Below, one piece after another: positions 1 to 64,000 of a DNA stretch of 64,000 nucleotides. Under the pieces are notes generated by a model. The model saw only the letters and a program-made list of their open reading frames with translations. It did no database searches and was not told where the DNA came from. The position numbers and the translations under genes are program-made. Every line of letters starts with the position of its first letter. The first letter of the stretch is position 1. The DNA is from Thermoanaerobaculia bacterium (GTDB lineage Bacteria > Acidobacteriota > Thermoanaerobaculia > Multivoradales > Multivoraceae), in contig OY761158.1 in the NCBI GenBank assembly GCA_963664405.1, positions 6,020,556 through 6,084,555 on the forward strand. The letters run 5' to 3'.

Positions 1-60
1 CGGAGGGCCCTTTCGCTTCTTAGACCACCAGATCAGACCGCTCTTTTTCGCGAATTGGGG

Positions 61-587
61 CTAAGCAAGGAGCAAGCCTGTCTTTGCGTTAGTAGCCCGG
101 GGCGTTTTCCACAAGATCTTTGAGATCTTGGGAACGCTGACGCGGCAGTAGCGAGTCTGGGGTGCGGGTGGATACCGAAATAACCTCCGCCAGCCGGGCG
201 CGGTCACAGCGCCGCCGGGCCTCCGCGCCGGCCCTCCAGGTCCGCTCCGAGACATCCGCCACGCGCTGAATCGGCGGGAAGTGCAAGCTGAGCGCCCGAG
301 CCGCCCCCGGAGAAAGTTCGGACCATCATTCGCCGTCAGAAACCCATGCGCCCGCGTGGTGAGCGCCAGTTTGCACGCCGTCACGTTCGACACGATCTGG
401 TCGTCCGAGGTGCGAGCGATCCATTCGTCCTGACTTCGGGCCCAGATGACGCAGTTTTGACATGGTGTTGACGGGCGGCCTCACGGACGGATCGGCGCGC
501 GCCGAGGGCGACGTAGGCGAGGAAGGCCGCGTAGGATTTAGTGGTTTCGTCGGCGCGGCGGTCCCAGAGTCGCGGGGTGTCGGTCAT
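61..587 (-). pseudogene. Degraded ORF(s) split over three minus-strand frames (381-587, 61-393, 89-286) upstream of parA. The N-terminus is MTDTPRLWDRRADETTKSYAAFLAYVALG. This may be a decayed plasmid-backbone gene
   Basis: Three short overlapping minus-strand ORFs in different frames, with no intact long ORF. The product family was not recognised confidently. Confidence 0.2.
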
Positions 588-869
588 TCGGCGTGCCTCT
601 AGCTTGCTAGTAAACCACGGCTACAAATACTTTCTGACGGCCCCGCGTTCGGCGGTCGCGCCCGCCGAGTAGTGAGCGACCATGCGGGCGCTTCCCCTTC
701 CCCGCTGACCGGGAATACGCGAGCGCCGATTCCAACCCGGCCAACGTGCGATTCAGCCCGGATTGAAACCCCGCCGCGCCGCCCGATCCCCGGTGGCTAT
801 CGAAGCGCGGCCCGAACACCGCGCCGGCCACCTACCCCGCCGAGCCACAATCGTTGACCCCAAACCTCC

Positions 870-917
870 TGCATGCTAGCATGACTGCATGCAAGCATGT
901 TCGCATGTTTTCATGCT
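870..917. promoter_or_regulatory. Iteron cluster 1: tandem GCATGC-nn-GCATG repeats directly upstream of parA. Candidate centromere/operator (parC-like) of a type Ib partition system
   Basis: Sequence tgcatgctagcatgactgcatgcaagcatgttcgcatgttttcatgc has at least six GCATG cores at 2-4 bp spacing. A TTGACC -35-like hexamer lies at 854-859. The same 13-bp unit recurs at 1867-1916 and 2707-2738. Confidence 0.55.
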
Positions 918-982
918 ACTCCCTTCAAGGCCCGGATCGGCCTCCCCTCTCTCGGTATCAACAGCAACAGGAGTTTTCATCA

Positions 983-1638
983 TGGCTATCAAAGTAGCCG
1001 TCGTTTCCCAGAAAGGCGGTGTCGGAAAAAGCACCATCGCCCGTCTGATTGGCCGCGAGTTTGCCCACAATGGCTGGCTTGTCAAGATCGCGGACATGGA
1101 CGTGCAGCAAGGAACCAGCTACCACTGGTACAAACGCCGAGCTGCCAATCAGGTAGTACCGGAGATCCGCACCGAAACCTTTACGAGCGTCAACATAGCC
1201 CTGACCGAAGCGGACAATTTCGATCTGTTCATCTTTGACGGTGCGCCCCACGCCACTGCTGCTACCCGAGACATGGCCCTTGCCTCCGATCTGGTGATCC
1301 TGCCTACGGGCCTTGCTGTTGATGATCTGCACCCGCAAATAGGGCTTGCTCACGAACTAACCCACCAGCACGGCCTGGAACCGGACAAGCTCGCCTTTGT
1401 CCTCTGGCGGGTAGGTGACAGCGAAATCGAGATACGGCACGCAAGGGAGTACATCGAGACAGCAGGCTACAGCGCCCTTGCCGGTGACGTGCCGGAACGC
1501 ACCGCCTATCGTCGTGCAAGCGACGCCGGACGCACTGCCACCGAAACGCAGTACAAAACCCTCAACCACCGCGCCGACATAACCGCACAGAGCATCATCG
1601 ACGCAATCACCAAGATTGCCAACAGAAAGGCCGCTTAA
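983..1638 (+). CDS. parA: ParA/Soj-family partition ATPase (small type Ib ParF-like)
   Basis: Deviant Walker A motif VAVVSQKGGVGKST. Size about 218 aa from M at 983, although the ORF track starts earlier at 889. It is followed immediately by a small RHH-like partner gene. Confidence 0.85.
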
Positions 1639-1875
1639 ATGAGCAAGATAGATGGACTTAAAAAGCCCACAAACAACCCCAAGGGAGCGCCACCCGGACC
1701 AGCCGAGGCACCGGCGAACCTTCTGCGACCCCCGATAGGGGAGAGCGTACCGTTTCAGGTCCGAATACCCGCCACCTACAAGCGCGACTTCAAGACAGAT
1801 GCAGCAGCCAGCGAAATCACTTCCAGTCAACTGTTCTTAAAGGTGTACGACTTCTACAAAGAACACCATGCATGA
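1639..1875 (+). CDS. ParG-like small centromere-binding protein (C-terminal ribbon-helix-helix)
   Basis: 78-aa ORF beginning one base after the parA stop. The C-terminal pattern FQVRIPATYKRDFKTDAAASEITSSQLFLKVYDFYKE is a beta-strand followed by two helices, typical of ParG/omega-type RHH partners. Confidence 0.55.
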   Translation: MSKIDGLKKPTNNPKGAPPGPAEAPANLLRPPIGESVPFQVRIPATYKRDFKTDAAASEITSSQLFLKVYDFYKEHHA

Positions 1876-1916
1876 CAGCATGCTTGCATGCAATCATGCT
1901 TGCATGATACAACATG
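1867..1916. repeat. Iteron cluster 2 (CATGCTTGCATG x2 plus further GCATG cores) downstream of the partner gene
   Basis: Sequence catgcatgacagcatgcttgcatgcaatcatgcttgcatg. Confidence 0.5.
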
Positions 1917-2187
1917 GAAATGGTTTGTTAAGACTTTTCCTGTATCAATGAAGGGGAAACACAGTCTCGTTGTGAACAGTGGAGAAGGGGAGCACATGGC
2001 GGATTTGGAAGACTTCTACTACGACCAAAAAGCTACAGAGCTGGCAGAGAAGCTAGTACGGACGCTCCAACAGGACCGCGACGAACTCGGCAACGAAGCG
2101 CGAGCCAATCTCAGCCGCGAACCGAATCGAAGAAACATCCATCATCCCAAAGACACGGCCAAAATCGCCCTTCAACTTGGCTGCTGA
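1888..2187 (+). CDS. Hypothetical small protein. The real start may be M at 1996 (MADLEDFYYDQK...)
   Basis: ORF in the lower-GC island. No recognisable domain. Confidence 0.3.
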   Translation: MQSCLHDTTWKWFVKTFPVSMKGKHSLVVNSGEGEHMADLEDFYYDQKATELAEKLVRTLQQDRDELGNEARANLSREPNRRNIHHPKDTAKIALQLGC

Positions 2188-2297
2188 TACATCTGCCACT
2201 GAAGTCCTCCAACCCCCGCCAGCCCTCAAGCCGGAGCCGCCTGGACCCACAGGACCGTGATTTACCGAATCCAGACGGTAAAGGAGAACCGAAAATC

Positions 2298-2783
2298 ATG
2301 AAACATAATCCATTCCTCCTAGCTCCCATCATGCTTCTCTTTCTTGTCAATCCTGCCAATGCTGCCATTTCAGGGTCTAGCTACATGAACGACTTAGACG
2401 ATGTGCAGCGCGAAGCGTTTCTGTTTGGTGCCCTAGAAATGGCCATCTCCATCTATTCCAAAGAGGAGAGAGGTGAGAAGGCGGTTTGTGTGGGCCAGTG
2501 GTTTTCCAGTTCGAGAGAGGACGCTGAGAAGGAGATAATGGATTTCATGTCCAATCCCAACAATGGAAAATACACCGCATCAGGTCTTATAGGAATTAAT
2601 TGTGGTGGATCGGCATTGCCCCGACGATCCGAAAACCACAGCGCAGCCGAGTGGGGGAGGGGAGTACAACAATTTGACCCACTGCAAGGCGATCATCAAA
2701 CTAAACAGCATGCAAGCATGAATACATGCAACCATGCTGGTTTGTGGACACCTGCACGTTGTCGGTTGACGGGTTTAGAGTAA
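2298..2783 (+). CDS. Hypothetical secreted protein (N-terminal signal peptide)
   Basis: MKHNPFLLAPIMLLFLVNPANA is a hydrophobic signal-like N-terminus. The region is AT-richer than its surroundings. A plausible RBS aaggagaa lies 8 nt upstream. Confidence 0.45.
   Translation: MKHNPFLLAPIMLLFLVNPANAAISGSSYMNDLDDVQREAFLFGALEMAISIYSKEERGEKAVCVGQWFSSSREDAEKEIMDFMSNPNNGKYTASGLIGINCGGSALPRRSENHSAAEWGRGVQQFDPLQGDHQTKQHASMNTCNHAGLWTPARCRLTGLE
2707..2738. repeat. Iteron cluster 3 (GCATGCAAGCATG plus ATGCAACCATGC) inside the 3' end of ORF 2298-2783
   Basis: Sequence cagcatgcaagcatgaatacatgcaaccatgc uses the same unit as clusters 1 and 2. Confidence 0.45.
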
Positions 2784-3282
2784 CCCTGCACGATCGAGCA
2801 GTAGAAAATACGGATATGCACGCATTAGGCGTGGTTTAGATCTGTGAACAACTAGAAGTTGAGTATTGACGAGCGCAGAAGAAGCATGCCACCATCGCAT
2901 CTGATACAACGCCAAGCGGGAAGAACAAGGTATGACCAAACAGAGGGATCGGGGAGAAGGGTTTCAAGAGATCGGCGGACTGATTCAGAACGTTGTGAAG
3001 GAGTACAAGGAGTACAAGCCTCTTAGTCTGGTGGAGAAGCGGCTAATCAAGAATTCCACCGAGATCAGGACATTTCCACCCGAAGAAGTAAACTTCCTGC
3101 ACTCGCTCTTCTGCCAAACTATCTTGCCCTATCGCAGCCTCCCTGAGCGCGTTTGGGAACATGCCAATGGCCGAGCAAATGTCCGCGTCGAAGCGGGGAG
3201 CGCCTATCACCCGGACAGCGACAAATTCGTGGTCATGGAGGCCTGTGGCTCCGCGCACTACTGGGGCCGGGAAATAGGAGAG

Positions 3283-5130
3283 TGAGAGTGAGCACGATAA
3301 TCGATGGCGGTCCGATCACGATAAGTGATGGTCGCGTAGCCTTTTGAAGGACTTAGCCGAAGCTGCGTTTCGCTGCCACTTGCCTCAGACGGTCTTGTTC
3401 ACAGTATTTGATGGCGATTCGAGGAAACCCGATCACGTTGTCTGGTGGGAATGGGTGTTCCGTTCAAGGTATCTGAGGGCGCAACCAGGGGCCCAAGCGC
3501 GATGGAAGCTCGGCGAACCGCCTCGATCGCCCATCAGATAGCGTGCCGTTCATCCCATCGCTGCGTGTCAGCCCTCGTTCAGCGTGATCAGCGAAAGAAC
3601 AAGTATGGACTGCGCGTCAGGCCCCGACGGCGGATGTGTCCCGTTTTTTGTGGAAATGGGTTCAGGCGTAGTCCTCCGAGTCGTCTTTTGCTAAATCCTA
3701 CCGTTTACGCGGCCCTCTCAACCTCGAGCAGGAGCTGAAGCGCCCGGTAGCCGTTAATCCTTCGCAGGTGTATCTGCCCGAAGGCGACGAGCCCCCAGAG
3801 GAGCGTGACGCCGGCAGCCTCGGTGGCAAAGGAGCCCTGGGTTTTAGTGCGGCGACGAAACTCGCGGTTCAGGTTCTCCAGAGCGTTGGTCGTGCGCACC
3901 GAACTCCACAGCGATTTGGGGAGCTCGTAGAAGGTCAGTAGCTGGAACCCTGCCTCCTCAAGGCTGCGAGCCACCGCCGGGACTAGTCGCGACCACTTGG
4001 TGACGAACGCCGCGTAGGCCTTGCGGGCCTGTGCCGCGTCCTCGGCTCGTACGATCGAGTGCCAGTCACGCCGCAGCTCGTCGTGTGCGTGCACCGGGCA
4101 GTGTTTCTTCAGATTCTCCCACTTGTGTTGGACGCAGCGCTGGACTTTGACCTCAGGCCAAGCCTTCAGCGCCGCGGCCAGCCCTTTGTGGCCATCCGTG
4201 ACCAGGTAGCGCGGAGCCTGAAGACCTCGGGCCTTCAGATCCTCGATCAGCCACTTCCAGTGCTCGGCGGCCTCGCTCGCGGCTAAACGTAAGGCCACCA
4301 GCACCTTGGTGCCGTCCGGAGTCACACCCAGCACCACCAGCACCGGTACCGAGACCACTCGACGGGCCAAGCGGACCTTCAGGTGAAAGCCATCGAGAAA
4401 CAGAAGCACGTAGGACTCCTCCGACAGATCGCGCTCACTCCAGCGAGCAAAAAGCTCCTTCAGCCGAGACACCACACGCGAAACTGCGCTCTTGGACAGG
4501 TGCTCCTCACCCAGCAGCGGAGCCAATGCCTTCTTGATCCGGCGGCTGTTAGCGCCAGCCAGATACGCACCCAGGATCGCGTCATCGACCTCCTGCGTAC
4601 GACGAGCGTAACGCGGCACGATCGCACTGCGAAACTCTACGCTGGCCCCATCCTCGCCGACTAGCCGTCCTCGTGGAATGTCCAGTTCCTTCGACCCACA
4701 CGCCGTCGTGATCAGACGACGCTGCTTGCCGTTGCGATAGCCCGCACGCTCGCCTGAACGCTCGTAGGCGCTGCAGCCCAGCGCCTCGGACAGCTCTTCC
4801 TCGAGTGTGATCTCGATCGCCGCACGAACACGCTCGCGTAACAACGAACGAATGTCCTGACGGAAGCGTGCAGCTTCCCCTTCCTCGTTGATATTCTCCA
4901 CCATGGCGTAATCCTCCGTTCGCCCTAACCGGCGATGTGTTTGACCACTAGGAGGTTACGCCATTCTCAATTTCCACAGCATTCGGGACGGATCCCCGAC
5001 GGCCCGCCTTCGGCGGGGATGATGCCGACGGACCTAGTCTTGAGCACACTACTTGAGGGACCAAACACCCTTCCCTCACCTACCGTGCTCAGAATGGCCA
5101 ACATTCCCATCGATTATCGTGCTCACTCTC
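3283..5130 (-). mobile_element. IS256-family insertion sequence with perfect 25-bp terminal inverted repeats TGAGAGTGAGCACGATAATCGATGG
   Basis: The left IR at 3283-3307 is the reverse complement of the right IR at 5106-5130. Comparison with the uninterrupted copy (6651-6675 ggagagctcggcc) shows an apparent GAGAG duplication at the junctions. The element encodes a Transposase_mut-type protein. Confidence 0.85.
3705..4904 (-). CDS. IS256-family (mutator-type) transposase
   Basis: 399 aa. Motifs GYRNGKQRRLITTACGS...PRGR, SKSAVSRVVSRLKE, LFLDGFHLKVR and VTDGHKGL are characteristic of the IS256 family. Confidence 0.9.
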   Translation of the reverse strand: MVENINEEGEAARFRQDIRSLLRERVRAAIEITLEEELSEALGCSAYERSGERAGYRNGKQRRLITTACGSKELDIPRGRLVGEDGASVEFRSAIVPRYARRTQEVDDAILGAYLAGANSRRIKKALAPLLGEEHLSKSAVSRVVSRLKELFARWSERDLSEESYVLLFLDGFHLKVRLARRVVSVPVLVVLGVTPDGTKVLVALRLAASEAAEHWKWLIEDLKARGLQAPRYLVTDGHKGLAAALKAWPEVKVQRCVQHKWENLKKHCPVHAHDELRRDWHSIVRAEDAAQARKAYAAFVTKWSRLVPAVARSLEEAGFQLLTFYELPKSLWSSVRTTNALENLNREFRRRTKTQGSFATEAAGVTLLWGLVAFGQIHLRRINGYRALQLLLEVERAA

Positions 5131-5976
5131 AGAGAGCTCGGCCACTCGGTCGTCCTGCTGCCACCCCACCTGACCCACCGCTATGTCGGCGCCCACAAGA
5201 CCGATCGAACCGACACCAAAGGCATGCTCGAGGCGTATCGCAACGAAGACATCCTGCCTGTCCCTGTCAAGTCGCTCGAGCAACAAACGCTCACCACTCT
5301 GCATCGGATGCGCGCGGCCTACATCGGCGATCGTACGGCTCACTGCAACGCTCTACGCGGGCACTTGCGAGAATTCGGACACTTCATCCCTCTAGGACGT
5401 GCGCGCGTCGTGCCGAGGGTCCGAGAGCTGATCGCCGACGCCGAGACGGACATCCCCATGGCATTGCGCCCTCACTTCGCAGCGCAATGCGATCAGATCG
5501 AGCAGTTCCACGAGCGTATCGCGGAGATCGACAACCACATCCAAGCGCTCGCCAAACAGCTCGAAGCCGTGCAGCTGCTGATGACCATTCCTGGCATCGG
5601 GGTCCTGACCGCCACGGCCCTGGTGGCCTGGATCGGAGATGTCTCTCGCTTCAAGAGCGGACGCCATCTTGCCAGCTATCTCGGGCTCACGCCGCGCGAA
5701 CACTCCAGTGGCGCACGACGCTGGCTCGGACGCATCAGCAAACGCGGCGACGGCTATCTGCGCACGCTCCTGATCCACGGGGCCCGCTCCGTGCTGTCGT
5801 GGGCGAAGAGAAAACAACCCCAAGGCCGCCTCCAACAGTGGGCGCTGCACGTCGATACCCGCCGAGGACCCAACAAAGCCGCCGTTGCCCTCGCCAACAA
5901 GTTGGCCCGCATTGTCTGGGCCGTGTGGACCCGTAAGCGCGCCTTCGAGCCCAAGCCGTTGCTCGCTGCTGCCTAA
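5131..5976 (+). pseudogene. IS110-family transposase, C-terminal approximately 282 codons only. The N-terminal RuvC-like part was lost by truncation and the IS256 insertion
   Basis: Identical to residues ELGHSVVLLPP...KPLLAAA of the intact copy at 6464-7501. Confidence 0.85.
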
Positions 5977-6298
5977 GACGACCGAACGACCACAACCTAC
6001 TCGTAACCCCCATCCACTCACAGCTCGATCCAAGGACTTTGATGGTTTCCAGTCAGACTGGCGTGAGGGCACAAGCCGCTAGGAGCGTTGGCCCTCGAGG
6101 CCGTTTTCTCGGACGATTCGGCTCCCTCACGCGCACTTTTCCATCATGGCCCGGCGTGCACACATCGTCACGCCAATCTGAGGCCGGAGATACGTCTGCT
6201 GTCTGACCTACCACTCTCAGCCCGAAGACCGAGAAAACCAGAATCTCTCTATGAGTTGAAATCAACTACTTGACACGGGAGTCCAGATACACGCTCCT

Positions 6299-7825
6299 AG
6301 CCCCAGAAAACGCGCCTTCGGCCCGTTTTCCGGCCCATCCCCGCCTGAGAACTACTCGCCTGTCCGATACTCGGATGATGAAATGGACTCCCTGGCGACT
6401 TCGATCGGCATCTGTGTGCCGCGGGTCGCCCAAACCGAAACTCTAGTACTGGAAGGGAGCCCCATGAAGCATACCGTTATCGGTGTCGACCTGGCCAAGG
6501 ATGTGTTCGAGATCGCCGTGTCGCATGAGCCGGGAAAGGTGGCGGACCGGCATCGAGTCCGAAGAGCTGGCTTTTTGTCTTTCTTCGCACAACGCAAGCC
6601 CACGACGGTGGTCATGGAGGCCTGTGGCTCCGCGCACTACTGGGGCCGGGAAATAGGAGAGCTCGGCCACTCGGTCGTCCTGCTGCCACCCCACCTGACC
6701 CACCGCTATGTCGGCGCCCACAAGACCGATCGAACCGACACCAAAGGCATGCTCGAGGCGTATCGCAACGAAGACATCCTGCCTGTCCCTGTCAAGTCGC
6801 TCGAGCAACAAACGCTCACCACTCTGCATCGGATGCGCGCGGCCTACATCGGCGATCGTACGGCTCACTGCAACGCTCTACGCGGGCACTTGCGAGAATT
6901 CGGACACTTCATCCCTCTAGGACGTGCGCGCGTCGTGCCGAGGGTCCGAGAGCTGATCGCCGACGCCGAGACGGACATCCCCATGGCATTGCGCCCTCAC
7001 TTCGCAGCGCAATGCGATCAGATCGAGCAGTTCCACGAGCGTATCGCGGAGATCGACAACCACATCCAAGCGCTCGCCAAACAGCTCGAAGCCGTGCAGC
7101 TGCTGATGACCATTCCTGGCATCGGGGTCCTGACCGCCACGGCCCTGGTGGCCTGGATCGGAGATGTCTCTCGCTTCAAGAGCGGACGCCATCTTGCCAG
7201 CTATCTCGGGCTCACGCCGCGCGAACACTCCAGTGGCGCACGACGCTGGCTCGGACGCATCAGCAAACGCGGCGACGGCTATCTGCGCACGCTCCTGATC
7301 CACGGGGCCCGCTCCGTGCTGTCGTGGGCGAAGAGAAAACAACCCCAAGGCCGCCTCCAACAGTGGGCGCTGCACGTCGATACCCGCCGAGGACCCAACA
7401 AAGCCGCCGTTGCCCTCGCCAACAAGTTGGCCCGCATTGTCTGGGCCGTGTGGACCCGTAAGCGCGCCTTCGAGCCCAAGCCGTTGCTCGCTGCTGCCTA
7501 AGACGACCGAACGACCACAACCTACTCGTAACCCCCATCCACTCACAGCTCGATCCAAGGACTTTGATGGTTTCCAGTCAGACTGGCGTGAGGGCACAAG
7601 CCGCTAGGAGCGTTGGCCCTCGAGGCCGTTTTCTCGGACGATTCGGCTCCCTCACGCGCACTTTTCCATCATGGCCCGGCGTGCACACATCGTCACGCCA
7701 ATCTGAGGCCGGAGATACGTCTGCTGTCTGACCTACCACTCTCAGCCCGAAGACCGAGAAAACTAGAATCTCTCTATGAGTTGAAATCAACTACTTGACA
7801 CGGGAGTCCAGATACACGCTCCTAG
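6299..7825 (+). mobile_element. IS110-family element copy 2 (apparently intact). The left end abuts the right end of copy 1, giving a head-to-tail tandem
   Basis: Boundaries are inferred from where the copy1/copy2 identity begins and ends. There are no obvious terminal inverted repeats, as is typical of the IS110 family. An outward-facing TTGACA lies 24 bp from the right end. The right end is followed by a 16-bp perfect palindrome. Confidence 0.75.
6464..7501 (+). CDS. IS110-family (DEDD) transposase
   Basis: 345 aa from MKHTVIGVDLAKDVFEIAV. The N-terminus has the typical DEDD/RuvC-like fold and the C-terminal domain is present. An identical second copy lies at 5131-5976. Confidence 0.9.
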   Translation: MKHTVIGVDLAKDVFEIAVSHEPGKVADRHRVRRAGFLSFFAQRKPTTVVMEACGSAHYWGREIGELGHSVVLLPPHLTHRYVGAHKTDRTDTKGMLEAYRNEDILPVPVKSLEQQTLTTLHRMRAAYIGDRTAHCNALRGHLREFGHFIPLGRARVVPRVRELIADAETDIPMALRPHFAAQCDQIEQFHERIAEIDNHIQALAKQLEAVQLLMTIPGIGVLTATALVAWIGDVSRFKSGRHLASYLGLTPREHSSGARRWLGRISKRGDGYLRTLLIHGARSVLSWAKRKQPQGRLQQWALHVDTRRGPNKAAVALANKLARIVWAVWTRKRAFEPKPLLAAA

Positions 7826-7830
7826 GTTGG

Positions 7831-7868
7831 GTAGGTCTGGGAATGGTGATTGCCATTCCCAGACCTAC
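7831..7868. repeat. Perfect 16-bp-stem palindrome GTAGGTCTGGGAATGG-tgattg-CCATTCCCAGACCTAC abutting the IS110 right end. Likely REP-like target of the IS
   Basis: Read directly from the sequence. The IS110/IS1111 family is known to insert next to palindromic repeats. Confidence 0.7.
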
Positions 7869-7875
7869 TGATGCC

Positions 7876-7960
7876 GTTTGGCGCCGCGGACGGCGCGCGT
7901 CGCCCATCCGGAGGACCGGATGGCCTCCCTGCTTCGGAAGGGGTGCCTCTTGCGGATTGA
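7876..7960. repeat. REP-like repeat (type a) with hairpins GCGCCG-cgga-CGGCGC and CCATCCGG-agga-CCGGATGG
   Basis: A second copy with the same order and hairpins lies at 9827-9990. The hairpin core is shared with the 127-133-bp repeat family at 20078 and 23550. Confidence 0.65.
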
Positions 7961-7998
7961 GCATTTCCAGGCTCCTGGGATATATGCTCCGGTGATCC

Positions 7999-8703
7999 GT
8001 GAGCTGGATTTCCGATCCCAATGCCTGGATCGCCCTGGCGGCGCTGACGTCGATCGAGATCGTTCTCGGTATCGACAACATCATCTTCATCACGATTCTC
8101 GTCGGCCGCCTGCCCGAGGCCGAGCGGGGTCGTGCGCGCACGTTTGGGCTACTGCTGGCGATGCTGACCAGGATTGCCCTGCTCTTCTCACTGACCTTCT
8201 TCATGGGCCTCACCGAGCCGCTGCTGGTGGTCCTGGGGCACGAGATCTCGTGGCGTGATGTCATCTTGATTGCTGGGGGTCTCTTCCTTTTGGGCAAGAG
8301 CACCTTCGAGATTCACGCCAAGCTCGAGGGCGGTCACGGGGCTCCATCGTCGGGCTCGCGTGGTGGCTTCTTGATGGTGATGGGCCAGATCGCCCTTCTC
8401 GACATCGTGTTCTCCATCGACTCGGTGATCACTGCCATCGGTTTGGCCGACCAGGTGGTGATCATGGTCATCGCCGTTGTTGCGGCAGTGCTCGTCATGC
8501 TAGTTTCGGCAAGACCCATTGGAGATTTCGTCGAGCGGCACCCGACCTTGAAGATGCTCGCGTTGAGCTTCTTGCTCTTGATCGGAACAACGCTCGTGGC
8601 GGATGGCCTCGGGTTTCACTTCCCGAAAGGCTATGTCTATTTCGCGATGGCGTTCTCGGTGTTTGTCGAAATGCTCAATCTGCGCTTGCGCAGAGTGTCG
8701 TAA
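7999..8703 (+). CDS. TerC-family integral membrane protein
   Basis: Multi-pass hydrophobic protein with TerC signatures (LGIDNIIF..., SIDSVITAIGL...). Confidence 0.8.
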   Translation: MSWISDPNAWIALAALTSIEIVLGIDNIIFITILVGRLPEAERGRARTFGLLLAMLTRIALLFSLTFFMGLTEPLLVVLGHEISWRDVILIAGGLFLLGKSTFEIHAKLEGGHGAPSSGSRGGFLMVMGQIALLDIVFSIDSVITAIGLADQVVIMVIAVVAAVLVMLVSARPIGDFVERHPTLKMLALSFLLLIGTTLVADGLGFHFPKGYVYFAMAFSVFVEMLNLRLRRVS

Positions 8704-8745
8704 GCTCCACACCAGCGAAGAAATTTTTAGAAGAGGAGAGCAGGT

Positions 8746-9780
8746 ATGAAGGTCCTATCTAGAATCGGTGCAGGTGCGTTCAGCCTCTTGACTCTGGCGA
8801 CCTCGGTGCCGGGTCCCGCCCGGGCGCAGAACGTCGGGCTTTGCGTGGCGAATGCATTTGCGGATCAAGTGGCTGACTTGATTGAGGAGCACGACGGTGC
8901 GACCCTGATCCGCTTTGGCAACCTGCCGGACTTGGTGGAAAAGGTCGGGGGTTGTGACGCCGTTATCGCCGTCCCAGGTGGAGGCACCGACCAGGTTCTC
9001 CGCGCCGGGTCCCGCTTACAGTGGCTACAAACCGCGAGCGCTGGGGTCGAGACCCTACTCCGCTCCGACGAGCTCGTTGCTTCGGACGTGACACTGACCA
9101 ACGCAAAGATCCTGCAGGGCCCGGAGATCGCCGATCACGCTTTCGGACTGCTGTTGACGCTCACCCGTGACATCCGTTTCTTCAACGCGCAGACCTCATG
9201 GAACCGCGCAAACTCTCTTCCAATCATCGAGCTGCGCGGCAAGACCGCTCTCATTATCGGCCTAGGGGGCATCGGTACTCAGATCGCGCAGCGTGCGGCG
9301 GCGTTCGAGATGCGCGTCATCGCTGTCGATCCCAAGGACATTCCGCTCAGTAGGGATGTAGCCTATGTCGGCAAACCGGACCAGCTCGACGAGCTCTTGC
9401 CGCAGGCCGACGTCGTCTTTAGCAGCGTCCCGCATACCCCCGCTTCTCGCGGCATGCTCGGCAAGGAGCAGTTTGCGCGGATGAAGGAAGGTGTCTATGT
9501 GGTCAACGTGTCGCGCGGCCCGATCATTGACACCGACGCTCTGGTTGCCGCGCTGCGCTCCGGCAAAGTGCGTGCAGCGGGTCTCGACGTCACCGACCCC
9601 GAGCCATTACCCGACGGTCATCCTCTGTGGTCGATGCACAACGTCGTCATCACGCCGCACATAGCGACTGTGTCTGACCATTCCATCGAGCGGCGAGTCG
9701 AACTGTTCCGCGACAATATCGGGCGTTTCCTCGATAACCGTCCCTTGCGCAACGTGGTCGACAAGAAGAAGGGGTACTGA
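8746..9780 (+). CDS. D-isomer-specific 2-hydroxyacid dehydrogenase family protein, NAD-binding, with an N-terminal signal-peptide-like segment
   Basis: GxGxxG motif (GLGGIGTQIA). The catalytic region includes RGPIIDTDAL and a conserved His in the C-terminal part. The N-terminus MKVLSRIGAGAFSLLTLATSVPGPARAQ looks like a cleavable signal peptide. Confidence 0.8.
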   Translation: MKVLSRIGAGAFSLLTLATSVPGPARAQNVGLCVANAFADQVADLIEEHDGATLIRFGNLPDLVEKVGGCDAVIAVPGGGTDQVLRAGSRLQWLQTASAGVETLLRSDELVASDVTLTNAKILQGPEIADHAFGLLLTLTRDIRFFNAQTSWNRANSLPIIELRGKTALIIGLGGIGTQIAQRAAAFEMRVIAVDPKDIPLSRDVAYVGKPDQLDELLPQADVVFSSVPHTPASRGMLGKEQFARMKEGVYVVNVSRGPIIDTDALVAALRSGKVRAAGLDVTDPEPLPDGHPLWSMHNVVITPHIATVSDHSIERRVELFRDNIGRFLDNRPLRNVVDKKKGY

Positions 9781-9826
9781 GTCTGAGAGTGGTGAATACC
9801 ACTCTCAGACTCAGTTTGTTGTTTGG
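9778..9826 (+). terminator. Rho-independent terminator: 15-bp perfect stem TGAGTCTGAGAGTGG / CCACTCTCAGACTCA, loop tgaata, then a T-rich tract gtttgttgttt
   Basis: Read directly. The stop codon of the upstream gene is the first three bases of the stem. Confidence 0.8.
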
Positions 9827-9990
9827 CGCCGCGGACGGCGCGTGTTGGCCATCCGGAGGACCGGATGGCCAACTGGCTTCGGAGCAGGCGATCTTCGGAA
9901 GACCTGCTGTTTGGCGCTGCGGTGGCGCGCGTTGCTGATCAGGCGGACCGGTGGGACCCCTGGCTTCGAAGGAGCGATCTCCTTCCTAGC
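9827..9990. repeat. REP-like repeat (type a), second copy. It carries the same GCGCCGCGGACGGCGC and GGCCATCCGGAGGACCGGATGGCC hairpins as 7876-7960
   Basis: Direct sequence comparison. Confidence 0.65.
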
Positions 9991-10918
9991 GGGCCTTGCT
10001 GGTTGAGGCCTGGGAGGCCGTTGCTCGAGAGGGCCCGGATCGGGCTTCGCGGTAGGTGATGTAGGTGGTGCTGGCGAAGATGATGGCGCCTCCGATCCAG
10101 GTCGGGAGCTCTGGGACCTCGCCAAAGATGAAGAACCCCAGCAGGCTGGCCCATACCAGTCGGGTGAAGTCGACCGGAAGCACCGCGCTGGCGTCGGCCT
10201 GAACGAAGGCCTCGGCCATGCACAGGTGGGCGAGGGTTCCTACGGCTCCCATCAGGACCAGCCAGGGGTAGTCACCTGGCGCGGGCCAGGTCCATACGAA
10301 TGCGGCAGGGATCAGGGAGAGAGGCGCCATGAAGATGCCCATCCACAGCCCGAGAGTGAGGCTGGAGTCTGTGCTCGAGATCGTCTTGATGACCAGGAGT
10401 GCGATTGCCCACCCGGCGGAGGAGAGGAGCACGAGGAATAGACCCGTGTCAATTTCGGCGCCCGGCTGCAGCACGATCATGGCACCGGCGAAGCCGAGAG
10501 CGAGCGCTGCGATGCGGCGCCTGTGGAGGGCTTCGCCAAGAAAGAGGACAGCTCCGATCGTGGCGAAGAGAGGCGCTGTGAAGCCCATCGCCGAGACTCT
10601 GGCAATGGGAGTCAGGGTGAGCGCGGTGAAGAAGAGCAGCATCGATCCCATCTGGAGCACAGAGCGTAGAGCGTGCAACGGCAGGCGGGTCGTGTGAAGA
10701 GGGGCGATTCCCCTGCGTACAAGCACTGGGGCAAGAACCAAGAGTCCGAAGAAGTTGCGGAAGAAGGCGATCTCGAAGGGATGGAGATCTGCAGAGAGAA
10801 TGCGGATCAGGGCGTGCATGGTGGAGAAGCCAACGGCGGCAATAGCGACGAGGAGCATTCCGCGCACTTGGTTCGGAGCGCGCACAGACCCCTGTGCCTG
10901 CGGAGGAAGCGTGCTCAT
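9986..10918 (-). CDS. DMT-superfamily (EamA-like) transporter
   Basis: Ten predicted TM segments and a duplicated EamA-like architecture. Confidence 0.8.
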   Translation of the reverse strand: MSTLPPQAQGSVRAPNQVRGMLLVAIAAVGFSTMHALIRILSADLHPFEIAFFRNFFGLLVLAPVLVRRGIAPLHTTRLPLHALRSVLQMGSMLLFFTALTLTPIARVSAMGFTAPLFATIGAVLFLGEALHRRRIAALALGFAGAMIVLQPGAEIDTGLFLVLLSSAGWAIALLVIKTISSTDSSLTLGLWMGIFMAPLSLIPAAFVWTWPAPGDYPWLVLMGAVGTLAHLCMAEAFVQADASAVLPVDFTRLVWASLLGFFIFGEVPELPTWIGGAIIFASTTYITYREARSGPSRATASQASTSKAR

Positions 10919-10940
10919 TTTCTGGAGGGACGACAGGATC

Positions 10941-11903
10941 TCAGACGAGAGCTTCGAGGAGGGCCTCGAGAGATCGGAGACGCTCGGTGCTTTGCGCGCC
11001 GGGAACGGAGCCGCGCACGATAAGGTGTGTCATGCCGAGCTCCTCGCGGTAGCGCGCGACCTCATCGGTGACCTGGGCCGGCGAGCCGACCAGGGCCCAA
11101 TCCTCGACGGCGAGCTCGGCCCTGCGTCGGAGAATCGTAGACGTTGATGCCCTGAGCTCCTGAAGCTGAGCCTCGAGGGCCTCTCTCACTCGGCGCAAGG
11201 AGTCCGAGCTGGGACTGATGAAAAGGGTGCGCATGATCGGGACCGGAAGGTCGACGGCGTTGCCGTGCTCGACCAGCATCTCGCGGTGCAACTGGTAGTT
11301 CGAGGAGAGTCGGTCGAAGGACTCCATCGGGGAGGCGAGGTAGGGGAGTCCCAGTCTCCCGGCCTGGGTCAGAGCTTTGGGTCCGAAGGCCGCAACCCAG
11401 AGAGGCGGATGAGGCTGCTGAACCGGTAGGGGGGAAAGGTGCTTGGGCTCGTCGCCGTTGGTTGGGAGGGCCGCCCCCGACCAAGCTTGCTTCATCACCC
11501 TCAGAGCCGCTTCGAAGCGATCCCGCTTCTCGGCCGGCGGGACCTCGAAAGCCTCGAAGAGAGCGCGACGAAAACCGCGACCGAGGCCCAGAATCACCCG
11601 TCCCCCGGAGATGCGGTCGAGAATGGCGACGTCCTCTGCCACTTGCAGGGCGTTGCGGATCGGTAGCAGGTAGGACGTGGTGCCCAGGCCCAGGGTCGAG
11701 GTACGAGCCGCCGCGGCGGCGAGGATGAGGAGGGGGTTGGGGCAGGAGCCCTTTGCAACGAAGTGGCTTTCCGGTAGCCAGAGCGACTCGTAGCCCATGC
11801 TCTCGGCCGTTGCCGCCTGATCGGGGATGAGGTCTGCGGCGCCGGCGAGATCGCCGACCCACGGTGTGAGACCGAGGTGAAGGGGAGGAGGGTTATCAGA
11901 CAT
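10941..11903 (-). CDS. LLM-class (luciferase-like) flavin/F420-dependent oxidoreductase
   Basis: TIM-barrel LLM signatures (GYESLWLPESHF, GGRVILGLGRG). Confidence 0.8.
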   Translation of the reverse strand: MSDNPPPLHLGLTPWVGDLAGAADLIPDQAATAESMGYESLWLPESHFVAKGSCPNPLLILAAAAARTSTLGLGTTSYLLPIRNALQVAEDVAILDRISGGRVILGLGRGFRRALFEAFEVPPAEKRDRFEAALRVMKQAWSGAALPTNGDEPKHLSPLPVQQPHPPLWVAAFGPKALTQAGRLGLPYLASPMESFDRLSSNYQLHREMLVEHGNAVDLPVPIMRTLFISPSSDSLRRVREALEAQLQELRASTSTILRRRAELAVEDWALVGSPAQVTDEVARYREELGMTHLIVRGSVPGAQSTERLRSLEALLEALV

Positions 11904-12162
11904 CGTTTTCGTGCCGGCCCTCCGACCTTACTCTACCCGGCCGCCTCGTCGAGAGCTTGCTGCCACCACCACTTTCACGGCAGACTCGTTAAATGATGTT
12001 GTTGCGGAGGGTAGCGCTGGCACGGTCTCGTATCGAGCGAGCCAGGGGGAAGGACATTTGAGCTTCGACGTCGACGCCCTCCGCGCCCTTCTGTTGGTAG
12101 CTGTCGTTGCCGCCACAGTGTTCTTCGCGCTCTACAGGCACAAAGCGCGCCACTTCGAGTCC

Positions 12163-14174
12163 TTAGGGTCGGCGCGGAAATAAGTTTCCAGTATCTGGGG
12201 TGACCATACCACTGCCCCCTTCTTCAGCCACCGCATAATCCTCCGGTACGCGCCTTGTTTGCAAGGTTTAGAGCTAGCATAGCCCTGCCCGCATTTGGTA
12301 TAGTTTTCCCTGTCACCTCTTTTGGAAGGGGAACTATACCAAATGGTACGAGCCGAAGATCGTGATGCAACAGTGCGCGAGCTCTTGATGAGCGAACAGA
12401 TGGCCACCATGGATGAGCTCAAGGACGCCATGGGAACCCGAGCCACCATGACGGTCTACCGTTCGCTGTCTCGATTGGGCTATTTGGCCAGCTACTCGGA
12501 TCGAGGGCGGTTCTATACCTTGAACGAGATTCCCGATTTCGACGATCTGGGTTTGTGGTCGTGCGGTTCGGCGAGGTTCAGTCGGCATGGCAGCCTCCTC
12601 GAAACTGCGGTGGCTGCCGTGGACCGGTCCGCTGCCGGCTATACGGCTTCTGAACTCGAGCTCCTGCTGCAGGTCGAGGTCAAGCACGCGATGTTGCACC
12701 TCGTTCGTCGCAAGAGAATCGTACGATCCAGAGTTGGGAAGAGGTTCGTATACTTGTGCTCGGAAACAGGGCGCCGTCGTCAGCAGAAGCTGATGCGCAA
12801 CGAACGGCAGGCTCTCCAGGATGTAGCTGCCAGCCTCGTTCCAGAAGTGCTCCCCGAGGAGCTCAGGGCTGCCATCGTTTTATTCTTCAGCCTGCTAGAC
12901 GAACGCCAGCGGCGGCTCTTCGCTGGCCTGGAAGCGACCAAGCTCGGGCATGGCGGCGACCGGAAGATCGCCGATCTTCTGGACCTGGACCCTCATACAG
13001 TCGCAAAAGGACGTCGCGAGCTCTTCGGCGGCTCCGTGGAGCGCGGAAGAGTTCGAAGAGCAGGCGGTGGCAACCAACGAGTGGAAAAAAAACGCCCGAG
13101 ATAGTCGATGGAATCCATTCCATACTCGAGGCCGATATAGCTGGTGATCCCATGTCATCAAAAAGATGGACGCACGAGACCGCTGCAAAGGTGGCCCAAT
13201 GCCTTGCCGAACGCCTTGACATCATCGTATCGGCTACGGTGGTGCGTCGATTGCTCGCAGACCTGAACTATTCCCTCAAGAGCAATAGGAAATGTCTGTC
13301 TTCGGGGAACTCCCCAGATCGTGATGCACAGTTCAAGGCCATCAAGCGACTGCGCGAGGATTTCACAAGCGCTGGCGACCCGATCATCAGCGTCGATACG
13401 AAGAAGAAGGAGCTGATCGGTCGGTTCAAGAACCAGGGACAGACATGGTGCCGCGAGGCCAAGCGGGTCAAGGATCACGACTTCCGGTCCGAAGCTCTCG
13501 CCATCGCCTCCCCCTATGGGATCTACGATCTTCAGAGGAACTTCGGCGTTCTCGTCCTCGGACAGTCGTCGGACACGCCGGAGTTCGCTGTCAACAGCAT
13601 CGCGACCTGGTGGCTCAAATACGGTCGATCTCACTATCCGGCGTCTCAGCGTCTCCTCATTCTTGCCGACAGCGGCGCAAGCAACGGCGCACGGCTTCGA
13701 GCCTGGAAGAAGTACCTCCAGGAGAAGCTCGTAGACAAGTGCGGCCTCATCATCACCGTCGCCCACTATCCAACTGGCACCAGTAAATGGAATCCCATCG
13801 AGCACAGGATGTTCAGCGAGATCAGCAAGAACTGGGCCGGAGTTCCTCTCGAGAGTTTCGAGATCCTCGTCAACCTCGTCCGCAACACGACGACATCCAC
13901 CGGACTGCGCGTCGAGCCGTGCCGTGATCAACGCCAATACCAGAAAGGAGTCAGGGTATCGGACAAGGAAATGCTGCAGCTCGCGGTGGCCAGGAGCGAC
14001 TTCCTAGGAAAGTGGAACTACACCCTCTCGCCGAGACCGCGAACCGAGCAGGAAGAGCTTGCCCCACAGCCTGGGCTCAGCTCACCACCACCTCCAATGC
14101 AGCGACCGCCCTGTGGCGCCTCGGCCTCACACGCTCCGGCGATAATGTGAAGTTATTTCCGCGCCGACCCTTAG
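12163..14174 (+). mobile_element. ISAzo13-like insertion sequence with about 21-bp terminal inverted repeats (C)TTAGGGTCGGCGCGGAAATAA
   Basis: Left 12163-12184 versus the reverse complement of right 14151-14174 gives 19/19 identity plus CTTA/CTAA. The transposase gene lies inside. It appears to have inserted into a small ORF (11911-12183) whose last codons run into the left inverted repeat. Confidence 0.7.
12344..14150 (+). pseudogene. ISAzo13-family transposase, frameshifted in an A8 homopolymer at 13085-13092. The N-terminal part is in the frame of ORF 12322-13104 and the C-terminal part in the frame of ORF 12756-14150
   Basis: N-terminal motifs: LDERQRRLFAGLEATKLGHGGDRKIADLLDLDPHTVAKGRREL...GGG. 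C-terminal motifs: KKTPEIVDGI...AGDPMSSKRWT, SVDTKKKELIGRFKNQGQTW, HYPTGTSKWNPIEHRMFSEIS. One extra A (A9) would restore RVEKKTPEI. So this is either a real -1 mutation, a sequencing error or transcriptional slippage. Confidence 0.75.
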
Positions 14175-14220
14175 TCGCTCGTTTCGAGGGTGGGGTCTCG
14201 GAAGCCGCCGCTCGACGGGG

Positions 14221-14644
14221 CATGGAGCTTTTCGACGAATGGAAGGAAACGGAGATGGCCAGGCTCCAGAGCGAGCTCGGCAGCCTGGAGAGGCAGCGGG
14301 CAGGGAATGAGCTCGAGGCCCACAAACGGGAGTTCGAGAGCGAGATCCGGCGAGACGCAGTAGCTCGCAGCGATGCCGGCACCCGCGGAAGGATGTCGGA
14401 GAGCCTGGCGCCCTACCTACCAGGGTTCGAGTTCGAAGTCAGAGACGCCAGGTTCCTCGGCTCGCCGATCGACTTCGTGGTCTTTGACGGCCTTCATCGA
14501 GATCGGTGTGATCGCGTGGTCCTGGTCGAGGTGAAGAGTGGGCGCTCCACTCTCAGCACCCGAGAACGACGGGTTCGTGATGCGGTTCTGGAGGGGAGGG
14601 TCGAGTGGAGGGAGCTTCACGTCGAGTTGGAGGAGCCGGAGTGA
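14221..14644 (+). CDS. Putative PD-(D/E)xK nuclease related to archaeal Holliday-junction-resolvase-like endonucleases (N-terminal coiled coil plus C-terminal nuclease core)
   Basis: C-terminus IDFVVFDG...VVLVEVKSGRSTLSTRERRVRDAV fits a D...E-V-K catalytic pattern. The start is uncertain: MELFDEWKE at 14221, or an upstream GTG beyond the IS end. Confidence 0.45.
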
Positions 14645-15150
14645 CGGCGAGAAGATGGAGCGCCTCGGTCGCACTTCTGGCCCTGATCTGTCTGGGCTGC
14701 GCGACGCCGATTGCGATTGAGACGGTGTCGTCCGCGGGGCCGAGACTGGCGCGGGCGAGAGGGGTTTTTGTGGATGGCGCCGTGCTATCTTACAAGGGCG
14801 AGTCCTCGACAACCGAGGCAGAACTTTGGAGCGCGCTCGAGCGCGAGCTAGGCCGCAAAAAGAAGCCGGTCAGATTGATGCCTGAGCGCGAGCAGTCCGA
14901 TCTCGGCCTCTATTTCGAGCAGGCCGACTACCTCGCCTGCTTCAGCTGTCCTCAGTCAGACCAACGCTGGTACTGGTGGGGCCTGATTCTCGACGGCCGA
15001 GGACGCGAGCTTGCGTCTCTTCACGGCGAGGTGGGCAAGGAGGGGCGAGCGCCGTATCTGAGCTTTGTCAAAGAGGTGCGGCGGTTGGTTCGGCGCAGCC
15101 GACGGAGTTTCCCCGAGGCCGGTCACAGCAATCGCGAAGAGAGGCCCTAA
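14641..15150 (+). CDS. Hypothetical lipoprotein (GTG start; lipobox LICLGC)
   Basis: VTARRWSASVALLALICLGCA has a hydrophobic h-region followed by L-x-x-C. The start overlaps the previous stop (GTGA). Confidence 0.45.
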   Translation: MTARRWSASVALLALICLGCATPIAIETVSSAGPRLARARGVFVDGAVLSYKGESSTTEAELWSALERELGRKKKPVRLMPEREQSDLGLYFEQADYLACFSCPQSDQRWYWWGLILDGRGRELASLHGEVGKEGRAPYLSFVKEVRRLVRRSRRSFPEAGHSNREERP

Positions 15151-15166
15151 TGAGTTAGGCTAGCCT

Positions 15167-15646
15167 TTGGATATGACGATCACCAAACATCGAAGGCGGT
15201 TTGTCGCTTTAGCCGTCGCCGCCCTCTCCACCAGTTTTCTGGTTTCTTATGCGCTTGCTGCCGTGGCCGGGGAGATGAGGTTCGAGGACGTTCGTCGTCA
15301 GACGGCCGAGTTCATCGGTTTTCACAAGAGCATCAGGCTCTCAGCGGCCCAACAGGCGATCTATCAAGAGGCGCTGGAAGCTCTCCCGGCTCCGTGCTGC
15401 AGCGACAACTCCGCCTATACCTGCTGTTGCCCCTGCAATGCAGCTCGTGCTTGGTGGGGTCTTTCCAAGCACTTGATCGCCGACCTTGACTACGATGTCG
15501 AACAGGTAAAGGAGAAGGTCAACGAATGGTTCGTCTTCACCAACCCCAAAGGCTACAGCGGTGACATCTGCTACACCGGGGGCTGCGGCCGCTCTTTTGC
15601 GAACAACGGCTGTGGCGGTATGAGCGAATCCAGCCTGGTGTTCTGA
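15167..15646 (+). CDS. Small cysteine-rich exported protein with a Tat-like signal (HRRRFVALAVAA)
   Basis: Twin-arginine-like motif followed by a hydrophobic stretch. Nine Cys in two clusters (PAPCCSDNSAYTCCCPCN and GDICYTGGCGRSFANNGCGG). No family recognised. Confidence 0.5.
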   Translation: MDMTITKHRRRFVALAVAALSTSFLVSYALAAVAGEMRFEDVRRQTAEFIGFHKSIRLSAAQQAIYQEALEALPAPCCSDNSAYTCCCPCNAARAWWGLSKHLIADLDYDVEQVKEKVNEWFVFTNPKGYSGDICYTGGCGRSFANNGCGGMSESSLVF

Positions 15647-15714
15647 ATGCCGCTGATCGGTGGGTTCGAGAGTCTCGCTGCTGTCCAAGGTCCAGTGATC
15701 GTGGTGGGGGGGCC

Positions 15715-16623
15715 TTGATGTTCCGGGTGCTGGTAGCCGACGACTCGAGCGCCGATAAAGAGATGATCGGCGGCCTCCTAGCCGAGGGGGGCGAGATCGA
15801 AGTCAGTTATGTGGGAGACGGAAAGGAAGCGCTGCATCATCTCGAGCAGGCGACCGTCGATCTGGTCATCACCGATCTGGTGATGCCCGATCTCAGCGGT
15901 CTCGAGCTCGTGTCCGAGGTCCGCGAGCGCTTTCCATTGGTGCCGGTGATCATCTGCACAGCCAAAGGTAGCGAGGAGTCGGCGGTTGAGGCTCTCCAAC
16001 ATGGCGCCGCGAGCTACGTTCCGAAGCGGGCCCTCGCTAGCGATCTACTCGACACCGTCGACACAGTACTGTCGTCGGCAGCCCAGCAGCAGTGCAGGAG
16101 CGAGGCGATGGAAGCGATGGCGAGCTGCACGACCTCTTGGCAGCTCAAGAACGATCGCAGACTGTTTACGCCACTGATCAGCTATCTTCAGGAGAGCCTG
16201 GGTAACCTCGGCCTGCTGGACAACGCGGACCGTACACGGGTCGGTGTGGCGCTAGAGGAGGCCCTGGTCAATGCTGCCGAGCATGGCAACCTCGACCTCG
16301 ACTCGAAGTTGCGGGCCACCGATCGTCGGGCTTATCTCGAGCTGGCCGAAGAACGAAGGTCTCTCGAGCCGTTCAAAGATCGTAGGGTCCACCTGCAGGC
16401 CTTGCTTTCACGCGATGAAGCCGTCTTCGTTGTCCGCGACGAAGGCAGCGGCTTCGACCCGTCGTCATTGCCTGATCCGACGGACCCGGAGAATCTGCTC
16501 AGAGTGAGTGGGCGAGGGGTGCTGATCATGCGGACGTTCATGGACGAGCTCCGCTACAACGATAGTGGTAACGAGGTCACCATGGTCAAGCGTGCTCCCG
16601 CACGCGAAGGAGGTTCCACATGA
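15715..16623 (+). CDS. Response-regulator receiver domain fused to a GHKL/HATPase_c-like domain (RsbW-type anti-sigma-factor kinase-like)
   Basis: Receiver motifs ([21 protein letters not shown], phospho-acceptor Asp context). The C-terminus has an N-box-like [12 protein letters not shown] and a G-box-like DEGSGFD. Confidence 0.65.
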
Positions 16624-17267
16624 GTTTTCTCAGTGCCAAGCAGCATGTGATCAGTCCCGAAGCGGCCCTCCCGGGTCGCGAACAGACGATGCCGGTGGCC
16701 TCTCGCCACTATGTGCTTGACGCTCGCCTTGCCCCGCCATACCCCGACACGACCGAGCTCGCTGTCTTCGGGCTTGGCTGTTTTTGGGGGGCGGAAAGGA
16801 AGTTCTGGGAGGCTTCCGGTGTTTACAGCACTTCTGTTGGTTATGCGGGAGGCTTCACTCCGAATCCGACCTATGAAGAGGTGTGCTCCGGGCGCACTGG
16901 CCATACCGAGGCGGTGCAGGTGGTGTTCTGGCCGGAGAGGACCTCTTATCAGGAGCTGTTGCGAGTATTCTGGGAGACCCACGATCCGACCCAGGGTATG
17001 CGCCAGGGTAATGACATGGGAACCCAGTACCGCTCGGCGATCTATACCTTTGGAGAGGGCCAGCTCGAGGCTGCTCGCGTATCCGAGGCGATCTTCGAGG
17101 AGAGTCTGCGCGCAGCGGGGTACGGTGAGATCACCACTGAGATTCGATCGGCGACGGAGTACTTTTTCGCCGAGGATTATCATCAACAGTATTTGGCGAA
17201 GAACCCGATGGGGTATTGCGGGCTCGGCGGTACCGGAGTCAGTTGCCCGGTCAGTGTCGAGGTCTGA
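16620..17267 (+). CDS. msrA: Peptide methionine sulfoxide reductase MsrA
   Basis: GCFWG active site and full-length colinearity with E. coli MsrA ([27 protein letters not shown]...). Confidence 0.95.
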
Positions 17268-17321
17268 TTCCCCGCTGAGGCCGAGCAGTCGAGTTGCCGG
17301 GCGGGTAAGGATCATCGCAGG

Positions 17322-18095
17322 ATGCGTATCGCTAGCTGGAACGTCAACGGGCTCCGCTCGCGCATCGACTTCGTCTTGCATTGGCTCCGGGCTAGGCAGC
17401 CTGACGTCGTGGGTATCCAAGAGCTCAAGCTCGAAGATGAGCACTTCCCTCATGCTGAGCTCGCGGCTGTCGGCTATCAGGCCCTGACCCATGGGCAGAA
17501 AAGCTGGAACGGCGTTGCCATTCTCAGCCGTCATCCGATCGAAGTCGTACAGCGAGGTCTTCCAGGCCAGGAGGAGATGGGCGCCCGCCTGATCACGGCG
17601 CGCACCGGCGACATCCTGTTTACGACCGTGTACTGCCCCAACGGTAAGAGCCTCAGCCATGAAGACTACGCGCGTAAGCTGCTCTGGTACGAAGATCTGC
17701 GCAGCCATCTCGAGCAGAATCAAGATCCGGCCGGTTCCGCCGTTCTATGTGGAGATTTCAACATCTGTCCAGAGCCTCTGGACAGCTGGAACGAAGACGC
17801 GCTGGTAGGGCATATCTTCCACACCGAGGCCGAGCGAGAGCGATTCCAAGCTGTTCTCGACTGGGGGCTGACTGATCTCTTCCGACGCCTCGAGCCCGAG
17901 CTACAGGCCTTTTCGTGGTGGGACTATCGTGCGGGTGCTTTTCACAAGAACATGGGGCTGCGTATCGATTTCCTGCTTGCAACCGCAGCGCTCGCCGAGC
18001 GGGTCCAGGCGGTCGAGATCGATCGCGAATATCGCAAAAAGAAAGACGGTCTCACCGCTTCGGATCACGCTCCCGTGATAGCGGACTTGGGCTAA
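17322..18095 (+). CDS. xth: Exodeoxyribonuclease III (AP endonuclease)
   Basis: MRIASWNVNGLR start and EEP-family motifs (QELK, CGDFNI, SDHAPV). Confidence 0.95.
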   Translation: MRIASWNVNGLRSRIDFVLHWLRARQPDVVGIQELKLEDEHFPHAELAAVGYQALTHGQKSWNGVAILSRHPIEVVQRGLPGQEEMGARLITARTGDILFTTVYCPNGKSLSHEDYARKLLWYEDLRSHLEQNQDPAGSAVLCGDFNICPEPLDSWNEDALVGHIFHTEAERERFQAVLDWGLTDLFRRLEPELQAFSWWDYRAGAFHKNMGLRIDFLLATAALAERVQAVEIDREYRKKKDGLTASDHAPVIADLG

Positions 18096-18296
18096 ACAAC
18101 GTGGCACCGAGGACGACGCACCCGGACCGAGTGTCCTGTACCAGTAGTTCGTCACATAACTCGCTGGCCCTTTTGCGTCCTGCCGTCGTTGCACCTCCTC
18201 GAAATATTCCCAATATGACTTCGTCGGCGCGCCTTGGCAGCCCACAAAATGACTGCGCGATTTATGCAACGAACCACTGATACAGGACACTAGGAA

Positions 18297-19025
18297 ATGA
18301 TCGCCGAGCCTGAGGCCTCCGACCTATTGAGCGTGGCTCGCACTCTGCGGTCGCATCGCGTCTATCTCTTCTACAAGCACGCCGCCCACTTCTGCAACCC
18401 GCTGGTGCCGGTGGAGTGGAAGGCGCTGCAGGACGATCCTGTGCTGGTCGACGAGCAGGTCCGGAGGGTGGTGCTCGAGCTTCTTCCCGAGCAGCTCCCG
18501 AGCCTGGAGGCAGGCATCTACTCTCCGGTTCCTATCGCCAGAGGGCTGGCGGAGGGGCGCTCACTCGGGTCGCTCTTGGCAGACTTTCGTTACGAGATGA
18601 TTCAGGTCGACGAGGATCAGCGCTGGACCTGGCAGGGTCGACCGGTTGCGACCAAGGTTCGAGCCTTTCTTCTCGAGAACCTCGCCTACGAGCCGGCGCT
18701 CGAGCTCTACTACTTCGAGTACAAGGTCAATGCGGACTGGTGGGACAAGAGCTATCTCGAGACTGCGACGACACCACTGACTGCAAGGACCCTGGGGCTG
18801 GTCGAGAGCGGAGCTCGGGTCGATCTCGACAACCTCCGCTCGGACCTGTTGGTGCTGGAAACCTTTCGCCTCGACGACAGAGAACGTCTCTACTGTGAGA
18901 CGGCAGAGCACGGGGAGGTGATGCTCAGCGATTCTGTGCGCTTCTCGCTGCTGAGCACGGTCAACGAGGCTTGTGATGCTTTGCAGGTGGGTGAAGCGTG
19001 GTACCCACTACGCTGGCCTGAATGA
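18297..19025 (+). CDS. Hypothetical protein
   Basis: 242-aa ORF with good coding appearance. No domain confidently recognised. Confidence 0.4.
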   Translation: MIAEPEASDLLSVARTLRSHRVYLFYKHAAHFCNPLVPVEWKALQDDPVLVDEQVRRVVLELLPEQLPSLEAGIYSPVPIARGLAEGRSLGSLLADFRYEMIQVDEDQRWTWQGRPVATKVRAFLLENLAYEPALELYYFEYKVNADWWDKSYLETATTPLTARTLGLVESGARVDLDNLRSDLLVLETFRLDDRERLYCETAEHGEVMLSDSVRFSLLSTVNEACDALQVGEAWYPLRWPE

Positions 19026-19057
19026 CGACGAAGGAGTCGTCGTGGAGCGAGGAGGTC

Positions 19058-20011
19058 TCAGCCGCTTCCCAGGTAGGCTCGATTGAGGATCTCCGCGAGG
19101 GGATCCGGAGAGCTGCGGCCGCTCAGACGGCGCATCGCCTGGAAGTATGGCGGCTGGTATCGCAGCCGCTTAGGCAAGTGCGGTAGGACGCGGCGGATCA
19201 CGTCGGTGGCTCTGGCCGCTGCTCGACGCTCCTTCTCGCCGTAGGCGAAGCCGAATTTGTCACGAACAGCGGCCGGCAAGAGGCCGATGGTCAAGGTGCG
19301 CAGGCCAACCATGAGTGGAGCGAAGAGCGGGTCGGAGGGCACGAAGAGGTAGGCCGCGATCTCTCGTGCTGCCTTGCCGATGGCCAGCTCCTCGGAGTTC
19401 CACATTTCTTGGTTGTAGGCCTGAAAGTCGGACCAAGAGTGCGGTACATCCCCGTCCGCCAGGCCGAAAAGCCGGGCAAATACCCGGGTCTCTTGGTAGT
19501 AGCTCTCCTTGGTCTCGTCGGAGAGCGGTGCATAAAAGGTTTCGTACATGGCGATCGAGCTCTCCCAGAGGGTGGCGTGCACCCAGACGAGACCGCGCCG
19601 ATCGTTGGCGTCGTAGCGATCGCCAGGTGAGTAGGCGCCGACAGTCTCGTCGAAGGTGCCGTGGATTGCCTGATGGACTCGGTGCACATGGCGGGCTGCA
19701 TTGAGGGCCGAGTCGAGGTCGCCCCAAACCATCGGAAAGATCTGTCTGAAGGTGCGCTGAAATCGGCCACGAGGATCTGTCTTGGTTCTTGAGTGCTCCG
19801 CGATGCCCTGCGCGACCTGCGGGTGTGCGATCTGGAGAAGGGCGGCCCGACCGGAGCCGAGGAAAATCGCCGCGTGTCGATTGACTTTCCACATCTCGGA
19901 TGCGGAGCCGAAGATTCCCTCGACGGGCTCGTGCACTCCTGCAGCGACGATCTCGAGTTGTCGCTCTAGCTCGTCGGTTCGGACGAGGTGGGGGTGTTCT
20001 GGTGTCGCCAT
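19058..20011 (-). CDS. MpaB/DUF2236-family oxygenase-like protein
   Basis: Length and conserved central region typical of DUF2236 (ER-bound oxygenase MpaB-like). Confidence 0.55.
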   Translation of the reverse strand: MATPEHPHLVRTDELERQLEIVAAGVHEPVEGIFGSASEMWKVNRHAAIFLGSGRAALLQIAHPQVAQGIAEHSRTKTDPRGRFQRTFRQIFPMVWGDLDSALNAARHVHRVHQAIHGTFDETVGAYSPGDRYDANDRRGLVWVHATLWESSIAMYETFYAPLSDETKESYYQETRVFARLFGLADGDVPHSWSDFQAYNQEMWNSEELAIGKAAREIAAYLFVPSDPLFAPLMVGLRTLTIGLLPAAVRDKFGFAYGEKERRAAARATDVIRRVLPHLPKRLRYQPPYFQAMRRLSGRSSPDPLAEILNRAYLGSG

Positions 20012-20077
20012 CGGGTGAGGCCTCCAATTCAGCGGCTTGCGCGGTAGCTGAGCGGATCGTTCGCTGGGTCATGTTAC

Positions 20078-20209
20078 CTAGGCTCCAGAAATGATGGCTA
20101 TCATTTCCTCCGCCTAGTTGTCTTTTGGCGCCGAGGACGGCGCACTCAGGCGTTGCTTCCTATTCGCTCCGGGAAACGGCTCTGGCCGAATACTCGGACA
20201 CGCTCCTAG
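20078..20209. repeat. Single copy of the 127-133-bp structured repeat unit (CTAG...GAAATGAT-nnnn-ATCATTTC...TTGGCGCCGAGGACGGCGC...CCGAATACTCGGACACGCTCCTAG)
   Basis: About 95% identical to the units at 23550-23809. It lies in the divergent promoter region between the 19058-20011 gene (minus) and the 20449-21348 gene (plus). Confidence 0.75.
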
Positions 20210-20448
20210 CCTGGATTATTCATGAAGCTCCTACTACGGTGCCGCAGCTGCCTGAATCTACTGCGTTGCGCTCTGACTGGGCGTCCCCGTCGCGCCCCTC
20301 GACGTATTGCCCAATACGCCTGCGGTGCTCTCGGTCGCGACGCCTTGTATCTTCAGGCATCTGCGGCACCTTGCTACGGACCTCATGAATAGTCCAGGCT
20401 AGAGAACGCGATAGCATCGACCTTCTCGCCCCGAGGAGGTCCGATCGA

Positions 20449-21348
20449 ATGCGTTTCTCTTTTTGGCCCACGCCCACTCAATCGTGGAGCGAAGTTCTCT
20501 TTCTCGCGAAGCATGTCGAGAAGACCGGCTGGGACGGCTTCTGGTATGCCGATCACTTCATGCCGAACAGCACCGATCTCGACGTTCCGATCAACGAATG
20601 TTGGACTGTTCTGGCCGGAATTGCTGCTGCCGTGCCGCGTCTCCGTTTGGGCCCGCTGGTCACCGGCAACACTTACCGGCATCCTGCTGTACTGGCGAAG
20701 ATGGCGGCGACGGTGGACCAGATCAGCGGCGGAAGAGTGGTGCTCGGCCTCGGCTCAGGCTGGCAGGAGAACGAGCACAAGGCTTACGGGATCGAGTTCT
20801 CGACCATTCCCGGTCGGCTGGCCCGCTTGGACGAGGCATGTCAGGTGATCAGAGGTCTCTTCAGCGGGGATCGGACCGACTTCGACGGTAAGTATTACCA
20901 ACTGAGAGGGGCGCCGCTCTCCCCCAAGCCGGTTCAGAGCCCCCTGCCGCTGCTTGTTGGCGGCGGCGGCGAGAAGGTCACCTTGCGGATTACCGCCAAC
21001 TATGCCGATGAGTGGAACGTTTGGGCCGACGTCGAGACGTTGAAGCACAAGATGGCCGTCCTCGACGCGCATTGTGAGGATTTAGGTAGGGATCCAGCCG
21101 AGATCAAGCGCTCCGCGCAGGCTATGGTTTTCCTCAGTGACGACCCAGCCGAGGTCGAGAAAGCGAGCTCGCGCCCGGGCCTTCCGGTGATGGCGGGAAA
21201 TGTGGAGGAGGTGCGCGACACAGTTGCGGCATATGCCGCTACGGGTCTCGACGAACTGATCGTTCCCGACTTCGTCATGGGGCCGCGAGAGCGGAAGCTG
21301 CCGATGTTGGATCAGTTCATCGAAGAGGTGGCCTCAGTTGCCCGTTGA
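20449..21348 (+). CDS. LLM-class F420-dependent oxidoreductase
   Basis: Luciferase-like TIM-barrel signatures (GWDGFWYADHF, GGRVVLGLGSGW). Confidence 0.8.
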   Translation: MRFSFWPTPTQSWSEVLFLAKHVEKTGWDGFWYADHFMPNSTDLDVPINECWTVLAGIAAAVPRLRLGPLVTGNTYRHPAVLAKMAATVDQISGGRVVLGLGSGWQENEHKAYGIEFSTIPGRLARLDEACQVIRGLFSGDRTDFDGKYYQLRGAPLSPKPVQSPLPLLVGGGGEKVTLRITANYADEWNVWADVETLKHKMAVLDAHCEDLGRDPAEIKRSAQAMVFLSDDPAEVEKASSRPGLPVMAGNVEEVRDTVAAYAATGLDELIVPDFVMGPRERKLPMLDQFIEEVASVAR

Positions 21349-22027
21349 AAGGGTGATGAAGGTGGCTGTCGGCGGTAGCGCTCTCTTTCTCGCTCTGGCG
21401 GCGTCGAGCCCCGCTGCAGAGCAGCCTCGGCGGGTTTCCTTCGACACCACCGACGGCGGGGTCATCGTTGCCGATCTCTACCCGGGAGGAGCGCACGGCG
21501 TCGTGCTCGCCCACGGTGCAGTTTTCGATAAAGAGAGCTGGAGCAAGCAGGCCGTCGCGTTGGTGGCCGAGGGCCTGACCGTGCTGGCCATCGACTTCAG
21601 GGGCTACGGCAAATCACAGGGCGGAAGCGCGAGGGATGATCTTTCGTTGGACGTGCTCGGCGCAGTCGCCTATCTCCGCGAGCAGGGCGCCGAGCAGGTC
21701 TCTGTGCTGGGTGGAAGCATGGGCGCCGCGGCTTCCGCTTCAGCCGCACGCCGGGCCGATGTGGGCTCGATTCACAAGCTCATTCTTCTGGCTCCGCCTC
21801 CCTTTGGCGGCGCCGAGAATCTGCGCGCAACGGCGACGCTTTTCGTTGTGAGTCGAGGCGACGGTCTCAGGTCGTCGGTAGAGAAGCACTTCGAAGCGGC
21901 GCCGGAGCCAAAGAGGCTCGTCGTTCTGAAGGGAAGCGCCCACGCCCAACATATCTTCAAGACCGGTCGAGGCGCCGAGCTGATGAGCCTCCTGGTCGAG
22001 TTCCTCGTCGAAGAACCGACTCAATAG
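21338..22027 (+). CDS. Secreted alpha/beta-hydrolase (dienelactone-hydrolase-like)
   Basis: Signal peptide. The nucleophile elbow GGSMG and HGAVFDKESW resemble DLH-family hydrolases. Confidence 0.7.
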   Translation: MPVERVMKVAVGGSALFLALAASSPAAEQPRRVSFDTTDGGVIVADLYPGGAHGVVLAHGAVFDKESWSKQAVALVAEGLTVLAIDFRGYGKSQGGSARDDLSLDVLGAVAYLREQGAEQVSVLGGSMGAAASASAARRADVGSIHKLILLAPPPFGGAENLRATATLFVVSRGDGLRSSVEKHFEAAPEPKRLVVLKGSAHAQHIFKTGRGAELMSLLVEFLVEEPTQ

Positions 22028-22110
22028 TTGCAGATCGTGTCCTGGCTTTGCTTGGAGGTGATGAGCTAGAACTGCGCCTCTCATGTTGGGTGATCGCGGG
22101 TGTGAGCCGT

Positions 22111-23535
22111 TCAGAAGGGGGTCCTTTCGGCCCAGGGGCGTGCCTTCTCGAGCTGGGCCGCCAGTCGAAAGAGAGAAGCTTCGTCGCCGAAGGGGGCGGC
22201 GAATTGAATGCCGATCGGGAGACCGGCGGCGCTCCAGGCGAGGGGAACCGACATCGCCGGATTGCCCGCCACGTTCATGAGCTGGGTGAAGGCGATGGTC
22301 TGGAAGAGGTGAATCATGGTGTCGTCGACATCATCGGTGGAGAGAGACAGCAGACCCAGCTTCTTCGGCGGAGTCGCCATGGTGGGGGAGAGTAGGACGT
22401 CCCAATTGTCGAAGAATTGGGCCACCTGGCGGCCTACTCGGTGCACGACCCTGATGGCGAGCGCGTAGTCGGCACTGGTAGCCTGCTTCGCGTTCTCCGC
22501 CATGGAATAGGTGACCGGCTCGACATCATCCTCGGTGTATGCCCTCCCGACCACTTTCGCGCGCTCTTCGAGATTGGCGCGGATGTTGGCGCCGACGATG
22601 GTGCCGGCGGCTCTGGATAGGTCCTCTCGATCGAGCTCGGGCGCCGCCTCTTCGACTTCGTGTCCGAGCTCTTGGCATAGGCGGGCGACTTCCTCAGCGG
22701 CGGCAATGCACTCCGGGTCGACCTGCGAGTTGTTGAAGGCGCGGGTAGTGAGAGCGATGCGTAGTTTGCCGGGAGGGCGGGAAAGCTCTCCCAGGTAGGG
22801 GCGAGTGGGAGGCGGCGCCCAATACGGATCGCCGGGTTCGGGTCCGGCGGCGATGTCGAGCAGGGCGGCGCTGTCGCGAACCGAGCGACTGACTACGTGC
22901 GCCGTGCTCAGGCCACTCCAACCTTCGCCCAGGTCGGGCCCGGAGGAGACGCGGGCGCGGCTGGGCTTGAGACCGAAGAGTCCGCAGCACGATGCCGGAA
23001 TACGGATCGAGCCCCCGCCGTCACTGGCGTGTGCTGCCGGGAGGATGCCGGCCGCGACCGCGGCGGCGGCGCCGCCCGACGAACCTCCCGCGACGTGCTC
23101 CAGGTTCCATGGATTGCGGGTTACGCCGAAGAGGACCGATTCTGTGGAAGTCGTGAGCCCGAACTCGGGAGATGCGCTCTTGCCGAAGACCACCAGGCCC
23201 GCGTTCTTGTAGCGGCGCACCAGGTAGCTGTCGTGATCGGCGACCTGGTCGGCGTAGAAGCGACATCCGTGGGTGGTGATGGCGCCCTTGTAGTAGACAC
23301 CCAGATCCTTGAGCAGGAAGGGGACCCCTCGCAGTGGACCCGCGGGCAGATCTCCGCGCGTCCGCGCTCTTGCCTCATCGAACATGGGGATTGCAATGGA
23401 GTTGAGATCCGTGCCGACTTCCTCCGCCCGGGCAATGGCGGCTTCGAGGATCTCGGTGGTCTCGAAATCCCCCGCGGCGATATGCGAGGCAAGGGCTAGG
23501 GCATCGAGCTTTGCGTACTCTTCGAACGACAACAT
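22111..23535 (-). CDS. Amidase (amidase-signature family)
   Basis: GGSSGG signature, conserved Ser-cisSer-Lys region, 474 aa. Confidence 0.9.
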   Translation of the reverse strand: MLSFEEYAKLDALALASHIAAGDFETTEILEAAIARAEEVGTDLNSIAIPMFDEARARTRGDLPAGPLRGVPFLLKDLGVYYKGAITTHGCRFYADQVADHDSYLVRRYKNAGLVVFGKSASPEFGLTTSTESVLFGVTRNPWNLEHVAGGSSGGAAAAVAAGILPAAHASDGGGSIRIPASCCGLFGLKPSRARVSSGPDLGEGWSGLSTAHVVSRSVRDSAALLDIAAGPEPGDPYWAPPPTRPYLGELSRPPGKLRIALTTRAFNNSQVDPECIAAAEEVARLCQELGHEVEEAAPELDREDLSRAAGTIVGANIRANLEERAKVVGRAYTEDDVEPVTYSMAENAKQATSADYALAIRVVHRVGRQVAQFFDNWDVLLSPTMATPPKKLGLLSLSTDDVDDTMIHLFQTIAFTQLMNVAGNPAMSVPLAWSAAGLPIGIQFAAPFGDEASLFRLAAQLEKARPWAERTPF

Positions 23536-23549
23536 GAGGTTCTCTCCTT

Positions 23550-23870
23550 CTAGGCTCCAGAAATGATGGCTATCATTTCCTCCGCCTAGTTGTCTCTTGG
23601 CGCCGAGGACGGCGCACTCAGGCGTAGCTTCTTATTCGCTCCGGGAAACGGCTCAGGCCGAATACTCGGACACGCTCCTAGCCTCCAGAAATGATTGATA
23701 TCATTTCCTCCGGCTAGTTGCCCTTTGGCGCCGAGGACGGCGCACTCGGGCGTAGCTTCCTATTCGCTCCGGGAAACGGCTCAGGAGGAATACTCGGACA
23801 CGCTCCTAGCCTCCGGGAGTGATCGCTATCTAGTTTCTGTTTGGCGCCGAGGACGGCCCATTCGGAGTCC
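23550..23870. repeat. Tandem array of about 2.5 copies of the 127-133-bp structured repeat, immediately upstream of the amidase start codon
   Basis: Units at 23550-23676, 23677-23809 and a degenerate partial 23806 to about 23870. Each is bounded by CTAG and contains the GAAATGAT/ATCATTTC and GGCGCCGAGGACGGCGC hairpins. There are no spacers, so this is not CRISPR. Confidence 0.8.
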
Positions 23871-24657
23871 TCTGACCTGGACTCCGGCGCTCGCCGAGGC
23901 GACCGATGATGGCGCGTAGGGCCTCCAGACCTTCGACGAGTCGCGGGGAGGGGCGACCGAGGATCGCTTCAGGGACCACGAAGACCCTTTTCTTGCGCAA
24001 CGCCGCGAGATCCTTCCACGCTGGGTTCTCGTAGATCAACTCGGGACGGATCTTGTCGGTCTTGATGCCGCACCAGGAGAGCACGATGGCGTCGGGGTCG
24101 AGCTCTCGGACCTCGTTATCGGTCAGCGGGCGACTCTTTACTTCCTCGTTAGCGAGCGGATTGCTGCCTCCGGCGGCGACGATCAAGTCGTGGGTCCAGC
24201 TGCGGCGACCCGGTGCAATTACCGGTTTGGGCCACCATTGGACCAGGACGGAGGGTGGATTCTCGTAGGGGTGGCTGCCGGGTTCCAAAGCGTCGCGCAA
24301 GCGAGCAATCAGGGCAGCCCCCTCCGCTGGGTGCCCAAGATGCTCGGCGATCTGGGTAATGCTCTCGAGCACATCTCCGATCGATGTGGGCTCTGGCGCA
24401 AGGAAAGGGAGCGCGGCGGCTTGAAGCTTCTCGATGACCACTTCGTGACCGGGGACGGTGAGCGAGGCCAGGACCAGGTCGGGCTCGAGGGCGGCGACCT
24501 TCTCGATGTCGGGGCTCAGATCAGGGCCGACGCGGGGGAGCCCGTCTACGACCTCGGCGGGGAAGTCACTATGGTCGTCAACACCGACGAGGCAACTAGC
24601 GAGCCCGAGCTCACAGAGGATCTCGGTGTTCGAGCAGGCCAGAGAAACAACGCGCAT
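23830..24657 (-). CDS. TroA/BtuF-like periplasmic-binding-fold protein (cobalamin/siderophore-type substrate-binding protein). No obvious signal peptide
   Basis: MRVVSLACSNTEILCELG start and class-III SBP fold signatures. The C-terminal 14 codons extend into the repeat array. Confidence 0.65.
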   Translation of the reverse strand: MRVVSLACSNTEILCELGLASCLVGVDDHSDFPAEVVDGLPRVGPDLSPDIEKVAALEPDLVLASLTVPGHEVVIEKLQAAALPFLAPEPTSIGDVLESITQIAEHLGHPAEGAALIARLRDALEPGSHPYENPPSVLVQWWPKPVIAPGRRSWTHDLIVAAGGSNPLANEEVKSRPLTDNEVRELDPDAIVLSWCGIKTDKIRPELIYENPAWKDLAALRKKRVFVVPEAILGRPSPRLVEGLEALRAIIGRLGERRSPGQRTPNGPSSAPNRN

Positions 24658-24700
24658 CGAGACTTACTGTATCGTCGAGGGGAGAGCTTTCGATTTGGCG

Positions 24701-25453
24701 ATGCGATTGGCGGGTTTGCGCTGGGTGCTTGGTAAGACGTTCTGGGGAGCCGTCTTACTCGTTGGCGTGTCCTGGTATTTCAAGGGTTCGCCGGTTCCCC
24801 CGGAGGCCGTCGACCCTCGGCTGCTCGAGCCGCCTCGGCAGCTCGCCACCGACCGTGCGGCTTTCGACTTCGAGTACAAGGGGAAGCAGTGCCGTGTGCG
24901 CCCGGTCGCTGATTACGAGATTCACGGCCTGGTTGTCAGCCACAACAATATCGAGAGCCTTGCCGACATCTACCATGACAGCACCTCGGTCGACACCAAG
25001 GATCTGTGTGTGCTGTGGGGAAACAACCTGCGCAGTGATGATTTTCACCAAGTGCGTTTTTCGAGCGGTCCTTTCACTTGCTACTTTCGCTACCCGGCCG
25101 CAGTCTCCTTTGATCATGAAGGGCTCTCCAATAACCACCTCATTACCGACGATCTCCTAGTGCGACAGCGTATCGGGCAGGTCAATGTGGGTGACCAGGT
25201 TCGCCTCAGAGGCTTCCTGGCGAACTATCAGATGGAGGACTGGGAGTCGTTCTGGAGGGAGACGAGCACGACCAGGAAGGATTCTGATTGTGAGGTGATG
25301 TTTGTCGAAGAGGTGGAGATCCTACGGCGAGGAACGCCGGGGTGGTACGCCGCATACAGGCTCGGTTGGGTTCTACTCGCCGCGATTCCGGTGCTCTTTG
25401 TGATCGCACTGTGGCTGGAGTCGGCCCCTCCGTCGGCGGCCACGCGCGGTTGA
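24701..25453 (+). CDS. Hypothetical membrane-anchored protein (N- and C-terminal TM segments)
   Basis: ORF with the start moved to M at 24701 to avoid overlap with the convergent gene. Hydrophobic termini. Confidence 0.4.
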   Translation: MRLAGLRWVLGKTFWGAVLLVGVSWYFKGSPVPPEAVDPRLLEPPRQLATDRAAFDFEYKGKQCRVRPVADYEIHGLVVSHNNIESLADIYHDSTSVDTKDLCVLWGNNLRSDDFHQVRFSSGPFTCYFRYPAAVSFDHEGLSNNHLITDDLLVRQRIGQVNVGDQVRLRGFLANYQMEDWESFWRETSTTRKDSDCEVMFVEEVEILRRGTPGWYAAYRLGWVLLAAIPVLFVIALWLESAPPSAATRG

Positions 25454-25458
25454 CGCTC

Positions 25459-25977
25459 TCAGCTCACCACGAAAGTCTGCGCGGCACGATCCTTCTTGGG
25501 GCCGGGGAAGGCGAGGGCGCGGCCGTGGGCGACGACCCAGACTCCCGGTTGCAGAGTGCCGGTCGCGAAGATCGCTTCAGTGAGGTTCTGTAGGGCGTCG
25601 GAGCGCTTCATCTCGAAGGGGCGGATGGCCCCGGTGAGAATGACCGGAATCTCGATGGGGTTCAGGCCACCGCGGAGTAGCTCTCCGGTCTGGGTGAGGG
25701 TGTCGGTGCCGTGAAGGATGACGACACCATCGCTGCCAGTGCTCCTGTTTTCGGCGCCGGCGAGTCGTGCGGCTTCCAGGATTCGTTGGCGATCGGTATC
25801 GGTCATCTCCAGGGAGTCCTTGGACATCAGTTCGATTACCGAGATCTCAGTGTTCTCGAGGCGAAGCTCGGCCAACATTCGGCGGACCTGACTGGAAAGG
25901 TTGACCAATTCGCCGCTGTTCTCGTCGTAGGTCTTCTCTATGGTGCCACCCGTGGTGATGATAGTGATCCGCCTCAT
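25459..25977 (-). CDS. Asparaginase-domain protein (stand-alone N-terminal domain of type I L-asparaginase)
   Basis: TGGTI motif (ITIITTGGTIEKTYD) and ILHGTDTL. Confidence 0.7.
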   Translation of the reverse strand: MRRITIITTGGTIEKTYDENSGELVNLSSQVRRMLAELRLENTEISVIELMSKDSLEMTDTDRQRILEAARLAGAENRSTGSDGVVILHGTDTLTQTGELLRGGLNPIEIPVILTGAIRPFEMKRSDALQNLTEAIFATGTLQPGVWVVAHGRALAFPGPKKDRAAQTFVVS

Positions 25978-26025
25978 CTCGAGATCCTATCGGAGGCGGG
26001 GCCCTTCGCCAGGACGGCTTGGTCT

Positions 26026-29000
26026 CTACCGGAAGTCGTGGCTCGGGATCTCGGCCAGGCTCTCGAGAGGCCACAGACGATCGGCTCGGATGGAGAGAGA
26101 GCCGTCCCGCTTTTGTAGTAGCCCCTCGATGATGAGAGCCGACGACCCAACGATGGTCTTGCGGTACTTTTGGAGCAGTTGAGGGCTCACCATCGCCTGC
26201 ACCATTCCGGTCTCGTCTTCTACAGTGACGAAGAGAAGGCCTTTTGCTGTCCCCGGGCGTTGACGCACGATTACCGACCCTGCTGTGCGCACCTGTAGAT
26301 TCGCCGGTAGTTTGTCGAGACTTGCGGCACTGCGGATTCCCTTCTGATCGAGACTCTTTCTCCAGTACTCCATGGGATGTGGACCGACGGTTACATCGGT
26401 TGTGACGAAGTCGGCCACGGTCTCTTCCAGCTTCGACATCTCCGGCAGGGGAGAGGGGCTGCGGTCGGCAGAGTCGTCAAAGAGAGGGCCGGTGGCGCGT
26501 GAGACTCGGGCGACCTGCCACAGGGCCTTTCGCCGGGTCAGCTGCAGTGAAGCCATAGCGCCGGCATGAGCGAGAGCGACCAGCTCGTTCTCTCGCAGCC
26601 CGCAACGCCGGGCGAGATCCTCGGGATTGTCGAAAGGGGCTCGGTGGCGTTCCTTCTCGATCGTCTGTCCCGCTACTTTACGCAGGCCCTTGATAAAGCG
26701 GAGGCCGAGTCGGAGAGCTCCCTTTGCTTGTCGTTGCCTGCCTCCGGACTCTGTGCCGTTGACATTCGGCTCCCAAGTGCATTTCCACCCTGACAGGTTG
26801 ACGTCGATGGGTCGAGCTTCGACACCGCGACGCTGGGCATCCTTGATCAGGGTTGCGGGGTGGTAGAAGCCCATCGGCCAGGCATTGAGTAGCGATACAT
26901 AGAAGGCGGTGGGGTGGTACACCTTGAGGAAGGCGCTGGCGTAGGCGATGAGGGCGAAGCTGGCCGAATGGGATTCGGGAAAGCCGTATAGAGCGAAGGA
27001 AGTGATCTGCTGGACGACCTCGTCTTGGGCTTTGCCGGTAATCCCTCGTTCCGTCATCCCTACTCTCAGTCGATTCTCGATCTTTTCCATCCGCTCCATG
27101 GAGCGTTTGAACCCCATCGCGCGGCGCAACTCTTCGGCTTCACCGCCGGAGAAGCCGGCGGCGACCATGGCGATCTTGAGGATCTGCTCTTGAAAGATGG
27201 GCACGCCGAGAGTGCGTCGGAGAATGGGCTCCAGGCTGGGGTGTGGGTAGCGCACCTCCTCTCGGCCCATGCGGCGTTCGAAATAGGGGTGGGCCATCTT
27301 GCCGACGATGGGTCCGGGGCGGATGATGGCGATCTGGATGACCAGATCGTAGAAGCGGCGGGGATCATTGCGGGGAAGAGAGGCCATCTGAGCACGGCTC
27401 TCGACTTGGAAGAGGCCGACGGTGTCGGCTTGACGGAGAAGGCGGTAGATCTTCGGGTCATCGGCGGGGAGCTGGGCATAATCGACCTTGACCCCTTCGC
27501 ACTGCCGGATCATCGGTACGGCTTCTTCTAGAGCGTTGAGCATGCCGAGGCCGAGAAGATCCACTTTGATGATGCCGAGGTCGGCGCAGTCGTCTTTATC
27601 CCACTGCACGACGACGCGCCCCTCCATCGATGCGGGCTCGAGGGGTACGACTTCGTCGAGACGTCCGGCAGCAATCACCATCCCGCCCGAGTGTTGACCT
27701 AGATGGCGGGGAAGGTTCTGGATTGCGTGCCACATCTCGGAGAAGAGCCGGATGCGAGAATCCCCGGGATCGAAGCCGGCGGATTTGAGCTCTTCACTCA
27801 TGTCCTTCGAGTCGCCGCGATGGATGTCGTAGCGCCAGCTACCGAGTTGTTTGGAGAGGCGGTCGACTTGGGCTTCGGAGTAGCCGAGCACTTTTGAGAC
27901 CTCGCGCGCCGCCATGCGATCGCGATAGGTGATGACGTTGGCGGTCATCGCGGAGCCATGGACGCCGTAGCGCTGATAGACGTACTGAATGACCTTTTCT
28001 CGTGGATCGCCCGAGGGTAGGTCGAGGTCGATATCGGGCCATTCGCCGCGTTCTTCGGAGAGGAAACGCTCGAACAGGAGCTCCATCTTGACCGGATCGA
28101 CCGCGGTGATCGACAGTGCGTAGCAGACTGCGCTGTTGGCCGCTGAGCCACGGCCCTGGGCCATGATCCTGTTCCTCTGGCAGAAACGTACGATGTCCCA
28201 GACAATGAGGAAGTAGCCCTCGAGCTCGAGCTTCTCGATCATGGTGAGCTCTTTCTCGATCTGCGCTTGTGCTTTTGCTGTGAGGGGACGAAAGCGAGCT
28301 CGAGCTCCGTTCCAAGTGATCTGACGCAGATAAGAACCGGGAGTTTCTCCGGCGGGCAGAGGGTAATTGGGGAAGCGGTAGCCGAGGTCGGCGAGGGTGA
28401 AGTCCAGATCGTGGGCGAGCTCCAGGCTGTGCTCCACCGCTTCAGGACAGTCGCGAAAGAGCTCAGCCATAGAAGCGGCTCCCTTGAAATGACGTTGGCG
28501 TTCGAGATGGAGCAGTGCGCCTGCTTCGTCGAGTTTGGTGTGATGGCGGAGACAAGTGAGGATGTCGAAGAGGTTCTTGTCACTTTCCTGGGCATAGCGC
28601 ACGCCATTGGTGGCGAGCAGGGGGAGGCGCAGGCTATGGGCGAGATCGACCAGTGCCTTATTGCGCTCCTCCTCCACACGCAGCGAATGTCGCTGCACTT
28701 CGATCGAGAGTCTGTCGGTGAAGAGGTCGGTGAGTCGTTGGAGAAGGGTTCGTGCGCCGGAGATGCCTCGGTGACGAAGCGCGCTTGCGAGGAGGCCCTC
28801 TTCGCCTCCGGTGATGCAGTAAAGCCCTCCGACGTGATCGTGCAGACTTTCCCAGGTGACTCTGGCTTCGCCCTTGGGGTGGTTGAGGGCAGAGGCGGTG
28901 ATCAGCTTGCATAGATTCTTATAGCCCTCGTCGTTGGCGACGAGGAGAGTGAGGCGGGGCTCTCCGCTCTCGTCTTCGACGACGACCTCCGAGCCCACCA

Positions 29001-29433
29001 AAGCTTTGATGCCCGCCCCTCTCGCTGCCTTGTAGAAGCGGGGAGCGCCGTAAACGCCGTTACGGTCAACAAGTGCAACTGCCGGGATTTCCAGCTCAGC
29101 AGCTCGCGCTACGAGGTCTTCGGGGAGGGAGGCGCCGCCGAGGAAAGAGAAGGCGGAGACACAGTGAAGCTCGGCATAGCGTTGTCGAGTCGCTTTAGGA
29201 AGGCGATAACTCCTTTGGCGCAGCTTTTCCTTCCGTGCCCCGGGGGATAGGTAGTTCTTGCGATCGAGCCACGTACCGATGTCCTGGTCTGGCGCCTTGG
29301 CGAGGACCGGCGGATTGAGCACGCTTTCGTTGGTAGGAGGTGCAATAGGTGTCGGCGGCTTGCGGTACATGAGGGGGAACGAGGATAGGCGTAAATAAGG
29401 CGTAATGTCAACGTCGAGCTCACGCCCAAGCAC
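26026..29433 (-). CDS. dnaE2: Error-prone DNA polymerase DnaE2 (ImuC-like). The true start may be internal to the ORF
   Basis: PHP domain (YAELHCVSAFSFLGGAS) and pol III alpha catalytic core. Length about 1100 aa, typical of DnaE2. No imuA/imuB is present upstream: an IS66 element sits there instead. Confidence 0.85.
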   Translation of the reverse strand: MLGRELDVDITPYLRLSSFPLMYRKPPTPIAPPTNESVLNPPVLAKAPDQDIGTWLDRKNYLSPGARKEKLRQRSYRLPKATRQRYAELHCVSAFSFLGGASLPEDLVARAAELEIPAVALVDRNGVYGAPRFYKAARGAGIKALVGSEVVVEDESGEPRLTLLVANDEGYKNLCKLITASALNHPKGEARVTWESLHDHVGGLYCITGGEEGLLASALRHRGISGARTLLQRLTDLFTDRLSIEVQRHSLRVEEERNKALVDLAHSLRLPLLATNGVRYAQESDKNLFDILTCLRHHTKLDEAGALLHLERQRHFKGAASMAELFRDCPEAVEHSLELAHDLDFTLADLGYRFPNYPLPAGETPGSYLRQITWNGARARFRPLTAKAQAQIEKELTMIEKLELEGYFLIVWDIVRFCQRNRIMAQGRGSAANSAVCYALSITAVDPVKMELLFERFLSEERGEWPDIDLDLPSGDPREKVIQYVYQRYGVHGSAMTANVITYRDRMAAREVSKVLGYSEAQVDRLSKQLGSWRYDIHRGDSKDMSEELKSAGFDPGDSRIRLFSEMWHAIQNLPRHLGQHSGGMVIAAGRLDEVVPLEPASMEGRVVVQWDKDDCADLGIIKVDLLGLGMLNALEEAVPMIRQCEGVKVDYAQLPADDPKIYRLLRQADTVGLFQVESRAQMASLPRNDPRRFYDLVIQIAIIRPGPIVGKMAHPYFERRMGREEVRYPHPSLEPILRRTLGVPIFQEQILKIAMVAAGFSGGEAEELRRAMGFKRSMERMEKIENRLRVGMTERGITGKAQDEVVQQITSFALYGFPESHSASFALIAYASAFLKVYHPTAFYVSLLNAWPMGFYHPATLIKDAQRRGVEARPIDVNLSGWKCTWEPNVNGTESGGRQRQAKGALRLGLRFIKGLRKVAGQTIEKERHRAPFDNPEDLARRCGLRENELVALAHAGAMASLQLTRRKALWQVARVSRATGPLFDDSADRSPSPLPEMSKLEETVADFVTTDVTVGPHPMEYWRKSLDQKGIRSAASLDKLPANLQVRTAGSVIVRQRPGTAKGLLFVTVEDETGMVQAMVSPQLLQKYRKTIVGSSALIIEGLLQKRDGSLSIRADRLWPLESLAEIPSHDFR

Positions 29434-29587
29434 CGAGTCTCGGCGTTCTCGTTCACAGTGCCACCCTCCTTGCTATCTAGAGCTCTCCGTCAGAAGATCG
29501 GTGATTCTTGTAAGAGGGTGGAACGTAAGAGCTCGCCGTGGCACGTCTTGACGACGGTGCCGAGCTGGGCAAGGGGCCCGCGGACGA

Positions 29588-31084
29588 TCAGATCCGATCG
29601 GGGAAGGTGGCGGTGCCGGGATTTTGAAGCGCCCGTTGTGCAGCGACGCGAAGGTAGTGATCTGGCGCGACGCCATGCAGCCGCGCAGTCTCGCAGAGCG
29701 AGTAGAGAATGGCTCCGACCTCGCATCCTCGGCGAGATCGAAACTGTAGATAGTTCTTTCGGCCGACGACGGGTCCTCGCAGCGCGTTCTCGGCACGGTT
29801 GTTGTCCAGCGGTAGCCGTGCATCCTCGAGGAAGCGAGTCAGCCCCTCCCAGCGAGCCAGGATGTACTTGACCGCCTTGATGAAGTCGCTGCGCGGAAGC
29901 CCCGTTTGCGACAGCGCCCAAGCCTTGATCGCCGCAATCACCTTCGATGAGCGCTTCACTCGAGCCTCCGCCCGGCGCAGCAGAGTGTCCGCCGGTTCAA
30001 GATCCAAGGCGTCGATCTCGCGCTCGATCTCGTAGAGCTCTCCGATCAACTTCAAGATCTGGGCGCACTCCCGCGGCCGATGCTTCTGCGCATCGCGGAA
30101 TTTGCGCAAACTGTGAGCCCAACAATTCGCCAGACGCAGGGGCCCGGCCCGGGAAAGCTGCTCGTACACTGGGTAGCCGTCCGCGATCACGATTCCGTCG
30201 TAAGCGCCGAGGATCTCCTCGCCCGCAGCGAAGCTCTTGCGCCCCAGCGTGTACCAGGCATGCTGATTCGTGCTGAGCACCCAGAGAGTTTCTCGTCTCG
30301 AGTGCTTGCCCTGCGTCAGCAGGAAGCCCGTCTCGTCGGCATGGAGGAAGTCAGATCCCAGGATCTGCTCCTTGAGCGCTGCATAGGTCGGTCGCAGCAC
30401 CTCGGCTAGGGCTTGCTCCTGGTCCCACAGCGTCTGCTTCGTCACTCGTAGACCGCTGCGGCTGAGCTCCTTGACCTGGCGATGCAGAGGCATGTGATCG
30501 ACGATCTTCGACGTCGCCACCGAGACCGCAAACTCCAGCGAGTACCGACCGCCGGGCACCAGCCGCGGATGCGGATTCGGCGCCGTCCCAACTGCGCTGT
30601 TGCAAGCGCAACGGTACTTCTGGCGCCGATGCACCAGACGCACCACGCGCTTCATCTCGATCGTGATCTCTTCGGAGTCTTGTGTCTCGACGCCCAAGGG
30701 CTGAAGCGTCGGGTCTCCACAGGCCGGACACGTCCGCTCGCCCTCTCCCAGCACGTGCTCCAGGACGACCACCGGTAGGTCCGGTTGCGGCGTCGGCCCG
30801 TGGCCGCGCTGCTTGCGCGGTCGCGCTTCCGAGTCGGGGAGCTCCCGGGCCTGGCGCTGGATCTCGAGCTTGCCAAGACCCAGAAGCAACTCGAGCTCGG
30901 CCTGATCGGCGTCCTCGCCGCGCAGGCTCGCATTCTCTCGCTTCAGCTGGCGGACCAGGTCCAGCAGACGGTCGTTTTCCGTGCTCAGAAGCGAATAGTG
31001 CGCGAGTACGACGTCGAGAGAGGCGATCGTTTCGGGCACCTGCATCGGATGCCCCTTTCTCTCATGCCGGTGAGCGAATCGCAA
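29588..31084 (-). CDS. IS66-family transposase TnpC
   Basis: Zinc-finger CPACG...CxC region and DDE core. 498 aa. Confidence 0.9.
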   Translation of the reverse strand: MRFAHRHERKGHPMQVPETIASLDVVLAHYSLLSTENDRLLDLVRQLKRENASLRGEDADQAELELLLGLGKLEIQRQARELPDSEARPRKQRGHGPTPQPDLPVVVLEHVLGEGERTCPACGDPTLQPLGVETQDSEEITIEMKRVVRLVHRRQKYRCACNSAVGTAPNPHPRLVPGGRYSLEFAVSVATSKIVDHMPLHRQVKELSRSGLRVTKQTLWDQEQALAEVLRPTYAALKEQILGSDFLHADETGFLLTQGKHSRRETLWVLSTNQHAWYTLGRKSFAAGEEILGAYDGIVIADGYPVYEQLSRAGPLRLANCWAHSLRKFRDAQKHRPRECAQILKLIGELYEIEREIDALDLEPADTLLRRAEARVKRSSKVIAAIKAWALSQTGLPRSDFIKAVKYILARWEGLTRFLEDARLPLDNNRAENALRGPVVGRKNYLQFRSRRGCEVGAILYSLCETARLHGVAPDHYLRVAAQRALQNPGTATFPDRI

Positions 31085-31442
31085 GCTCTTTTTTGTCTAG
31101 ATTCTCAGGAACAAGTCGTTTTCTACCAACGGCTTGGCTTCCTTCGAGAAACAGCCCAAGCTCAGCCCGAGACAGACGCAGTACGGGACCTCTTCGATCC
31201 CGCCAGAGGCACGCAAATCGGCCCTTCTCCAGACGTTTTGCCAGCAGACAAAGGCCCGATCCATCGAAGACCAACACCTTCGCCCGCACACGGTTGCGAG
31301 CTACGAAGAGGAAGAGATCTCCCGACAAGACGTTTTGATCGAGATCCTGCTCCACCAGAGCCGCCAGGCTGTCGTACCCCTTGCGCATGTCCACCGGGCC
31401 CGCGTACGCGAAGACCTGCCGGCCGGGAAGCAACTCCATCAT
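31062..31442 (-). CDS. IS66 accessory protein TnpB (Orf2)
   Basis: 126 aa with the conserved GPVDMRKGYDSLAALV motif. Confidence 0.85.
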   Translation of the reverse strand: MMELLPGRQVFAYAGPVDMRKGYDSLAALVEQDLDQNVLSGDLFLFVARNRVRAKVLVFDGSGLCLLAKRLEKGRFACLWRDRRGPVLRLSRAELGLFLEGSQAVGRKRLVPENLDKKELAIRSPA

Positions 31443-31771
31443 CCGAGGCGACTCACATACTCGATCGCCTGGTCCGCGCTCAGGCCCTCGACCCGGTAGC
31501 CACTCGGACTCACCAAAGTCACCTCCGACGCGGCCGGCACGGCCTCGACACGCACGAAGCCCGAGTCTCGACTACGCCAGCGCTCGAGAGTCGTCTTGCC
31601 CACTCCCAACTCCTCGGCGATCGCCGACACCCGAGCACCCTCCCGTCGGCGCAACTCGAAGTAGCTCATTGCCTCCAACCGCTGCTCTTCTGTGAACCGA
31701 CGACGGCCCGAAACCTTACCCACATTTCCCTGCCGTACCGACTCCCGAAACTGAGCTGCTTGTCCAGCCAT
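31439..31771 (-). CDS. IS66 accessory protein TnpA (Orf1; HTH plus leucine zipper)
   Basis: 110 aa. Overlaps tnpB by 4 bp (ATGA), as is typical of IS66. Confidence 0.8.
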   Translation of the reverse strand: MAGQAAQFRESVRQGNVGKVSGRRRFTEEQRLEAMSYFELRRREGARVSAIAEELGVGKTTLERWRSRDSGFVRVEAVPAASEVTLVSPSGYRVEGLSADQAIEYVSRLG

Positions 31772-31857
31772 CGTTGTCCCCTTCGAAACGACAACGACAA
31801 CACGGATCCTCGAACCAAGCTAGACGGGCTACGGCGAACTCTTACGGTGGAACCGCT

Positions 31858-31948
31858 CGCTTTACTCGAGCTCGTAGCTCTCGTCTAGCCCCGGCGAATA
31901 GATCGGCGGATTGCCGCGCCAGTGGCCCTGCAGAAAGCGGACCGATGA
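31858..31948. repeat. Degenerate duplicate (about 90 bp, 2 mismatches, one creating a stop) of the 3' end of the NIPSNAP-like gene. The second copy at 33395-33485 is the genuine gene tail
   Basis: Direct comparison of 31858-31948 with 33395-33485. Confidence 0.8.
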
Positions 31949-33027
31949 CTCCACCCTGGTGCACCCTGGAACGGTGCCACCCTCTTGGTCCAGGAGCTAC
32001 CTCCGAAAGCCAACTAACCCGTCGACCCCAGCCTCCTGCAAGGTGTTCGCCCCGGATCGCGTCCTCTACTTTCAGGAGGACCCAGGCACCAGTGCGAAGA
32101 CCCAGAGGATTAGTTGCAGATCGCCTCGTCGAAGTCACCACACGGACATCTCAGGGTCGCTACCTACTCAGCCCCTCCCCCGAAGTGAATCGGACCATAA
32201 AGGGTGTCATCGGCCGGGGCCAGAGACGGACCGGAATCGACATCTGTGGCCTCGCCTTCATGTCCAATCACGCCCACATGCTCCTCGTCCCGGAGAGCAC
32301 TGAACAGCTCAGCGAGTTCATGGGATTCGTGAACGGAAACATTGCTCGCAAGGTCGGCCCTCTCCAGGGCTGGCGGGGCAGGCTCTGGGAGCGGCGCTAC
32401 CAGCACATCATCATCTCCGACGAGCCCGAAGCTCAGATCGCTCGTCTGAAGTACCTCTTCTCCCAAGGCACCAAAGAGGGCTTGGTACGCCATCCCTTGG
32501 ATTGGCCCGGGGTTCATTCTGCCGGCGCGACCCGGCGAGGCTATCGAGAGATGACCGGTGGTGTTTGGCATGACCAGACCGCAGAAGGCAAGGCTCGAAG
32601 AGCCGGTAAAATACTGACGCCACAGGAGTTCCTCATCGAAGAGGTGATCCGGTTGAGTCACGTTCCGTGTCTGGAGGACTGGAGATGGGAGCCGAGGTTG
32701 GAGCTCATCGAGCAGCTCCTACACGAGTGCGAGCAGATGGGCCGCCAACTTCGGGAGGACACCGGCAGACCTCCGATGGGGGCGAAGAAGATCCTCATGC
32801 AGGTCCCCGACTTCCGGCCGAAAGAGCTGGATCGATCCCCAGCTCCAGCCTTTCACGCGGTTTCGAGAGAGGCCTTCCAGAAGCTCAGAAAAGAGCAGAG
32901 AGAGTTCGTGAGCCTCTACCGCGAGTCCGCGGAGAAGCTCAAAGAAGGGGGGCTCGAGGTGGCCTTTCCACCCGGATGTTTCCCACCCCACCTACCCTAC
33001 GTCCCCGAGGTGCGGGCAGGTCCGTAG
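31945..33027 (+). CDS. IS200/IS605-like HUH (Y1) transposase-like protein, long form. The N-terminus is uncertain or degenerate
   Basis: HxH motif (SNHAHMLLVPE) and catalytic-Tyr region (GRLWERRYQHII) of Transposase_17/Y1_Tnp. The canonical N-terminal YHV strand was not found in frame. Confidence 0.5.
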   Translation: MTPPWCTLERCHPLGPGATSESQLTRRPQPPARCSPRIASSTFRRTQAPVRRPRGLVADRLVEVTTRTSQGRYLLSPSPEVNRTIKGVIGRGQRRTGIDICGLAFMSNHAHMLLVPESTEQLSEFMGFVNGNIARKVGPLQGWRGRLWERRYQHIIISDEPEAQIARLKYLFSQGTKEGLVRHPLDWPGVHSAGATRRGYREMTGGVWHDQTAEGKARRAGKILTPQEFLIEEVIRLSHVPCLEDWRWEPRLELIEQLLHECEQMGRQLREDTGRPPMGAKKILMQVPDFRPKELDRSPAPAFHAVSREAFQKLRKEQREFVSLYRESAEKLKEGGLEVAFPPGCFPPHLPYVPEVRAGP

Positions 33028-33246
33028 CCGCCTAGTCTGACCGCAGTTGAAGAAACTCCCGCGGCTTCTTCTGATGGGCTGCTCGGTAGGGGTGTGCCTA
33101 GAAACGGGGTTTTGGGTGGCCTGGCGGCCACTCCGGTCCGTCATGGGGGTTGGGGCCTTAGAAGCGGCGAACTCGAGCCTTACTTTTCAACTTCATCGAG
33201 TCGAAAGACCTTCTGAGATGTGTCACGGTGGCCGTCAGGGGATATA

Positions 33247-33346
33247 GGTGGGAAAGAGGGTGACACTTTTCTGGGGATGGAGCTTTGCCTCAGCTAGGTG
33301 GGAAAGAGGGTGACACTTTTCTGGGGATGGAGCTTTGCCTCAGCTA
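33247..33346. repeat. Perfect 50-bp tandem duplication (AGGTGGGAAAGAGGGTGACACTTTTCTGGGGATGGAGCTTTGCCTCAGCT x2)
   Basis: Read directly. Two adjacent identical copies. Confidence 0.85.
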
Positions 33347-33396
33347 CTTCACCAACTGGCAACACCATCAACTCGATCAGCTGTTCGGGCGCCGCC

Positions 33397-34569
33397 TCAC
33401 TCGAGCTCGTAGCTCTCGTCCAGCCCCGGCGAATAGATCGGCGGATTGCCGCGCCAGTGGCCCTGCAGAAAGCGGACCGATGACTCCAGGGTGAGATCCC
33501 CCCGCCTTCGCAGTGCCTCGACGCAGGCGTCGTAGGCGGGGCCGTCACCGCCGAGCTTGACCATCACCGGCGGGCGCGTCGCCTGCCAGTGCTCGTAACT
33601 GACGTAGCGCACCATCATGTAGGCCTCGTCGTAGCTGGGGTCTTCGGCGGGCAGGTCGCTTCCACCGGTCGTCGGCGTATTCGCTTCCAGACCCTCGCTC
33701 TCACCCGGCAGCGGATAGACCCTCAGCCATTGACCGACGATGCGCGCTCCCATCTTCTCGAAGTAGGGCCACACTCCGTCTTCGCTCAGGCTGCGGACCT
33801 GTGCAAAGGTCCCCTTCTTGATCCTGAAACGCCGCAGGGTGACGATTTCTTGGCCCGGCTTGTAGCGACCGTGGCGCACCGGATGCACCGAGGACTCTCC
33901 CTCGACCTTTCGATAGCTCTCGTCGAGAGGGGGAAAGTAGTAGGGCACATTGGGCGCCATCGCTCCCTCCAGGTAGATCGGCCCGTCGGAGCCAGTGGTC
34001 ACACTGCGTCGTATGGCCGCGGCCTCGCGCATCGCATCCCAGTCTGGGCCGTTGCCACCAAGCTCGGCACCACGTCGCGTCGCAGCCCAGTGGTTGAAAC
34101 TGCGGTATCGCGCTATCCGATAGCCCTCGTCGTCACCGGCCGGCTTGCCACCCTGCGGGTAGACCACTTGCCACTGACCGACGTTGCGATTTCCGAGCTT
34201 CTCGTAAAACGGCCACACTCCGTCTTGCGACGCTCTCAGGTAGGTGTCGTGCGTTCCCGGCTTCAGTTGCTGGTGACGAAGAACCAGAAACTCGGTCCCA
34301 GCCTGGGATGTGCCATGGCGAACCGGGACGGGCTCCTGCGCTGTGACGTCGGAGGACATGGTTGCGAACCCGAGAAGAACACAGATCCACCCACGAACTA
34401 GTCTTTTATCGCGCGACACTCTCACCTCCCCAGCGTTTGACCGAAGAATGTTACCTTGCCGGGGAAAACGACGCGACTTACGCGGCTCGTGAGCCGGCCC
34501 GTACCCTAGCTTCCCATCGATCGATTGGAGCCCAGAGGCCGGGACAGGGCTCGAGCACGGTTGCCGCAC
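33397..34569 (-). CDS. Secreted protein with two NIPSNAP-like domains
   Basis: Internal duplication (HGTSQAGTEFLVL...DGVWPFYEKLGNRNVGQWQVVYP and HGRYKPGQEIVTL...DGVWPYFEKMGARIVGQWLRVYP). The signal-like segment is LVRGWICVLLGFATMSSDVTA. Confidence 0.55.
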   Translation of the reverse strand: MRQPCSSPVPASGLQSIDGKLGYGPAHEPRKSRRFPRQGNILRSNAGEVRVSRDKRLVRGWICVLLGFATMSSDVTAQEPVPVRHGTSQAGTEFLVLRHQQLKPGTHDTYLRASQDGVWPFYEKLGNRNVGQWQVVYPQGGKPAGDDEGYRIARYRSFNHWAATRRGAELGGNGPDWDAMREAAAIRRSVTTGSDGPIYLEGAMAPNVPYYFPPLDESYRKVEGESSVHPVRHGRYKPGQEIVTLRRFRIKKGTFAQVRSLSEDGVWPYFEKMGARIVGQWLRVYPLPGESEGLEANTPTTGGSDLPAEDPSYDEAYMMVRYVSYEHWQATRPPVMVKLGGDGPAYDACVEALRRRGDLTLESSVRFLQGHWRGNPPIYSPGLDESYELE

Positions 34570-35021
34570 CTCCGCGGAGGCGCGCCAGGAGGAAGGGAAT
34601 CACTCGCATCTCGCATCCCGGGATGCCGATCACGGCGGCCAGCAGGTGGCAGAGGCCCATATGGAGATGCACCGTGAGGGTCAAGAGAAGGGCGTAGGTC
34701 GCCACTGTGGGGTCCCCAGAAGGCTCCGCTCTGTAGCCACTGAATCCCGGATAGGCCGAACCCCACGACCAGCGCGACCCCGGCCGGGGCGTTGCCCACC
34801 GGGAGCACCCGATGCAGGCCGAGCCGAATATTGAACGAAACCAGGTAGAACGCAAGGGCAACGAAGACCCAGAGACCCGTGCTCCAAGTGGCTTCTCTCA
34901 GCCCAGAGAAGTGGGCGATGATGGAGACGACGCCCTGGATCTGGAACAAACCGACGAGAAGCTTGCCGATGCGTCCAACAATCGATGCCGGAGGCATGCC
35001 CTCGGCCGTCACCGTCGCCAC
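34506..35021 (-). CDS. Hypothetical polytopic membrane protein, probably frameshifted around 34712-34740. A downstream frame, 34478-34861, continues the hydrophobic sequence
   Basis: Hydrophobic in the first ~100 codons of one frame, then Pro/Arg-rich nonsense, while the overlapping frame becomes hydrophobic. The family was not established. Confidence 0.3.
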   Translation of the reverse strand: MATVTAEGMPPASIVGRIGKLLVGLFQIQGVVSIIAHFSGLREATWSTGLWVFVALAFYLVSFNIRLGLHRVLPVGNAPAGVALVVGFGLSGIQWLQSGAFWGPHSGDLRPSLDPHGASPYGPLPPAGRRDRHPGMRDASDSLPPGAPPRRCGNRARALSRPLGSNRSMGS

Positions 35022-35031
35022 ACCACATCCC

Positions 35032-36114
35032 CTAGCGCGCTGCCACCCTGACTTCGAAGTTAGCGCTGAAGCTCGCCAGCACCTCTTCGCGGGACTTCTG
35101 GCCGACGAGCTTCTCGAGCAGGCGTCCTTGGGCGTCGAGGAAGAAGTAAACCGGCACGAGATGACTCTCTACCAGGTCCGCCAGACTCGGATCGTTGAAC
35201 CCCCAGATCTCGAACCTCGGCTCGAGCTCGGGCAGCCAGGCGTTCAGATCCTCGATGGATCCGCTGTTGATGTAGACACCGACCACGTTGATGCCCCTCG
35301 GACCGTAGGAGTCGGCAAGATGGTTGAGGATCGGTAGCGAGTCGAGAGAGTGACGGCAGTGAACGGCCAGGAAGACGAGGAGCGTCTCGGAGCCTCGAAG
35401 GCCGCTGAGACTGACTTCCTCGCCGGCCACGCTGTGGGCGGCGAACTCCGGCAGAATGAAGTTCTCGAAACGCTGGCCATCCTCGGCCTTCTCGGTCACA
35501 TACATGTCGAGGATCTCTCCGGTGGCTCCCGAGAGGTCGCCGTAGATGGAGCACGCTTCATACTGTGCACAGCGGCTACCTGCGAGCAGATCGCCGAGGG
35601 CGCCCATCTCTTCCAGTTTGTCCATGACCGCATTGGTGAGCACGGCGCGATGATCCTCTGCGACCCTGACTGCGGTCGCTTCGAACACTTCGCTGTCTTC
35701 GAAGGCCGGGCTGCCGGTCTGAATAATGCGCTTGGCCATCCAATCCGCCACCCGATCGAGCTCCTCTGAGGAGAGATCGCCTCTCGAGGTCGCCGGGGTG
35801 CCCTCGCCCTGGAGTTGGGTTGGGTAGCCCACCTTGTTCACCACATCGACCAAGTGCTGCGCGCTGACAGTCTTGGCCTGGATTCGCGCGATCGCTTCGT
35901 TCTTCGTGCGATCCACCGAGATCACCTCGACCCCGTCGACTCCCGCCAAGGCTCCCTTGACTTGAAGCTGACACATGGAGCTCGACATTCCCCGCACCTC
36001 GAGCACTACGGTCTCTAGATCCGCCTCCGCCGCGGACCAGATTGGAATTAGCGCGAGCAAGGTTGCCAGGAGTAGCAGTCGACCAAGAAATCTGTTGCTG
36101 GTAAATAGCGTCAT
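35032..36114 (-). CDS. Exported fusion of an HMA-like domain (motif GMSSSMC, i.e. SxxC) and a TlpA/redoxin-like thioredoxin-fold domain (active site CRHS, i.e. CxxS)
   Basis: Signal peptide MTLFTSNRFLGRLLLLATLLALIPIWSAAEA. HMA pattern VVLEVRGMSSSMCQLQVKGALAGVDGVEVISVD. Redoxin pattern LLVFLAVHCRHS. Confidence 0.6.
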   Translation of the reverse strand: MTLFTSNRFLGRLLLLATLLALIPIWSAAEADLETVVLEVRGMSSSMCQLQVKGALAGVDGVEVISVDRTKNEAIARIQAKTVSAQHLVDVVNKVGYPTQLQGEGTPATSRGDLSSEELDRVADWMAKRIIQTGSPAFEDSEVFEATAVRVAEDHRAVLTNAVMDKLEEMGALGDLLAGSRCAQYEACSIYGDLSGATGEILDMYVTEKAEDGQRFENFILPEFAAHSVAGEEVSLSGLRGSETLLVFLAVHCRHSLDSLPILNHLADSYGPRGINVVGVYINSGSIEDLNAWLPELEPRFEIWGFNDPSLADLVESHLVPVYFFLDAQGRLLEKLVGQKSREEVLASFSANFEVRVAAR

Positions 36115-36127
36115 CGTTCTCTCCTTG

Positions 36128-36442
36128 CTAGCTTTGCTTGAGAAGGGTCGACAGGACCTTGGTGACTCGGTCCAGTCGCTCGTCAGCATCACCGGTCATG
36201 CAGGTCTGGACGCACGACTTGAGCTCGTGATCGATCAGCACAGCACTGAACTTATTGAGCGCCGCCTTCAGCGCGGCGACCTGGAGCAGGATCTCGTCAG
36301 CGCACCTCTCCTCCTCGACCATGCGCTGCACCGCTCCAACGTGTCCCTGGAGCCGTGCCAAGCGATTCGAGAGCGCCTTCTTGGAGGCGGCGTCGAGGTA
36401 GCCGGTCCCTGCTTTAGCCGCGGCCAGCTCTGCTGTTGTCAT
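36128..36442 (-). CDS. csoR: CsoR/RcnR-family metal-sensing transcriptional repressor
   Basis: 104 aa. Conserved metal ligands are present (Cys in EERCADE, His in IDHELKSC, Cys in CVQTCMTGDA), and the overall DUF156 pattern is there. Confidence 0.85.
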   Translation of the reverse strand: MTTAELAAAKAGTGYLDAASKKALSNRLARLQGHVGAVQRMVEEERCADEILLQVAALKAALNKFSAVLIDHELKSCVQTCMTGDADERLDRVTKVLSTLLKQS

Positions 36443-36469
36443 GATCGGTTCTCCAGAGTAGTAGATGGA

Positions 36470-37273
36470 TCAAGGCTGGTCTAGGTGGTCGAGCTCGCGG
36501 GCAAGCTCTTTCGCCTCGATGAAGCCTACGTGGCGAAAGAGCTCTTCGCCCTTGGGCGCCAGGACGACGATTGTGGGCAGGCCGAGTGCTTCGTAGTAGT
36601 TGGCCGCGACAGGATGTTCGTCGGTGTCGATTCGAAGGAACACATTTCGTCCCAGGAACTCTTGAATCCCCACCTCGGAGATGGTTCGCTCTTCGAGCAC
36701 TTTGCACGGGGCACACCACTCGGCCCAGAAGTCGAGAAAAAGGAGCTTTCCTTCGCGCTCTGCGGTGGCCAGCGCGACGGATATCGGCGGCGGAACCGGG
36801 CCGCTTCTCTGTTTCGCCTGCGCACTGTCTCCAGACGGAACGATCTCGGGCTCGAAGTCGAGCTCCGTGATTGCTTCCAGCATCTCAGTGGGTGCCACCT
36901 CGCCCGGGTCGTATCCCACCGTGAAGAGATCGGTGTCCAGATCGACTCGGACTGCTTCGACTCCTGCGAGCCCTTCCAGGGCCGCTTCCACGCTGTCGGG
37001 TCAGCCCATTCACGTGGCGCCGCTGCGACTCTTCATCATGCCCCGCACGACGATGCGAACGGTCTCGCTCGAATCCTCTGGGCTCCCGCCGCGCCGGATG
37101 GGAATGTCGAGGACGATTCTGCCGCCGAGATCCTCCTGGGCGGCGGCCGTTTCCCGGTGGTCGACTGCGAGGAGTAGGAAGGCCACGACCGTGGCCGCGA
37201 CTAAGGGCTTGTAGCGATACTGCACGGATCGGCTCGTCTTCTTTTCCGCTATCTCCAAGAAGGCTCCCCACAT
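36470..37273 (-). CDS. Candidate selenoprotein: a membrane-anchored HMA-domain/thioredoxin fusion. The HMA metal-binding motif is T-U-M-G-U, with two in-frame TGA codons at plus-strand 37010-37012 and 37001-37003. The thioredoxin active site is WCAPC
   Basis: ORFs 37010-37273 (TM helix plus ...VRIVVRGMMKSRSGAT) and 36470-36991 (PDSVEAALEGLAGVEAVRVDL...WCAPC) are in the same frame, separated only by TGA-ATG-GGC-TGA. Aligning to the HMA consensus GMTCxxCxxxVExALxxxxGV puts both TGAs exactly on the two Cys. A SECIS-like bulged stem-loop follows. Confidence 0.55.
36966..36985 (-). promoter_or_regulatory. Candidate bacterial SECIS-like stem-loop: mRNA GCGGCCC-UGGAA-GGGC(U)CGC, a 7-bp stem with a bulged U and a GG-containing loop. 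It starts 15 nt after the second UGA
   Basis: Folded by eye from the minus-strand transcript. The spacing and the bulged-U plus G-rich-loop features resemble the fdhF-type SECIS. Confidence 0.35.
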
Positions 37274-37275
37274 AA

Positions 37276-37294
37276 TATCCCCTACGGGGGGATA
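37276..37294. promoter_or_regulatory. CsoR-type operator: GC-tract inverted repeat TATCCCC-TAC-GGGGGGATA, flanked by A/T, directly upstream of the operon's first gene
   Basis: It matches the ATACCC(n)GGGTAT architecture of known CsoR boxes. It lies at -3 to -21 of the ATG and overlaps the Shine-Dalgarno sequence (AGGGGA). Confidence 0.6.
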
Positions 37295-37382
37295 CGGATG
37301 AAGGTTACAGACGGATTGGGAATCCCGCCCCTCCTCTTCTACAATTACGCCTCATGGAGCTCAGCCCCAGCCCGATCACCCC

Positions 37383-37781
37383 ATGAGCCGACCCCTCGAT
37401 GCAGGCGCCGCAGCCGAGGTCGCCCGGCAACATCGTATGGCGGACAGCGTCGGGGTGCCCGTCGCGCGCCGCCACATCTTTCTCTGCGCCGATCAGACCA
37501 AGCCGCAGTGTTGCGAGAAAGAAAGGGGCCTCGAGGCTTGGAGCTATCTCAAAAGGCGTCTCCGTGAGCTCGGCCTCTCCGAGGCCGGTGGCGTACTGCG
37601 AACGAAAGCGAACTGCCTGCGCATCTGCGAAGGCGGGCCGGTCGCTGTCGTCTACCCGGAAGGCACCTGGTATCGGCGATGCGATCCGCCCGTGCTCGAG
37701 CGCATCATCCAGGAGCATCTCCTCGGCGGCCGAGTGGTCGAGGACTACCTGATCGTAGATCGCCCCCTCGACCCCTCTTAG
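37383..37781 (+). CDS. Thioredoxin-like [2Fe-2S] ferredoxin-family protein
   Basis: Cys pattern [15 protein letters not shown]...[22 protein letters not shown] is typical of Trx-like Fd. Confidence 0.6.
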
Positions 37782-37806
37782 CTCAGCGCTGAAGTCTGGC
37801 AACACG

Positions 37807-40614
37807 ATGAGCGACGAAGGCGCGGTCCGGGTCGTCAAGGCGACGACGCACAACCTCAAGGCTATCGACTGCCGCGTACCCCACCGCAAGGTTACGGTAG
37901 TGACCGGGCCTTCGGGCGCGGGCAAGTCGTCACTGGCCTTCGACACTATCTACGCGGAGGCACAGCGGCGCTTCATCCAGTCGATGTCGACCTACGCTCG
38001 CCAGTTTCTCGAGCAGATGGAACGCCCACCGGTCGAGGAGATCGAAGGCATCCTGCCCGCGGTAGCCCTCGTTGCAAAAAACTCGGTGAAGAACGCCCGC
38101 TCGACGGTCGGCACCATCAGCGAGGTCTACGATGTGCTTCGGCTTGTCTTTGCCCACCTCGGCAAGGTCGAGTGCTCCCAGGGCCATGGCCCGATGTCTT
38201 CCTCGACCGCAGGGGAGGCGGCCGAGAGTCTGATCTCCACTGCCGACGACGTGCAGCTGACCGTTTTGGCGCCCCTCCCCCGACCCGCAGAGGGCGCCGA
38301 TCGCATGCTCCAGGAGCTCATCCGTCAAGGCTTCTTTCGTATCCTGAGAGACGGGGCGACCGAGCGTTGGGAGGCCGGGGCCGATTGGCCAGAGGCGCTC
38401 GATCCCCTGCCGCTGGTTCTCGGCCGTTTTCGCGCCCACATCCAGGCCCGTTCGCGCCTCACTGCGGCGATCGAGGAGGCCTACCGTCTCACTGGCGGCC
38501 AGGTAGAGATCCAGGGAAGCAGCCTCCTGCACTTCGGGCGACGACTCACCTGCACAACCTGCGGCGAGACCTCGGCGCGGCCCCAACCCGCTCTCTTTTC
38601 ATTCAACTCTCCGCTCGGTGCCTGCCCGGCCTGTCAGGGTTTCGGTCGCATCATCGGCATCGATCGCGCGCGCATTATTCCCGATCCGCGAAAAACTCTG
38701 CGGCAGAAACCGATCGCCCCCTGGAACAGCCCGGCCTATGAGAAGCACTACGGCGGTCTGTGGAAGGCGTGCAAGGAGCACGGCGTGCCGCTGAATCGAC
38801 CCTTCGAGGAGTTGAGCGACGAGGCTCTCGATCTGGTCTGGCGAGGTCGCGGCTTCGTCAATATCGAGCGCTTCTTTGCCTGGCTCGAACGGCGTAACTA
38901 CAAAGTGCATGTCCGCGTGCTCTTGTCTCGCTACCGAGCCTACGAAGAGTGTCGTCGCTGCCAAGGCCGCCGACTACGGCCCGAGTCGCTGAGAGTGCTC
39001 CTCAAGGGCCGAAACGTTTCGGAGCTGGTCCAAAAGAGTGTCGAGGACCTGCGATCCTGGCTCTCCGATCAGAGTTGGGAGGGGTGGGAACGCGAGCTCG
39101 CCGAGCATCTCCTTGGCGAGCTCCAAGGGCGCCTCGAAACTCTCCATCGAGTAGGTCTCGACTATCTCGCCCTCGATCGGCAGGCCCGCACCCTTTCCGG
39201 AGGTGAGACTCAGCGTATCCAGCTAGCCTCGGCGCTCGGTACCGGCCTGACCAACACCCTCTACGTGCTCGACGAGCCCACTATCGGCCTCCACCCCCGA
39301 GACTCGCAGCGCCTGGTCGATCTGCTCAAGAACCTGGCGAGCCAAGGGAACACGGTCCTGGTGGTAGAGCACGACCGTACGATCATCGAAGGAGCCGATC
39401 ACGTCATCGACCTGGGGCCCCGAGCTGGCGAGCACGGGGGGGAGGTGGTGGCCGAGGGCTCTTTCGATGAGGTGATCGAGAGCGAGACCTCTTTGACGGC
39501 GGCTTACTTCCGAAAAGGCTTGCACCAATACTCCGCAGAAAACGGCGAGGCCGGATCCGCGTCAGCGCTCCTAGAGGGCTCTAGACGTGTCGAGGAGCTC
39601 CCGAAGATCGGCATCCGCGGTGCTCGCGAGAACAATCTGCGGAACTTCGACGTGGAATTCCCCTTGGGTTGTCTGGTCGTCGTGACTGGAGTCTCGGGCT
39701 CGGGTAAGTCCACCCTCGTGCAACAGGTTCTCCACGGAACTTTTCAGCGCTCCCAAGGCGTTGTCGATGTGGAGCCGGGGCGCTGCGACGAGTTGGTGGG
39801 AGTCGAGGCCCTTGCCGACATCGTGCTCGTGGATCAGCGACCTCTCGGTCGCTCGAGCCGTTCAAACCCAGTCACCTACATCAAGGCCTACGACGACATT
39901 CGAAAGCTCTTCGCTGCTACTGCCAGGGCGAAGCGCGAAGGGATTACCGCAGCGCATTTCTCGTTCAACCTCGATCGGGGGCGTTGTCCCGAATGTGAGG
40001 GCACCGGCTTGCAGGAAGTCGACATGCAGTTCATGGCTTCGGTGCTAGTGACTTGCGACCGTTGTCAGGGCCGTCGCTTCCGACCGGAGATTCTCAGCAT
40101 CATCTTTGATGGTCGCAATATTGACGAAGTTCTAGAGCTCACGGTCGAGCAAGGGCTCGACTTCTTCGCCGGCCACACCCGGCTGTGTCGAAGGCTTCAG
40201 TCGCTTCAGGATGTCGGTCTCGGCTACCTCCGTCTAGGCCAGCAGACAGCGACTCTCTCCGGCGGAGAGGCCCAGCGCCTGAAGCTCGCAACCTTCTTGC
40301 AGGCGCCGGGCAGGCGGTCGCGCTCAGAACCCCGTCTTTTCATCTTCGACGAGCCTACGACCGGACTCCATATGTGTGACATCGATCTTCTTCATCAGAC
40401 ACTGCGCCGCCTGCTCGAGGCGGGGCACGGAGTGGTGGTCGTCGAGCACAGCCTCGACCTCATCGCGCGTGCCGACTGGATCGTCGACCTTGGTCCCGGC
40501 GGCGGCGAGCACGGCGGCCACCTTCTCTTTTCGGGACCGATGATGGCGTTTCTCGAAACTGCGGACGGCCCGACGGCATCCGAGCTGCGACGTGCCCTCG
40601 ATCCTGCCTCGTGA
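37807..40614 (+). CDS. uvrA: Excinuclease ABC subunit A (UvrA-family double ABC ATPase)
   Basis: Two Walker A motifs (GPSGAGKSS, GVSGSGKST), ABC signatures, zinc-finger Cys pairs, 935 aa. Confidence 0.85.
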   Translation: MSDEGAVRVVKATTHNLKAIDCRVPHRKVTVVTGPSGAGKSSLAFDTIYAEAQRRFIQSMSTYARQFLEQMERPPVEEIEGILPAVALVAKNSVKNARSTVGTISEVYDVLRLVFAHLGKVECSQGHGPMSSSTAGEAAESLISTADDVQLTVLAPLPRPAEGADRMLQELIRQGFFRILRDGATERWEAGADWPEALDPLPLVLGRFRAHIQARSRLTAAIEEAYRLTGGQVEIQGSSLLHFGRRLTCTTCGETSARPQPALFSFNSPLGACPACQGFGRIIGIDRARIIPDPRKTLRQKPIAPWNSPAYEKHYGGLWKACKEHGVPLNRPFEELSDEALDLVWRGRGFVNIERFFAWLERRNYKVHVRVLLSRYRAYEECRRCQGRRLRPESLRVLLKGRNVSELVQKSVEDLRSWLSDQSWEGWERELAEHLLGELQGRLETLHRVGLDYLALDRQARTLSGGETQRIQLASALGTGLTNTLYVLDEPTIGLHPRDSQRLVDLLKNLASQGNTVLVVEHDRTIIEGADHVIDLGPRAGEHGGEVVAEGSFDEVIESETSLTAAYFRKGLHQYSAENGEAGSASALLEGSRRVEELPKIGIRGARENNLRNFDVEFPLGCLVVVTGVSGSGKSTLVQQVLHGTFQRSQGVVDVEPGRCDELVGVEALADIVLVDQRPLGRSSRSNPVTYIKAYDDIRKLFAATARAKREGITAAHFSFNLDRGRCPECEGTGLQEVDMQFMASVLVTCDRCQGRRFRPEILSIIFDGRNIDEVLELTVEQGLDFFAGHTRLCRRLQSLQDVGLGYLRLGQQTATLSGGEAQRLKLATFLQAPGRRSRSEPRLFIFDEPTTGLHMCDIDLLHQTLRRLLEAGHGVVVVEHSLDLIARADWIVDLGPGGGEHGGHLLFSGPMMAFLETADGPTASELRRALDPAS

Positions 40615-40674
40615 TCCTCATGGTAGAATTTACGCCTCTACAGCGTCCCCACCGCCGGGAAACCGTATCCGCAC

Positions 40675-42946
<2,272 letters not shown>

Positions 42947-42952
42947 TCGCAT

Positions 42953-43798
42953 ATGGACGAAACTTCCTCGAGTCTGGTCTTCGGCGGGCACCAGAAGTTC
43001 TTCACCCACGCCTCCGAGGTGCTCGGGTGCGACATGAACTTCGCGGTCTTCCTACCCCCCGCGGCGCAGAACCTCGAGTGCCCGGTGCTCTACTGGCTCA
43101 GTGGCTTGACCTGCACCGAGCAGAATTTCGTTACCAAGGCCGGTGCGCAGAGGTATGCCGCCGAGCAGGGGCTCATCATCGTCGTTCCGGATACCAGCCC
43201 ACGTGGCAGTCAGGTTCCCGACATCGACGACCCCTACCTGGGCTGTGGCGCCAGCTTCTACATCAATGCCACTCAGCCTCCCTGGTCTGACTACTACCTC
43301 ATGCACGAGTACTTGGTGAAGGAGCTCACAGGTCTGGTTGAAGGCAGCTTTCCCGTCGCAAAGGACCGCAAGGGAGCGATGCGGGGAATCAGCGGGCATT
43401 CGATGGGCGGCCATGCCGCGATCATGATTGCGCTGCGCAACCCGGGTCGCTATCGCTCGTTGTCCGCTTTTGCTCCGATTTCATCTCCCTCGAATAGCCC
43501 GTGGGGGGAGGCCGCCTACTTGCACTACCTGGGGGAGGATCGCGAGAGCTGGAAGAGCTGGGACGCTTCGTTTCTGGTCAAGGATGCGACCGAGAAGTTA
43601 CCCATCCTCATCGACCAGGGCGAGGAAGACCCCTTTCTGCTCGACCAACTCAAGCCCACCGTCTTCCAGAAGGCCTGCGCTACCGTAGATCACCCTCTAC
43701 GGCTGCGAATACACGAGGGCTATGACCACAGCTACTTCTTTGTCGCCAGCTTCATCAAAGAGCACATCGAATACCACGCCGCGGCGCTGGCCGGGTAG
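42953..43798 (+). CDS. fghA: S-formylglutathione hydrolase (esterase D)
   Basis: GHSMGGHAA nucleophile elbow and full-length FGH colinearity. Confidence 0.95.
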   Translation: MDETSSSLVFGGHQKFFTHASEVLGCDMNFAVFLPPAAQNLECPVLYWLSGLTCTEQNFVTKAGAQRYAAEQGLIIVVPDTSPRGSQVPDIDDPYLGCGASFYINATQPPWSDYYLMHEYLVKELTGLVEGSFPVAKDRKGAMRGISGHSMGGHAAIMIALRNPGRYRSLSAFAPISSPSNSPWGEAAYLHYLGEDRESWKSWDASFLVKDATEKLPILIDQGEEDPFLLDQLKPTVFQKACATVDHPLRLRIHEGYDHSYFFVASFIKEHIEYHAAALAG

Positions 43799-43850
43799 CT
43801 CTACCCAGAAGCGGACCCTGACCCGAACTCACACCGAGGAGATTGCCTCA

Positions 43851-45311
43851 ATGCTCAGAACCAAGTTCCTACCCGCGGTTTCGATCAGCCTGACAGCGCT
43901 GCTAGCTCTCCTCGCAGCGGTGCCGGTCGCCTCGCTCGAGACCGACAACTGGCCTTCTTTCCGCGGTGGGGATGCCCTTTCCATCGCCGACGATAATCCC
44001 GGGCTTCCGATGACCTGGAGCACGACCGAGAACGTTGCCTGGAAAACTCCGATCGAGGGCCTCGGCTGGTCGTCACCCGTAGTCTGGGGCAACCGAATCT
44101 TCGTCACCACAGTCGCCAGCGAAGGCGAGATCGAAGAGCCACGGATGGGCCTTTACTTTCCCTACGGCTCTCCCGAGTCGGGAGGAGCCCCAGTCAAGGA
44201 GGGTGTTCTGAAGAAGCGCGACCGCGATGTCCATCACTGGCTGGTCTATGCCATCGATTTCGACAGCGGCGATGTGCTTTGGAAGACCGACGTCAACGCC
44301 GAGTCGCCCGGCTTCGATCGCCATCTCAAGAATACCTACGCCTCCGAGACACCGGTGACCGACGGCGAGCGCATCTATGCCTACTTCGGCAACGTGGGTG
44401 TCTTCGCCCTCGACATGAACGGCAAGCCGGTCTGGGAGAGGCGCTTCGAGGCGCGCGCAACGCGGCTCAGCTGGGGTACCGCGGCGTCGCCCGTGCTCCA
44501 CGAGGACAAGCTCTTCATCGTCAATGACAACGACGATCAGTCGTACGTCCTCGCCCTCGATAGCAAGACGGGGAAGGAGCTGTGGAGGGCGAATCGCGAA
44601 GAAGGGACGAACTGGGCGACTCCCTTCGTCTGGAAGAACGAGAAACGAACGGAGCTGATCACCGCCGGCACAGACGAGGTCCGCGCCTACGGCCTCGACG
44701 GCAACCAGCTCTGGCACTTCCGTGGCATGAACTCGATCTCGATTCCGCAGCCCTTCAGCGAGCATGGTCTGCTCTACGTCACCTCCGGATATGTCGGCGA
44801 CAAGGTCAAGCCGGTGTACGCGATCCGTCCTGGCGCCAGCGGTGACCTGACTTTGAAAGAGGGGCAACAGAGCAGCGAGTTCATCGTCTGGTATCAAGAT
44901 GGCGCTGGGCCCTACCACCCGACGCCGTTGGTCTACGGCGACTACTACTTCACGCTCCTCGATCGTGGCTTCTTCACCGTTCACGACGCCAAGACCGGTG
45001 AAGAGCTCTACTTCACCGACGATCAGAAGGAGACCAAGCAGGTTCGCCAGCGCGTTTCCCGCGGCTCCGGAGGCTTCACCGCGTCGCCGTGGGCCTACAA
45101 CGGCAAGATCTTCATGCTCAGTGAGAGCGGTGACACCTATGTGGTCGACACCAAGGATGACTTCAAGGTCGTCGGCACCAATTCGCTGGAGGAGGTCGCG
45201 ATGTCGACTCCGGCGATGGCGAGGGGGAGCTTGTTCATCCGCACCCGATCGCATCTGTGGCGTCTCACCGAAGGTGGCGGCTCCGGCGCAGCCGCGCGTA
45301 CAGGACGCTAG
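43851..45311 (+). CDS. Secreted PQQ-like beta-propeller repeat protein
   Basis: Signal peptide. Repeated xGxxLWxxxxG/SSPVV motifs (NVAWKTPIEGLGWSSPVVWGNRIFVTT). Confidence 0.75.
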   Translation: MLRTKFLPAVSISLTALLALLAAVPVASLETDNWPSFRGGDALSIADDNPGLPMTWSTTENVAWKTPIEGLGWSSPVVWGNRIFVTTVASEGEIEEPRMGLYFPYGSPESGGAPVKEGVLKKRDRDVHHWLVYAIDFDSGDVLWKTDVNAESPGFDRHLKNTYASETPVTDGERIYAYFGNVGVFALDMNGKPVWERRFEARATRLSWGTAASPVLHEDKLFIVNDNDDQSYVLALDSKTGKELWRANREEGTNWATPFVWKNEKRTELITAGTDEVRAYGLDGNQLWHFRGMNSISIPQPFSEHGLLYVTSGYVGDKVKPVYAIRPGASGDLTLKEGQQSSEFIVWYQDGAGPYHPTPLVYGDYYFTLLDRGFFTVHDAKTGEELYFTDDQKETKQVRQRVSRGSGGFTASPWAYNGKIFMLSESGDTYVVDTKDDFKVVGTNSLEEVAMSTPAMARGSLFIRTRSHLWRLTEGGGSGAAARTGR

Positions 45312-45473
45312 TGTCCCGTGCGGGAAGTTCGTTGACCACCGAGAGCGTCGAGGCGCCCGCTGGGCAAGGCGCTCCGACGCAGGCATATCGGGGACTATGT
45401 CGAGGAGGAGCAACGCCGCCCAGAGGGATGCATCGGCGCTCGAATGGCAACGCACTTCCCGCACGGGACACTA
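45309..45473. repeat. MITE-like element: 20-bp perfect terminal inverted repeats TAGTGTCCCGTGCGGGAAGT flanking about 125 bp. Its terminal TAG triplets serve as stop codons of both convergent flanking genes
   Basis: 45309-45328 is the reverse complement of 45454-45473. Each inverted repeat contains the sub-palindrome CCCGTGCGGG. Confidence 0.7.
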
Positions 45474-48092
45474 GGGCGTCGACCCGGCCGGAGCCGACAT
45501 AGAAGGGGACGGCAACCCCACCCAGAATGGGCTCGACCATGCCCGGCCACCGTCGAGCTGTGTAACCCTCACGTAGTAGTAGTCGCTGTCTCCGGGCTCG
45601 CCGAGATCGACCCACTCGAACTCGCGGTCGAAGGGCCCTTCGGGATCGAGGACATGGACGGTGACGAGATCGGTATGAACGTCGACGGTCAACGGATGCT
45701 CGAGCCGGCCGGCCACGAGGTCAGCGAGATCGAGGCGGATCTCGATGGCCGGGATGGTCGCCGGCCGTCGCACGGGTACTTGAGCCGTCCCCCGTTCGAC
45801 GGTCTCCTCCAGGCGAACCACGAAGCGGGTCGAGGGGCTCGCGCCGTGCAGTCGTAGCAGGAAGCTGTCGCGCCGGCCCCGAGTATCTATTTTGAACAGC
45901 ACCCGTTCTGCTCCCGTTCCCTCGAGGCGGACGTAGTCCGAAGGGACGTTGTAGAGGCCGGTGGTCGCGACGTACAGGCCCGAGCCCGCGACCTCCACTA
46001 GGCTCGCACCTTGCACCTCTAGGCTTCCCTTCCATTGACGAAAGCCCCGCGGGTTGTCGCGCTCGCCCGCCTGTACGACAGTCGAGGACTCGAAGCCGAT
46101 TTGAACCCATGCGTCGGAACGCAGCGGAGCTGTCAGATAGTCTCGGCCATACGCGAGCTCCCCATTGCGTACGACATCGATGCGCTCGATCGGCGACGTG
46201 CCGGCAACCCGCACCTTGAGCCGCCGCTCGGCACTCGCCGGTTGGCGGGTACCCATCGCCGATCCGTTGAGCTCGGCCTCGAGCACGATCCGTTCGCCCG
46301 ACGTGGCATAGGAGCTCATCGACCTCAGCCCGTCGAAGATCGCCCCCGGCGTGCGCTCGGGCACCCAGAGTGCCGCCAGACCGTCGGATCCGGGTTTGGC
46401 GCGATGATCGTCCGAAGCGCCGACGAAGCCGACCATCCAGCCGTTGCGAAGGTACTCGTTGCCGAACGACTCGAAGCTTCCATGCGCCGAGTGGATCTCC
46501 ACCGCGCGCTCGAGATCCGGGTCGCTCTGGGTCCAGTCGCCAGATTGATGAGCGTGCGGGATCACGATCACGTCTTCCGGGCGGGAAGTGGCGCGCAGCC
46601 CACGATAGAGGTCAGCAAGCTGGGGCGCATCGTGGGACCACACTCGCTCCTGGTCCGGGTTGCGAAAAAATACGTTGTGGTGTCCGCCGAGGGCGCGCTC
46701 CACCGTCCACTCGTATCCCAAGAACGCAACGAAGCTCCCGGACTCTCTGCTGTCCTGGACCAGGCGTGTGACCGTAGCCCACTCGCCAGCGTCCATGGCC
46801 GCGTCATGCTCCGAATAGCCCAGAAAGTCGAGGCGCGCGTCCTCCTGAGCGAAGCGATAAACCTCCTCGGCAGTCCCTTGCCCCTCCGCGTAGCCTGAGT
46901 GGACGTGAGTCTCACCCCACACCAGCCGGGTGTCCCCATCGCGGACCAGAATCGGGTTCGCAAGAGCACGGTATCGTCGATCCTCCGAGACGATCTCCAA
47001 GCGATGCACGCCGGGCTCCGCGAGGCGCAGGTTCTCGACAACGGTGAGCGCCGGCCCCCCCGCCTCGATCCGCTGCACTCGCTCGCCGCCGCTGAGAACC
47101 TCCCAAGCCGGCAGCGGACCGGTAGCGCGGTTCCCCCAACGATCCTCCGCCCGCACGGTGATCGAGAACGGCTCTCCTGGCGCGACGACGGAGGGCGCGA
47201 ACGAGCCTACACCCGCGAGCTCCGCGCCCAACACTTCGAGACCCGGCCAGCGAGAGCTCAGCAGAAGACCGTCGGCGTCCAGGGCGACGTAGATGGGAAG
47301 CAAGAGCTCGGCGGTCGAGTAGGGCTGGATCTCGAGACCAGGCCCTCCCCCCGAAGTATCACCGTAGGTGACGGTGATGGTTTCGCCATCCTCGAGCGTC
47401 GCACCCTCGATCTCGAAGGCCGGGCTCGCCGGGCCGGCACCGTGGATCGCATTGAGCGCCGCCTCAGTCTTGTTGAAGCGGGCGCTTGGGCTCGAGGAAC
47501 GAACGGTGACGAAATTCTTGCCCGTCGGGTCGTCGATCTGGAGGCGGCCCGGAATCGAGGCCGTTCGCTGCATGCCGAGGGCGACCATGCCACCGGGGCG
47601 CATCGGCACCGAGCCGACGGTGTAGACCTGCTCGATGGTGGCGAAGCTCCCAGCAACCAGGGGCCGGGCGTCCGGGAACGAGAGCGTGCCGACTGCTCGC
47701 GGGTCGTCGTCTCTCAGCGAGAGCTCGGCGATGTAGTCGTCGAGGGTCGAGAGCATGTCCCCGGGCGGCGTCTCCGCCAGCGCGACGATCCGGTGGATCG
47801 ACGCCACCATTCCGGAGAGCAGAACCGGCAGTGGCCCGCCATCCAGCGCATAGGCGTTCGCCCAGTCCCAGAGGACGTCACAGCGCTCGAGGGCATTCTC
47901 GGCGGAGGTCGGCTGGTCGCGAGCCTGCGCCTTCAAGGCGTCTACTCGCGCGCGTAGATCCGGGTCGAGGTAGTCGGTGTCGGCTGGGGATCCGCACCCC
48001 AGAACGGCCACCACCGCCACCATGGCGCCGGCATGGAGAGCTCGCCTCCCAAGACAGGGGCCGGTGAGCGCTTCCTTTAGGTTCAATGTCAT
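45471..48092 (-). CDS. DUF3604/PHP-like metallohydrolase-family lipoprotein (paralog 1)
   Basis: Lipobox VAVLGCGSP. PHP-like His clusters WGETHVHSGYAEGQG, YSEHD, IPHAHQSGDW. Confidence 0.55.
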   Translation of the reverse strand: MTLNLKEALTGPCLGRRALHAGAMVAVVAVLGCGSPADTDYLDPDLRARVDALKAQARDQPTSAENALERCDVLWDWANAYALDGGPLPVLLSGMVASIHRIVALAETPPGDMLSTLDDYIAELSLRDDDPRAVGTLSFPDARPLVAGSFATIEQVYTVGSVPMRPGGMVALGMQRTASIPGRLQIDDPTGKNFVTVRSSSPSARFNKTEAALNAIHGAGPASPAFEIEGATLEDGETITVTYGDTSGGGPGLEIQPYSTAELLLPIYVALDADGLLLSSRWPGLEVLGAELAGVGSFAPSVVAPGEPFSITVRAEDRWGNRATGPLPAWEVLSGGERVQRIEAGGPALTVVENLRLAEPGVHRLEIVSEDRRYRALANPILVRDGDTRLVWGETHVHSGYAEGQGTAEEVYRFAQEDARLDFLGYSEHDAAMDAGEWATVTRLVQDSRESGSFVAFLGYEWTVERALGGHHNVFFRNPDQERVWSHDAPQLADLYRGLRATSRPEDVIVIPHAHQSGDWTQSDPDLERAVEIHSAHGSFESFGNEYLRNGWMVGFVGASDDHRAKPGSDGLAALWVPERTPGAIFDGLRSMSSYATSGERIVLEAELNGSAMGTRQPASAERRLKVRVAGTSPIERIDVVRNGELAYGRDYLTAPLRSDAWVQIGFESSTVVQAGERDNPRGFRQWKGSLEVQGASLVEVAGSGLYVATTGLYNVPSDYVRLEGTGAERVLFKIDTRGRRDSFLLRLHGASPSTRFVVRLEETVERGTAQVPVRRPATIPAIEIRLDLADLVAGRLEHPLTVDVHTDLVTVHVLDPEGPFDREFEWVDLGEPGDSDYYYVRVTQLDGGRAWSSPFWVGLPSPSMSAPAGSTP

Positions 48093-48204
48093 CCAATACC
48101 TTCCCGCTCCTTCCGTCGCCGGCGGCCTAGCGTGACGAACCCCCCGGCACGCCTTCGAGCACGGTGCGAGATTCGATATGACCCACCAGCTCCTCGGGCT
48201 GCCA

Positions 48205-50331
48205 TCAGCTCGGTTTGAGCTGACGATGGCTGAAAGGCCCAGCGGCTTGATCGCTGTAGTGCGGCGAGTCAGGCCGATCGCTCTGGCCCAGCGGCACATA
48301 GATCCAACTGCGTGGCGGGTCGGTCAGGACTACGACCTGGGTCGAAGTCTGCCCACTCTCACCCCAGACCGTGCCGTCCTCGCGCTCGGGTAGGTAGCGC
48401 ACCACGCGCAACGTGCTCGTCCCGAGCAGGCCGCTGCCGCCGCCACCACCCACCGGCCAGGAGCGGTCGCCTCGGCCGACACGGTGGCGGTCCCCGTAGA
48501 CGGCGGTGAGGTCACCGTGCTGCCCGACCAAACGACCCGCCGCGGTCGCGAACGAGCTGAGGAACGCCCGTTCGGCGTCCTCCGTTACGGTCAGCGGCGA
48601 CCGCGTCTCGCCTTCGACGATCGCATACCAATCGTCGATGCCTGATGCGATCTCACGCAACCTCTCCTCGCCGAGGTCCTCGAGCAGCTGACGTCGCCAG
48701 AAGTCGTAGACCAGAGCGCCCGTCGAGTCGGCCTCCAGCTTCCGGTCCCAGCTCAGGATCTCATCGAGCGCCTCGCGGTAGAAGGGGGTGCCGGCTTTCT
48801 CACCGGCCAGCTTCTCGTCTGCGCGCCGCAGCGCCTCGATCCAGCGATCCGCACCATAGGGCACGACGTCGTTGGCGATCGCGATCGCGTCGGCGGCGGT
48901 CACCGAGTCGTCTGGCGCCAAGAGCTCCAGCGCCCGCGCCCCACGTTGGTTTGTCCACCCGGAGAGCTCCGCGCCGTAGGCATGGCTCGCGAAGAGATAG
49001 GGAAGGTGATCCTCGGGGTCGAAGGGCGAGTCCACGATCATCGCATCGGGCGGAATGTTACAGTTCTGCATATAGCCCTGTTTGGGATTGAGAACTTGAA
49101 GGTTGTCGGAGGATGGATGAAAGCCGAGCCATTCAGTCGCCGATGTCGAGCCATCCACCGGAAGGGACCAGTCGTAGCCCGGAGGGCGGCGCGGGACACG
49201 ACCGGCGCGGTGGTAGTAAATGTTGCCGGAGGTGTCGGCGACCATCACGTTCTGAGAGACCATGGTCTGGGCTCCGAGCCCTCTCACCGCCGCTTGGTAG
49301 TCGGTGCCGAAGTTCAGCTCGTGGGTGAGCTCGTTGGCGAACAAGACATCGACGTTGGAGATCTTCGCCGCGTAGGCCTTGCCGTCGTGCCGGGCAACGA
49401 TCGGGCCGTGGTGCGAGAACCACACGGTGTGGCTCTGGGTGGCTGCGCCCCTGACCTCGATCTCCAGCTGACGCGAGGTCATCGCCCGCCACTGCCCGTC
49501 GTAGAGGTAGTGGTGGGGGCGATCGTCGTCCACAACGAGCTCGTAGACGTCGGCAATGTCCGGGCCGCCCGTGGTGTACGCCCACGCCAGGTGGCGACTG
49601 TGTCCGATGGCGATGTAGGGGCCTCCAGCCATGTTGACGCCGCTGCCCTCGAGCGAGCCGGCGTGGATGCGGAACTCCCACCAGCGGGTCTGCCCATGCC
49701 AGCCGAGGTGCGGATCGCTGGCGAGGATAGCAGCGCCCTCCGCCGAGCGCGACGGGGCGATTGCGAACTGGTTCGAGCCGCGCGATTCCGCGATCGGACC
49801 CGCTTGTATTCCAGCCCTGCGCAGGTCGCCGTAGGCCTCGTCCATCGCCCAGACGAAGTGGGTGAAACGGCCGACCGCGAGCACCATGGCGGGCTCCGCC
49901 TGGCGCCCGCGCCACCACTCGGGCACATCCTCGGGGTGCGCCGCGTAGTAGTCGTTGATGCCACGCGTAAAGGCCTCGAGTTGCCCGAGATTCTCCGGCT
50001 GCAGATCCCCCAGGTGGCTCTTGATCACCGCGTAGTGATCCCAGATGCGCCCGCTCAGGTCGAGCTGCACGCCCTCCTCGCCCATCGCGGTGGCGTACTC
50101 ACCGATGCCCATGAGTAAATTCAGCGCCACCTGCTCCGGGCGGTCCTCCGTCTGTGCCCAACCCTGGGCGTAGAGTCCATCCGCAACGGTTGGAGCATAG
50201 ATGTGCGCGATGCCCCAGGTGTCGCGGTAGATCACCGTCTTGTCGGCATCGGCTCCGCTCCCCGGGAGATCGACGCCGGAGGAGCACCCTAGCAGCAGAG
50301 CTGTAAAGCAACCGGCGAAGACTCGTCGCAT
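48205..50331 (-). CDS. Penicillin-acylase-family (Ntn hydrolase) lipoprotein
   Basis: Lipobox LLLGCSSG. The internal SNQFAIAP resembles the autoproteolytic N-terminal Ser of the beta subunit. Length about 709 aa. Confidence 0.8.
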   Translation of the reverse strand: MRRVFAGCFTALLLGCSSGVDLPGSGADADKTVIYRDTWGIAHIYAPTVADGLYAQGWAQTEDRPEQVALNLLMGIGEYATAMGEEGVQLDLSGRIWDHYAVIKSHLGDLQPENLGQLEAFTRGINDYYAAHPEDVPEWWRGRQAEPAMVLAVGRFTHFVWAMDEAYGDLRRAGIQAGPIAESRGSNQFAIAPSRSAEGAAILASDPHLGWHGQTRWWEFRIHAGSLEGSGVNMAGGPYIAIGHSRHLAWAYTTGGPDIADVYELVVDDDRPHHYLYDGQWRAMTSRQLEIEVRGAATQSHTVWFSHHGPIVARHDGKAYAAKISNVDVLFANELTHELNFGTDYQAAVRGLGAQTMVSQNVMVADTSGNIYYHRAGRVPRRPPGYDWSLPVDGSTSATEWLGFHPSSDNLQVLNPKQGYMQNCNIPPDAMIVDSPFDPEDHLPYLFASHAYGAELSGWTNQRGARALELLAPDDSVTAADAIAIANDVVPYGADRWIEALRRADEKLAGEKAGTPFYREALDEILSWDRKLEADSTGALVYDFWRRQLLEDLGEERLREIASGIDDWYAIVEGETRSPLTVTEDAERAFLSSFATAAGRLVGQHGDLTAVYGDRHRVGRGDRSWPVGGGGGSGLLGTSTLRVVRYLPEREDGTVWGESGQTSTQVVVLTDPPRSWIYVPLGQSDRPDSPHYSDQAAGPFSHRQLKPS

Positions 50332-50360
50332 CCCCTCGGTCCGCCAGTAACGAAGGCTGC

Positions 50361-52007
50361 TCAATCCTTCCTCCCCTCTCCGTTGCCCGTCGGCGAGCCG
50401 CCGAGGCGCCGGCGCGCCAGCTCGCGGGCTCCGGCGTAATCGACTTTTCCCGACGGCGACCGCCCGATCGATTCCATGAGGAGAACTTCCCTGGGCGCCT
50501 TGTAACTGGCGAGTCGGTCTTTGGTCCAGGCGATCAGATCGCCCGCCTCGGGCGCGCGGCGAGGCTCGGGCTCGACCAGCGCTATAAGGCTCTCGCCGAA
50601 GCGTTGGTGGGGAAGGCCCACTACCACTGCGTCGCGCACCTCCGGGTGCTCCTTGAGCACCTCCTCTACCTCCTCGGGAAACACCTTTTCGCCGCCGGTG
50701 TTGATGCACAGCGAGCCTCGGCCCAACAGAGTGATCGACCCATCCGCCTCCACCGTGGCGTAGTCCCCGGCGACCGCCCACCTCACGCCGTCGTAGACCG
50801 GGAAGGTCTGTGCCGACTTCTCTGGATCTTTGTAGTAGCCGACCGGTATATAGCCACGCACCGCGATCCGACCGACGGTCTTCGAGCCCGGAGCGACCGG
50901 CTTGCCCTCATCGTCGAGGACCGCGGAGGAGTCACCAAGCTTGAATCTGGCGGTGCGCTCGGTCACCTCGCCGCTGGACTCGGACAGCGCCATCCCGAAA
51001 GACTCCGAAGAGCCCAGTGCGTCGAGCAGGAGCACGGACGGGTTGTAGCGCAGGAGACCACGCTTGACTTCTTCGCTCCACATCGCCCCCGAGGAGGTGA
51101 TTCCGAAGAGCGAAGACAGGTCCCAGCGGTCGGGATGGGCTGCAATGGCCTCCAGTAAGGGGCGGGCGAATGCGTCACCGACAATCACCGTGAGCTCGAC
51201 CTTGAAGCGGGTGATGGCATCGAGCATCTCGGTCGGGTCGAAACGCCGCGACTCGAGGGTGACGACGGTGCCGCCGTCGATGAAGGTCGAGATGCCTGTC
51301 ATCAGGCCGTTGCCGTGCATGAGCGGGCTCGCAGGCAGAGTGACGCGACCCGGACCTTCTCGTCGCTTTTGCTCGACGACGGCATCCAGCCCGTGGTCGA
51401 GGTCGTACGGACCGAGTGGTCGATGGCTGTTGTAGAGCCGGAGGAAATCGTCGTGCCGCCACATCACCCCCTTCGGCATCCCGGTAGTGCCTCCGGTGTA
51501 GAGCAGCAGGAGATCGTCACCGTCGCGCTTCCACGGCGGCGTCGCCTCGCGGCCACAGTCGGCGAGCTCTTCGAATGGGATCGCCCAATCCGGACAGACG
51601 CCGCTCGAGTCGTCGACGCAGATCCAGCTGTGGATCGCCGGCAGTCGCGAGCGCAACGGCTCGATCTGCTCCGCGAAGGAAGCGTGGAAAAAGACGGCGA
51701 CGACGTCCGCGTTTTCCCACAGATAGAAGAGCTCGGCTTCCTGATACCGGTAATTCGTATTGACCGGCACCAGCGACGCGATAAAAGCGCCGACCAGGGA
51801 CTCCATATACTCCGGGCAGTTGTACATGTACTGCGCAACCTTGTCCTGACGCTTGACCCCTCGCTCGAGGAGGGCTGCGGCGAGTCCGTTCGACCGCCGA
51901 TAGAGATCGCCCCAGGTGGTACGCCGGGTGCCCTGAATCTGCGCCACAGCGTCTGGATGGGCGCGCGCCGACGCTTCGATCAGGTCCGCGAAGCTCAATC
52001 CACTCAT
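50361..52007 (-). CDS. Acyl-CoA synthetase (AMP-binding, FadD-like)
   Basis: AMP-binding motif YTGGTTGMPKG and a C-terminal SGKVDY. The start is taken at MSGLSFADL. Confidence 0.9.
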   Translation of the reverse strand: MSGLSFADLIEASARAHPDAVAQIQGTRRTTWGDLYRRSNGLAAALLERGVKRQDKVAQYMYNCPEYMESLVGAFIASLVPVNTNYRYQEAELFYLWENADVVAVFFHASFAEQIEPLRSRLPAIHSWICVDDSSGVCPDWAIPFEELADCGREATPPWKRDGDDLLLLYTGGTTGMPKGVMWRHDDFLRLYNSHRPLGPYDLDHGLDAVVEQKRREGPGRVTLPASPLMHGNGLMTGISTFIDGGTVVTLESRRFDPTEMLDAITRFKVELTVIVGDAFARPLLEAIAAHPDRWDLSSLFGITSSGAMWSEEVKRGLLRYNPSVLLLDALGSSESFGMALSESSGEVTERTARFKLGDSSAVLDDEGKPVAPGSKTVGRIAVRGYIPVGYYKDPEKSAQTFPVYDGVRWAVAGDYATVEADGSITLLGRGSLCINTGGEKVFPEEVEEVLKEHPEVRDAVVVGLPHQRFGESLIALVEPEPRRAPEAGDLIAWTKDRLASYKAPREVLLMESIGRSPSGKVDYAGARELARRRLGGSPTGNGEGRKD

Positions 52008-52093
52008 GAGATCTCCAACGGCGACCGAGATAAGGGCAAGGCCGCCTGCCACGGATGCATAGCTGCGCAGGTCTTGGTCATGAAATCAGCATC

Positions 52094-52948
52094 TCAGCGA
52101 AGGGTGATCGTAGCGTTGCCGAGGACGGCGGAGGGCGGCTCACCAGCCGTCGCGGTGAGAAGGAGCCTGCCGTTGTCCCGCCATATCGACGTCACGATCG
52201 TCTGCCCCGGATAGACCACGCCAGAGAATCTCGCACGATAGCCGGCAACCCGCTCGACGTCACCGTCCAAAGCGGCGTCGATCACCGCCTTGCAGACGAT
52301 GCCGTAGGTGCAGAGCCCATGCAGAATGGGCCGCTCGAAGCCGGCCTTCTTCGCGAACTCGGGATCGACGTGCAGAGGATTCGTATCGCCGCTCAGCCGA
52401 TAGAGCAGAGCCTGGTGCTCGGCGGTTGGCGTTGAAGAGACGAGGTCGGGCTCCCGGTCCGGAACCCCGTCGGCCGCGCGAGGGCCCGACTCTCCCCCGA
52501 AGCCTCCTTCGTCACGAGCGAAGATCGAGAATCGGTTGGTGAACAGCGCCTCCCCTCCCTGCTCGTGGGTCACCGTCTCGACGACGATCAGCGCGGCGCT
52601 ACCCTTGTCCCAGATCTCCGCGATGCGGGCGCGAGTCTCGGTCTTCGCCTGCGCCGGGATCGGGCGATGCAGCTCCAGCGACTGCTCCCCATGGAGCACG
52701 AGCGCGAAGTTGATATCGACACCTGGCGCCCGAGTGAGCCCCCCGACAGCGCCGCCTACCGGGATCACGCCAAAACTAGGCAACACCTTCAAGCGGCTCT
52801 CGTAGGTGTACTCGAGCTCCTTCGGGTCGCGTGCCTTGCCAACGCCGGCGCCCACTCCGAGGTGGTAAAGGATCACATCGTTGGCGTTCCAGGAGGTCAC
52901 CCGCGTTTCCAACTCGGCACCTAGCGCCTTTTCGAGATCGATTGGCAT
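52094..52948 (-). CDS. MaoC-like (R)-specific enoyl-CoA hydratase with double hot-dog fold
   Basis: N-terminal hot-dog domain plus C-terminal MaoC domain (LSGDTNPLHVDPEFAKKAGF). Confidence 0.85.
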   Translation of the reverse strand: MPIDLEKALGAELETRVTSWNANDVILYHLGVGAGVGKARDPKELEYTYESRLKVLPSFGVIPVGGAVGGLTRAPGVDINFALVLHGEQSLELHRPIPAQAKTETRARIAEIWDKGSAALIVVETVTHEQGGEALFTNRFSIFARDEGGFGGESGPRAADGVPDREPDLVSSTPTAEHQALLYRLSGDTNPLHVDPEFAKKAGFERPILHGLCTYGIVCKAVIDAALDGDVERVAGYRARFSGVVYPGQTIVTSIWRDNGRLLLTATAGEPPSAVLGNATITLR

Positions 52949-52973
52949 CGAGGCTCCTCCCGCTCACGGCTCG

Positions 52974-55025
52974 TCAGTTAGCTGGGTGGGGGCCCGGCGC
53001 GCGCCGCGTGGCTGCCCCCCCGGGCTCGTACCAGATCGGGGAGGTCCAGGCGCGCTCCTGAACCGTCTTGGGTACGGTGGGATCGGCACAGTGTGCCGGC
53101 TGGCTCCCAGGGGCAGTCCCGATACATTCATAAGAGCTGTATCGACAGCTGGGGTTCTCGACCACCCGGGCGTAATAGAAGGCCCTTTTCGCAGGCTCGA
53201 AGTCGGGGTCCCGCCACACCGCGCAGGCAGAAGCAGAACCGGGGCCGCGCGGGGTACAAGTTTCGAGGTCGACGCTCGCTCCATTGTCGGCCGAGCCCGC
53301 GACATCAAGGACGGACTGGCGCGCACGACCCTCGCCGTCGACCCACCCCTTGATGATCTGAAGCCGTTGCAGCAGGCTGCCTGGAAGCTCGGCGGTGCCA
53401 GGGTCGCGCAGCGCCGAAACGACGAAAATGGGCGCCTCGGCGTGGTCCGGACGTGGCGGCAGATCTCCCCCCATCGGCACGCCTTCCGCGTACCCGCGCG
53501 CGACCATTTGAGCGTCCTCGCACAAGTCGTCCGGGTAGGACCAGCCGCCGAAGAAGCGAGCGGAAATGCGAGGACCGCTGGTGCCGTAGGTCTCGCGCCG
53601 CTTCATGCCGGAGAAGATCGCGTCCCTCGAGTTCTCGGTTGCCCATACCGCAACCAGGCCGCCCGGGCTGCGGGTCTTGTCCAAGCTCTGGTAGGCCGCT
53701 TCGTCGACCCGGCCCGGGGTGCCGTCATGCGTGTCCGTGCTCCCTATGATGCCCAGCTTGTAGGGATTGACACCGATCCGATCGGCCTCCAGCAACCCTT
53801 CTGCAAGCACGTTGCGGACGAAGTCCAGGCGCGATACGCATCCTCCTTTGCCGATCGCGCTGAGGATTCCACCCACCACTGGCTCCCAGTTGCCGCTCCC
53901 AGGGTCCACCGCGTCGAAATCACCAGCCGAGGTGTCGCCTCCACCCTCCGGGCATTCCACGATGGGGAGATGAACAGGCGGGATCTTCTCGAAGTCGCAG
54001 AGCTCATCCGCCGCTCCGATCAGCCCACCGAGGCCGTTTCGGCACTCCGAGTCGCCCTTGATCTGCATGATCTCGACAAGCGGCTCCATCTGCGCTCTGA
54101 AAGCGGCTTGCTCGGCCTGCTCGGCAACGGTGCGGGCCCCCGGATACTCGACCGCAAACATGCGACCGTGGCTATAGTTCGAATTGTGGGGGATGGTCAG
54201 CACCTCGCAGCCCCCTTCCGCGTCCGTGCAAGTGGCCTTCAGTTTTTTCCAGAGCCCCTGGGGTGTCGACTCCTCGACGTAGGTGACCGGCATCGCGGGC
54301 ACCGACGAGTTGCGGAAGATGACGTTGCGATGAAGATTGTGCCCCCCAGGGCTCGCGGTGTACTCGTATCCAGCGAAGGTGGTGAAGTGACAGGGGTCGT
54401 TCCAGCGCTCGGCGGCCTCGAGCGTCTGCCGCCAAGCGTCCGACACGGCGGCGCGGCAGCGGGACCCGTCGGCTCCGCAGATCGAGGCGAAGCGGGCAGG
54501 GCGCTGCGATATCAAGAACTGCCCAAGCACAAACATGCGAGTGCGGGTGCTCACCTTCCCATCTCCATCGCTGCGGTACGCCGAGCAGGCGCTCCTGTCA
54601 TAGACAGCAGAGGTCGGATCCGTGCAGAGCAAGGTCTCGGCGAGCAGCTCGCCATGGTCCGTCACCGCGGCAAAGTCGAGCGGTCGGGCGAGGCGCGTGG
54701 ACGAGCTGCCGATCGCTTCGCGGTCGAGTGCGGACAGACGAGCCTCGTCTCGTCGAGCGATGGCGTACGCACGATCGGGAGTCACTCGCGTATCGAAGGT
54801 CCACGCGTCGAAGGAAAAGGAGGTGTGCACATGCAGGTCGCCGAAGTAGGGGTTGCGAAGCTCGGTCGCGCCTGGGCAGGCGTCGTTGGCTTGCACCGCA
54901 GCCCCCGTCTCTGGGGCGGTTGCTTCCGCCGCCTCGCTGGGCTGTCTTTCCTCATTCGGGGAAGGCAGGGCCAGCAGGCCAAAGGCGAGACCGAGCGCGA
55001 GGACGGCAACGATGAAACCGCGCAT
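52974..55025 (-). CDS. DUF3604/PHP-like metallohydrolase-family secreted protein (paralog 2)
   Basis: Signal peptide MRGFIVAVLALGLAFGLLALP. PHP-like motifs GDLHVHTSFSFDA and TDHGE. Confidence 0.55.
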   Translation of the reverse strand: MRGFIVAVLALGLAFGLLALPSPNEERQPSEAAEATAPETGAAVQANDACPGATELRNPYFGDLHVHTSFSFDAWTFDTRVTPDRAYAIARRDEARLSALDREAIGSSSTRLARPLDFAAVTDHGELLAETLLCTDPTSAVYDRSACSAYRSDGDGKVSTRTRMFVLGQFLISQRPARFASICGADGSRCRAAVSDAWRQTLEAAERWNDPCHFTTFAGYEYTASPGGHNLHRNVIFRNSSVPAMPVTYVEESTPQGLWKKLKATCTDAEGGCEVLTIPHNSNYSHGRMFAVEYPGARTVAEQAEQAAFRAQMEPLVEIMQIKGDSECRNGLGGLIGAADELCDFEKIPPVHLPIVECPEGGGDTSAGDFDAVDPGSGNWEPVVGGILSAIGKGGCVSRLDFVRNVLAEGLLEADRIGVNPYKLGIIGSTDTHDGTPGRVDEAAYQSLDKTRSPGGLVAVWATENSRDAIFSGMKRRETYGTSGPRISARFFGGWSYPDDLCEDAQMVARGYAEGVPMGGDLPPRPDHAEAPIFVVSALRDPGTAELPGSLLQRLQIIKGWVDGEGRARQSVLDVAGSADNGASVDLETCTPRGPGSASACAVWRDPDFEPAKRAFYYARVVENPSCRYSSYECIGTAPGSQPAHCADPTVPKTVQERAWTSPIWYEPGGAATRRAPGPHPAN

Positions 55026-55044
55026 GCCCCCTACCCCTGTCTCA

Positions 55045-55842
55045 TCAACGATTACGGTACACCGGGGCACGTTTCTCGAAGTAGGCCTTCAGGGCTTCCC
55101 TGTGGTCTTCGGACTCGAAGAGCGTGTCGAGCACCTGCATCGCGTACTCGTCGAGATGCCGGGGATCCGCACTGAGCCCGTGCCGCACGATGCGCTTGAT
55201 CGCGCGTTGCGCCATGGGCGTTCCCAAACGCAGCTCGCCGAGGAAGCTCTCTACCGTTTCTTGCAAGGATTCCTGGGGCACGACCTTCGAGAGGAGGCCG
55301 AGCTTCTCCGCTTCCTCGGCCTCGACCGTCCTGCCGGTGAGAAGGAGCTCGTACGCGCGACTGAGGCCGACGATGCGCGGGAGGTAGTAAAAGCCGGCGA
55401 TGGTGCCGATCAAGCCCCTACGAACGTAGAGCCATCCGAACTTCGCCGTGTCCGCACCGATGCGTATGTCGCAGTAAAGGGCAAAGTCCATCCCCAAGCC
55501 CACGGCGAGGCCGTTCACCGCTGCGATGACAGGTTTCTCGCAGTCGATAATGAAGTCTCCTTCGACAACGTGGGGTTTGCGATACCGGTCAAACTCTCGC
55601 TCCTTCATCCGTTCCTCGAAATCTTCGGCCGCCCAAACCTGCTTCATGTCGTCGCCGGCACAGAACGCCCGGCCGGCCCCGGTGAGCACGATGAATCTCA
55701 CCTCGGAGTCGCTGTCTGCACTCTTGAAGGCGTCGCGGAGCTCTTCTCCTGTCTGCCAGCGCAGCGCATTGAGCACCTCGGGCCGATTCATCGTTATCCA
55801 CGCCGTGTCGTCCTTCACCTCGAAGCGGATGTCCTCGTACAT
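55045..55842 (-). CDS. Enoyl-CoA hydratase/isomerase (crotonase superfamily)
   Basis: Crotonase fold motifs (VLTGAGRAFCAGDD, AAVNGLAVGLG). Confidence 0.9.
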   Translation of the reverse strand: MYEDIRFEVKDDTAWITMNRPEVLNALRWQTGEELRDAFKSADSDSEVRFIVLTGAGRAFCAGDDMKQVWAAEDFEERMKEREFDRYRKPHVVEGDFIIDCEKPVIAAVNGLAVGLGMDFALYCDIRIGADTAKFGWLYVRRGLIGTIAGFYYLPRIVGLSRAYELLLTGRTVEAEEAEKLGLLSKVVPQESLQETVESFLGELRLGTPMAQRAIKRIVRHGLSADPRHLDEYAMQVLDTLFESEDHREALKAYFEKRAPVYRNR

Positions 55843-56206
55843 AGACTCGCTCTCCCCTCAGCGGTAGCGTGCCGCTAAGACTTTCTTCAGTTCGTTGTTG
55901 AATTGCATCACTCGCCCACAGCAGACCAGACCGGAGCGTTCGCTGCGGAGCCGGCAGGATCTTCACCCTCGCCAGCGCAGCCGCTCCTAGGCGCTCGACA
56001 TCGGACGGTCGAAACGCCAAAGAGAGTAGGACGTTGCGTGAGCATCATAGCAATCTGGCATCACTGTCAATTTATTAGTACGCTGCCTGATGGCAAGTCA
56101 TCGGCCCGCGCAGACAAGGCACGCCCACTGGTCGGACGGAAGAAAGGCGCGAGCCGCATCGACCTTGCGCAGAACGACAAAGACGTGACAAGGGGGACGA
56201 TCGCAG

Positions 56207-56401
56207 ATGGACTTCCACGACACCGCAGAGGACGCCGAGCTCCGCGCCAGAGCCCGCTCGTGGCTAGGTGAGCAATATCGGCCCAACGAAGCGGAAGACG
56301 CCGTCTTGTTGGATCGCGAAGACGAACCGCTCGATGTCGAGCGCGCCAAGGAGTTCCAGGTAAAGCGTGCAGATGCCAAGATCCCGCGGGGCCGCATCTG
56401 A
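56207..56401 (+). pseudogene. N-terminal 64-codon fragment of an acyl-CoA dehydrogenase. It is a diverged duplicate of the start of the ACAD gene at 61439
   Basis: MDFHDTAEDAELRARARSWLGE... versus MDFHDTAEDADFRARARSWLAE.... The upstream approximately 20 bp (ggacgatcgcagATG) is also duplicated. Confidence 0.75.
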
Positions 56402-56685
56402 TGACCGACACGTCGCTCCTGTTCAGCGTCGAGAATCACGTCGCACGAATCACTCTCAATCGTCCCCAGGCTGCGAACTCCCTGAACCTCGACCTTGCCA
56501 AGAGTCTGTTTGACGCCGCCGTGACTTGCGACGAAGACTCGGACATCCGGGCTGTCGTGTTGACAAGCACCGGGAAGATGTTTTGTGCGGGTGGCGATCT
56601 CAAGAGCTTCTGGAAGCACGAGCAGGATCTCGGTCGTCACCTAGAAGAGGTCGCCGCCCCGCCGAGCCGAGCCATGACATGTTGA
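56401..56685 (+). pseudogene. N-terminal fragment (94 codons) of a crotonase-superfamily gene, truncated where the amidase gene begins
   Basis: ARITLNRPQAANSL...VVLTSTGKMFCAGGDLK, then out-of-family sequence and a stop overlapping the amidase ATG. Confidence 0.65.
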
Positions 56686-58280
56686 CAACCGCACCACACG
56701 AAGAGAGCCAAGAGATAGTGGACCCAATCAAGGGGCCAGAGGCGACCTCGAATTCCTTATGCACCCGTAGAGCGGTGTTGACGGCCGCCGCCGGCGGAGT
56801 ACTGCTCAACACTCTGTCGGCGTGCCGGAGAAGCGCGTCCGGCGAGCGAGCCGACCGACCCCCGCCCACTAGAACCGCGGCCGCCGCCGGGGCGAGTGCC
56901 GGTGACCGCTCGCTCTTGTCCGCGCCCGTCACCACATTGCTCAGGGCACTGCGCGCAAGAGAGATCTCGTCGGAGGAGCTGGTTCGCCACTGCCTGGAGC
57001 GCATCACCGAGGTGAATCCGGTGCTCAACGCCGTCGTCACACTGGCCGCCGACCCGGCCCTGCGGGCCGCGCGCGACGCCGACCGTCTGAGCGCCAGTGG
57101 ACAGTTCAGCGGTCCTCTCCATGGGCTACCGATGACGATCAAGGACTCGCTCGACACCGCGGGAATTGTTTCGACCTGGGGCACGCTCGGCCGGGCCGGC
57201 TTCGTCCCCGAGGCGGACGCTACCGTGGTCGCGCGGCTGCGCGCAGCAGGTGCCATCGTCCTCGGCAAGACCAACACGCCTGAGCTCACGCTCTCTTACG
57301 ACACCGACAATCTCATCTTCGGCCCGACCCTCAACCCCTACGACATCACCCGCAGCCCCGGCGGGTCGAGCGGTGGCGCCGCCGCTATCGTCGCCGCCGG
57401 TGGCTCACCCTGCGACATCGGCAGCGACACCGGTGGATCCATTCGTTGGCCCGCCCATTGCTGCGGCATCGCCGGGCTGCGCCCGACCAGCGGCCGGGTC
57501 CCCAGGACCGGCCACGCGATCGGGTTCGGAACGGTGGTCGACCGGTGGACCACCCTGGGCCCGCTGGCGCGCTCCGTCGACGACCTCACGCTCCTCTTCT
57601 CGATCATCGCAGGACCCGACGATGTCGATCCGTCGATCGTGCCGGTGCCGATTGGAGATCCTCGCGCGGTGGACCTCACCGCTCTGCGAGTCGCCTTCCA
57701 CACCGACAATGGAATCGCAACGCCCACGCCGGAGATCCAAGAGGCGGTGCGACGGGCAGCGAGCGTGCTTGGAGAGCGGGGCGCAGTGGTCGAAGAGAGC
57801 CGACCGACAGGAATCGAGAACACCCGACTCGCGCATGGCGCGATACGCGCCGCCGACGGTGGGCACTGGATCCTGCAGCTTCTCGCCGAGGCCGGAACCA
57901 AGCGGCACGCGTTCGAGGCGCTGGAGCCGCGGCCCGTCGGCACCGCCATCGACCTCGAGGACGGGATCCGACGCTCGGACGAGCTACGGCTGCAGATGAC
58001 CGCCTTCTTCGCCGACTACGACCTGATCCTATCGCCGGTGAATGCCGGACCCGCACCCGAACGGCCCTTCGACCTCCAGCAGGCGCTCCCCAGCTTCAGC
58101 TACACCCAGACCTACAGCCTCACCGGTTGGCCGGTTGTCGTCGTCCGCATCGGGACCTCGCCCGAGGGCCTGCCGATCGGCGTTCAAGTCGTCGCACGGC
58201 CGTGGCGCGAGCACGTCGCCCTCGCCGTGGCCAAGCAGCTCGAGGAAGATCTCGGAGGCTTCGTGCCGCCGGCAATCTGA
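56679..58280 (+). CDS. Tat-exported amidase (amidase-signature family)
   Basis: Twin-arginine signal (TRRAVLTAAAGGVLL), GGSSGG signature, conserved Lys/Ser/cisSer context. Confidence 0.85.
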   Translation: MLTTAPHEESQEIVDPIKGPEATSNSLCTRRAVLTAAAGGVLLNTLSACRRSASGERADRPPPTRTAAAAGASAGDRSLLSAPVTTLLRALRAREISSEELVRHCLERITEVNPVLNAVVTLAADPALRAARDADRLSASGQFSGPLHGLPMTIKDSLDTAGIVSTWGTLGRAGFVPEADATVVARLRAAGAIVLGKTNTPELTLSYDTDNLIFGPTLNPYDITRSPGGSSGGAAAIVAAGGSPCDIGSDTGGSIRWPAHCCGIAGLRPTSGRVPRTGHAIGFGTVVDRWTTLGPLARSVDDLTLLFSIIAGPDDVDPSIVPVPIGDPRAVDLTALRVAFHTDNGIATPTPEIQEAVRRAASVLGERGAVVEESRPTGIENTRLAHGAIRAADGGHWILQLLAEAGTKRHAFEALEPRPVGTAIDLEDGIRRSDELRLQMTAFFADYDLILSPVNAGPAPERPFDLQQALPSFSYTQTYSLTGWPVVVVRIGTSPEGLPIGVQVVARPWREHVALAVAKQLEEDLGGFVPPAI

Positions 58281-58342
58281 GCGCGTGAGAAGGCCCCCTA
58301 AACTCTCGATGACCAGACTCTGAGCATATAATCCAGCGCGAC

Positions 58343-59935
58343 ATGCTCGACCGCGATCTCGTTCTCCCCCATCTGCTCGCCAAGTTGGCGCGTGAACACC
58401 CCGACCGGATCTTCGTCCAACAGGTCGACGGACCCGAGCTGACGTACGCGGAGCTGCACGAGCGGAACCTGCTGTGGGCCGATGCCTTCCGTCGCTTGGG
58501 CGTCGGGCCCCAGCACAGGGTTGCGACCATGCTGCCGACCACCGTCGAAGCCTACAACGCCTGGATGGGGCTGTCGTGGCTGCGAGCCATCGAGGTGCCG
58601 CTGAACTCAATGTACCGCGGGCGCATGCTCGCCTACGTTGTGGACAACTGCGACGCTACGGTTCTCGTGATCGGCAAGGACTACATCGACCGGCTCGCGG
58701 ACGTTGCCGCGGACCTGGGGAATCTCGAGACCGTCGTAGTTCCCGACGGCGACGAAGTGAACTTGCAGCTCCCATTCGAGGTGATGACGCGAGCTGAGTT
58801 CCTGGACGCGGCGGCTCCGGCCGCTGATCTGGAGGGGCCGGCCCACAGCGACGTGGCTTGCATCATCTACACCTCCGGGACCACAGGGCCATCGAAGGGC
58901 GTCCTCGTACCCTGGGCCGAGCTGTACTGGTTCGACCTGCTTCTCCCCGACACGCTGGACGCCGACGGCGCGTACTATACGTTCTTCGCGCCGTTCCATG
59001 TGTCCGGCAAGCTGAGCCTCTACATTCCTGCCAAGCGCCAAGTGCGCCTGGTGCTTCGTGACGGCTTCAGCCGCAGCGAATTCTGGAACGACGTGCGACG
59101 CTACGCCTGCACGGCCTGCGGTCTGGTGGGGCCGCTGGCGCGCCTTCTCCTGCTCAACCCCGAGCGGCCCGACGACTCGGATAACCCACTTCGCTCCGCG
59201 AGTTGTGGGCCCTTGTTCCCGGAGATCGACGTCTTTCGCGAGCGGTTCGGAGTCGAGGTCGGCACCGGCTACGGGATGACCGAGATCGGGGCGGTGACAG
59301 CAACGGAGGGCTTCTCGATCGAGGACTGGCGGAGCTGCGGGAAGGCCCGCACCGGTCGTCCCGGCTACGAGCTTCGCGTCGTCGACGAGCAGGACGAGCC
59401 CGTCGAGGAAGGCGTCATTGGGGAGCTGATCGTCCGCTGCGACGAGCCCTGGTGCATGAGCCTCGGCTACTACGGCATGCCCGAGAAAACTGCCGAGTCC
59501 TGGCGCAACGGCTGGTTCCACACCGGCGACGGCTTCCGCTGCGACGAGAACGGCAACTTCTACTTCGTGGATCGCCTGAAGGACGCGATCAGGCGACGAG
59601 GTGAGAACATCTCGTCCTTCGAGGTCGAAGCGTATGTCAACGACCATCCCGACGTGGAGGAGTGCGCTGCGATCGGCGTGCCGTCGGAGCTCGGCGAGGA
59701 CGAGGTGAAGGTGTGTGTCGTCCGTCGTCCCGATTCGAGCCTCGACGCCCAAGCTCTGATTGAGTACCTGCTCCCAAACATGCCGCGGTTCATGGTTCCC
59801 CGCTTCGTGGAGCTCGTCGACGCACTGCCGAAGACCGATGCCACGGCCCGGACGCGCAAGATCGAGCTGCGAGAGAACGCGCTCAACGAGCGCACCTGGG
59901 ATCGAGACGAGGCCGGAGTCGAAGTACCGAGGTGA
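58343..59935 (+). CDS. AMP-dependent synthetase/ligase (acyl-CoA synthetase)
   Basis: YTSGTTGPSKG and C-terminal GWFHTGD...KDAIRRRGENIS motifs. Confidence 0.9.
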   Translation: MLDRDLVLPHLLAKLAREHPDRIFVQQVDGPELTYAELHERNLLWADAFRRLGVGPQHRVATMLPTTVEAYNAWMGLSWLRAIEVPLNSMYRGRMLAYVVDNCDATVLVIGKDYIDRLADVAADLGNLETVVVPDGDEVNLQLPFEVMTRAEFLDAAAPAADLEGPAHSDVACIIYTSGTTGPSKGVLVPWAELYWFDLLLPDTLDADGAYYTFFAPFHVSGKLSLYIPAKRQVRLVLRDGFSRSEFWNDVRRYACTACGLVGPLARLLLLNPERPDDSDNPLRSASCGPLFPEIDVFRERFGVEVGTGYGMTEIGAVTATEGFSIEDWRSCGKARTGRPGYELRVVDEQDEPVEEGVIGELIVRCDEPWCMSLGYYGMPEKTAESWRNGWFHTGDGFRCDENGNFYFVDRLKDAIRRRGENISSFEVEAYVNDHPDVEECAAIGVPSELGEDEVKVCVVRRPDSSLDAQALIEYLLPNMPRFMVPRFVELVDALPKTDATARTRKIELRENALNERTWDRDEAGVEVPR

Positions 59936-59985
59936 GGCATGTCGAGCTGGTATTCTTAAGTCCGCATCTGCACGGAGATTGAGAG

Positions 59986-60453
59986 ATGGGACCCCTTCGC
60001 GGCATCAAAGTCATCGAGCTCCAGGGGATCGGCCCCGGACCGTTTTGCGGAATGATGCTGTCGGACATGGGCGCGGACGTCGTGCGCATCGACCGCGCAA
60101 CCGCGGTTGGCTCCGTTGCTCCCGGCAAACCTCCCGCGGACGTATTGGCCCGTGGTCGCCGCAGCATCGGGGTCGACCTGAAGAACCCCGAGGGCGTCAA
60201 AGTGGTACTTCGGCTGGTGGCAGGGGCCGACGTGCTCATCGAGGGCTTCCGCCCCGGTGTGACCGAGCGACTCGGCATCGGCCCCGACGTGTGTCTTGCT
60301 CGCAACCCGCGCCTCGTCTACGGACGCATGACCGGTTGGGGCCAGGAGGGCCCGATGGCCCAGGCCGCCGGCCACGACATCAACTACATCGCCCTGGCCG
60401 GTGCGCTGGAGCCGATCGGCCGGCGCCTTCGCGACGCCCAGGCGATCGCATAG
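59986..60453 (+). pseudogene. N-terminal fragment (155 aa) of a family III CoA-transferase / alpha-methylacyl-CoA racemase-like protein. Full-length members are about 360-400 aa
   Basis: [37 protein letters not shown] matches the CaiB/BaiF/MCR N-terminus. The ORF ends at about 40% of the expected length. Confidence 0.65.
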
Positions 60454-60486
60454 CACGCGACAGCCGATCCGAGAACGAGGACACCT

Positions 60487-61347
60487 GTGCCGAACAAGAC
60501 CGACGACGACGCGCGCATCCGTTACCAGATCCCCGCTCCAGCGGTGGCGCGGGTGACACTCGCCCGTCCGGAGGCGCGCAACGCCCAGGACAAGAAGATG
60601 CTCTACGAGCTGGACGAAGCGCTGCGCCGGGCCGCCATGGACGATGCGATCAAGGTCATCGTCATCGCAGCGGACGGTCCGCACTTTTCGTCGGGCCACG
60701 ACCTGCGCGACTCGACTCGGTCGAGCGATTTCACGACCGCGAGTCTGTGGGGAGGCGCCGAGCTCCCGGGAAGCGAGGGGCGGATGGCGGTTGAGGCGGA
60801 GACCTACCTCGGTCTTTGCTGGCGTTGGCGAAACCTCCCCAAACCGACCCTCGTGCAGGTGCAGGGCAAGGTCATCGCAGGAGGGCTAATGCTGGTGTGG
60901 CCGTTCGACGTAGTGGTCGCGAGCGAGGATGCAACCTTTTCCGACCCTGTGGTCGCGTTCGGCATCGGAGGGCACGAGTTCTTCACCCACGTCTGGGAGT
61001 TGGGAGCTCGCAAGGCGAAGGAGATGTTGTTCACCGGCGCTGCGCTAGGTGCCCGCGAGTGTCACCGGCTCGGGATGGTGAACCACGTAGTGCCGCGCGC
61101 CGAGCTCGAGAGCTTCACCCTCGACCTCGCCCAACGCATCGCCTCGCGTCCCAGCATGGGCCTCAAGCTTGCAAAGCAAGCCGTGAACCAGAGCTTGGAC
61201 GCCCAAGGTCAGTGGACGGCAGTGCAGGCGGCGTTCTCGCTCCACCAACTCGGCCACTCCCACGCCATGGAAATCCACGGGAACGTCGTCGACCCGGCCG
61301 GGGCCGACGTCATCCGGCGTGAGGCCGAGGAGCCGGAAGAGATCTGA
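60487..61347 (+). CDS. Enoyl-CoA hydratase/isomerase-family protein
   Basis: Crotonase-fold conservation (QVQGKVIAGGLML, oxyanion-hole region). Confidence 0.8.
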   Translation: MPNKTDDDARIRYQIPAPAVARVTLARPEARNAQDKKMLYELDEALRRAAMDDAIKVIVIAADGPHFSSGHDLRDSTRSSDFTTASLWGGAELPGSEGRMAVEAETYLGLCWRWRNLPKPTLVQVQGKVIAGGLMLVWPFDVVVASEDATFSDPVVAFGIGGHEFFTHVWELGARKAKEMLFTGAALGARECHRLGMVNHVVPRAELESFTLDLAQRIASRPSMGLKLAKQAVNQSLDAQGQWTAVQAAFSLHQLGHSHAMEIHGNVVDPAGADVIRREAEEPEEI

Positions 61348-61438
61348 GGCCGCACCAGGTCCCGCACAACCCCAGCGCGGTAGCGGTAGAATCGACCGGG
61401 AACAGGACGACGAAGACGTCACCAGGGGACGATCGCAG

Positions 61439-62671
61439 ATGGACTTCCACGACACCGCAGAGGACGCCGATTTCCGCGCCAGAGCCCGCTCGTGGCTGGC
61501 TGAGAATTGTCGGCCCAAGGATGCGGAAGACGCCGTCTTCTTGGATCGCGAAGACGAGCCGCTGTATGTCGAGCGCGCCAAAGAGTTCCAGGCCAAGCGT
61601 GCAGATGCCGGCCTCGGGGCCATCCATTGGCCTCGAGAGTACGGGGGGAGCGGCGGAACCCCCATTCAGACGGTCATCTGGTCCCAGGAGGAGCTCGCCT
61701 TCGACGTGCCACGGTGGGTCTTCGAGATCGGCCTGGGAATGTGCGGGCCGACCCTGATGGCGTATGCAGATCAGGAAACAAAAAATCGTTTACTCTCGCG
61801 GATGGTACGCGGCGACGACATCTGGTGCCAGATGTTTTCGGAGCCGGCAGCCGGCTCGGACGTCGCCGCGATCCGGACGCGGGCTGAGCGGGACGGCGAC
61901 GATTGGCTCATCAACGGTCAGAAGGTCTGGACGTCGGGAGCACACTACTCGCAGTACGGGATCCTGCTTGCACGTCACGATCCGACTCTTCCCAAGCACA
62001 AGGGGTTGACCTTCTTCTGGGTCGATATGGCGACGCCGGGGATCGAGGTGAAGCCCATCCGTCAGATTTCGGGCCGGTCGCACTTCAACGAAGTCTTCTT
62101 CACCGACGTTCGCATTCCGGACTCTCAGCGACTCGGTGAGATAGGTGAAGGCTGGCAAGTCGCGATCACCACTCTGATGAACGAGCGACTGGCGGTCGGA
62201 GCGGGTGGCGGCCTCGACTTCCCCGACATCTTCGCCCTGGCGCGGAAGATGGAGGTCGACGGCGTGCCCGTCCTCTCCAATACAGCGACCCGGGACCGAC
62301 TCGCAGACTGGTACGTCCAGTCCGAAGGGCTTCGTCTCAACCAGGCCCGCACTCTAACGAGGCTCAGCAGAGGGGAGACTCCGGGTCCGGAGTCGTCGAT
62401 CGAGAAGGTCGTGGGTGCTCCGAAGATCCAGGACATCGCGTCTTTCGGGGTCGATCTGCTCGAGCAGGCGGGAGTGCTCCTCGACAGCGACACGACCCCG
62501 GGCGGGAGCCTTTTCCAAGAGAACTTCCTCGCGTCCCCGAGCCTGCGAATCGGCGGCGGCACCGACGAAGTCCTGCGTAATGTGATCGCCGAGCGTGTGC
62601 TACAGCTCCCCGGCGACATTCGCGTCGACCGGGATGTGCCCTTCAAAGAGATCCCGCGCGGTCGTGCATAA
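61439..62671 (+). CDS. Acyl-CoA dehydrogenase (FadE-like)
   Basis: ACAD N-terminal, middle and C-terminal domain motifs (FSEPAAGSD, WLINGQKVWTSGA). 410 aa. Confidence 0.9.
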   Translation: MDFHDTAEDADFRARARSWLAENCRPKDAEDAVFLDREDEPLYVERAKEFQAKRADAGLGAIHWPREYGGSGGTPIQTVIWSQEELAFDVPRWVFEIGLGMCGPTLMAYADQETKNRLLSRMVRGDDIWCQMFSEPAAGSDVAAIRTRAERDGDDWLINGQKVWTSGAHYSQYGILLARHDPTLPKHKGLTFFWVDMATPGIEVKPIRQISGRSHFNEVFFTDVRIPDSQRLGEIGEGWQVAITTLMNERLAVGAGGGLDFPDIFALARKMEVDGVPVLSNTATRDRLADWYVQSEGLRLNQARTLTRLSRGETPGPESSIEKVVGAPKIQDIASFGVDLLEQAGVLLDSDTTPGGSLFQENFLASPSLRIGGGTDEVLRNVIAERVLQLPGDIRVDRDVPFKEIPRGRA

Positions 62672-62766
62672 AGATCCTTTGGCTCCCCGCGGGGTGCCGG
62701 TGCCGGCTCGACCGTGCGTCCGATGCCCCATCGGTCTGGTGCCGCTATCACGAGTTGGCCGAGCGG

Positions 62767-63968
62767 TCCGCACCGGGAGCGCGGGTGCCTGCCTCCTCCT
62801 GGCGGCGTCGGTTGCCATCGGCGCAAAGGAGCCGACTTGGTCGGGTGAGGTAGCGCGGATCGTCCATCAGAGCTGTGCCGGCTGTCATCATCCAGGGGGC
62901 CCGGCACCAATGAGCCTTCTTCGCTACGACGAGGTACGGCCCTGGGTGAAGTCTCTGGCGCGTCAAGTTGCGGCCGGCTCGATGCCGCCCTGGCACGCGG
63001 CCGGCGAGCATGGAACCTTCGCCAACGATCGTCGCCTGCCGTCGAGCGAGCGCGACACTTTGTTGGCGTGGGCGGCGTCGGGAGCCCCGATGGGCGAGAG
63101 GTCGGAGGCTCCCGAGCCGCCGAGCTTCCTAGACGGCTGGAGAATCGGCGAGCCGGATCTGATCCTCGAGATGCCCGAGGAGGTCACCGTACCCGCCAGT
63201 GGTGAGCTGCCCTACCACGACTATGTGGTCGACCCTGGGTTCGAGGAGGATGTGTGGGTTCGCGCCGCCGAGTCTCGACCGGGTAACCCGAATGTCGTTC
63301 ATCACATCATCGTCGGCTATCTGACCGACGATCCTCTGGCTCGACATCGAATGCAGCAAGAGGGGCTCGAGAGCCGAGTGCAGGGCAGCCTCGGAGGCTA
63401 TGTTCCGGGTGACGAGCCGTTGGTGTTGGGAGAGGGGATGGCTCGGCTGATCCCGGCGGGATCGAAGATCTACTTCCAGATGCACTACACCCCGACCGGC
63501 AAGGTCGAGACCGATCGCTCCCGCCTCGGTCTGGTCCTGGCCGACGGGCCGCCGCGCCATGAAGTTCGCACCGGCATCGCGTCGAGCCCCTTCATTCACA
63601 TTCCGGCAGGCTCTCCCGACAAGTCTCTGAGTGCGAGCTTCAGCTTTCGTCGAGACAGCATCCTCCTGTCGATGCGTCCTCATCTCCACCTGCGGGGGAA
63701 GAGCTTCCAATACCTGGCGCGCTACCCGGATGGCTCGGAGGAGATCCTGCTCGAAGTGCCTGACTACGATTTTAGCTGGCAGACCCGTTACCTGCTCGCC
63801 GAGCCCAAGCGCATACCCGCCGGCACCGAGCTGGTTTGCACCGGCACCTGGGACAATTCGAGTGCGAACCCGAGCAACCCGGATCCGAGCATCGACGTTT
63901 CTTGGGGGCAGCAGACCGATGACGAGATGATGATCGGTTTTTTCGAGTATTACGAGCTTGCCGACTGA
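62767..63968 (+). CDS. Secreted protein with an N-terminal c-type haem site (CAGCHH, planctomycete-type cytochrome c domain) and a C-terminal copper type II ascorbate-dependent monooxygenase (PHM/DBH-like) domain
   Basis: CxxCH motif in SCAGCHHPGGPAPM. PHM-like His/Met clusters (HHIIVGY, HMHYTPTGK, MRPHLHLRG, MMIGFFEY). The start is uncertain: a GTG near 62767 follows a signal-like segment. Confidence 0.5.
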
Positions 63969-64000
63969 GAGCCTCCGACGGGGCGTACGTCAGATTTGTG

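What the first reader, a model, noticed from the sequence alone, without database searches (positions are those of the whole stretch)
3227..7870. Head-to-tail IS110-family tandem, with copy 1 truncated and pierced by an IS256-family element
Two IS110-family copies are directly abutted, with the right end of copy 1 joined to the left end of copy 2. This is the arrangement expected of IS110-family dimers or circle-junction-like structures. The right end carries an outward TTGACA that could pair with a -10 supplied by whatever lies next.

Copy 1 has lost its left end and the first ~48 codons, and carries a complete IS256-family element (25-bp perfect inverted repeats) inserted into the transposase reading frame. 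The uninterrupted copy 2 gives the exact pre-insertion sequence and shows an atypically short apparent GAGAG duplication.

Copy 2 ends against a perfect 16-bp palindrome followed by a REP-like repeat. That is consistent with the family's known preference for inserting beside palindromic repeats.
Basis: seen in the sequence. Interest (0 to 1): 0.55.

Follow-up and report, generated by a model that had tools for sequence, protein, structure and literature searches.

The report
Two guided IS copies, not a dimer
The apparent head-to-tail IS110 "dimer" is two separate copies of a 1,439-bp IS1111-type insertion sequence sitting in neighbouring repeat units. One copy has been wrecked by a nested transposon and split by a 38.9-kb plasmid-like insert, which is ordinary mobile-DNA clutter with one odd junction.

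Summary
The sequence facts hold: 54/54 and 1,168/1,169 identical bases between the two copies, a 1,849-bp insert with perfect 25-bp inverted repeats, a GAGAG duplication, and a 16-bp palindrome followed by a REP-like repeat.

The interpretation needs revising in four places.

1. The real IS is 1,439 bp (copy 2 = 6375-7813), not the 1,525-bp period. It is an IS1111-group element with subterminal inverted repeats and a conserved two-loop RNA in its 3' non-coding region. That RNA's guides match a 20-nt site (TTCTCGG^ACACGCTCCTAG) in short REP-like units. The two copies occupy adjacent, different units and are 86 bp apart, so there is no RE-LE circle junction.
2. Copy 1 has not lost its left end. 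Nucleotides 1-233 lie 38,862 bp upstream, fused to the 3' part of repA, and window 2932-3228 is the 5' part of that repA. A plasmid-like segment sits inside copy 1, with nucleotide-exact reciprocal junctions and no microhomology.
3. The "IS256 with 25-bp IRs" is a 1,364-bp IS256-family element with an 8-bp duplication, nested in a 477-bp non-autonomous element. The outer element owns the 25-bp repeats and the 5-bp duplication.
4. The palindrome plus REP downstream is the next unit of the array, not the target.

Verdict: a new member of a known kind, of low to moderate interest.

The parts
1..3228 (+). Right-hand 3.2 kb of a 38,862-bp plasmid-like segment inserted in IS copy 1. It contains parA (982-1638), small ORFs and the 5' part of repA.
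   Evidence: ParA by Pfam and NCBIfam. The segment is colinear at 98.5-99.2% with the independent contigs L011 and L093, which carry an uninterrupted repA.
2932..3228 (+). repA codons 1-99 (RepA_C-family replication initiator). Codons 100-322 are at L005 1088-1759 / L010 10226-10897.
   Evidence: The rejoined 322-aa protein is 100% identical to the intact RepA of L093. It aligns without gaps to full-length homologues.
3229..3282 (+). IS copy 1, nt 234-287.
   Evidence: 54/54 identical to 6608-6661. The complementary nt 1-233 are at L010 9993-10225, with 0 mismatches.
3283..5131 (.). Composite insertion. The outer 477-bp non-autonomous element (3283-3631 plus 4996-5131) has perfect 25-bp TG...CA inverted repeats and subterminal GATAATCGATGG-like repeats. 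It is flanked by a 5-bp GAGAG duplication (3278-3282 and 5132-5136).
   Evidence: An empty copy lies at L008 5624-6101. Identical composites occur in L007 (6-bp duplication CATGGG) and L008.
3632..4995 (-). A 1,364-bp IS256-family element nested in the outer element. Its tnp is at 3705-4904, it has imperfect inverted repeats (GGATGTGTCCCG... / ...CGGGACGGATCC), and its 8-bp duplication CCGACGGC lies at 3624-3631 and 4996-5003.
   Evidence: The same 1,364-bp core occurs alone, with 8-bp duplications, at L005, L006 and L009. The empty outer element has a single CCGACGGC. Pfam Transposase_mut and NCBIfam IS256 match.
5132..6288 (+). IS copy 1, nt 283-1439 (the first 5 nt repeat GAGAG). It includes a second copy of the 3' non-coding RNA region (about 6054-6206).
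   Evidence: One mismatch to copy 2, at 6239. The end is defined by GGGAGTCCAGAT.
6289..6300 (+). Y box (ACACGCTCCTAG). This is the 3' part of the long 'A-type' repeat unit that hosts copy 1.
   Evidence: The same 12 nt follow CTCGG directly in the empty units at 20198-20209, 23670-23681 and 23798-23809.
6301..6374 (+). 5' part (74 nt, CCCCAG...ATACTCGG) of the short 'S-type' repeat unit that hosts copy 2.
   Evidence: It is only 88-89% identical between loci whose IS cores differ by 0-2 nt of 1,439. An empty S unit lies at L012 3991-4077.
6375..7813 (+). Intact IS1111-group element, copy 2 (1,439 bp).
- tnp: 6464-7501 (345 aa).
- Subterminal inverted repeats: TGGACTCCC at 6384-6392 and GGGAGTCCA at 7802-7810.
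- Outward -35-like TTGACA: 7795-7800.
   Evidence: Boundaries come from L003, L012, L095/L096 and the empty units.
7579..7731 (+). Candidate seek/bridge RNA in the 3' non-coding region, with two stem/internal-loop/hairpin modules.
- Loop 1: GCUAGGAGCGU is antisense to right-flank ACGCTCCTAGC, and UUCUCGGAC equals left-flank TTCTCGG plus AC.
- Loop 2: CCAUCAU is antisense to the LE sequence ATGATG, and AGAUAC equals the RE end plus AC.
   Evidence: The consensus fold of six relatives has 41 pairs, 11 of them with compensatory changes. The guide co-varies with the flank. There was no Rfam hit.
7814..7825 (+). Y box (ACACGCTCCTAG) of the S-type unit that hosts copy 2.
7826..7938 (+). The next repeat unit of the array ('B-type'): a perfect 16-bp palindrome at 7831-7868, then a conserved REP-like core at 7876-7938.
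   Evidence: The same layout occurs at 9776-9883.
20082..20209 (+). An empty A-type unit carrying an unoccupied target (…AATACTCGG^ACACGCTCCTAG).
23554..23809 (+). Two empty A-type units head to tail (23554-23681 and 23682-23809), followed by a partial unit.

Best explanation
The locus is a short array of REP-like units (A-type, S-type, B-type) lying between a DUF5916 gene and terC.

A 1,439-bp IS1111-group element inserted independently into the A unit (copy 1) and the S unit (copy 2). Each insertion is at the same 20-nt site, TTCTCGG^ACACGCTCCTAG. The element has a DEDD transposase, subterminal inverted repeats and a long 3' non-coding region.

Target choice is most likely RNA-guided. The 3' non-coding region encodes a two-loop seek/bridge RNA. 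In its first loop, one strand is antisense to the right target flank and the other repeats the left flank plus AC. Its second loop matches the IS ends. Arrays of target-bearing units are common in this genome, so two neighbouring occupied units look like a 1,525-bp tandem.

Copy 1 was later inactivated twice:
- A composite transposon inserted after IS nt 287, with a 5-bp duplication. It is an IS256-family element nested in a 477-bp TG...CA element.
- A 38,862-bp plasmid-like circle (repA, parA, a tyrosine recombinase, several ISs) recombined at IS nt 233/234 with repA codon 99/100. This displaced the IS left part 38.9 kb upstream.

Shown: the boundaries, the nesting, the reciprocal junctions, and the conserved RNA fold with guide-flank co-variation.

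Inferred: that the RNA is made and guides insertion, that the two insertions were independent, the order of events, and the mechanism of plasmid entry.
For: Boundaries:
- IS cores of copy 2, L003 and L012 differ by 0-2 nt of 1,439, while the adjoining 74-75-nt 'left ends' are only 88-89% identical.
- Copy 1's left flank is a different unit, 116 nt and A-type.
- A second IS, with a 73%-identical Tnp, has two copies that are 99.93% identical. One sits in an A unit and one in an S unit, with homology starting at the CTCGG|ATGATG junction.
- Empty A and S units have CTCGG directly followed by ACACGCTCCTAG.
- Subterminal inverted repeats lie 9 nt from the left end and 3 nt from the right end, and co-vary in L013.

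RNA:
- The alignment of six relatives gives a two-module fold with 11 compensatory pairs.
- The reverse complement of the 5' guide matches each element's own right flank. The scores are 10/11, 10/11, 8, 8, 8 and 7, the last two with a +/-1 offset read by eye from the printed guide and flank strings. Non-cognate pairs that do not share or resemble the target score 1-6.
- In L097 the 3' guide CGCCAC equals left-flank CGCC plus AC.
- The order, with the top-strand match 5' of the bottom-strand match, and the position downstream of tnp fit the IS1111 seekRNA and bridge RNA descriptions (PMC11187229; PMC11208160).

Plasmid split:
- L010 9993-10225 equals IS nt 1-233, with 0 mismatches, and is fused to repA codons 100-322.
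- The rejoined repA DNA is contiguous in L011, and the rejoined protein is 100% identical to the intact 322-aa RepA of L093.

Nesting.
Against: - No reads, RNA data or transposition assay are available. The contig is a metagenome assembly.
- The whole 3' non-coding region does not fold better than shuffled sequence (z = -0.71).
- Matches of the 3' guide to the left flank are imperfect in L098 and L099, and I could not resolve L013's left boundary.
- The crossover 'core' is ambiguous. Only one A is shared by the left junction (GG|AT) and the right junction (AT|AC).
- I cannot exclude that repeat units and the IS sometimes move together as modules, as reported for ISPpu9 (PMC12288879).
- The mechanism that joined repA to the IS interior is unknown. 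There is zero microhomology (TTC|ATT versus ACG|GTG).
- About 15.9 kb of the insert's interior was not retrieved.
Confidence: 0.8

Rival explanations
1. One reading: the mobile unit is the 1,525-bp repeat (CCCCAG...GCTCCTAG). The two copies form a true head-to-tail IS dimer whose internal RE-LE joint equals the circle junction. The short A and S units elsewhere are internal-deletion MITEs of this IS that insert at CTAG.
For: - The period is exactly 1,525 bp, and the single copy L003 is flanked by GCTCCTAG on both sides.
- All units start after CTAG and end in CTAG, and they form head-to-tail arrays.
- ISPpu9 shows modular head-to-tail segments with similar end boxes (PMC12288879).
Against: - The 74-nt 'left end' diverges by 11-12% between copies whose remaining 1,439 bp are at least 99.86% identical.
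- The same IS core is found behind two unrelated left segments, in copy 1 versus copy 2 and in L095 versus L096.
- The subterminal inverted repeat would lie about 84 nt from the left end.
- The two target guides of the RNA together match a contiguous 20-nt site that exists only in empty units, straddling CTCGG^AC.
- No promoter-like site lies at the supposed junction.
Confidence: 0.08
2. The tandem arose by duplication of one occupied repeat unit, through unequal crossing-over or replication slippage, rather than by two insertions.
For: The two copies differ by one base only, and repeat arrays favour unequal exchange.
Against: The host units differ: A-type, 116 nt, upstream of copy 1, against S-type, 74 nt, upstream of copy 2. 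A duplication would copy the same unit. Other copies elsewhere are equally identical, differing by 0-2 nt, so near-identity does not argue for local duplication.
Confidence: 0.07
3. Assembly artefact: the second copy, or the repA/IS chimeras, are mis-joins in a metagenome assembly.
For: The source is a 2.97-Mb metagenome contig rich in identical IS copies. No reads are available. The second contig carrying the chimeric ORF (P0002, 6.78 Mb) may derive from the same data.
Against: The two junctions are exactly reciprocal in unique sequence, with no base lost or gained in either partner. Mis-assembly at repeats would not produce that. The two IS copies also have different flanks, one SNP, and two large insertions present in only one of them.
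Confidence: 0.05

Closest known systems
IS1111-group elements with a 3' seekRNA / bridge RNA (ISEc11, ISPa11, ISKpn4; PMC11187229; Durrant et al. PMC11208160)
   Same: - A DEDD transposase of 345 aa with a GLTPREHSSG motif (GL-P----SG).
- The longer non-coding region lies downstream of tnp.
- Subterminal inverted repeats (9 bp).
- No target duplication and a fixed target site.
- An RNA with one segment complementary to the top strand lying 5' of one complementary to the bottom strand.
   Different: - Closest public relatives outside this lineage share at most 65% protein identity.
- The target is a 20-nt site in Acidobacteriota repeat units.
- The top- and bottom-strand matches abut rather than clearly overlap.
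- The shared 'core' at the two junctions appears to be a single A.
- The RNA is not demonstrated.
ISPpu9 / ISPpu10 of Pseudomonas putida and IS621 of E. coli (IS110-family ISs that insert in REP sequences; PMC12288879, Tobes & Pareja 2006)
   Same: Site-specific insertion into a repeated extragenic element. Several copies per genome sit at equivalent positions, and small repeat modules lie head to tail next to the IS.
   Different: Those are IS110-group elements with the RNA upstream of tnp. Here the IS cores and the host units have clearly different divergence, so co-mobilisation of modules is not supported.
True IS tandem dimers, (IS)2, and circle junctions (IS30, IS21, IS911, IS256; IS110/IS492 minicircles)
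   Same: Two same-orientation copies lie close together, with a conserved outward -35 box (TTGACA) near the right end.
   Different: The copies are separated by 86 bp of target-repeat DNA. The abutted RE-LE joint (CCAGAT|ATGATG) is absent, so no junction promoter is formed in the chromosome. In a circle the joint would give TTGACA-N17-TGAAAT preceded by TGn. That last point is inference.
IS256 family
   Same: A Mutator-type transposase (Pfam PF00872, NCBIfam NF033543), 1,364 bp long, with imperfect terminal inverted repeats and an 8-bp duplication at four independent sites.
   Different: None of note. What is unusual is only that it rides inside a 477-bp foreign element, and that the composite has itself transposed at least three times.
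RepA_C / ParA plasmids integrated in chromosomes
   Same: An intact repA-parA backbone occurs on separate 11-56-kb contigs in other samples. Here it is circularly permuted at repA, as expected of single-crossover integration.
   Different: The junctions lie in unique sequence, with no homology, no duplication, no IS and no att-like repeat.

Membership tests
IS110 family, IS1111 group | DEDD (RuvC-like) N-terminal domain plus a PF02371 C-terminal domain | tested here: met
   PF01548 at 9.6e-14 and PF02371 at 8.6e-29. NF033542 'IS110 family RNA-guided transposase' scores 337 bits against a cut-off of 140.
IS110 family, IS1111 group | Transposase of 330-350 aa with a GL-P----S(t)G motif (PMC11187229) | tested here: met
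   345 aa. GLTPREHSSG is read in the translation.
IS110 family, IS1111 group | The longer non-coding region lies downstream of tnp | tested here: met
   With the revised ends, 89 nt lie upstream (6375-6463) and 312 nt downstream (7502-7813).
IS110 family, IS1111 group | Subterminal inverted repeats of 7-17 bp | tested here: met
   TGGACTCCC (6384-6392) pairs with GGGAGTCCA (7802-7810). L013 has GGACTCCTC / GAGGAGTCC, which is a compensatory change.
IS110 family, IS1111 group | An NCR-derived RNA whose loops pair with both strands of the target and with the IS ends | tested here: inconclusive
   A conserved fold and guide-flank co-variation across six relatives support it. There is no Rfam model hit, no expression data, and the 3'-guide matches are imperfect in some relatives.
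IS110 family, IS1111 group | Site-specific insertion without target duplication | tested here: met
   The same site is used at five occupied loci, and empty sites are contiguous. At most one A is shared by the two junctions.
IS tandem dimer / circle junction | The right end of one copy is joined directly, or through the core only, to the left end of the next | tested here: not met
   86 bp (6289-6374) separate the IS ends, and that sequence is target-unit DNA.
IS tandem dimer / circle junction | A junction promoter is assembled across the joint | tested here: not met
   No sigma-70-like site was found in 5900-8000.
IS256 family (element 3632-4995) | Mutator-type DDE transposase, about 1.3-1.5 kb, imperfect terminal inverted repeats, 8-9-bp duplication | tested here: met
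   PF00872 at 2.2e-87 and NF033543 at 296 bits. The element is 1,364 bp, with 8-bp duplications at four sites.
IS256 family (whole 1,849-bp insert 3283-5131) | The terminal inverted repeats and duplication belong to the transposase-bearing element | tested here: not met
   The 25-bp inverted repeats bound a 477-bp element that exists empty at L008. That element's duplications are 5-6 bp.
RepA_C plasmid replicon | A full-length RepA_C initiator next to parA | tested here: met
   PF04796 matches at 1.1e-11 on the rejoined protein. It is identical to an intact 322-aa RepA next to the same parA on L093. Autonomous replication was not tested.

The most novel reading that the evidence does not exclude
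The 38.9-kb plasmid-like element entered the transposase gene of IS copy 1 by a conservative, nucleotide-exact reciprocal exchange between two unique sequences. The partners share no homology, no duplication and no shared core (repA ...AAATTC|ATTGAG... with IS ...CGACG|GTGGTC...). If this reflects a dedicated recombinase, for example the element's own tyrosine recombinase acting at unrelated sites or an unrecognised guided system, rather than a one-off topoisomerase or end-joining accident, it would be a new route of plasmid integration.
Probability: 0.08. Interest if true: 0.6.

Novelty: new member of a known kind. Interest (0 to 1): 0.3.

Why it matters
- **IS boundaries.** It is a clean natural example of how IS1111-type, RNA-guided elements fill arrays of repeat units. 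A repeat period read off two neighbouring copies can misplace IS ends by tens of bases and suggest a dimer that is not there.
- **Guide evidence.** Six related elements have different guides matched to their own flanks. In addition, two ISs that are 73% related converge on one 20-nt site. This is useful comparative material for seek/bridge RNA specificity in Acidobacteriota.
- **The open oddity.** The exact, homology-free plasmid junction is the one feature not explained by known mechanisms.
- **Overall.** Nothing else here changes current understanding.

Tried and rejected
- **Rfam.** A scan of 2500-10500 at E <= 1 found only a chance sRNA hit and no bridge RNA family.
- **Promoter scan.** The supposed RE-LE joint has no promoter-like site.
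- **1,525-bp unit.** I first took it as the IS, with the short units as its MITEs. I rejected this.
- **5' deletion of copy 1.** I considered it and rejected it, because L010 carries an A-type unit there.
- **Junction mechanism.** I looked for microhomology, a shared dinucleotide core, integron-, IS91- or att-like motifs, and similarity to the IS's own donor or target at the repA/IS junction. I found none, by reading.
- **IS256 inversion.** Inversion between the two inverted IS256 copies does not simplify the structure.
- **Empty site.** An exact search for the 32-nt palindrome in JGI metagenomes found nothing.
- **Outer element.** A search for the 25-bp inverted repeat found one contig (L100) with a different interior, a CHC2 zinc-finger ORF cut by the contig end. 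The family of the outer element therefore stays undetermined.
- **Distant relatives.** Motif searches in the relatives with 38-43% Tnp identity (L015-L091) were uninformative.
- **L013 left boundary.** It could not be fixed.


Full report
**Source.** The window matches ENA metagenome assembly ERZ28669063, contig ctg41100 (2.97 Mb). Window position 1 corresponds to record position 2,776,844. A transposase 100% identical to the one studied here occurs in an Acidobacteriota MAG (CAXWPL010000005.1, L012). The host is therefore most likely an acidobacterium. That is inference.

**Checking the observation.**
- Positions 3229-3282 equal 6608-6661 (54/54).
- Positions 5132-6300 equal 6657-7825, with one mismatch (6239 C, 7764 T). 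The period is 1,525 bp.
- The 1,849-bp insert at 3283-5131 has perfect 25-bp inverted repeats; none are expected by chance.
- GAGAG lies on both sides of the insert and only once in copy 2.
- The 16-bp palindrome (7831-7868) and the REP-like repeat (7876-7938, with copies at 9821 and 9908) are present.

**Where the IS really ends.** Several independent lines agree.
- *Independent copies.* L003 (same contig) and L012 (another MAG) carry the same element. The three cores of 1,439 bp (ATGATGAAATGG...GGGAGTCCAGAT) differ by 0-2 bases.
- *A related IS.* A second IS in the same contig has a 73%-identical transposase (P0122). Its two copies are 99.93% identical. One lies behind a 116-nt 'A-type' segment (L095) and the other behind a 75-nt 'S-type' segment (L096). 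Homology between the two loci begins at the CTCGG|ATGATG junction.
- *Empty units.* The window holds three empty A-type units (20082-20209, 23554-23681, 23682-23809). L012 holds an empty A unit and an empty S unit. In all of them ...AAT(A/T)CTCGG is followed directly by ACACGCTCCTAG.
- *Conclusion.* The IS is 1,439 bp, and copy 2 spans 6375-7813. It is inserted between CTCGG and ACACGCTCCTAG of a short repeat unit.
- *Subterminal repeats.* With these ends the element has subterminal inverted repeats: TGGACTCCC 9 nt inside the left end and GGGAGTCCA 3 nt inside the right end. L013 shows a compensatory variant.
- *Non-coding regions.* There are 89 nt upstream and 312 nt downstream of tnp.
- *Family fit.* These features, the 345-aa protein and its GLTPREHSSG motif are the published marks of the IS1111 group (PMC11187229; PMC11208160).

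**Consequence for the 'tandem'.** The two IS copies end at 6288 and start at 6375. The 86 bp between them are the 12-nt tail of one repeat unit plus the 74-nt head of the next. There is no RE-LE joint, and the promoter scan finds nothing there.

Copy 1's own left flank was found in L010. It is an A-type unit that starts right after the stop codon of a DUF5916 gene. Copy 2 sits in an S-type unit. The simplest reading is two insertions into adjacent units of an array [A][S][B] between DUF5916 and terC. Similar arrays occur elsewhere, for example [S::IS][A][S] in L012 and [A][A] at 23554-23809.

The palindrome and REP-like repeat to the right of copy 2 form the next (B-type) unit. A sister unit with another perfect palindrome lies at 9776-9883.

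**How the target is probably chosen.** The 3' non-coding region contains, between a closing stem GTGAGGG..GCC / GGC..CCCTCAC, an internal loop with three parts:
- a 5' strand GCUAGGAGCGU, antisense to the right flank ACGCTCCTAGC;
- a capping hairpin GGCC-CUCGA-GGCC;
- a 3' strand UUCUCGGAC, which equals the left flank TTCTCGG plus AC.

Together they cover the contiguous 20-nt site that exists only in empty units. A second module carries CCAUCAU (antisense to the left-end ATGATG) and AGAUAC (the right-end AGAT plus AC).

I collected relatives with 55-73% protein identity (L013, L095, L097, L098, L099).
- RNAalifold on the six sequences gives 41 pairs, 11 of them with compensatory changes.
- The 5' guide differs between elements and matches each element's own right flank. 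The matches are 10/11 for the window, 10/11 for L095, 8 for L097, 8 for L099, 8 for L013 at offset -1, and 7 for L098 at offset +1. The two offset values were read by eye from the printed guide and flank strings. Non-cognate pairs that do not share or resemble the target score 1-6.
- In L097 the 3' guide CGCCAC equals its left flank CGCC plus AC.
- The order, with the top-strand match 5' of the bottom-strand match, is the one reported for IS1111 seekRNAs.

Caveats: no Rfam family matched. The whole region does not fold better than shuffles. The 3'-guide matches are imperfect in L098 and L099, and only a single A is common to both junctions. The RNA and its role are inferred, not shown.

**The outward TTGACA.** This box lies 13 nt from the right end and is conserved in relatives (TTGACA three times, TTGACG, TTGTGG, TGGACA). 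In a circle, CCAGAT+ATGATGAAAT would place TGAAAT, preceded by TGn, 17 nt downstream. A junction promoter is therefore plausible for the circle but is not formed in this chromosomal arrangement. This is inference.

**Copy 1 is split, not truncated.**
- *The two halves.* L005/L010, 38.9 kb upstream on the same contig, carries IS nt 1-233 with 0 mismatches. These are fused in frame to the 3' part of a RepA_C gene. Window 2932-3228 is the matching 5' part.
- *Intact repA elsewhere.* The rejoined 322-aa protein aligns without gaps to full-length homologues. The rejoined DNA is contiguous in an independent contig (L011). The protein is 100% identical to an intact RepA next to the same parA on a 56-kb contig from another sample (L093).
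- *The exchange.* Both partners are therefore cut and rejoined without gain or loss of a base: IS nt 233/234 with repA codon 99/100. The order [IS 5'][repA 3']...[repA 5'][IS 3'] is that of a circle integrated by one reciprocal exchange.
- *The insert.* It is 38,862 bp long. It carries parA, a tyrosine recombinase, a TonB-dependent receptor, TniA/TniB-like genes and several ISs. About 15.9 kb were not retrieved.
- *Mechanism.* The junctions share no microhomology (TTC|ATT versus ACG|GTG). They resemble neither the IS's donor nor its target. Homologous recombination, transposition and bridge-type recombination are therefore all unlikely. Topoisomerase-mediated exchange, blunt end-joining of a linearised plasmid, or a recombinase acting at a secondary site remain possible. 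I cannot discriminate between them.

**The 'IS256 element'.**
- *Nested core.* The same 1,364-bp core (3632-4995) occurs alone at L005, L006 and L009. Each of those copies has an 8-bp duplication. Here it is flanked by CCGACGGC on both sides, and the empty outer element in L008 has that octamer once.
- *Outer element.* It is 477 bp long, has the perfect 25-bp TG...CA repeats and subterminal GATAATCGATGG-like repeats, and carries no transposase.
- *Mobility of the composite.* The composite has moved as a unit at least three times: in the window with a 5-bp duplication, in L007 with a 6-bp duplication, and in L008.
- *Family.* It is undetermined. One metagenome contig (L100) has the same repeat at the end of a different element.

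**Rivals.**
- The 1,525-bp-unit/dimer model fails on the divergence pattern, on the two different left segments, on the position of the subterminal repeats, and on the guide-target geometry.
- Local duplication fails because the host units differ.
- Mis-assembly is unlikely given exactly reciprocal junctions in unique sequence. It cannot be excluded without reads, and the second contig carrying the chimeric ORF may not be independent.

**Verdict.** This is a new member of the IS1111 group, present twice in a repeat array. One copy has been destroyed by a nested transposon and by an integrated plasmid-like element. The locus is ordinary in kind. The exact homology-free plasmid junction is the only unexplained feature.

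Noticed in passing
window 7826-7938, 9776-9883, 9908-9970, 20082-20209, 23554-23900; L010 9877-9992; L012 3863-4077: A family of modular extragenic units. Each has a perfect palindrome whose sequence varies, then a conserved GTTTGGCGCCG(C/A)GGACGGCGC core, then a variable tail. Each A- and S-type unit starts right after a CTAG and ends in CTAG. Units are often arranged head to tail and often sit at gene stop codons. What spreads them is unknown.
   Followed up: partly
L095 1412-2888 and L096 1412-2888 (same contig, record ~0.44 and ~0.65 Mb): A second IS1111-type element (Tnp P0122, 73% identical) uses the same 20-nt target. Its guides are nearly identical (GAUAGGAGCGU / CUUUCGGAC). Two distinct ISs therefore compete for one landing site.
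   Followed up: partly
L008 3774-6101: A composite copy (outer element::IS256) and an empty 477-bp outer element lie side by side, separated by a single base. No matching duplication flanks the pair.
   Followed up: no
L100 7273-7979 (SXGT01243995.1): The same 25-bp terminal repeat bounds a different element. Its interior encodes a CHC2 (DnaG-type) zinc-finger ORF, and the contig ends inside it. This may be a lead to the autonomous partner of the 477-bp element.
   Followed up: partly
window 982-1638 (parA) and L092, L093: The identical 218-aa ParA is on 14 contigs, from under 2 kb to over 1 Mb, in several samples. The plasmid-like backbone is therefore widespread and appears both on small contigs and inside large ones.
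   Followed up: partly
window 6239 vs 7764 (IS nt 1390): This is the only difference between the two local IS copies. Copy 1, L003 and L012 have C and copy 2 has T, so copy 2 carries the derived base. The position lies downstream of the candidate RNA.
   Followed up: yes
window ~13150-14650 (from L001 gene list): An ISAZ013-type DDE transposase gene lies next to an Endonuc_Holl (Holliday-junction resolvase-like) gene. It is further mobile-element content to the right of the studied locus.
   Followed up: no
L011 9409-10877 and 3407-8772: The related plasmid-like contig has its repA broken at a different place by an IS4/IS5-type (DDE_Tnp_1) element and carries other IS insertions. This backbone is a frequent IS target.
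   Followed up: no

Follow-up and report, generated by a model that had tools for sequence, protein, structure and literature searches.

The window, 64,000 nucleotides of an Acidobacteriota MAG (CAXWPL010000005.1), contains an intact insertion sequence (copy 2), a broken copy of the same element directly upstream (copy 1), an IS256-family element whose insertion split that broken copy, and units of a host repeat of about 128 bp (Table 1). The protein encoded by copy 2 has the domain pair of the IS110 family, an N-terminal DEDD RuvC-like domain (PF01548, DEDD_Tnp_IS110, E 9.6e-14) and a C-terminal Transposase_20 domain (PF02371, E 8.6e-29), and it scores 337 bits against a cut-off of 140 with the NCBIfam model NF033542, 'IS110 family RNA-guided transposase'. 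Its start codon at 6464 matches the N-termini of aligned homologues, and the motif GLTPREHSSG is invariant in the alignment. The nearest named relatives over the full length are ISPa25 (49.9% identity), ISEc11 (39.9%) and IS5075 (32.7%), while the match to the IS621 protein is confined to the C-terminal domain (E 8.6e-10). A gene call of 372 aa that starts at 6383, inside the left subterminal repeat, is probably too long.

Table 1. Features of the insertion sequence, its broken copy and the host repeats, in window coordinates.
Feature	Position	Strand	Evidence or remark
Further fragment of copy 1, 54 nt	3229-3282		equals 6608-6661
IS256-family element	3283-5131		perfect 25-bp terminal inverted repeats; its insertion split copy 1
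IS256-family transposase	3705-4904	-	NCBIfam IS256 match
Broken copy 1, 3' 1158 nt of the IS	5132-6289	+	target half follows at 6290-6300
Left part of host repeat unit (short variant of the ~128-bp family), not IS	6301-6375	+	comparison with L001 and a relative
Left half of target, CTCGGA	6370-6375	+	last 6 nt of the left repeat part
True left end and transposase leader, 88 nt	6376-6463	+	alignment and RNAalifold
Terminal extension TGATGAA(A), then left subterminal repeat TGGACTCCC	repeat 6384-6392	+
Conserved leader hairpin	6394-6431	+
Shine-Dalgarno-like GGAAGGGAG	6451-6459	+	pairs with the left repeat
Transposase/recombinase, 345 aa	6464-7501	+	DEDD RuvC-like domain and Transposase_20; GLTPREHSSG
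Bridge/seekRNA module: target-binding and donor-side sub-modules	7560-7733, ~174 nt	+	covariation, covariance model
Guide T (5' segment), (G)CUAGGAGCGU	7603-7613	+	reverse complement of right flank ACGCTCCTAG(C)
Hairpin P4, UGGCCC-UCGA-GGCCG, between the two guides	7614-7628	+	92.9-99.5% of cells paired, compensatory changes
Guide B (3' segment), CUCGGAC	7633-7639	+	same sense as left target CTCGGA plus first right-target base C
Donor-side sub-module	7666-7719	+	CCAUCAU, GGCC/GGCC helix, AGAUACG; putative function
Right terminus: -35-like TTGACA (7795-7800), repeat GGGAGTCCA (7802-7810), terminal GATA	7795-7814	+
Right half of target, right part of the split repeat, CACGCTCCTAG	7815-7825	+
~128-bp repeat units	20082-20209, 23554-23681, 23682-23809		CCGAATACTCGGA at unit ends
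Uninterrupted target sites	20191-20209, 23663-23681, 23791-23809	+	ends of 128-bp repeat units

Copy 1 and copy 2 are nearly identical where they overlap: positions 5132-6300 equal 6657-7825 at an offset of 1525 with one mismatch. An additional breakpoint of copy 1 lies at 3228/3229. The sequence …ACACGCTCCTAG (6289-6300) forms the end of the upstream partial copy, and a 163-nt non-coding stretch (6301-6463) separates it from the ATG of copy 2. The sequence-only reading had described copy 1 as devoid of the left end and of a guide RNA, and as non-autonomous for that reason. The left-end sequence does occur only once in the window, and copy 1 is indeed non-autonomous, but this is due to the missing left end and transposase N-terminus and not to loss of the RNA; the broken copy retains a complete guide-RNA module at 6035-6208 (105 bits with the covariance model R2 described below). 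This intact RNA gene could supply guide RNA in trans.

The element boundaries were set from conserved termini and from comparison of copies, with a sample of 80 loci that encode transposase relatives of 51-61% identity, nearly all of them from Acidobacteriota and other MAGs. In genomes with several copies, identity between copies stops 89-117 nt 5' of the ATG and 294-443 nt 3' of the stop codon. All elements share a start, TGATG(R)(R)ATGGACTCC(TCC), and an end, GGAG(G)AGTCCAGATA; the termini are kept in 33 relatives, which begin at TGATG. The corresponding left terminus in the window, TGATGAAATGGACTCC, begins at 6376. The left end is therefore 88 nt long and the right end 313 nt (7502-7814), in place of the 165 and 322 bp proposed earlier, and the intact IS covers 1439 bp at 6376-7814 (+), from TGATGAAATGGACTCCC… to …GGGAGTCCAGATA. 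A third copy, L001, lies at a distance on the same contig, and a lookup of further genomic places of the window transposase returned none besides this locus. The two IS bodies differ at 2 of 1439 positions, and the 75 nt upstream of them at 8 of 75; some of these upstream changes are compensatory within a hairpin, which fits the expectation for a structured host repeat. A relative with 73% identity in another genome is present in two copies (L085 and L086), with the junctions …ACTCGGA^TGATG and …TCTCGGA^TGATG (the caret marks the boundary). The copy in a long repeat variant is flanked as …GAATACTCGGA^TGATG…CAGATA^CACGCTCCTAG…, and the left flank of the copy in a short variant reads …CCGAATTCTCGGA^TGATG….

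The uninterrupted target site, TACTCGGA^CACGCTCCTAG, is found three times in the window where none is expected, and each time it closes a 128-bp repeat unit. CCGAATACTCGGA lies at 20186 and 23658, within the ~128-bp repeats, and ACACGCTCCTAG occurs five times in the window against 0.27 expected. When the occupied junctions are set against the empty site, at most one base is ambiguous, so that insertion proceeds without target duplication. Taken together, these comparisons indicate that 6301-6375 and 7815-7825 are the two parts of a single 86-bp host repeat unit split by the IS, and that insertion is site-specific, into a structured host repeat of about 86-128 bp, between …CTCGGA and CACGCTCCTAG…. 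An empty unit of the short variant was not found in the 64-kb window. The 1525-bp period was considered as the length of the IS and rejected, as it is the sum of the 1439-bp IS and the 86-bp repeat unit.

This split explains why the supposed IS ends and the local repeats have motifs in common. The earlier suggestion that these motifs reflect target recognition holds: they correspond precisely to the left and right halves of the target, which adjoin each other in the uninterrupted units. Under its companion suggestion of a MITE-like origin, the ~128-bp repeats would be derivatives of the IS that share its ends and are mobilised by it; this draws on repeat units that end in ACACGCTCCTAG, start with a hairpin like that at 6301-6332 and are arranged in tandem. 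That likeness arises from IS ends drawn too wide. The repeats contain neither true terminus, with no TGATGAAATGGACTCC and no GGGAGTCCAGATA, and the hairpin that adjoins the IS evolves independently of it; we therefore regard a MITE-like origin as very unlikely.

The IS1111 group of the IS110 family is characterized by a short left end, a long right end with the guide RNA 3' of the gene, subterminal inverted repeats of 7-17 bp, and transposases of 330-350 aa with the motif GL-P----S(T)G, while the ends of IS110-group elements such as IS621 have the opposite arrangement (PMC11208160, PMC11187229). The window element has the features of the former: its ends measure 88 nt (left) and 313 nt (right), compared with 89-117 and 294-443 nt in its relatives, its 345-aa transposase carries GL-P----SG, and it inserts site-specifically with no duplication of the target. 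Its subterminal inverted repeats are 9 bp long and lie 8 and 4 nt from the ends (TGGACTCCC and GGGAGTCCA); those of the relatives are 11 bp, TGGACTCCTCC. By these sequence features the element is assigned to the IS1111 group and is not IS621-like.

Alignment of the right ends of 34 distinct elements revealed a block of about 165-180 nt, at 7560-7733 in the window, whose conservation greatly exceeds that of its surroundings. RNAalifold called 28 pairs on this alignment, 15 of them with compensatory changes. In the structure completed by hand, 87.1% of cells were paired, against 35-47% in slid controls, with 18 double-change pairs, and none of 500 shuffles reached as high; a model-guided alignment of 46 hits gave 92.5% of cells paired and 21 covarying pairs. 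Across the alignments the range was 87-92.5% of cells paired against 29-47% in slid controls, with 18-22 covarying pairs and 0/500 shuffles. Numerous G-U pairs are compatible with the + strand alone. A local CCGG…CCGG hairpin at 7575-7588 was set aside, as the long-range helix P1 covaries at its central pair. The covariance model R2, built from relatives only with the window and L001 sequences left out, has exactly two matches in the 64-kb window, at 6035-6208 and 7560-7733 (105 bits, E 2.6e-22); the next-best match has an E value of 0.37, and none falls within 6299-6463. The same model recognizes the right ends of ISPa25 (112 bits) and ISEc11 (57 bits, E 2.7e-12), and in ISEc11 the right-end RNA co-purifies with the transposase and is needed for circle formation and transposition (PMC11187229).

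The module was revealed by comparative alignment only, as the 324 nt that follow the stop codon, folded as a single sequence, gave no informative signal (z = -0.7). In Rfam neither end matched a relevant family, either at the gathering threshold in a search of the whole window or at E<=10 within 4500-8500, and a promoter scan of 6200-7900 returned no sigma-70-like promoter. The conservation and covariation argue that the right end of the element encodes a conserved structured RNA. The proposal of an IS110-family element with a bridge-type guide RNA is borne out, and the module falls within 7502-7823, one of the two stretches that had been put forward for a structure check.

The internal loop of the module consists of two variable segments that flank the P4 hairpin. 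The 5' segment, guide T, is a perfect 10-nt match to 7816-7825; the 3' segment, guide B, reads in the sense of the left flank. Jointly the two cover 18 contiguous target bases, with lengths of 10 nt and 7 nt in the window, and both CUAGGAGCGU and CUCGGAC match the flanks of the element. Scoring T in a fixed register understated the match owing to 1-nt register shifts, and the longest complementary run was used instead. Among 31 distinct guides this run averaged 6.29 with the element's own right flank versus 3.66 with other flanks (0/10000 permutations), and in 31 elements guide B equalled the element's own left flank at positions -1, -2 and -3 in 94, 97 and 84% of cases versus 25-36% for the flanks of others (0/10000 permutations). 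The guide loops therefore change together with the flanks across relatives. At the aligned positions ISEc11 has the loops CAGUAUUUU and GUGAAAAU, which overlap and between them make up the two halves of its published target GTGAAAATACTG (PMC11187229). The order observed here, in which the top-strand guide precedes the bottom-strand guide in the RNA, is that of the IS1111 group (PMC11187229). The crossover bases are CA in the window versus YG in most relatives, and as a result each guide covers just one of the two crossover bases.

These patterns also bear on whether the right-end block acts as DNA only, as a set of recombinase-binding sites or as a terminator. In its favor, one terminator-like hairpin was called, at 7614-7628. 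Against this, the covariation preserves pairs, many of them G-U pairs that would become A-C on the opposite strand; as guides should, the two loops vary in step with the flanking target, one in sense and the other in antisense orientation; and the homologous region of ISEc11 produces RNAs that co-purify with its transposase and must be supplied in cis or in trans (PMC11187229). A role as DNA only is accordingly most improbable, and a guide RNA is the reading we adopt.

On the 3' side of the target loop, an invariant GGCC/GGCC helix carries a variable, covarying hairpin and is bordered by two conserved segments. The segment AGAUACG (7713-7719) has the same sense as the right terminus AGATA followed by the usual YG, and it tracks the right terminus in three lineages, represented by L072 (ATATACG) and by L030/L067 (AGATATG). 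The segment CCAUCAU (7666-7672), 5' of the GGCC helix, is complementary to the start of the left end (ATGATGG-like). By analogy with known elements, these two segments presumably recognize the ends of the IS. The assignment of CCAUCA to a donor loop is uncertain, however, because its pairing with the 5' UGAUGG of the RNA itself (29-31 of 33 elements) is at least as good as that with the left-end DNA (24/33); four of the six pairs of the resulting helix, P0, show compensatory changes. Helices P0 and P1 cross and both covary, a pattern that points either to a pseudoknot or to a switch from a target-loading to a donor-loading state and back.

The left end of the element is structured as well. Three features emerge from an alignment of 29 left ends: the subterminal repeat, a conserved hairpin, and a long-range helix in which the left repeat pairs with the Shine-Dalgarno region that immediately precedes the ATG (GGACUCC…/…GGAGUCC-like). 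In this leader 90.5% of cells are paired versus 34-51% in slid controls, 12 of 20 pairs are compensatory, and none of 500 shuffles equals the real alignment in percentage paired, in the number of compensatory pairs or in covariation score. In the relative L005 the left repeat and its copy at the Shine-Dalgarno position have changed together while the right repeat is unchanged, which favors an RNA helix. No loops in this structure track the flanks, and we therefore interpret it as a leader and not as a guide RNA.

The sequence-only reading had placed an IS621-like bridge RNA in a 165-bp left end at 6299-6463, absent from the truncated copy. Three observations point in its direction: the stretch 5' of the ATG is non-coding, the true left end holds a conserved, covarying structure, and 6301-6463 folds better than shuffled sequences, although only mildly so (z = -2.2). 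Half of the interval is host repeat, however, and neither Rfam nor the family covariance model finds a match in it (E<=1 for the latter). The conserved structure lacks variable loops that match the flanks, and its long helix sequesters the ribosome-binding site; the flank-tracking guide loops sit in the right end, where the RNA of IS1111-type elements is located (PMC11208160, PMC11187229). A bridge RNA at 6299-6463 is thus extremely improbable. We consider it highly probable that the locus holds an IS1111 element inserted into a host-repeat target between CTCGGA and CACGCTCCTAG, with its guide RNA at 7560-7733 and a guide-free left end.

When the right end is joined to the left end, TTGACA (7795-7800) is followed after a 17-nt spacer by TGAAAT (6379-6384), and TTGAC/TTGCN is kept at a fixed distance from the element end in relatives. 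By analogy with ISEc11 (PMC11187229), this junction would form a promoter. Transcription from it would start inside the left repeat and leave the ribosome-binding site free, while read-through transcripts would fold back and be silent. The Shine-Dalgarno region is in effect a third copy of the repeat, and its pairing with the left repeat may restrict translation to transcripts from the junction promoter. The guide RNA would be made from the + strand and probably cut out of the transposase transcript; the DEDD recombinase and the RNA would then join the excised circular IS to the target, with no target bases duplicated.

Elements with a right-end seekRNA or bridge RNA include ISEc11, ISKpn4, ISPa11 and ISPa25 (Siddiquee et al., 2024, PMC11187229; Durrant et al., 2024, PMC11208160). 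The window element resembles the IS1111 seekRNA elements in its short left and long right ends, its inset subterminal repeats, the lack of target duplication, a 330-350-aa GL-P----SG transposase with the RNA 3' of its gene, a top-strand-complementary guide 5' of the bottom-strand one, and a structured-repeat target; like ISPa25 and ISEc11, it has a right end that matches the covariance model from Acidobacteriota relatives. It differs from them in its transposase, which is 50% (ISPa25) to 33% (IS5075) identical, in its host phylum, Acidobacteriota, in its target CTCGGA^CACGCTCCTAG within a local repeat family, and in having CA at the crossover instead of the family's usual YG; it is also known from sequence alone. 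With IS621 (Durrant et al., 2024; Hiraizumi et al., 2024) it shares a recombinase with DEDD and Transposase_20 domains, a presumed circular intermediate, and a structured RNA whose internal loops would pair with both strands of target and donor. By contrast, IS621 has its RNA in the left end, a short right end, subterminal repeats of just 2-3 bp and the reversed guide order, and its protein matches in the C-terminal domain alone. Orientation-specific insertion into a repeated, extragenic structured element is also seen in the REP-targeting ISPa11 and ISPpu9/ISPpu10 (Tobes & Pareja, 2006, PMC12288879), and extra copies of the right-end RNA gene without a full transposase likewise accompany such elements (PMC12288879). 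Here, unlike in those cases, the repeat family and the host are different and the orphan RNA copy arose through disruption by another IS.

The locus adds an Acidobacteriota clade to the IS1111-type elements, with an 18-nt target, CTCGGAC·ACGCTCCTAGC, and guide loops that can be read directly. Gating by the leader helix and the crossing of P0 and P1 are possibly undescribed features within this clade, and the broken copy could also supply guide RNA in trans; we put these forward tentatively, as somewhat less probable than their alternatives. For annotation, the guide RNA of IS110-family elements should be sought in the end appropriate to the subgroup, and IS ends taken from a tandem repeat period can include target DNA. 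The element may serve as an extra orthologue for work on programmable recombination. The locus leaves the current picture of IS110-family guide systems unchanged: it holds a typical RNA-guided insertion sequence of the IS1111 type in its natural repeat target, and its main value is that of a clean natural example and of an annotation correction.

The public gene call for the transposase of the intact IS1111-type element (P0001, window 6383-7501) predicts a protein of 372 aa and places its start at an ATG within the left subterminal repeat. The N-termini of homologues and a conserved Shine-Dalgarno (SD) sequence instead support a predicted start at the ATG at 6464, giving a protein of 345 aa. 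At the right flank, 28 of 34 relatives have YG as the first two bases after the element; these bases match the first two of the left end (TG/CG), and in this respect they resemble a core dinucleotide. The element in the window (flank 7815-7816) and its 73% relative carry CA in place of YG.

The broken IS1111-type copy upstream is the insertion site of a complete IS256-family element, which is flanked by GAGAG on either side. This copy underwent a second rearrangement, seen as an orphan 54-nt piece of the IS1111-type transposase gene; the junction at the edge of this piece (3228/3229) leads into unrelated sequence.

Features of the broken copy and the structured repeats
Feature	Window position	Strand	Length	Remarks
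IS256-family element, complete	3283-5131		1849 bp	Perfect 25-bp terminal inverted repeats
IS256-family transposase	3705-4904	minus		
IS1111-type transposase gene fragment, orphan	3229-3282		54 nt	Identical to 6608-6661
Structured repeat family sites	7826-7900, 9823-9841, 20125-20143, 23597-23615, 23725-23743, 23841-23859			

Comparison of the hairpin that starts the short repeat variant, the host repeat split by the element, with the one next to a distant copy of the element on the same contig (window 6301-6332 and L001 1338-1369, respectively) reveals compensatory changes between the loci, with arms CCAGAAAACG…CGTTTTCCGG and CCGGAGAATG…CGTTCTCCGG; these changes suggest selection on the repeat structure. 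Structured repeats outside genes form a broader family, whose members have in common a hairpin followed by TTGGCGCCG(A/C)GGACGGCGC, a motif with 8 matches against 0.17 expected. To the right of the element lies a divergent unit of this family, without the IS target, that forms a perfect 16-bp hairpin (7831-7868); against Rfam it gave a weak, sub-threshold match to BjrC80 (17.9 bits).

In a Marinacidobacterales MAG (OZ250169.1; L047, 2575-3958), the right-end guide-RNA module occurs four times in tandem at spacings of 396, 292 and 396 nt, all downstream of a single transposase gene; part of the 3' end of that gene precedes every module. A second locus encoding a transposase relative, L012, has two such modules (at 2594 and 3239). 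These arrays of partial copies, comprising only the right end, may be orphan guide-RNA genes.

What the first reader, a model, noticed from the sequence alone, without database searches (positions are those of the whole stretch)
20078..23870. Novel 127-133-bp structured repeat family in promoter regions, with a REP-like hairpin core shared with a second repeat type
A unit bounded by CTAG, carrying two hairpins (GAAATGAT-nnnn-ATCATTTC and GGCGCCG-AGGA-CGGCGC) plus CCGGGAAACGG, occurs once at 20078-20209 between divergent genes. It occurs 2.5 times in tandem at 23550-23870, immediately 5' of the amidase start.

The same GCGCCG-nGGA-CGGCGC hairpin is the core of a different repeat, paired with CCATCCGG-agga-CCGGATGG, at 7876-7960 and 9827-9990. 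Six to seven copies of the core lie in 64 kb.

Length, internal structure and promoter-proximal placement resemble MITEs or large REP/BIME-like elements. They could influence expression of the adjacent genes. The partial identity with the IS110 ends is intriguing.
Basis: seen in the sequence. Interest (0 to 1): 0.55.

Follow-up and report, generated by a model that had tools for sequence, protein, structure and literature searches.

The report
REP-like mosaic repeats in Acidobacteriota
The repeats are real members of a lineage-wide family of small hairpin-forming intergenic elements (REP/BIME-like) of Acidobacteriota that mostly sit just after stop codons rather than in promoters, and the "identity with IS110 ends" arises because an RNA-guided IS1111-type insertion sequence has landed inside the conserved tail of one such repeat.

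Summary
A 128-nt CTAG-bounded unit occurs once at 20078-20209 and 2.5 times at 23550-23870. Its GC-rich hairpin (H2) recurs in a second repeat type at 7826-7960 and 9776-9990.

It is not locus-specific. The same architecture occurs in at least six other Acidobacteriota genomes: a variable hairpin H1 with (C/G)TAG feet, a linker, the invariant H2, then an optional H3 and an optional tail ACTCGGACACNCTCCTAG. H1 shows strong compensatory variation.

Family-wide, the elements lie at gene 3' ends, and the TAG of H1's foot often serves as the stop codon. These are published traits of GTAG-type REPs. Promoter placement is the exception.

A 95-98% identical relative lacks the 20078 unit. It carries an IS5-like IS at the same CTAG, so the unit is a precise 124-nt insertion with CTAG on both sides.

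The "IS110 end identity" has a simple cause. An IS1111-family IS (6376-7814) sits inside a repeat tail. Its 3' non-coding region carries a 10-nt guide complementary to that tail, and a 55%-identical IS carries a different guide at the same position, matching its own flank.

Verdict: a new member of a known kind. What mobilises it is unknown.

The parts
20078..20209 (+). Single type-1 unit: CTAG + 124-nt body + CTAG. Contains H1 at 20078-20117, H2 at 20127-20143, and the tail ACTCGGACACGCTCCTAG at 20192-20209.
   Evidence: It is absent from the 96%-identical relative L192, which has an IS5-like IS flanked by CTAG at exactly this CTAG.
23550..23809 (+). Two complete type-1 units in head-to-tail array (23550-23681 and 23678-23809), sharing their CTAG boundaries.
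   Evidence: Unit 23550 is 97% identical to the distant 20078 copy but only 89-92% identical to its neighbour. The array is absent from L192.
23806..23870 (+). Truncated, older unit: half of H1, CTAG, linker, and H2 with one mismatch. It is overlapped by the 3' end of the minus-strand periplasmic-binding-protein ORF, whose stop is the TAG of CTAG at 23830-23833.
   Evidence: 25.8 bits. An H2-like remnant is also seen at the orthologous place in L192.
7826..7960 (+). Type-2 element: H1 at 7831-7868 (16-bp stem, GTAG...CTAC feet), H2 at 7880-7896, H3 CCATCCGG-AGGA-CCGGATGG at 7904-7923.
   Evidence: 65.2 bits.
9776..9990 (+). Type-2 element starting inside the stop codon of the 2-hydroxyacid dehydrogenase gene. 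H1 at 9776-9815 (18-bp perfect stem), then (H2-H3-spacer) twice with an 87-nt period; the second copy is degenerate.
   Evidence: Orthologous sites in L199, L200 and L202 show different H1 modules or an empty site.
6289..6375 (+). 87-nt unit lacking H2, lying between the two IS copies: 3' part of a tail (ACACGCTCCTAG), H1-like hairpin CCCCAGAAAACGCGCC-TTCG-GCCCGTTTTCCGG, spacer, and 5' part of the next tail (..CCGATACTCGGA).
7815..7825 (+). 3' part of the repeat tail (CACGCTCCTAG) that forms the right flank of IS copy 2.
6376..7814 (+). IS1111-family (IS110 superfamily) insertion sequence, 1439 bp. Transposase at 6464-7501 (345 aa); subterminal inverted repeats TGGACTCCC (6384-6392) and GGGAGTCCA (7802-7810); 3' non-coding region at 7502-7814.
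   Evidence: Pfam PF01548 and PF02371. NCBIfam 'IS110 family RNA-guided transposase', 337 bits. Ends fixed by alignment with L112. A second, 5'-truncated copy lies at 3229-3282 plus 5132-6289.
7598..7649 (+). Predicted target-recognition loop of the IS's seekRNA / bridge RNA: AGCCG[CTAGGAGCGT]TGGCCCTCGAGGCCG[TTTTCTCGGACGATT]CGGCT. Positions 7604-7613 are the reverse complement of the right flank ACGCTCCTAG. Positions 7633-7638 (CTCGGA) equal the left flank.
   Evidence: (55 of 20000 shuffled flanks reach 10 nt). The homologous position in L112 carries a 9-nt match to L112's own flank (236 of 20000).
18102..18119 (+). Decayed H2 without H1 (TGGCACCGAGGACGACGC), lying 7 nt after the stop codon of gene 17322-18095. 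Shared with the relative L192.
   Evidence: (7.5 bits, H2 part only).

Best explanation
The finding is part of a family of REP/BIME-like, non-coding, hairpin-forming mosaic repeats specific to a group of Acidobacteriota (Thermoanaerobaculia and relatives).

Architecture. A unit is built from modules:
- H1: a roughly 40-nt imperfect palindrome with (C/G)TAG...CTA(G/C) feet, a conserved TCC/TCC internal loop and a conserved apex (TG-S-TG..TA-S-CA), but an otherwise variable and compensated stem.
- A linker of about 8 nt.
- H2: the invariant hairpin GGCGCCG-NGGA-CGGCGC.
- Optionally a third hairpin (H3).
- Optionally a conserved tail ACTCGGACACNCTCCTAG.

The 128-nt 'type-1' unit of the finding is one such composite, and the 'second repeat type' is another.

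Shown:
- The elements are dispersed.
- Their presence varies between close relatives.
- One copy is a precise insertion bounded by CTAG.
- They pile up head to tail.
- Family-wide they occupy the space just after stop codons, often donating the TAG.
- A resident IS1111-family IS lies inside a repeat tail, and its 3' non-coding region carries a guide complementary to that tail.

Inferred:
- They spread as non-autonomous elements that enter next to a (C)TAG. The most likely route is as single-stranded hairpins handled by a Y1 (RAYT/TIRYT-type) transposase, as proposed for GTAG REPs.
- Each copy's terminal CTAG offers a new entry site, which would yield the tandem array.
- Once transcribed, they act like REPs, as stable 3' stem-loops that affect mRNA decay or read-through.
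- The IS uses the tail as its RNA-guided landing site through its seekRNA. No RNA or transposition was measured.

For: Dispersal:
- H2-centred elements with the same architecture occur in MAGs SMAG_U6810, SMAG_U14477, SMAG_U14398, CAXWPL01, JAYZDP01 and in the relative ERZ25074053.
- A type-1 unit in L046 is 93% identical to the window's while its flanks are unrelated.

Structure:
- In 57 copies, 89% of cells pair against 72% in shuffles (0 of 500 shuffles reach it). Sliding the partners drops pairing to 26-49%.
- Five inner-stem pairs carry 14-30 double changes.
- There are 33 different inner arms among 57 copies, whereas H2 is invariant.

Placement:
- Contexts are convergent 15, co-directional 18, divergent 4.
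- In about 18 of 28 sense cases the gene's stop is the TAG of H1's foot.
- TAG stops occur in 20 of 28 such genes against 83 of 233 others, Fisher p = 4e-4.
- These are published properties of GTAG REPs (PMC3733652).

Mobility:
- L192 (96% identical flanks) reads ..TTAC-CTAG-[IS5-like IS]-CTAG-CCTGG.. where the window reads ..TTAC-CTAG-[124 nt]-CTAG-CCTGG...
- The array copy at 23550 is closer to the distant 20078 copy (97%) than to its neighbour (89-92%).
- The orthologous 3' end of the dehydrogenase gene shows four states: empty, or three different H1 modules.

IS:
- Homology with L112 stops exactly at TGATGA.. and ..CCAGATA.
- The flanks rejoin to ACTCGGA|CACGCTCCTAG, which is the type-1 tail.
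- The guide-to-flank match covaries between the two ISs.
- The layout (a match to the top strand lying 5' of a match to the bottom strand, the non-coding region 3' of tnp, subterminal inverted repeats, a 345-aa transposase, the GL-P----SG motif) is as described for IS1111 seekRNAs (PMC11187229).
Against: - No mobilising enzyme is identified. The composite unit has no terminal inverted repeats.
- The only Y1 transposase gene in the window (32092-33027) and four homologues elsewhere are flanked by their own unrelated inverted repeats, not by H1 or H2.
- Only one clean filled-versus-unfilled site was found. The amidase-PBP site is not a clean empty site, because L192 keeps an H2-like remnant there.
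- Whole-genome copy number in the source genome could not be measured. Two other 7-kb pieces of the same genome have no copy, and the window has none in 24-64 kb.
- Gene contexts in the MAG loci rest on my own GC3-based ORF caller. It placed 10 of 52 arrays inside called ORFs and missed one real gene in the window.
- In co-directional contexts the orientation is about even (10 sense, 8 antisense), so there is no evidence for a strand-specific RNA role.
- H2's invariance across genomes whose orthologous proteins are only 64-83% identical is unusual for REP families, which are normally species-specific. Simple selfish spread does not explain it.
- The left-flank guide match (6 nt) is not significant on its own.
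Confidence: 0.7

Rival explanations
1. The 128-nt unit is a miniature derivative of the IS110/IS1111 element: left end plus right end without the transposase. It would be mobilised in trans by the IS recombinase, and the tandem units would mirror the tandem IS copies.
For: ACACGCTCCTAG ends both the unit and the 1525-bp IS period. The sequence after it (CCCCAGAAAA..) resembles the unit's start CCTCCAGAAA.
Against: Alignment with a 55%-identical IS (L112) shows that IS homology ends at 6376 and 7814. The shared sequences therefore lie outside the IS. The two flanks rejoin to an intact tail. The unit contains none of the IS's subterminal inverted repeats (TGGACTCCC / GGGAGTCCA) and no seekRNA region. 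The tail and H1 occur in MAG loci where tblastn with this transposase found no homologue within the up-to-8-kb stretch fetched around each copy. None of 80 related IS loci carries H2 or an intact tail; the only pattern matches there were single-mismatch matches to a 10-nt partial tail pattern, consistent with chance.
Confidence: 0.04
2. The units are MITEs moved by a DDE transposase of the IS5 family. These enzymes typically duplicate a 4-bp YTAR/CTAG target. The CTAG on both sides would be a true target-site duplication.
For: CTAG (or CCTAG) flanks the 124-nt body. In the relative, an IS5-like IS (DDE_Tnp_1) with CTAG duplication occupies the very same CTAG. The tail end ..ACACGCTC|CTAG weakly resembles that IS's right end ..GCAGACTC|CTAG. 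Other CTAG-flanked palindromic elements of 190-197 nt share these sites.
Against: The composite unit has no terminal inverted repeats: its left end GCTCCAGAAA.. does not match the reverse complement of its right end, GAGCGTGTCC... H1 arms differ between copies (33 variants), which a sequence-specific DDE transposase would not tolerate. The conserved asymmetric TCC/TCC internal loop points to recognition of a folded single strand. No matching autonomous IS was found.
Confidence: 0.12
3. The elements are host cis-regulatory or structural sequences kept by selection and spread mainly by recombination, not selfish mobile DNA. Candidate roles are 3'-UTR stabilisers, U-tract-less terminators, or binding sites for a conserved host protein that reads H2.
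For: H2 is invariant across genera. Placement right after stop codons is stereotyped. Hairpin structure is conserved by compensation. Convergent intergenic spaces are sometimes filled exactly by one H1-H2 unit.
Against: The precise 124-nt insertion relative to a 96%-identical relative. Head-to-tail arrays and module swapping at one orthologous site within closely related genomes. No U-tract or terminator signature. No Rfam family. Both orientations occur relative to transcription. The two explanations are not mutually exclusive; REPs are thought to be both.
Confidence: 0.12
4. A purely local segmental or tandem duplication with no wider significance.
For: All copies in the window lie within 7.8-23.9 kb and on one strand.
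Against: Copies occur in several other genomes in unrelated contexts. The neighbouring array units are less alike than distant ones.
Confidence: 0.02

Closest known systems
GTAG-tagged REP families and REPtrons (Di Nocera, De Gregorio & Rocco 2013, PMC3733652; RAYT model of Nunvar / Ton-Hoang)
   Same: Short imperfect palindromes carrying a (C/G)TAG tag. Mostly between co-directional and convergent genes and within a few nt of 3' ends. The tag often supplies the TAG stop codon. Copies occur singly, in groups and occasionally overlapping ORF ends. Presence varies between relatives.
   Different: Here the tag is on both feet, as part of the palindrome, and is CTAG more often than GTAG. H1 is always coupled head to tail with a second, invariant hairpin (H2). 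The stem sequence is highly variable within one genome. No RAYT flanked by these repeats was found; the window's Y1 transposase has unrelated inverted repeats (TIRYT-like, as reported for Acidobacteria).
BIMEs of E. coli, BOX elements of Streptococcus pneumoniae, RIMEs of Rhizobiaceae (mosaic intergenic repeats; from established knowledge)
   Same: Modular composition from a small set of hairpin modules in variable combinations and copy numbers; intergenic; 60-200 nt.
   Different: BIMEs alternate inverted REPs, whereas these arrays are strictly head to tail. There is no sequence similarity, and no evidence here for IHF, gyrase or Pol I binding. The family spans several genera with an invariant module.
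IS1111-family ISs guided by a seekRNA / IS110 bridge RNA, several of which target REPs (ISPa11, ISPpu9, IS621; Siddiquee et al. 2024 PMC11187229; PMC12288879)
   Same: For the IS at 6376-7814: DEDD transposase of 345 aa, subterminal inverted repeats, long 3' non-coding region, a guide complementary to the top strand of the target lying 5' of a segment matching the target's own strand, and insertion into a repeated palindromic-element family.
   Different: A different, undescribed IS (the best metagenomic relative is 55% identical) with a new target, the tail CTCGGA|CACGCTCCTAG of this acidobacterial repeat. No RNA or transposition data.
MITEs
   Same: Small, non-coding, a precise insertion flanked by a 4-5-bp direct repeat (CTAG or CCTAG), dispersed.
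   Different: No terminal inverted repeats on the composite unit and no autonomous partner identified.

Membership tests
REP (GTAG-type) elements | Short (20-40 bp) imperfect palindrome able to form a stem-loop | tested here: met
   H1 is about 40 nt. 89% of cells are paired across 57 copies, with compensatory changes in 13 of 22 pairs.
REP (GTAG-type) elements | Conserved GTAG tetranucleotide at one end | tested here: inconclusive
   The 5' foot is CTAG in 18, GTAG in 10 and absent in 29 of 57 copies. Many of the copies without it are internal units of arrays. The 3' foot is CTAG in 24 and CTAC in 9. The tag is related but not the canonical one-sided GTAG.
REP (GTAG-type) elements | Extragenic, predominantly downstream of genes (co-directional or convergent contexts), close to 3' ends | tested here: met
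   Convergent 15, co-directional 18, divergent 4. H1 starts at the stop codon in about 18 of 28 sense cases. The gene calls are my own heuristic.
REP (GTAG-type) elements | High copy number per genome (tens to hundreds) | tested here: inconclusive
The window has 6-7 copies, all in 16 kb. The source genome could not be scanned.
REP (GTAG-type) elements | Association with a RAYT gene flanked by the same REPs (REPtron) | tested here: not met
   A Y1_Tnp gene is present at 32092-33027 (Pfam 29 bits; NCBIfam REP_Tyr_transpos 43 bits, below the cut-off of 80). It and four homologues are flanked by their own inverted repeats, with no H1/H2 hit. This tests only the loci in hand.
BIME (E. coli type) | Clusters of REPs in alternating orientation separated by defined linker motifs | tested here: not met
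   All arrays are head to tail: window 23550-23870, and L036, L103, L045, L011.
MITE | Terminal inverted repeats matching an autonomous IS | tested here: not met
   The unit ends GCTCCAGAAA.. and ..GGACACGCTC are not inverted repeats and do not match the IS5-like, IS1111, IS256 or IS66 ends seen here.
MITE | Target-site duplication and filled/empty site polymorphism | tested here: met
   CTAG (CCTAG) lies on both sides of the 124-nt body at 20078-20209, and the relative lacks the body at the same CTAG. This is one site only.
IS1111 family (for the IS at 6376-7814) | DEDD transposase of 330-350 aa with a GL-P----S/TG motif, subterminal inverted repeats, and the long non-coding region 3' of tnp | tested here: met
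   345 aa, motif GLTPREHSSG, PF01548 and PF02371, NCBIfam 337 bits. Subterminal repeats TGGACTCCC / GGGAGTCCA. 313-nt 3' non-coding region. Criteria taken from PMC11187229.
IS1111 family (for the IS at 6376-7814) | The non-coding region encodes a seekRNA with segments matching both strands of the target | tested here: inconclusive
   A 10-nt complement of the right flank (p about 0.003) at a position where a related IS carries a 9-nt complement of its own flank (p about 0.012). The left-flank match is only 6 nt. No RNA data.

The most novel reading that the evidence does not exclude
H2 is not just another palindrome but an invariant recognition anchor, read by a conserved protein or a Y1-type transposase. 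Beside it, different palindromic H1 modules would be inserted or exchanged at a (C)TAG. That would make a site-specific 'hairpin cassette' system that preferentially uses TAG stop codons, so insertions are neutral for the upstream gene. It would explain H2's invariance across genera, the swapping of H1 at one orthologous site, the CTAG-bounded precise insertion, and the co-occurrence of several unrelated CTAG-flanked palindromic elements at the same sites.
Probability: 0.12. Interest if true: 0.6.

Novelty: new member of a known kind. Interest (0 to 1): 0.35.

Why it matters
- It adds a well-resolved REP/BIME-like family for Acidobacteriota, a phylum with almost no described repeat biology.
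- It offers a natural example of a module-by-module mosaic: variable H1, invariant H2.
- It contains a clean insertion event bounded by CTAG.
- It gives a natural pairing of an IS1111-type RNA-guided IS with its genomic target, which can be read directly from the sequence.
- For annotation it matters practically. These elements supply stop codons, extend or truncate ORF ends, and attract ISs and MITEs, so they mark hot spots of rearrangement.
- It does not open a new mechanism unless the H2-anchor idea proves right.

Tried and rejected
- Rfam at gathering thresholds over the whole window, and an E-value scan of 6200-10100, gave nothing. The best hit was BjrC80 at E = 2.6.
- PLSDB plasmids, with the unit (distant mode) and with 8 kb of context (near mode), gave no match.
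- Exact look-up of the amidase found no record. The source was later found through the dehydrogenase.
- A metagenome scan for relatives of the IS transposase gave only relatives of 55% identity or less. None carries H2 or an intact tail; the only pattern matches were single-mismatch matches to a 10-nt partial tail pattern, consistent with chance. They were useful only for fixing the IS ends.
- A regex for the RAYT motif Y..NP found nothing, because the window's Y1 protein lacks 'NP'. It was found later through synteny with L192.
- I tested whether that Y1 cassette is flanked by H1/H2. It is not: the covariance model gives no hit there, and homologues have their own inverted repeats. A weak resemblance between the Y1 inverted repeats (CCCCAGAAAAGTGTCACC) and H1 arms (CTCCAGAAATGATGG) was judged not significant.
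- The viral contig scan for H2 gave 2 hits without H1 architecture, consistent with chance.
- Promoter and terminator scans of both loci found no promoter-like site and one marginal terminator-like site.
- The third hairpin of the type-1 unit (CGGC-TCAG-GCCG inside TCCGGG..CTCGGA) is predicted but not conserved in copy 3 or in L046, so it is not claimed.
- Folding z-scores of the whole unit are only about -2 on either strand.
- Integron attC sites, CRISPR arrays, DNA-uptake sequences and pyrrolysine/PYLIS-type recoding were considered and dropped. There are no R'/R'' boxes or integrase, arrays have only 2-3 units with palindromic 'spacers', the copy number is far too low, and the ORFs end at conserved C-termini.

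Full report
**1. Observation**

The sequence at the stated coordinates is as described. The unit CTAG-[124 nt]-CTAG occurs at 20078-20209 and, head to tail, at 23550-23681 and 23678-23809, followed by a truncated copy at 23806 to about 23870. Tandem Repeats Finder reports period 128, 2.1 copies and 91% matches. The repeat finder groups the three full copies at 97% and 92% identity, and self-BLAST agrees.

The core TTGGCGCCGNGGACGGCGC is found 6 times with at most 1 mismatch, all on the + strand, against 0.01 expected. The second repeat type, at 7826-7960 and 9776-9990, shares this hairpin (H2) and has the CCATCCGG-AGGA-CCGGATGG hairpin (H3). Both types therefore have the same plan: long hairpin H1, a linker of about 8 nt, H2, then variable 3' modules.

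**2. Gene context in the window**

Pfam identifies the following:
- 19058-20011 (-): MpaB/Lcp oxygenase
- 20449-21348 (+): luciferase-like monooxygenase
- 22111-23535 (-): amidase
- 23830-24657 (-): periplasmic binding protein
- 7999-8703 (+): TerC
- 8746-9780 (+): 2-hydroxyacid dehydrogenase
- 9986-10918 (-): EamA

The 20078 copy is between divergent genes. The 23550 array is between two minus-strand genes and antisense to them, 14 nt from the amidase ATG. The 9776 element starts inside the dehydrogenase stop codon, between convergent genes.

**3. Wider distribution**

Most are single chance matches inside genes of GC-rich bacteria. Many, however, come from Acidobacteriota MAGs: Thermoanaerobaculia SMAG_U6810, SMAG_U14477 and SMAG_U14398, and Acidobacteriota CAXWPL01 and JAYZDP01. 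There the core is preceded by a hairpin of H1 type and a linker.

Units occur singly or in head-to-tail arrays of two or three, with periods of 63-128 nt depending on which modules are present. Some carry H3 variants and the tail (A/T)TACTCGGACACNCTCCTAG. One CAXWPL01 locus (L046) holds a type-1 unit 93% identical to the window's, with nothing else in common. Nothing matched in PLSDB plasmids, in Rfam or meaningfully in viral contigs.

**4. Structure**

I aligned 57 H1-linker-H2 copies from the window and the MAGs and counted pairs for an explicit structure.
- 89.1% of cells pair, against 72.4% after shuffling (0 of 500 shuffles reach it) and 26-49% when partners are slid.
- Inner-stem pairs 16-39, 17-38, 18-37, 19-36 and 22-33 show 30, 20, 25, 14 and 28 double changes, with at most 2 unpaired cells each.
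- The apex T-G-S-T-G..T-A-S-C-A is nearly invariant.
- A 3x3 internal loop (TCC on both arms) recurs and gives the palindrome a polarity.
- H2 never varies.
- There are 33 different inner arms among the 57 copies. The 5' foot is CTAG in 18 and GTAG in 10.

A covariance model built from this alignment finds, in the window, five full units, the degenerate 23803 copy and a weak 9873 copy. It finds none in 24-64 kb.

**5. Placement across the family**

I used a simple GC3-based ORF caller of my own. It is imperfect: it missed the binding-protein gene and placed 10 of 52 arrays inside called ORFs.
- Arrays with two called neighbours fall between convergent genes (15), co-directional genes (18: 10 sense, 8 antisense) and divergent genes (4, one a mis-call).
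- In 28 cases with a co-oriented upstream gene, H2 typically starts 43-47 nt after the stop. In about 18 of these the stop codon is the TAG of H1's (C/G)TAG foot.
- TAG is the stop in 20 of 28 such genes against 83 of 233 other genes (Fisher p = 4e-4).
- CTAG is four-fold under-represented in these sequences, and 35% of all CTAGs lie within 140 nt of an H2.

These are the features reported for GTAG-tagged REPs: mostly co-directional and convergent contexts, within 20 bp of 3' ends, with termini that 'often provide the ... stop codon (TAG)' (PMC3733652). No sigma-70-like promoter and no convincing intrinsic terminator is predicted in the two flagged loci. 'Promoter-proximal' describes these two copies, not the family.

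**6. Evidence of insertion**

The amidase has a 94%-identical homologue on a contig of a close relative (ENA ERZ25074053), fetched as L192. Shared segments between L192 and the window are 83-99.6% identical, and 95-98% identical across the segments that flank the repeat loci.

At the 20078 site the relative reads ..catgttaC-CTAG-[1.5-kb IS5-like IS with inverted repeats GAGTCTGCGCGG]-CTAG-CCTGGATTATTC.., while the window reads ..catgttaC-CTAG-[124-nt unit body]-CTAG-CCTGGATTATTC... The simplest reading is one ancestral CTAG hit independently by two elements. The type-1 body is thus a precise insertion bounded by CTAG.

In the array, the 23550 copy is 97% identical to the distant 20078 copy but only 89-92% identical to its neighbour. 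This fits repeated entry at a resident copy's CTAG better than local slippage. The amidase-PBP spacer is 25 nt in the relative, so the array is absent there. An H2-like remnant (CGCCGGGGCGGTACTCAGGCGT) remains, so this is not a clean empty site.

**7. Module exchange**

The dehydrogenase protein is 100% identical to one on a 6.78-Mb contig, which identifies the source (also ENA ERZ28669063 ctg41100). It has orthologues in the relative (L199), in CAXWPL01 (L200) and in a more distant genome (L202). The 3' end of this one gene shows four states:
- L202: no element.
- L199: TGA-c-GTAG[H1 with the 'type-1' sequence]CTAC-linker-H2-H3.
- Window: a different H1, whose perfect stem includes the gene's own ACTGA, followed by (H2-H3) twice.
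- L200: TAG, then a 190-nt CTAG-flanked palindrome, then a third H1, CTAG, linker, H2 and the start of the type-1 3' region.

H1 is therefore exchanged while linker-H2-H3 stays. The 'type-1' and 'type-2' modules recombine freely, which makes this a mosaic family.

**8. The IS110 link**

Self-BLAST shows 5132-6300 equal to 6657-7825 (99.9%). A 5'-truncated first copy is itself split by an IS256/Mutator-family IS at 3283-5131. The period is 1525 bp, but the IS is shorter than that.

Alignment with the best metagenomic relative (L112, 55% protein identity) shows that homology starts at TGATGA (6376) and stops at ..GGAGTCCAGATA (7814). The left flank ..CCGATACTCGGA and the right flank CACGCTCCTAG rejoin to the type-1 tail ACTCGGA|CACGCTCCTAG. 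The 87 nt between the two IS copies (6289-6375) form a unit lacking H2: tail end, an H1-like hairpin, a spacer and the next tail start.

The IS has the IS1111 hallmarks listed by Siddiquee et al. (PMC11187229):
- a 345-aa DEDD transposase with GLTPREHSSG;
- subterminal inverted repeats TGGACTCCC / GGGAGTCCA;
- a 313-nt non-coding region 3' of tnp.

In that region a predicted stem / internal-loop / hairpin (7598-7649) carries CTAGGAGCGT, the reverse complement of the right flank ACGCTCCTAG. Only 55 of 20000 shuffled flanks reach 10 nt. On the other side of the loop is CTCGGA, equal to the left flank, though 6 nt is not significant alone. At the homologous position L112 carries TCAAGTCCC, the reverse complement of its own right flank GGGACTTGA (236 of 20000).

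The guide thus changes with the target, in the order described for IS1111 seekRNAs. I infer that the conserved tail is this IS's RNA-guided landing site, and that the three intact tails in the window are further potential targets. No RNA data exist.

**9. What moves the repeats**

This is not settled.
- The composite unit has no terminal inverted repeats, and no autonomous partner was found.
- Through synteny with L192 I found a Y1 (IS200-like, RAYT/TIRYT-type) transposase gene at 32092-33027. Pfam Y1_Tnp scores 29 bits. The best NCBIfam match is 'REP-associated tyrosine transposase' at 43 bits, below its cut-off.
- The gene lies in a 1.34-kb cassette that is 99.6% identical between the two genomes, while the flanks are about 89-90% identical. 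At least four paralogues lie on the source contig.
- Its own flanks are 23-nt inverted repeats unrelated to H1/H2. Four homologous loci show the same kind of inverted repeats and no H1/H2.

This matches the 'TIRYT' situation reported for Acidobacteria. It neither proves nor excludes a role in moving H1/H2. Single-strand hairpin mobilisation next to (C)TAG remains an inference from the REP analogy, the conserved asymmetric loop and the CTAG boundaries. An IS5-type DDE mechanism, which also yields CTAG duplications, is the main rival.

**10. Verdict**

The feature is real, structured and dispersed, and it is an insertion in at least one place. It is best filed as a new acidobacterial member of the REP/BIME-like class, with GTAG-REP-like placement and stop-codon donation.

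Two points deserve notice beyond the ordinary. First, an invariant module (H2) is conserved across genera and coupled to a highly variable, exchangeable palindrome (H1). Second, the sequence shows directly a pairing between an IS1111-type guide and its repeat target.

The searched literature holds no description of this family. Interest is moderate.

Noticed in passing
window 20206-20402: A 197-nt near-perfect palindromic element, CTAG-CCTGGATTATTCATGAAG...CTTCATGAATAGTCCAGG-CTAG, with 56-nt arms 80% complementary. It directly abuts the type-1 unit. A second copy lies upstream of TerC in the close relative (L199, about 2066-2262). A different 190-nt CTAG-flanked palindrome follows the dehydrogenase stop in L200.
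   Followed up: partly
window 31958-33296 (gene 32092-33027): A cassette encoding a Y1 (IS200-like, RAYT/TIRYT-type) transposase, with 23-nt inverted repeats at 31964-31986 and 33254-33276. Its right end is duplicated as a perfect 50-nt tandem repeat (33245-33344) joined at a CTAG. The cassette is 99.6% identical to the relative while the flanks are about 89-90% identical, so it has been mobile recently. At least 4 paralogues lie on the source contig.
   Followed up: partly
window 18127-18294: A 168-nt MITE-like insertion with inverted repeats of about 17 nt (GAGTGTCCTGTACCAGT / ACTGATACAGGACACTA). It is absent from the 98%-identical relative L192.
   Followed up: partly
window 3283-5131: An IS256/Mutator-family IS (transposase 3705-4904 on the minus strand, 25-bp perfect inverted repeats, 5-bp duplication) inserted into the 5'-truncated copy of the IS1111-family element.
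   Followed up: partly
window 29588-31771: IS66-family genes (transposase 29588-31084, HTH protein 31439-31771) lie between DnaE and the Y1 cassette and are absent at this place in L192. A 96-nt duplicate of the 3' end of gene 33397-34569 lies at 31858-31953.
   Followed up: no
window 868-917, 1867-1908, 2705-2738: Arrays of GCATG-rich repeats with an 8-nt period surround a ParA-like ATPase gene (889-1638). They look like iterons or parS sites of a plasmid, chromid or island partition module. The first 24 kb of the window is also where all the ISs, MITEs and H1-H2 repeats cluster.
   Followed up: no
window 24458-25977: An asparaginase N-terminal-domain ORF of only 172 aa (25459-25977, minus strand) is followed by a region whose best ORF is on the opposite strand with no Pfam hit. 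This is possibly a frameshifted or decayed gene. The relative has different genes here (DHDPS, STAS).
   Followed up: no
L112 about 121-180 (metagenome contig Ga0255056_10047160): The related IS1111-type element is inserted 4 nt after a perfect 24-bp-stem hairpin (ACGGTCTTGTGGGACATTGAGATT...). This looks like another case of this IS group landing beside a palindromic repeat.
   Followed up: no
window + MAG loci (323 kb): CTAG is four-fold under-represented (240 observed, 947 expected from base composition). 35% of all CTAGs lie within 140 nt of an H2 hairpin.
   Followed up: yes

Follow-up and report, generated by a model that had tools for sequence, protein, structure and literature searches.

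Two conserved in-frame UGA codons in a predicted exported HMA-thioredoxin fusion gene from Acidobacteriota

We analyzed a 64,000-nt stretch of DNA (the window) from a Thermoanaerobaculia bacterium. It contains a minus-strand gene with two in-frame UGA codons (Table 1). We consider it likely that this is a single functional gene in which both UGAs undergo SECIS-dependent recoding, most likely as selenocysteine (Sec). This core reading is strongly supported because both TGAs and a covarying SECIS-like hairpin are conserved in all of the orthologs read. The gene belongs to a large, uncurated family that is found mainly in Acidobacteriota and comprises about 100 sequence clusters or more. The presence of two selenocysteines in an HMA domain had been described before.

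Table 1. Features of the candidate selenoprotein gene and its surroundings, in window coordinates
Feature	Position	Strand	Remarks
G-tract pseudopalindrome TATCCCC-CCGTA-GGGGATA, candidate CsoR operator	37276..37294	minus	2 nt upstream of the ATG
Read-through gene	36470..37273	minus	267 codons including two UGA (predicted Sec) codons; TGA stop at 36472-36470
Hydrophobic segment, LVAATVVAFLLLAV, followed by AAAQ	37163..37207	minus	Residues ~23-37; putative export signal or signal anchor, read from sequence
HMA domain	36854..37063	minus	PF00403, 34.9 bits (cut-off 24.8)
First in-frame UGA	37010..37012	minus	Residue 88, first metal-ligand position; TGA in 26/26 loci
Second in-frame UGA	37001..37003	minus	Residue 91, second metal-ligand position; TGA in 26/26 loci
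SECIS-like hairpin GCGGCCC-UGGAA-GGGC(u)CGC	36966..36985	minus	Apical loop 36978-36974; stem of 7-8 bp
Thioredoxin-fold domain, DsbD-gamma-like	36488..36781	minus	Pfam Thioredoxin, Thioredoxin_7, and Thioredoxin_2 matches
Thioredoxin active site C-A-P-C	36704..36715	minus	Residues 187-190, preceded by W186
csoR-family repressor gene	36128..36442	minus	27 nt downstream of the candidate selenoprotein gene; PF02583, 73 bits
Second exported HMA (SxxC)-AhpC/TSA (TlpA-like, CxxS) fusion	35032..36117	minus	Pfam/NCBIfam matches
Conserved ORF, 171 aa	34506..35021	minus	No Pfam match; conserved in L163, partly in L165

The initial annotation had described two same-frame ORFs separated only by UGA-AUG-GGC-UGA. 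Reading of the minus-strand frame bore this out. The frame runs from the ATG to the stop codon without a frameshift, and it has no further stop besides the two TGAs. Around the recoded site it reads ...VRIVVRGMMKSRSGAT-TGA-ATG-GGC-TGA-PDSVEAALEGLAGVEAVRVDL...WCAPC..., and the read-through peptide across the UGAs is SGAT-U-MG-U-PDSVEAALEGLAGVEAVR. When the window was scanned for further coding regions interrupted by one TGA, only gene junctions and antisense frames came up.

UGA might be a sense codon (Trp or Gly) in this organism, or the TGAs might be sequencing or assembly errors. One database homolog, P0120, is indeed entered with W at both recoded positions (W-x-x-W), because the gene caller translated TGA as Trp. 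TGA is, however, the commonest ordinary stop in the window, where it ends 16 of the 30 family-matched genes, including the candidate selenoprotein gene itself. Two independent assemblies of megabase size contain the window's own protein fragment with identical sequence, and the same codons recur in 26 loci from different projects. The TGA stops and the independent assemblies refute this explanation for the window, and we give it practically no weight.

The orthologs came from GTDB genomes and from assemblies of JGI, ENA, and Logan. The sample comprised all related loci that were readable. Both TGAs were in frame in 26/26 orthologous loci, which share 32-95% identity, with coding conservation on both sides and no other lesions. 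The shared motif around the UGAs is G-[FM]-x-K-S-[KR]-S-G-A-x-U-x-x-U-P. The 15 closest proteins in the database, and some 80 among the best 150 cluster representatives, are ORFs whose start lies right after this motif. Residues invariant in 17 read-through orthologs include K81, G85, U88, U91, W186, C187, C190, and P233, the presumed cis-Pro of the thioredoxin domain. The base after the second UGA is always C (it begins a Pro codon, or a Leu codon in L091).

These loci also decide on a decayed pseudogene, in which two independent nonsense mutations would have struck an HMA-thioredoxin gene. In one sequence alone, two stops within a domain resemble lesions, and gene callers split the gene. Across the loci, however, the TGAs occupy the same two codons down to 32% identity, and the protein on both sides, the hairpin, and the upstream palindrome are all conserved. 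The orthologs are too divergent to stem from a single, recently inactivated element. The comparative data thus refute the pseudogene, and its probability is negligible. The view of the initial annotation that this is one recoded gene stands, as both TGAs and the covarying hairpin were present in every ortholog read.

The absence of recoding would leave two separate products. These would be an 87-residue membrane peptide that stops at the first UGA and a thioredoxin protein reinitiated at a GTG at 36991, 9 nt after the second UGA, a possible internal start in the window. All pipelines call just the downstream ORF. The internal start is nevertheless not conserved among orthologs, in which callers picked different codons (e.g., MEAAL, MDLEND, MRLDRDEF, and VKKIEM). 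The codons between and right after the UGAs (x-x and P) are conserved in frame. The downstream product would also lack the signal peptide and strand beta-1 of the HMA domain. We regard separate products as very improbable and return to the single recoded gene.

The Pfam alignment register of the HMA domain places the UGAs on both metal-ligand positions of GMTCxxC, as the initial annotation had proposed. The match covers residues 84-138 (profile positions 5-59). The part upstream of the UGAs supplies HMA beta-1 and an extended loop, G-M-M-K-S-R-S-G-A-T, and the remainder of the domain lies downstream. An AlphaFold2 model of P0120 (mean pLDDT 84.6) has a beta-alpha-beta-beta-alpha-beta fold with beta-1 ahead of the recoded positions. 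Because this model has W in place of Sec, its metal loop, where pLDDT is about 58, has no meaningful geometry. According to the initial annotation, neither ORF alone would form a complete HMA fold.

Relatives were also compared for TGA versus Cys codons, a check that the initial annotation had suggested, and none of the 26 loci has a Cys codon at either position. No Cys-form ortholog of the same architecture was found in database homolog searches, in which the best 150 representatives were inspected. Searching for homologs of just the HMA part, with C in place of U, gave no matches; the query was so short that the word index probably failed. The Cys ligands of the Pfam HMA and CopZ/MerP profiles align with the two UGAs. 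As no Cys-form ortholog was found, the Sec/Cys pair is seen only at the level of HMA superfamily profiles.

The hairpin begins 15 nt 3' of the second UGA, at the place where the initial annotation had put a bulged-U stem-loop. In 26/26 loci its core 5 bp are paired. At pair 33-41, U-A occurs in 13 loci, C-G in 12, and U-G in 1. The compensatory changes are U-A/C-G and A-U/G-C. The initial annotation had suggested looking for covariation in relatives; pairing and covariation exceeded those of every one of 500 column shuffles and of all slid registers. The pairing is register specific, with 90.7% paired in the true register versus 20-58% in the slid registers. The minimum free energy was -10.0 to -13.2 kcal/mol in 26/26 loci. 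Synonymous variation is lower over the hairpin codons than farther downstream.

The covariation stems mostly from two pairs and a few lineages. The hairpin overlaps a conserved peptide, A-L-E-[GE]-L, so its nucleotide conservation is partly protein driven. Single-sequence folding of a 91-nt stretch was no better than that of shuffles (z = -0.51). A search of the whole window with Rfam at gathering thresholds gave no matches, hairpin included, which says nothing against the hairpin. Blastocatellia-like loci show another hairpin at the second UGA (GACCG-GAGA-CGGUC). The window clade lacks it, RNAalifold did not recover it, and it was dropped.

The loop U-G-G-A-A of the hairpin is 22 nt beyond the second UGA and 31 nt beyond the first, and both values lie within the 16-37 nt that the bacterial SECIS model allows between UGA and loop (PMC13188914). 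The hairpin fits the constraints stated for that model: the loop N1-G-G-N-N2 with U:A, the stem, and the spacing to both UGAs. This suggests that one hairpin inside the coding sequence would serve both UGAs, which are 9 nt apart. The tight constraint on UGA-SECIS spacing in E. coli speaks against such dual use. A 2026 study of UxxU hydrogenases, which are reported in Acidobacteriota, independently proposes one SECIS for both UGAs (PMC13582414).

The gene resembles those for Group 4 [NiFeSe] hydrogenases (PMC13582414) and for Prx-like thiol:disulfide oxidoreductases and FmdB-family proteins (PMC13188914). In all of them, the UGAs are spaced 9 nt apart and precede a single SECIS-like hairpin that has G at the first or second loop position. 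The folds of these UxxU proteins are unrelated to that of the window protein. Cys forms are abundant in those families; in the window family none was found.

The residue inserted at both positions is most likely Sec. The same gene and hairpin might instead have one or both UGAs decoded as Cys by a noncanonical tRNA-Cys (tRNA-ReC, selC*) that SelB would deliver in a SECIS-dependent manner, giving a CxxC, UxxC, or CxxU product. Among genomes with UxxU hydrogenases, about 56% are reported to have tRNA-ReC-like genes, against about 2% of other Sec-type genomes, and the same study warns that either UGA may then be decoded as Cys (PMC13582414). The sequence evidence at hand does not separate Sec from Cys. 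If Cys were inserted, however, changes from TGA to TGC or TGT would be expected among >100 diverged clusters, and none was seen. We consider decoding as Cys unlikely and retain Sec as the preferred reading.

No selA, selB, selD, or tRNA-Sec gene was found in the 64-kb window or in 15 ortholog loci. This null result is uninformative rather than negative because the window sits in a 6.78-Mb contig. ARAGORN returned nothing across the whole window, and no tRNA of any kind was found in the window or the ortholog loci. An NCBIfam scan of 30 of the larger window genes likewise found no Sec machinery. It identified IS256, IS110 (two copies), and IS66 transposases. It also identified DnaE2, UvrA, glutathione and formaldehyde genes, amidases, and acyl-CoA enzymes. 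The best named relatives of this UvrA, with 62-71% identity, belong to Acidobacteriota/Thermoanaerobaculia, which places the organism approximately.

An N-terminal signal peptide or anchor would direct export of the product. Orthologs appear to have classical signal peptides that end in AxA-Q (e.g., MTRKLTAMLLTAVFFAGAVFAQ). The exported HMA domain would carry Sec at both ligand positions (U-M-G-U), preceded by a family-specific loop, G-x-x-K-S-x-S-G. A flexible linker would join it to a DsbD-gamma-like thioredoxin domain with WCAPC, for which the Pfam match covers residues 175-262 (PF00085, 42.9 bits; cut-off 23.5). The diselenolate site may bind a soft metal ion outside the cytoplasm. In the window clade the ion would be Cu(I), and in other clades it might be Hg(II) or a different one. 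The attached thioredoxin domain may keep or return the U-x-x-U pair to its reduced, metal-binding state in an oxidizing compartment. It may also move electrons to or from the pair. Taken by itself, this model of metal binding, redox role, and regulation has about an even chance of being correct. We propose more tentatively, with confidence somewhat short of even, that this widespread family exists only in double-Sec form, mainly in Acidobacteriota, and is extracytoplasmic. The HMA diselenol/diselenide and its own DsbD-gamma-like domain might then form a Cu(I)/Hg(II) trap or redox switch, with both Sec residues specified by one SECIS hairpin.

The initial annotation had called an HMA domain with two Sec residues unusual. 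This overstated the novelty, as a family of UxxU HMA selenoproteins is already on record. NF041115 ("UxxU_metal_bind") is a UxxU HMA metal-binding (seleno)protein, listed as a "putative mercuric reductase" with UxxU and 2 Sec (PMC13188914). As given in the table of that article, the entry traces to a paper on the Olavius algarvensis Delta-1 symbiont. As in NF041115, Sec would replace both metal-ligand Cys residues in the HMA domain of the window protein (U-x-x-U). Among the HMA-type NCBIfam models, NF041115 scored best for each of 17 family members, with a best E-value of 1e-13. The window protein scored 42.5 bits against its cut-off of 95 and is not assigned to it. NF041115 has a single domain of about 74 residues, whereas the window family consists of predicted exported thioredoxin fusions of 230-290 residues. 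The beta-1/alpha-1 loop of the window family is also roughly 6 residues longer (K-S-x-S-G).

The HMA domain shares with MerP and CopZ (TIGR02052 and NF033795) the beta-alpha-beta-beta-alpha-beta fold and a ligand pair at the junction of the loop and helix 1. MerP is periplasmic and is encoded beside merT; the ortholog in L003 also adjoins merT. Unlike the window protein, MerP and CopZ have Cys ligands, a short GMTCxxC loop, and no thioredoxin domain. Assignment to either was rejected, with 23.6 bits against a cut-off of 92.55 for MerP and 40.8 bits against 91 for the CopZ type.

The thioredoxin region resembles DsbD-gamma, TlpA, ResA, DsbH, and Thioredoxin_7 in its thioredoxin fold, WCxxC, cis-Pro, and extracytoplasmic location, which is predicted here. 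Its best NCBIfam match was the C-terminal part of DsbD. Foldseek searches with the P0120 model also gave DsbD-gamma as the best match (1vrs_D and 2fwe), with an rmsd of 1.8 A, 28-30% identity, and TM-scores of 0.72-0.77 (normalized to target length). Unlike DsbD, the window protein has no membrane (beta) or alpha domain. The DsbD model (NF001419) scored 59.5 bits against a cut-off of 330, in the gamma-domain region only, and was rejected.

Every pipeline run on the window gene split it or put Trp at the UGAs, so the family is stored as truncated "thioredoxin family proteins." If our reading is correct, an exported double-Sec metal-binding/redox fusion would be added to the bacterial selenoproteome. 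Selenium use in Acidobacteriota would extend to the extracytoplasmic handling of copper or mercury. A Cys form exists for nearly all selenoprotein families, and none was found here, which would argue for selenium being chemically indispensable in this protein. Two UGAs so close together and one 20-nt hairpin would make a compact natural substrate for the question of two insertions by one SECIS. They would also offer a natural test case for SelB re-engaging one SECIS in consecutive decoding events. Curators can use the motif around the UGAs for model building.

The gene is followed by csoR and by a second HMA(SxxC)-TlpA(CxxS) fusion, and profile matches confirmed both assignments of the initial annotation. 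By sequence reading, CsoR has C47, H72, and C76. With their 25/4 spacing, we take these residues to be the Cu(I) C-H-C triad. The second fusion contains the motifs G-M-S-S-S-M-C (SxxC) and H-C-R-H-S (CxxS). It is present in L163 and apparently internally deleted in L165. The 171-aa ORF is possibly the last gene of the operon.

The palindrome upstream of the gene has the sequence TATCCCCCCGTAGGGGATA. It is kept upstream of the orthologs in L163, L164, L166, and L168, and it occurs twice in L169. In its general form, TATCCCC-N5-GGGGATA, it is conserved in six loci of the high-GC window clade, including loci without an adjacent csoR. The CsoR operators of S. lividans (TACCCCCTAGGGGTA) are G-tract pseudopalindromes with a TAC-N9-GTA dyad (PMC3902906). 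The window palindrome resembles them, but its dyad is ATC/GAT rather than TAC/GTA.

CsoR probably controls the candidate selenoprotein gene in this organism. A co-transcribed CsoR would repress at the palindrome abutting the start codon, and Cu(I) would release it. The CsoR-controlled operon of the initial annotation would apply to the window clade alone, in which the palindrome is conserved; csoR adjoins the ortholog in four loci, including L083, L163, and L165. It does not extend to the Blastocatellia-like orthologs, which lie in merT, P1B-ATPase, or unrelated neighborhoods. The operon resembles CsoR copper operons (copZA of Bacillus, Streptomyces, and Mycobacterium) in its in-operon C-H-C CsoR, its G-tract pseudopalindrome at the promoter or start, and its HMA cargo. 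It differs from them in lacking a P1B-ATPase, in its dyad, and in its cargo of predicted exported redox/HMA fusions.

Metal-related genes accompany the gene, and they differ among the orthologs. The gene in L003 lies near zf_CopZ as well as merT. L004 has a P1B-ATPase, a CopY/BlaI-like repressor, and a YtkA-like protein, and L170 has a copZ with CxxC. In L164, an adjoining exported HMA gene carries GMT-U-GG-C.

The gene occupies a single minus-strand frame from an ATG at 37273 to a TGA stop at 36472-36470. The frame is broken only by TGA-ATG-GGC-TGA. Its read-through product contains ...TVRIVVRGMMKSRSGAT-U-MG-U-PDSVEAALEGLAGVEAVRVDL...FWAEWCAPCK.... For the Pfam scan, both internal stops were replaced by Cys. 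In the resulting protein, residues 84-138 matched an HMA domain (34.9 bits) and residues 175-262 a thioredoxin domain. In the register of the HMA match, the two UGAs coincide with both ligand positions in GMTCxxC, in agreement with the initial annotation. The split ORFs, UGAs, hairpin, csoR, second HMA fusion and palindrome that it described were all found on the minus strand.

Features of the window, with positions in the stretch
Feature	Position	Strand	Remark
IS256-family transposase	3705-4904	-	
IS110-family transposases, two	5053-5976 and 6383-7501	+	
Error-prone DNA polymerase, DnaE2-type	26026-29433	-	NF004225, 1267 bits
IS66-family transposase	29588-31084	-	
Conserved 171-aa ORF	34506-35021	-	3' of HMA-AhpC gene; in L163, partly in L165
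HMA(SxxC)-AhpC/TSA(CxxS) gene	36117-35032	-	3' of csoR
csoR	36442-36128	-	3' of read-through gene
Hairpin GCGGCCC-UGGAA-GGGCuCGC	36985-36966	-	read from sequence
Second in-frame TGA	37003-37001	-	read from sequence
First in-frame TGA	37012-37010	-	read from sequence
Palindrome TATCCCC-CCGTA-GGGGATA	37294-37276	-	abuts start codon of read-through gene
Thioredoxin-like [2Fe-2S] ferredoxin	37383-37781	+	weak NCBIfam match, 44.5 bits vs cut-off 150
UvrA	37807-40614	+	
Glutathione-dependent formaldehyde detoxification cluster	40675-43798	+	

Fifteen close relatives, with 92% down to 33% identity, were retrieved with the read-through query from 5.8 billion proteins. Each contained 156-199 residues and started directly 3' of the motif. 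DNA was read for 26 related loci, including six GTDB genomes and nine contigs each from JGI and ENA/Logan. The GTDB genomes were labelled Blastocatellia or Acidobacteriota, and two bear the name Heliomicrobium and are probably mislabelled. Whether orthologs carry Cys or a conserved TGA had been raised by the initial annotation; TGA-NNN-NNN-TGA was in frame in all 26 loci. The surrounding motif was G-[FM]-x-K-S-[KR]-S-G-A-[TVI]-U-[MFL]-[GA]-U-P, with a variant in one related locus (L171; NFMKTDGGPT-U-MA-U-P).

This conservation rules out pseudogene decay. It also rules out sequencing error, together with the identity of the window's protein fragment in two independent megabase assemblies. An alternative genetic code is ruled out because genes of the window end in TGA more often than in any other stop codon (16 of 30). 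Two independently translated ORFs are ruled out as well, since the start codon picked by gene callers for the downstream ORF varies between orthologs and the TGAs stay in frame.

When 1.84 billion cluster representatives were searched with a profile, 174 matched below 1e-30. About 80 of the best 150 of these were the same sort of truncated ORF, and no CxxC form was seen among the best 150. The only truncated-family entry among them to retain its N terminus was P0120, a database homolog of 224 aa. It reads GVT-W-LS-W-P and is a public gene call that translates both TGAs as Trp; the caller presumably chose a code with TGA as a sense codon. Truncation aside, this is another way in which the family is mis-annotated.

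The hairpin was compared in an ungapped alignment of 26 loci beginning at the first UGA. Columns 28-34 pair with columns 40-46, and the five inner pairs are present in all 26 sequences. Pair 33-41 is U-A in 13, C-G in 12 and U-G in 1; here GCU changes synonymously to GCC, and the matching change is GAG to GGG (Glu to Gly). Pair 29-45 is A-U in some sequences and G-C in others. The lower stem in the window's clade forms with a bulged U. Overall pairing was 90.7%, versus 20-58% with the 3' arm slid. The initial annotation had proposed a check for covariation; none of 500 shuffles reached the observed pairing or covariation score. The covariation is carried by two pairs, and codons for a conserved peptide, A-L-E-[GE]-L, overlap the hairpin. 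Synonymous variation was lower across the hairpin codons than further downstream. A single-sequence fold of the window hairpin region was not better than shuffles. The MFE was -10.0 to -13.2 kcal/mol for all 26 hairpins. The bacterial SECIS model has a stem of 4-16 bp, a UGA-to-loop distance of 16-37 nt and an MFE of -7.5 kcal/mol or lower, and the loop U-G-G-A-A fits its published pattern exactly (PMC13188914). The loop starts 22 nt 3' of the second UGA and 31 nt 3' of the first, so one element is within range of both. The locus is a single gene in which both UGAs and one SECIS-fitting hairpin are conserved.

A second small hairpin, GACCG-GAGA-CGGUC (columns 11-24), was seen only in the Blastocatellia-like clade (L001-L008, L084-L091). 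It takes in the GA of the second UGA and is absent from the window's clade.

SelB with Sec-tRNA-Sec would bind the conserved hairpin and decode the two UGAs in turn. The leading alternative is that tRNA-ReC inserts Cys in a SECIS-dependent way; this non-canonical tRNA-Cys is reportedly enriched among genomes that have UxxU hydrogenases (PMC13582414). However, TGC/TGT variants were wholly absent among the sequences examined, which is a mild argument against Cys insertion. No Sec machinery was found within the 64 kb window or 15 ortholog loci, a result that tells nothing about a genome whose size is at least 6.8 Mb.

The gene has an HMA and thioredoxin architecture. Orthologs start with classical signal peptides (e.g., MTRKLTAMLLTAVFFAGAVFAQ), and the window protein has a longer N terminus with one hydrophobic segment followed by AAAQ. 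The selenoprotein would be exported. The AlphaFold2 model of P0120 (mean pLDDT 84.6) contained a complete beta-alpha-beta-beta-alpha-beta HMA fold. Strand beta-1 precedes the recoded sites, and helix alpha-1 begins at them. The HMA fold exists only with both UGAs decoded. In the model, the K-S-x-S-G insert is an extended loop of low confidence. A disordered linker of about 20 residues leads to a thioredoxin fold, whose best solved match was the DsbD gamma domain (1vrs_D, 2fwe; rmsd 1.8 A; 28-30% identity). Across 17 read-through orthologs, the residues that never vary include K81, G85, both Sec positions, W186-C187-x-x-C190 and P233, so the redox and metal motifs are both under selection. The U-x-x-U diselenolate may bind Cu(I), or Hg(II) where merT is a neighbour. 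In an oxidising compartment, the DsbD-gamma-like domain tethered to it may hold it reduced or shuttle electrons.

The palindrome and csoR of the initial annotation were both present, and the palindrome is conserved in the window's clade. Other clades have different contexts. The G-tract palindrome is kept upstream of the gene in L163, L164, L166 and L168, with two copies in L169. csoR is 3' of the gene in L083, L163 and L165. The window CsoR carries C47, H72 and C76, spaced as in the Cu(I) C-H-C triad. CsoR may repress the operon until Cu(I) builds up. Characterised CsoR operators are G-tract pseudopalindromes (e.g., TACCCCCTAGGGGTA) with a TAC/GTA dyad (PMC3902906). The window palindrome has an ATC/GAT dyad instead and is therefore only a plausible candidate operator.

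The 171-aa ORF, a possible membrane partner for this operon, had no Pfam match and lacks CcdA/DsbD-like cysteines. In L165, a 77%-identical relative, the only parts of the window HMA-AhpC protein matched by the gene after csoR (1063-1392) are residues 104-143 and 326-361. The second fusion protein therefore seems to carry an internal deletion there, and it is not an obligatory partner.

Other metal genes flank the Blastocatellia-like orthologs of L003 and L004. A MerT-family gene and a zf_CopZ protein are directly upstream of the ortholog in L003 (8277-9720; PF02411 for MerT), L086 and L087. In L004 (7486-12696), a P1B-type ATPase that lacks an N-terminal HMA domain is encoded upstream; downstream are genes for a CopY/BlaI-like repressor, an M56/M48 peptidase and a YtkA-like protein. 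L170 encodes a CxxC CopZ upstream. What these contexts have in common is the handling of soft metals, either at the membrane or outside it.

A second split gene lies directly downstream of the ortholog in the ENA contig L164 (2171-2512, plus strand). Read through, it would encode an exported HMA protein, MSRHRYF...TFTVTGMT-U-GG-C-AASVRAAVGKLEGVVKV..., a UxxC MerP/CopZ-like candidate selenoprotein. Its downstream 71 nt folded no better than shuffled sequences (z = +1.18).

The initial annotation called a double-Sec HMA domain unusual, yet the existing entry NF041115, 'metal-binding (seleno)protein', covers UxxU HMA selenoproteins. They appear in review tables as 'putative mercuric reductase' with 2 Sec, first reported from an Olavius symbiont (PMC13188914). 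UxxU motifs with a single proposed SECIS were recently described in hydrogenases (PMC13582414). The double-Sec HMA site is therefore not new in kind, and the family is no categorical surprise. It is not a member of NF041115. The window protein scored 42.5 bits, below the cut-off of 95 (the best E-value among 17 family members was 1e-13), and the family is three to four times longer and differs in architecture. NCBIfam has no model for it, and keyword searches of the 2022 and 2026 selenoprotein catalogues did not find it. The HMA-thioredoxin double-UGA family is real, widespread and systematically mis-annotated. Its mechanistic interest is that two UGAs would share one SECIS and that no Cys form was found.

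The window also contained an insertion-sequence cluster (3705-7501 and 29588-31084). Both IS110 transposases have matching 226-aa antisense ORFs, suggesting repeated copies. The DnaE2-type gene sits between the IS66 element and the remainder of the window. The ferredoxin and UvrA genes are divergent from the selenoprotein operon, an arrangement also seen in L163. UvrA approximately places the source organism within Acidobacteriota, as a relative of Thermoanaerobaculia. Just past UvrA, the formaldehyde cluster encodes a cyanobacterial-type gshA, S-(hydroxymethyl)glutathione dehydrogenase and S-formylglutathione hydrolase.
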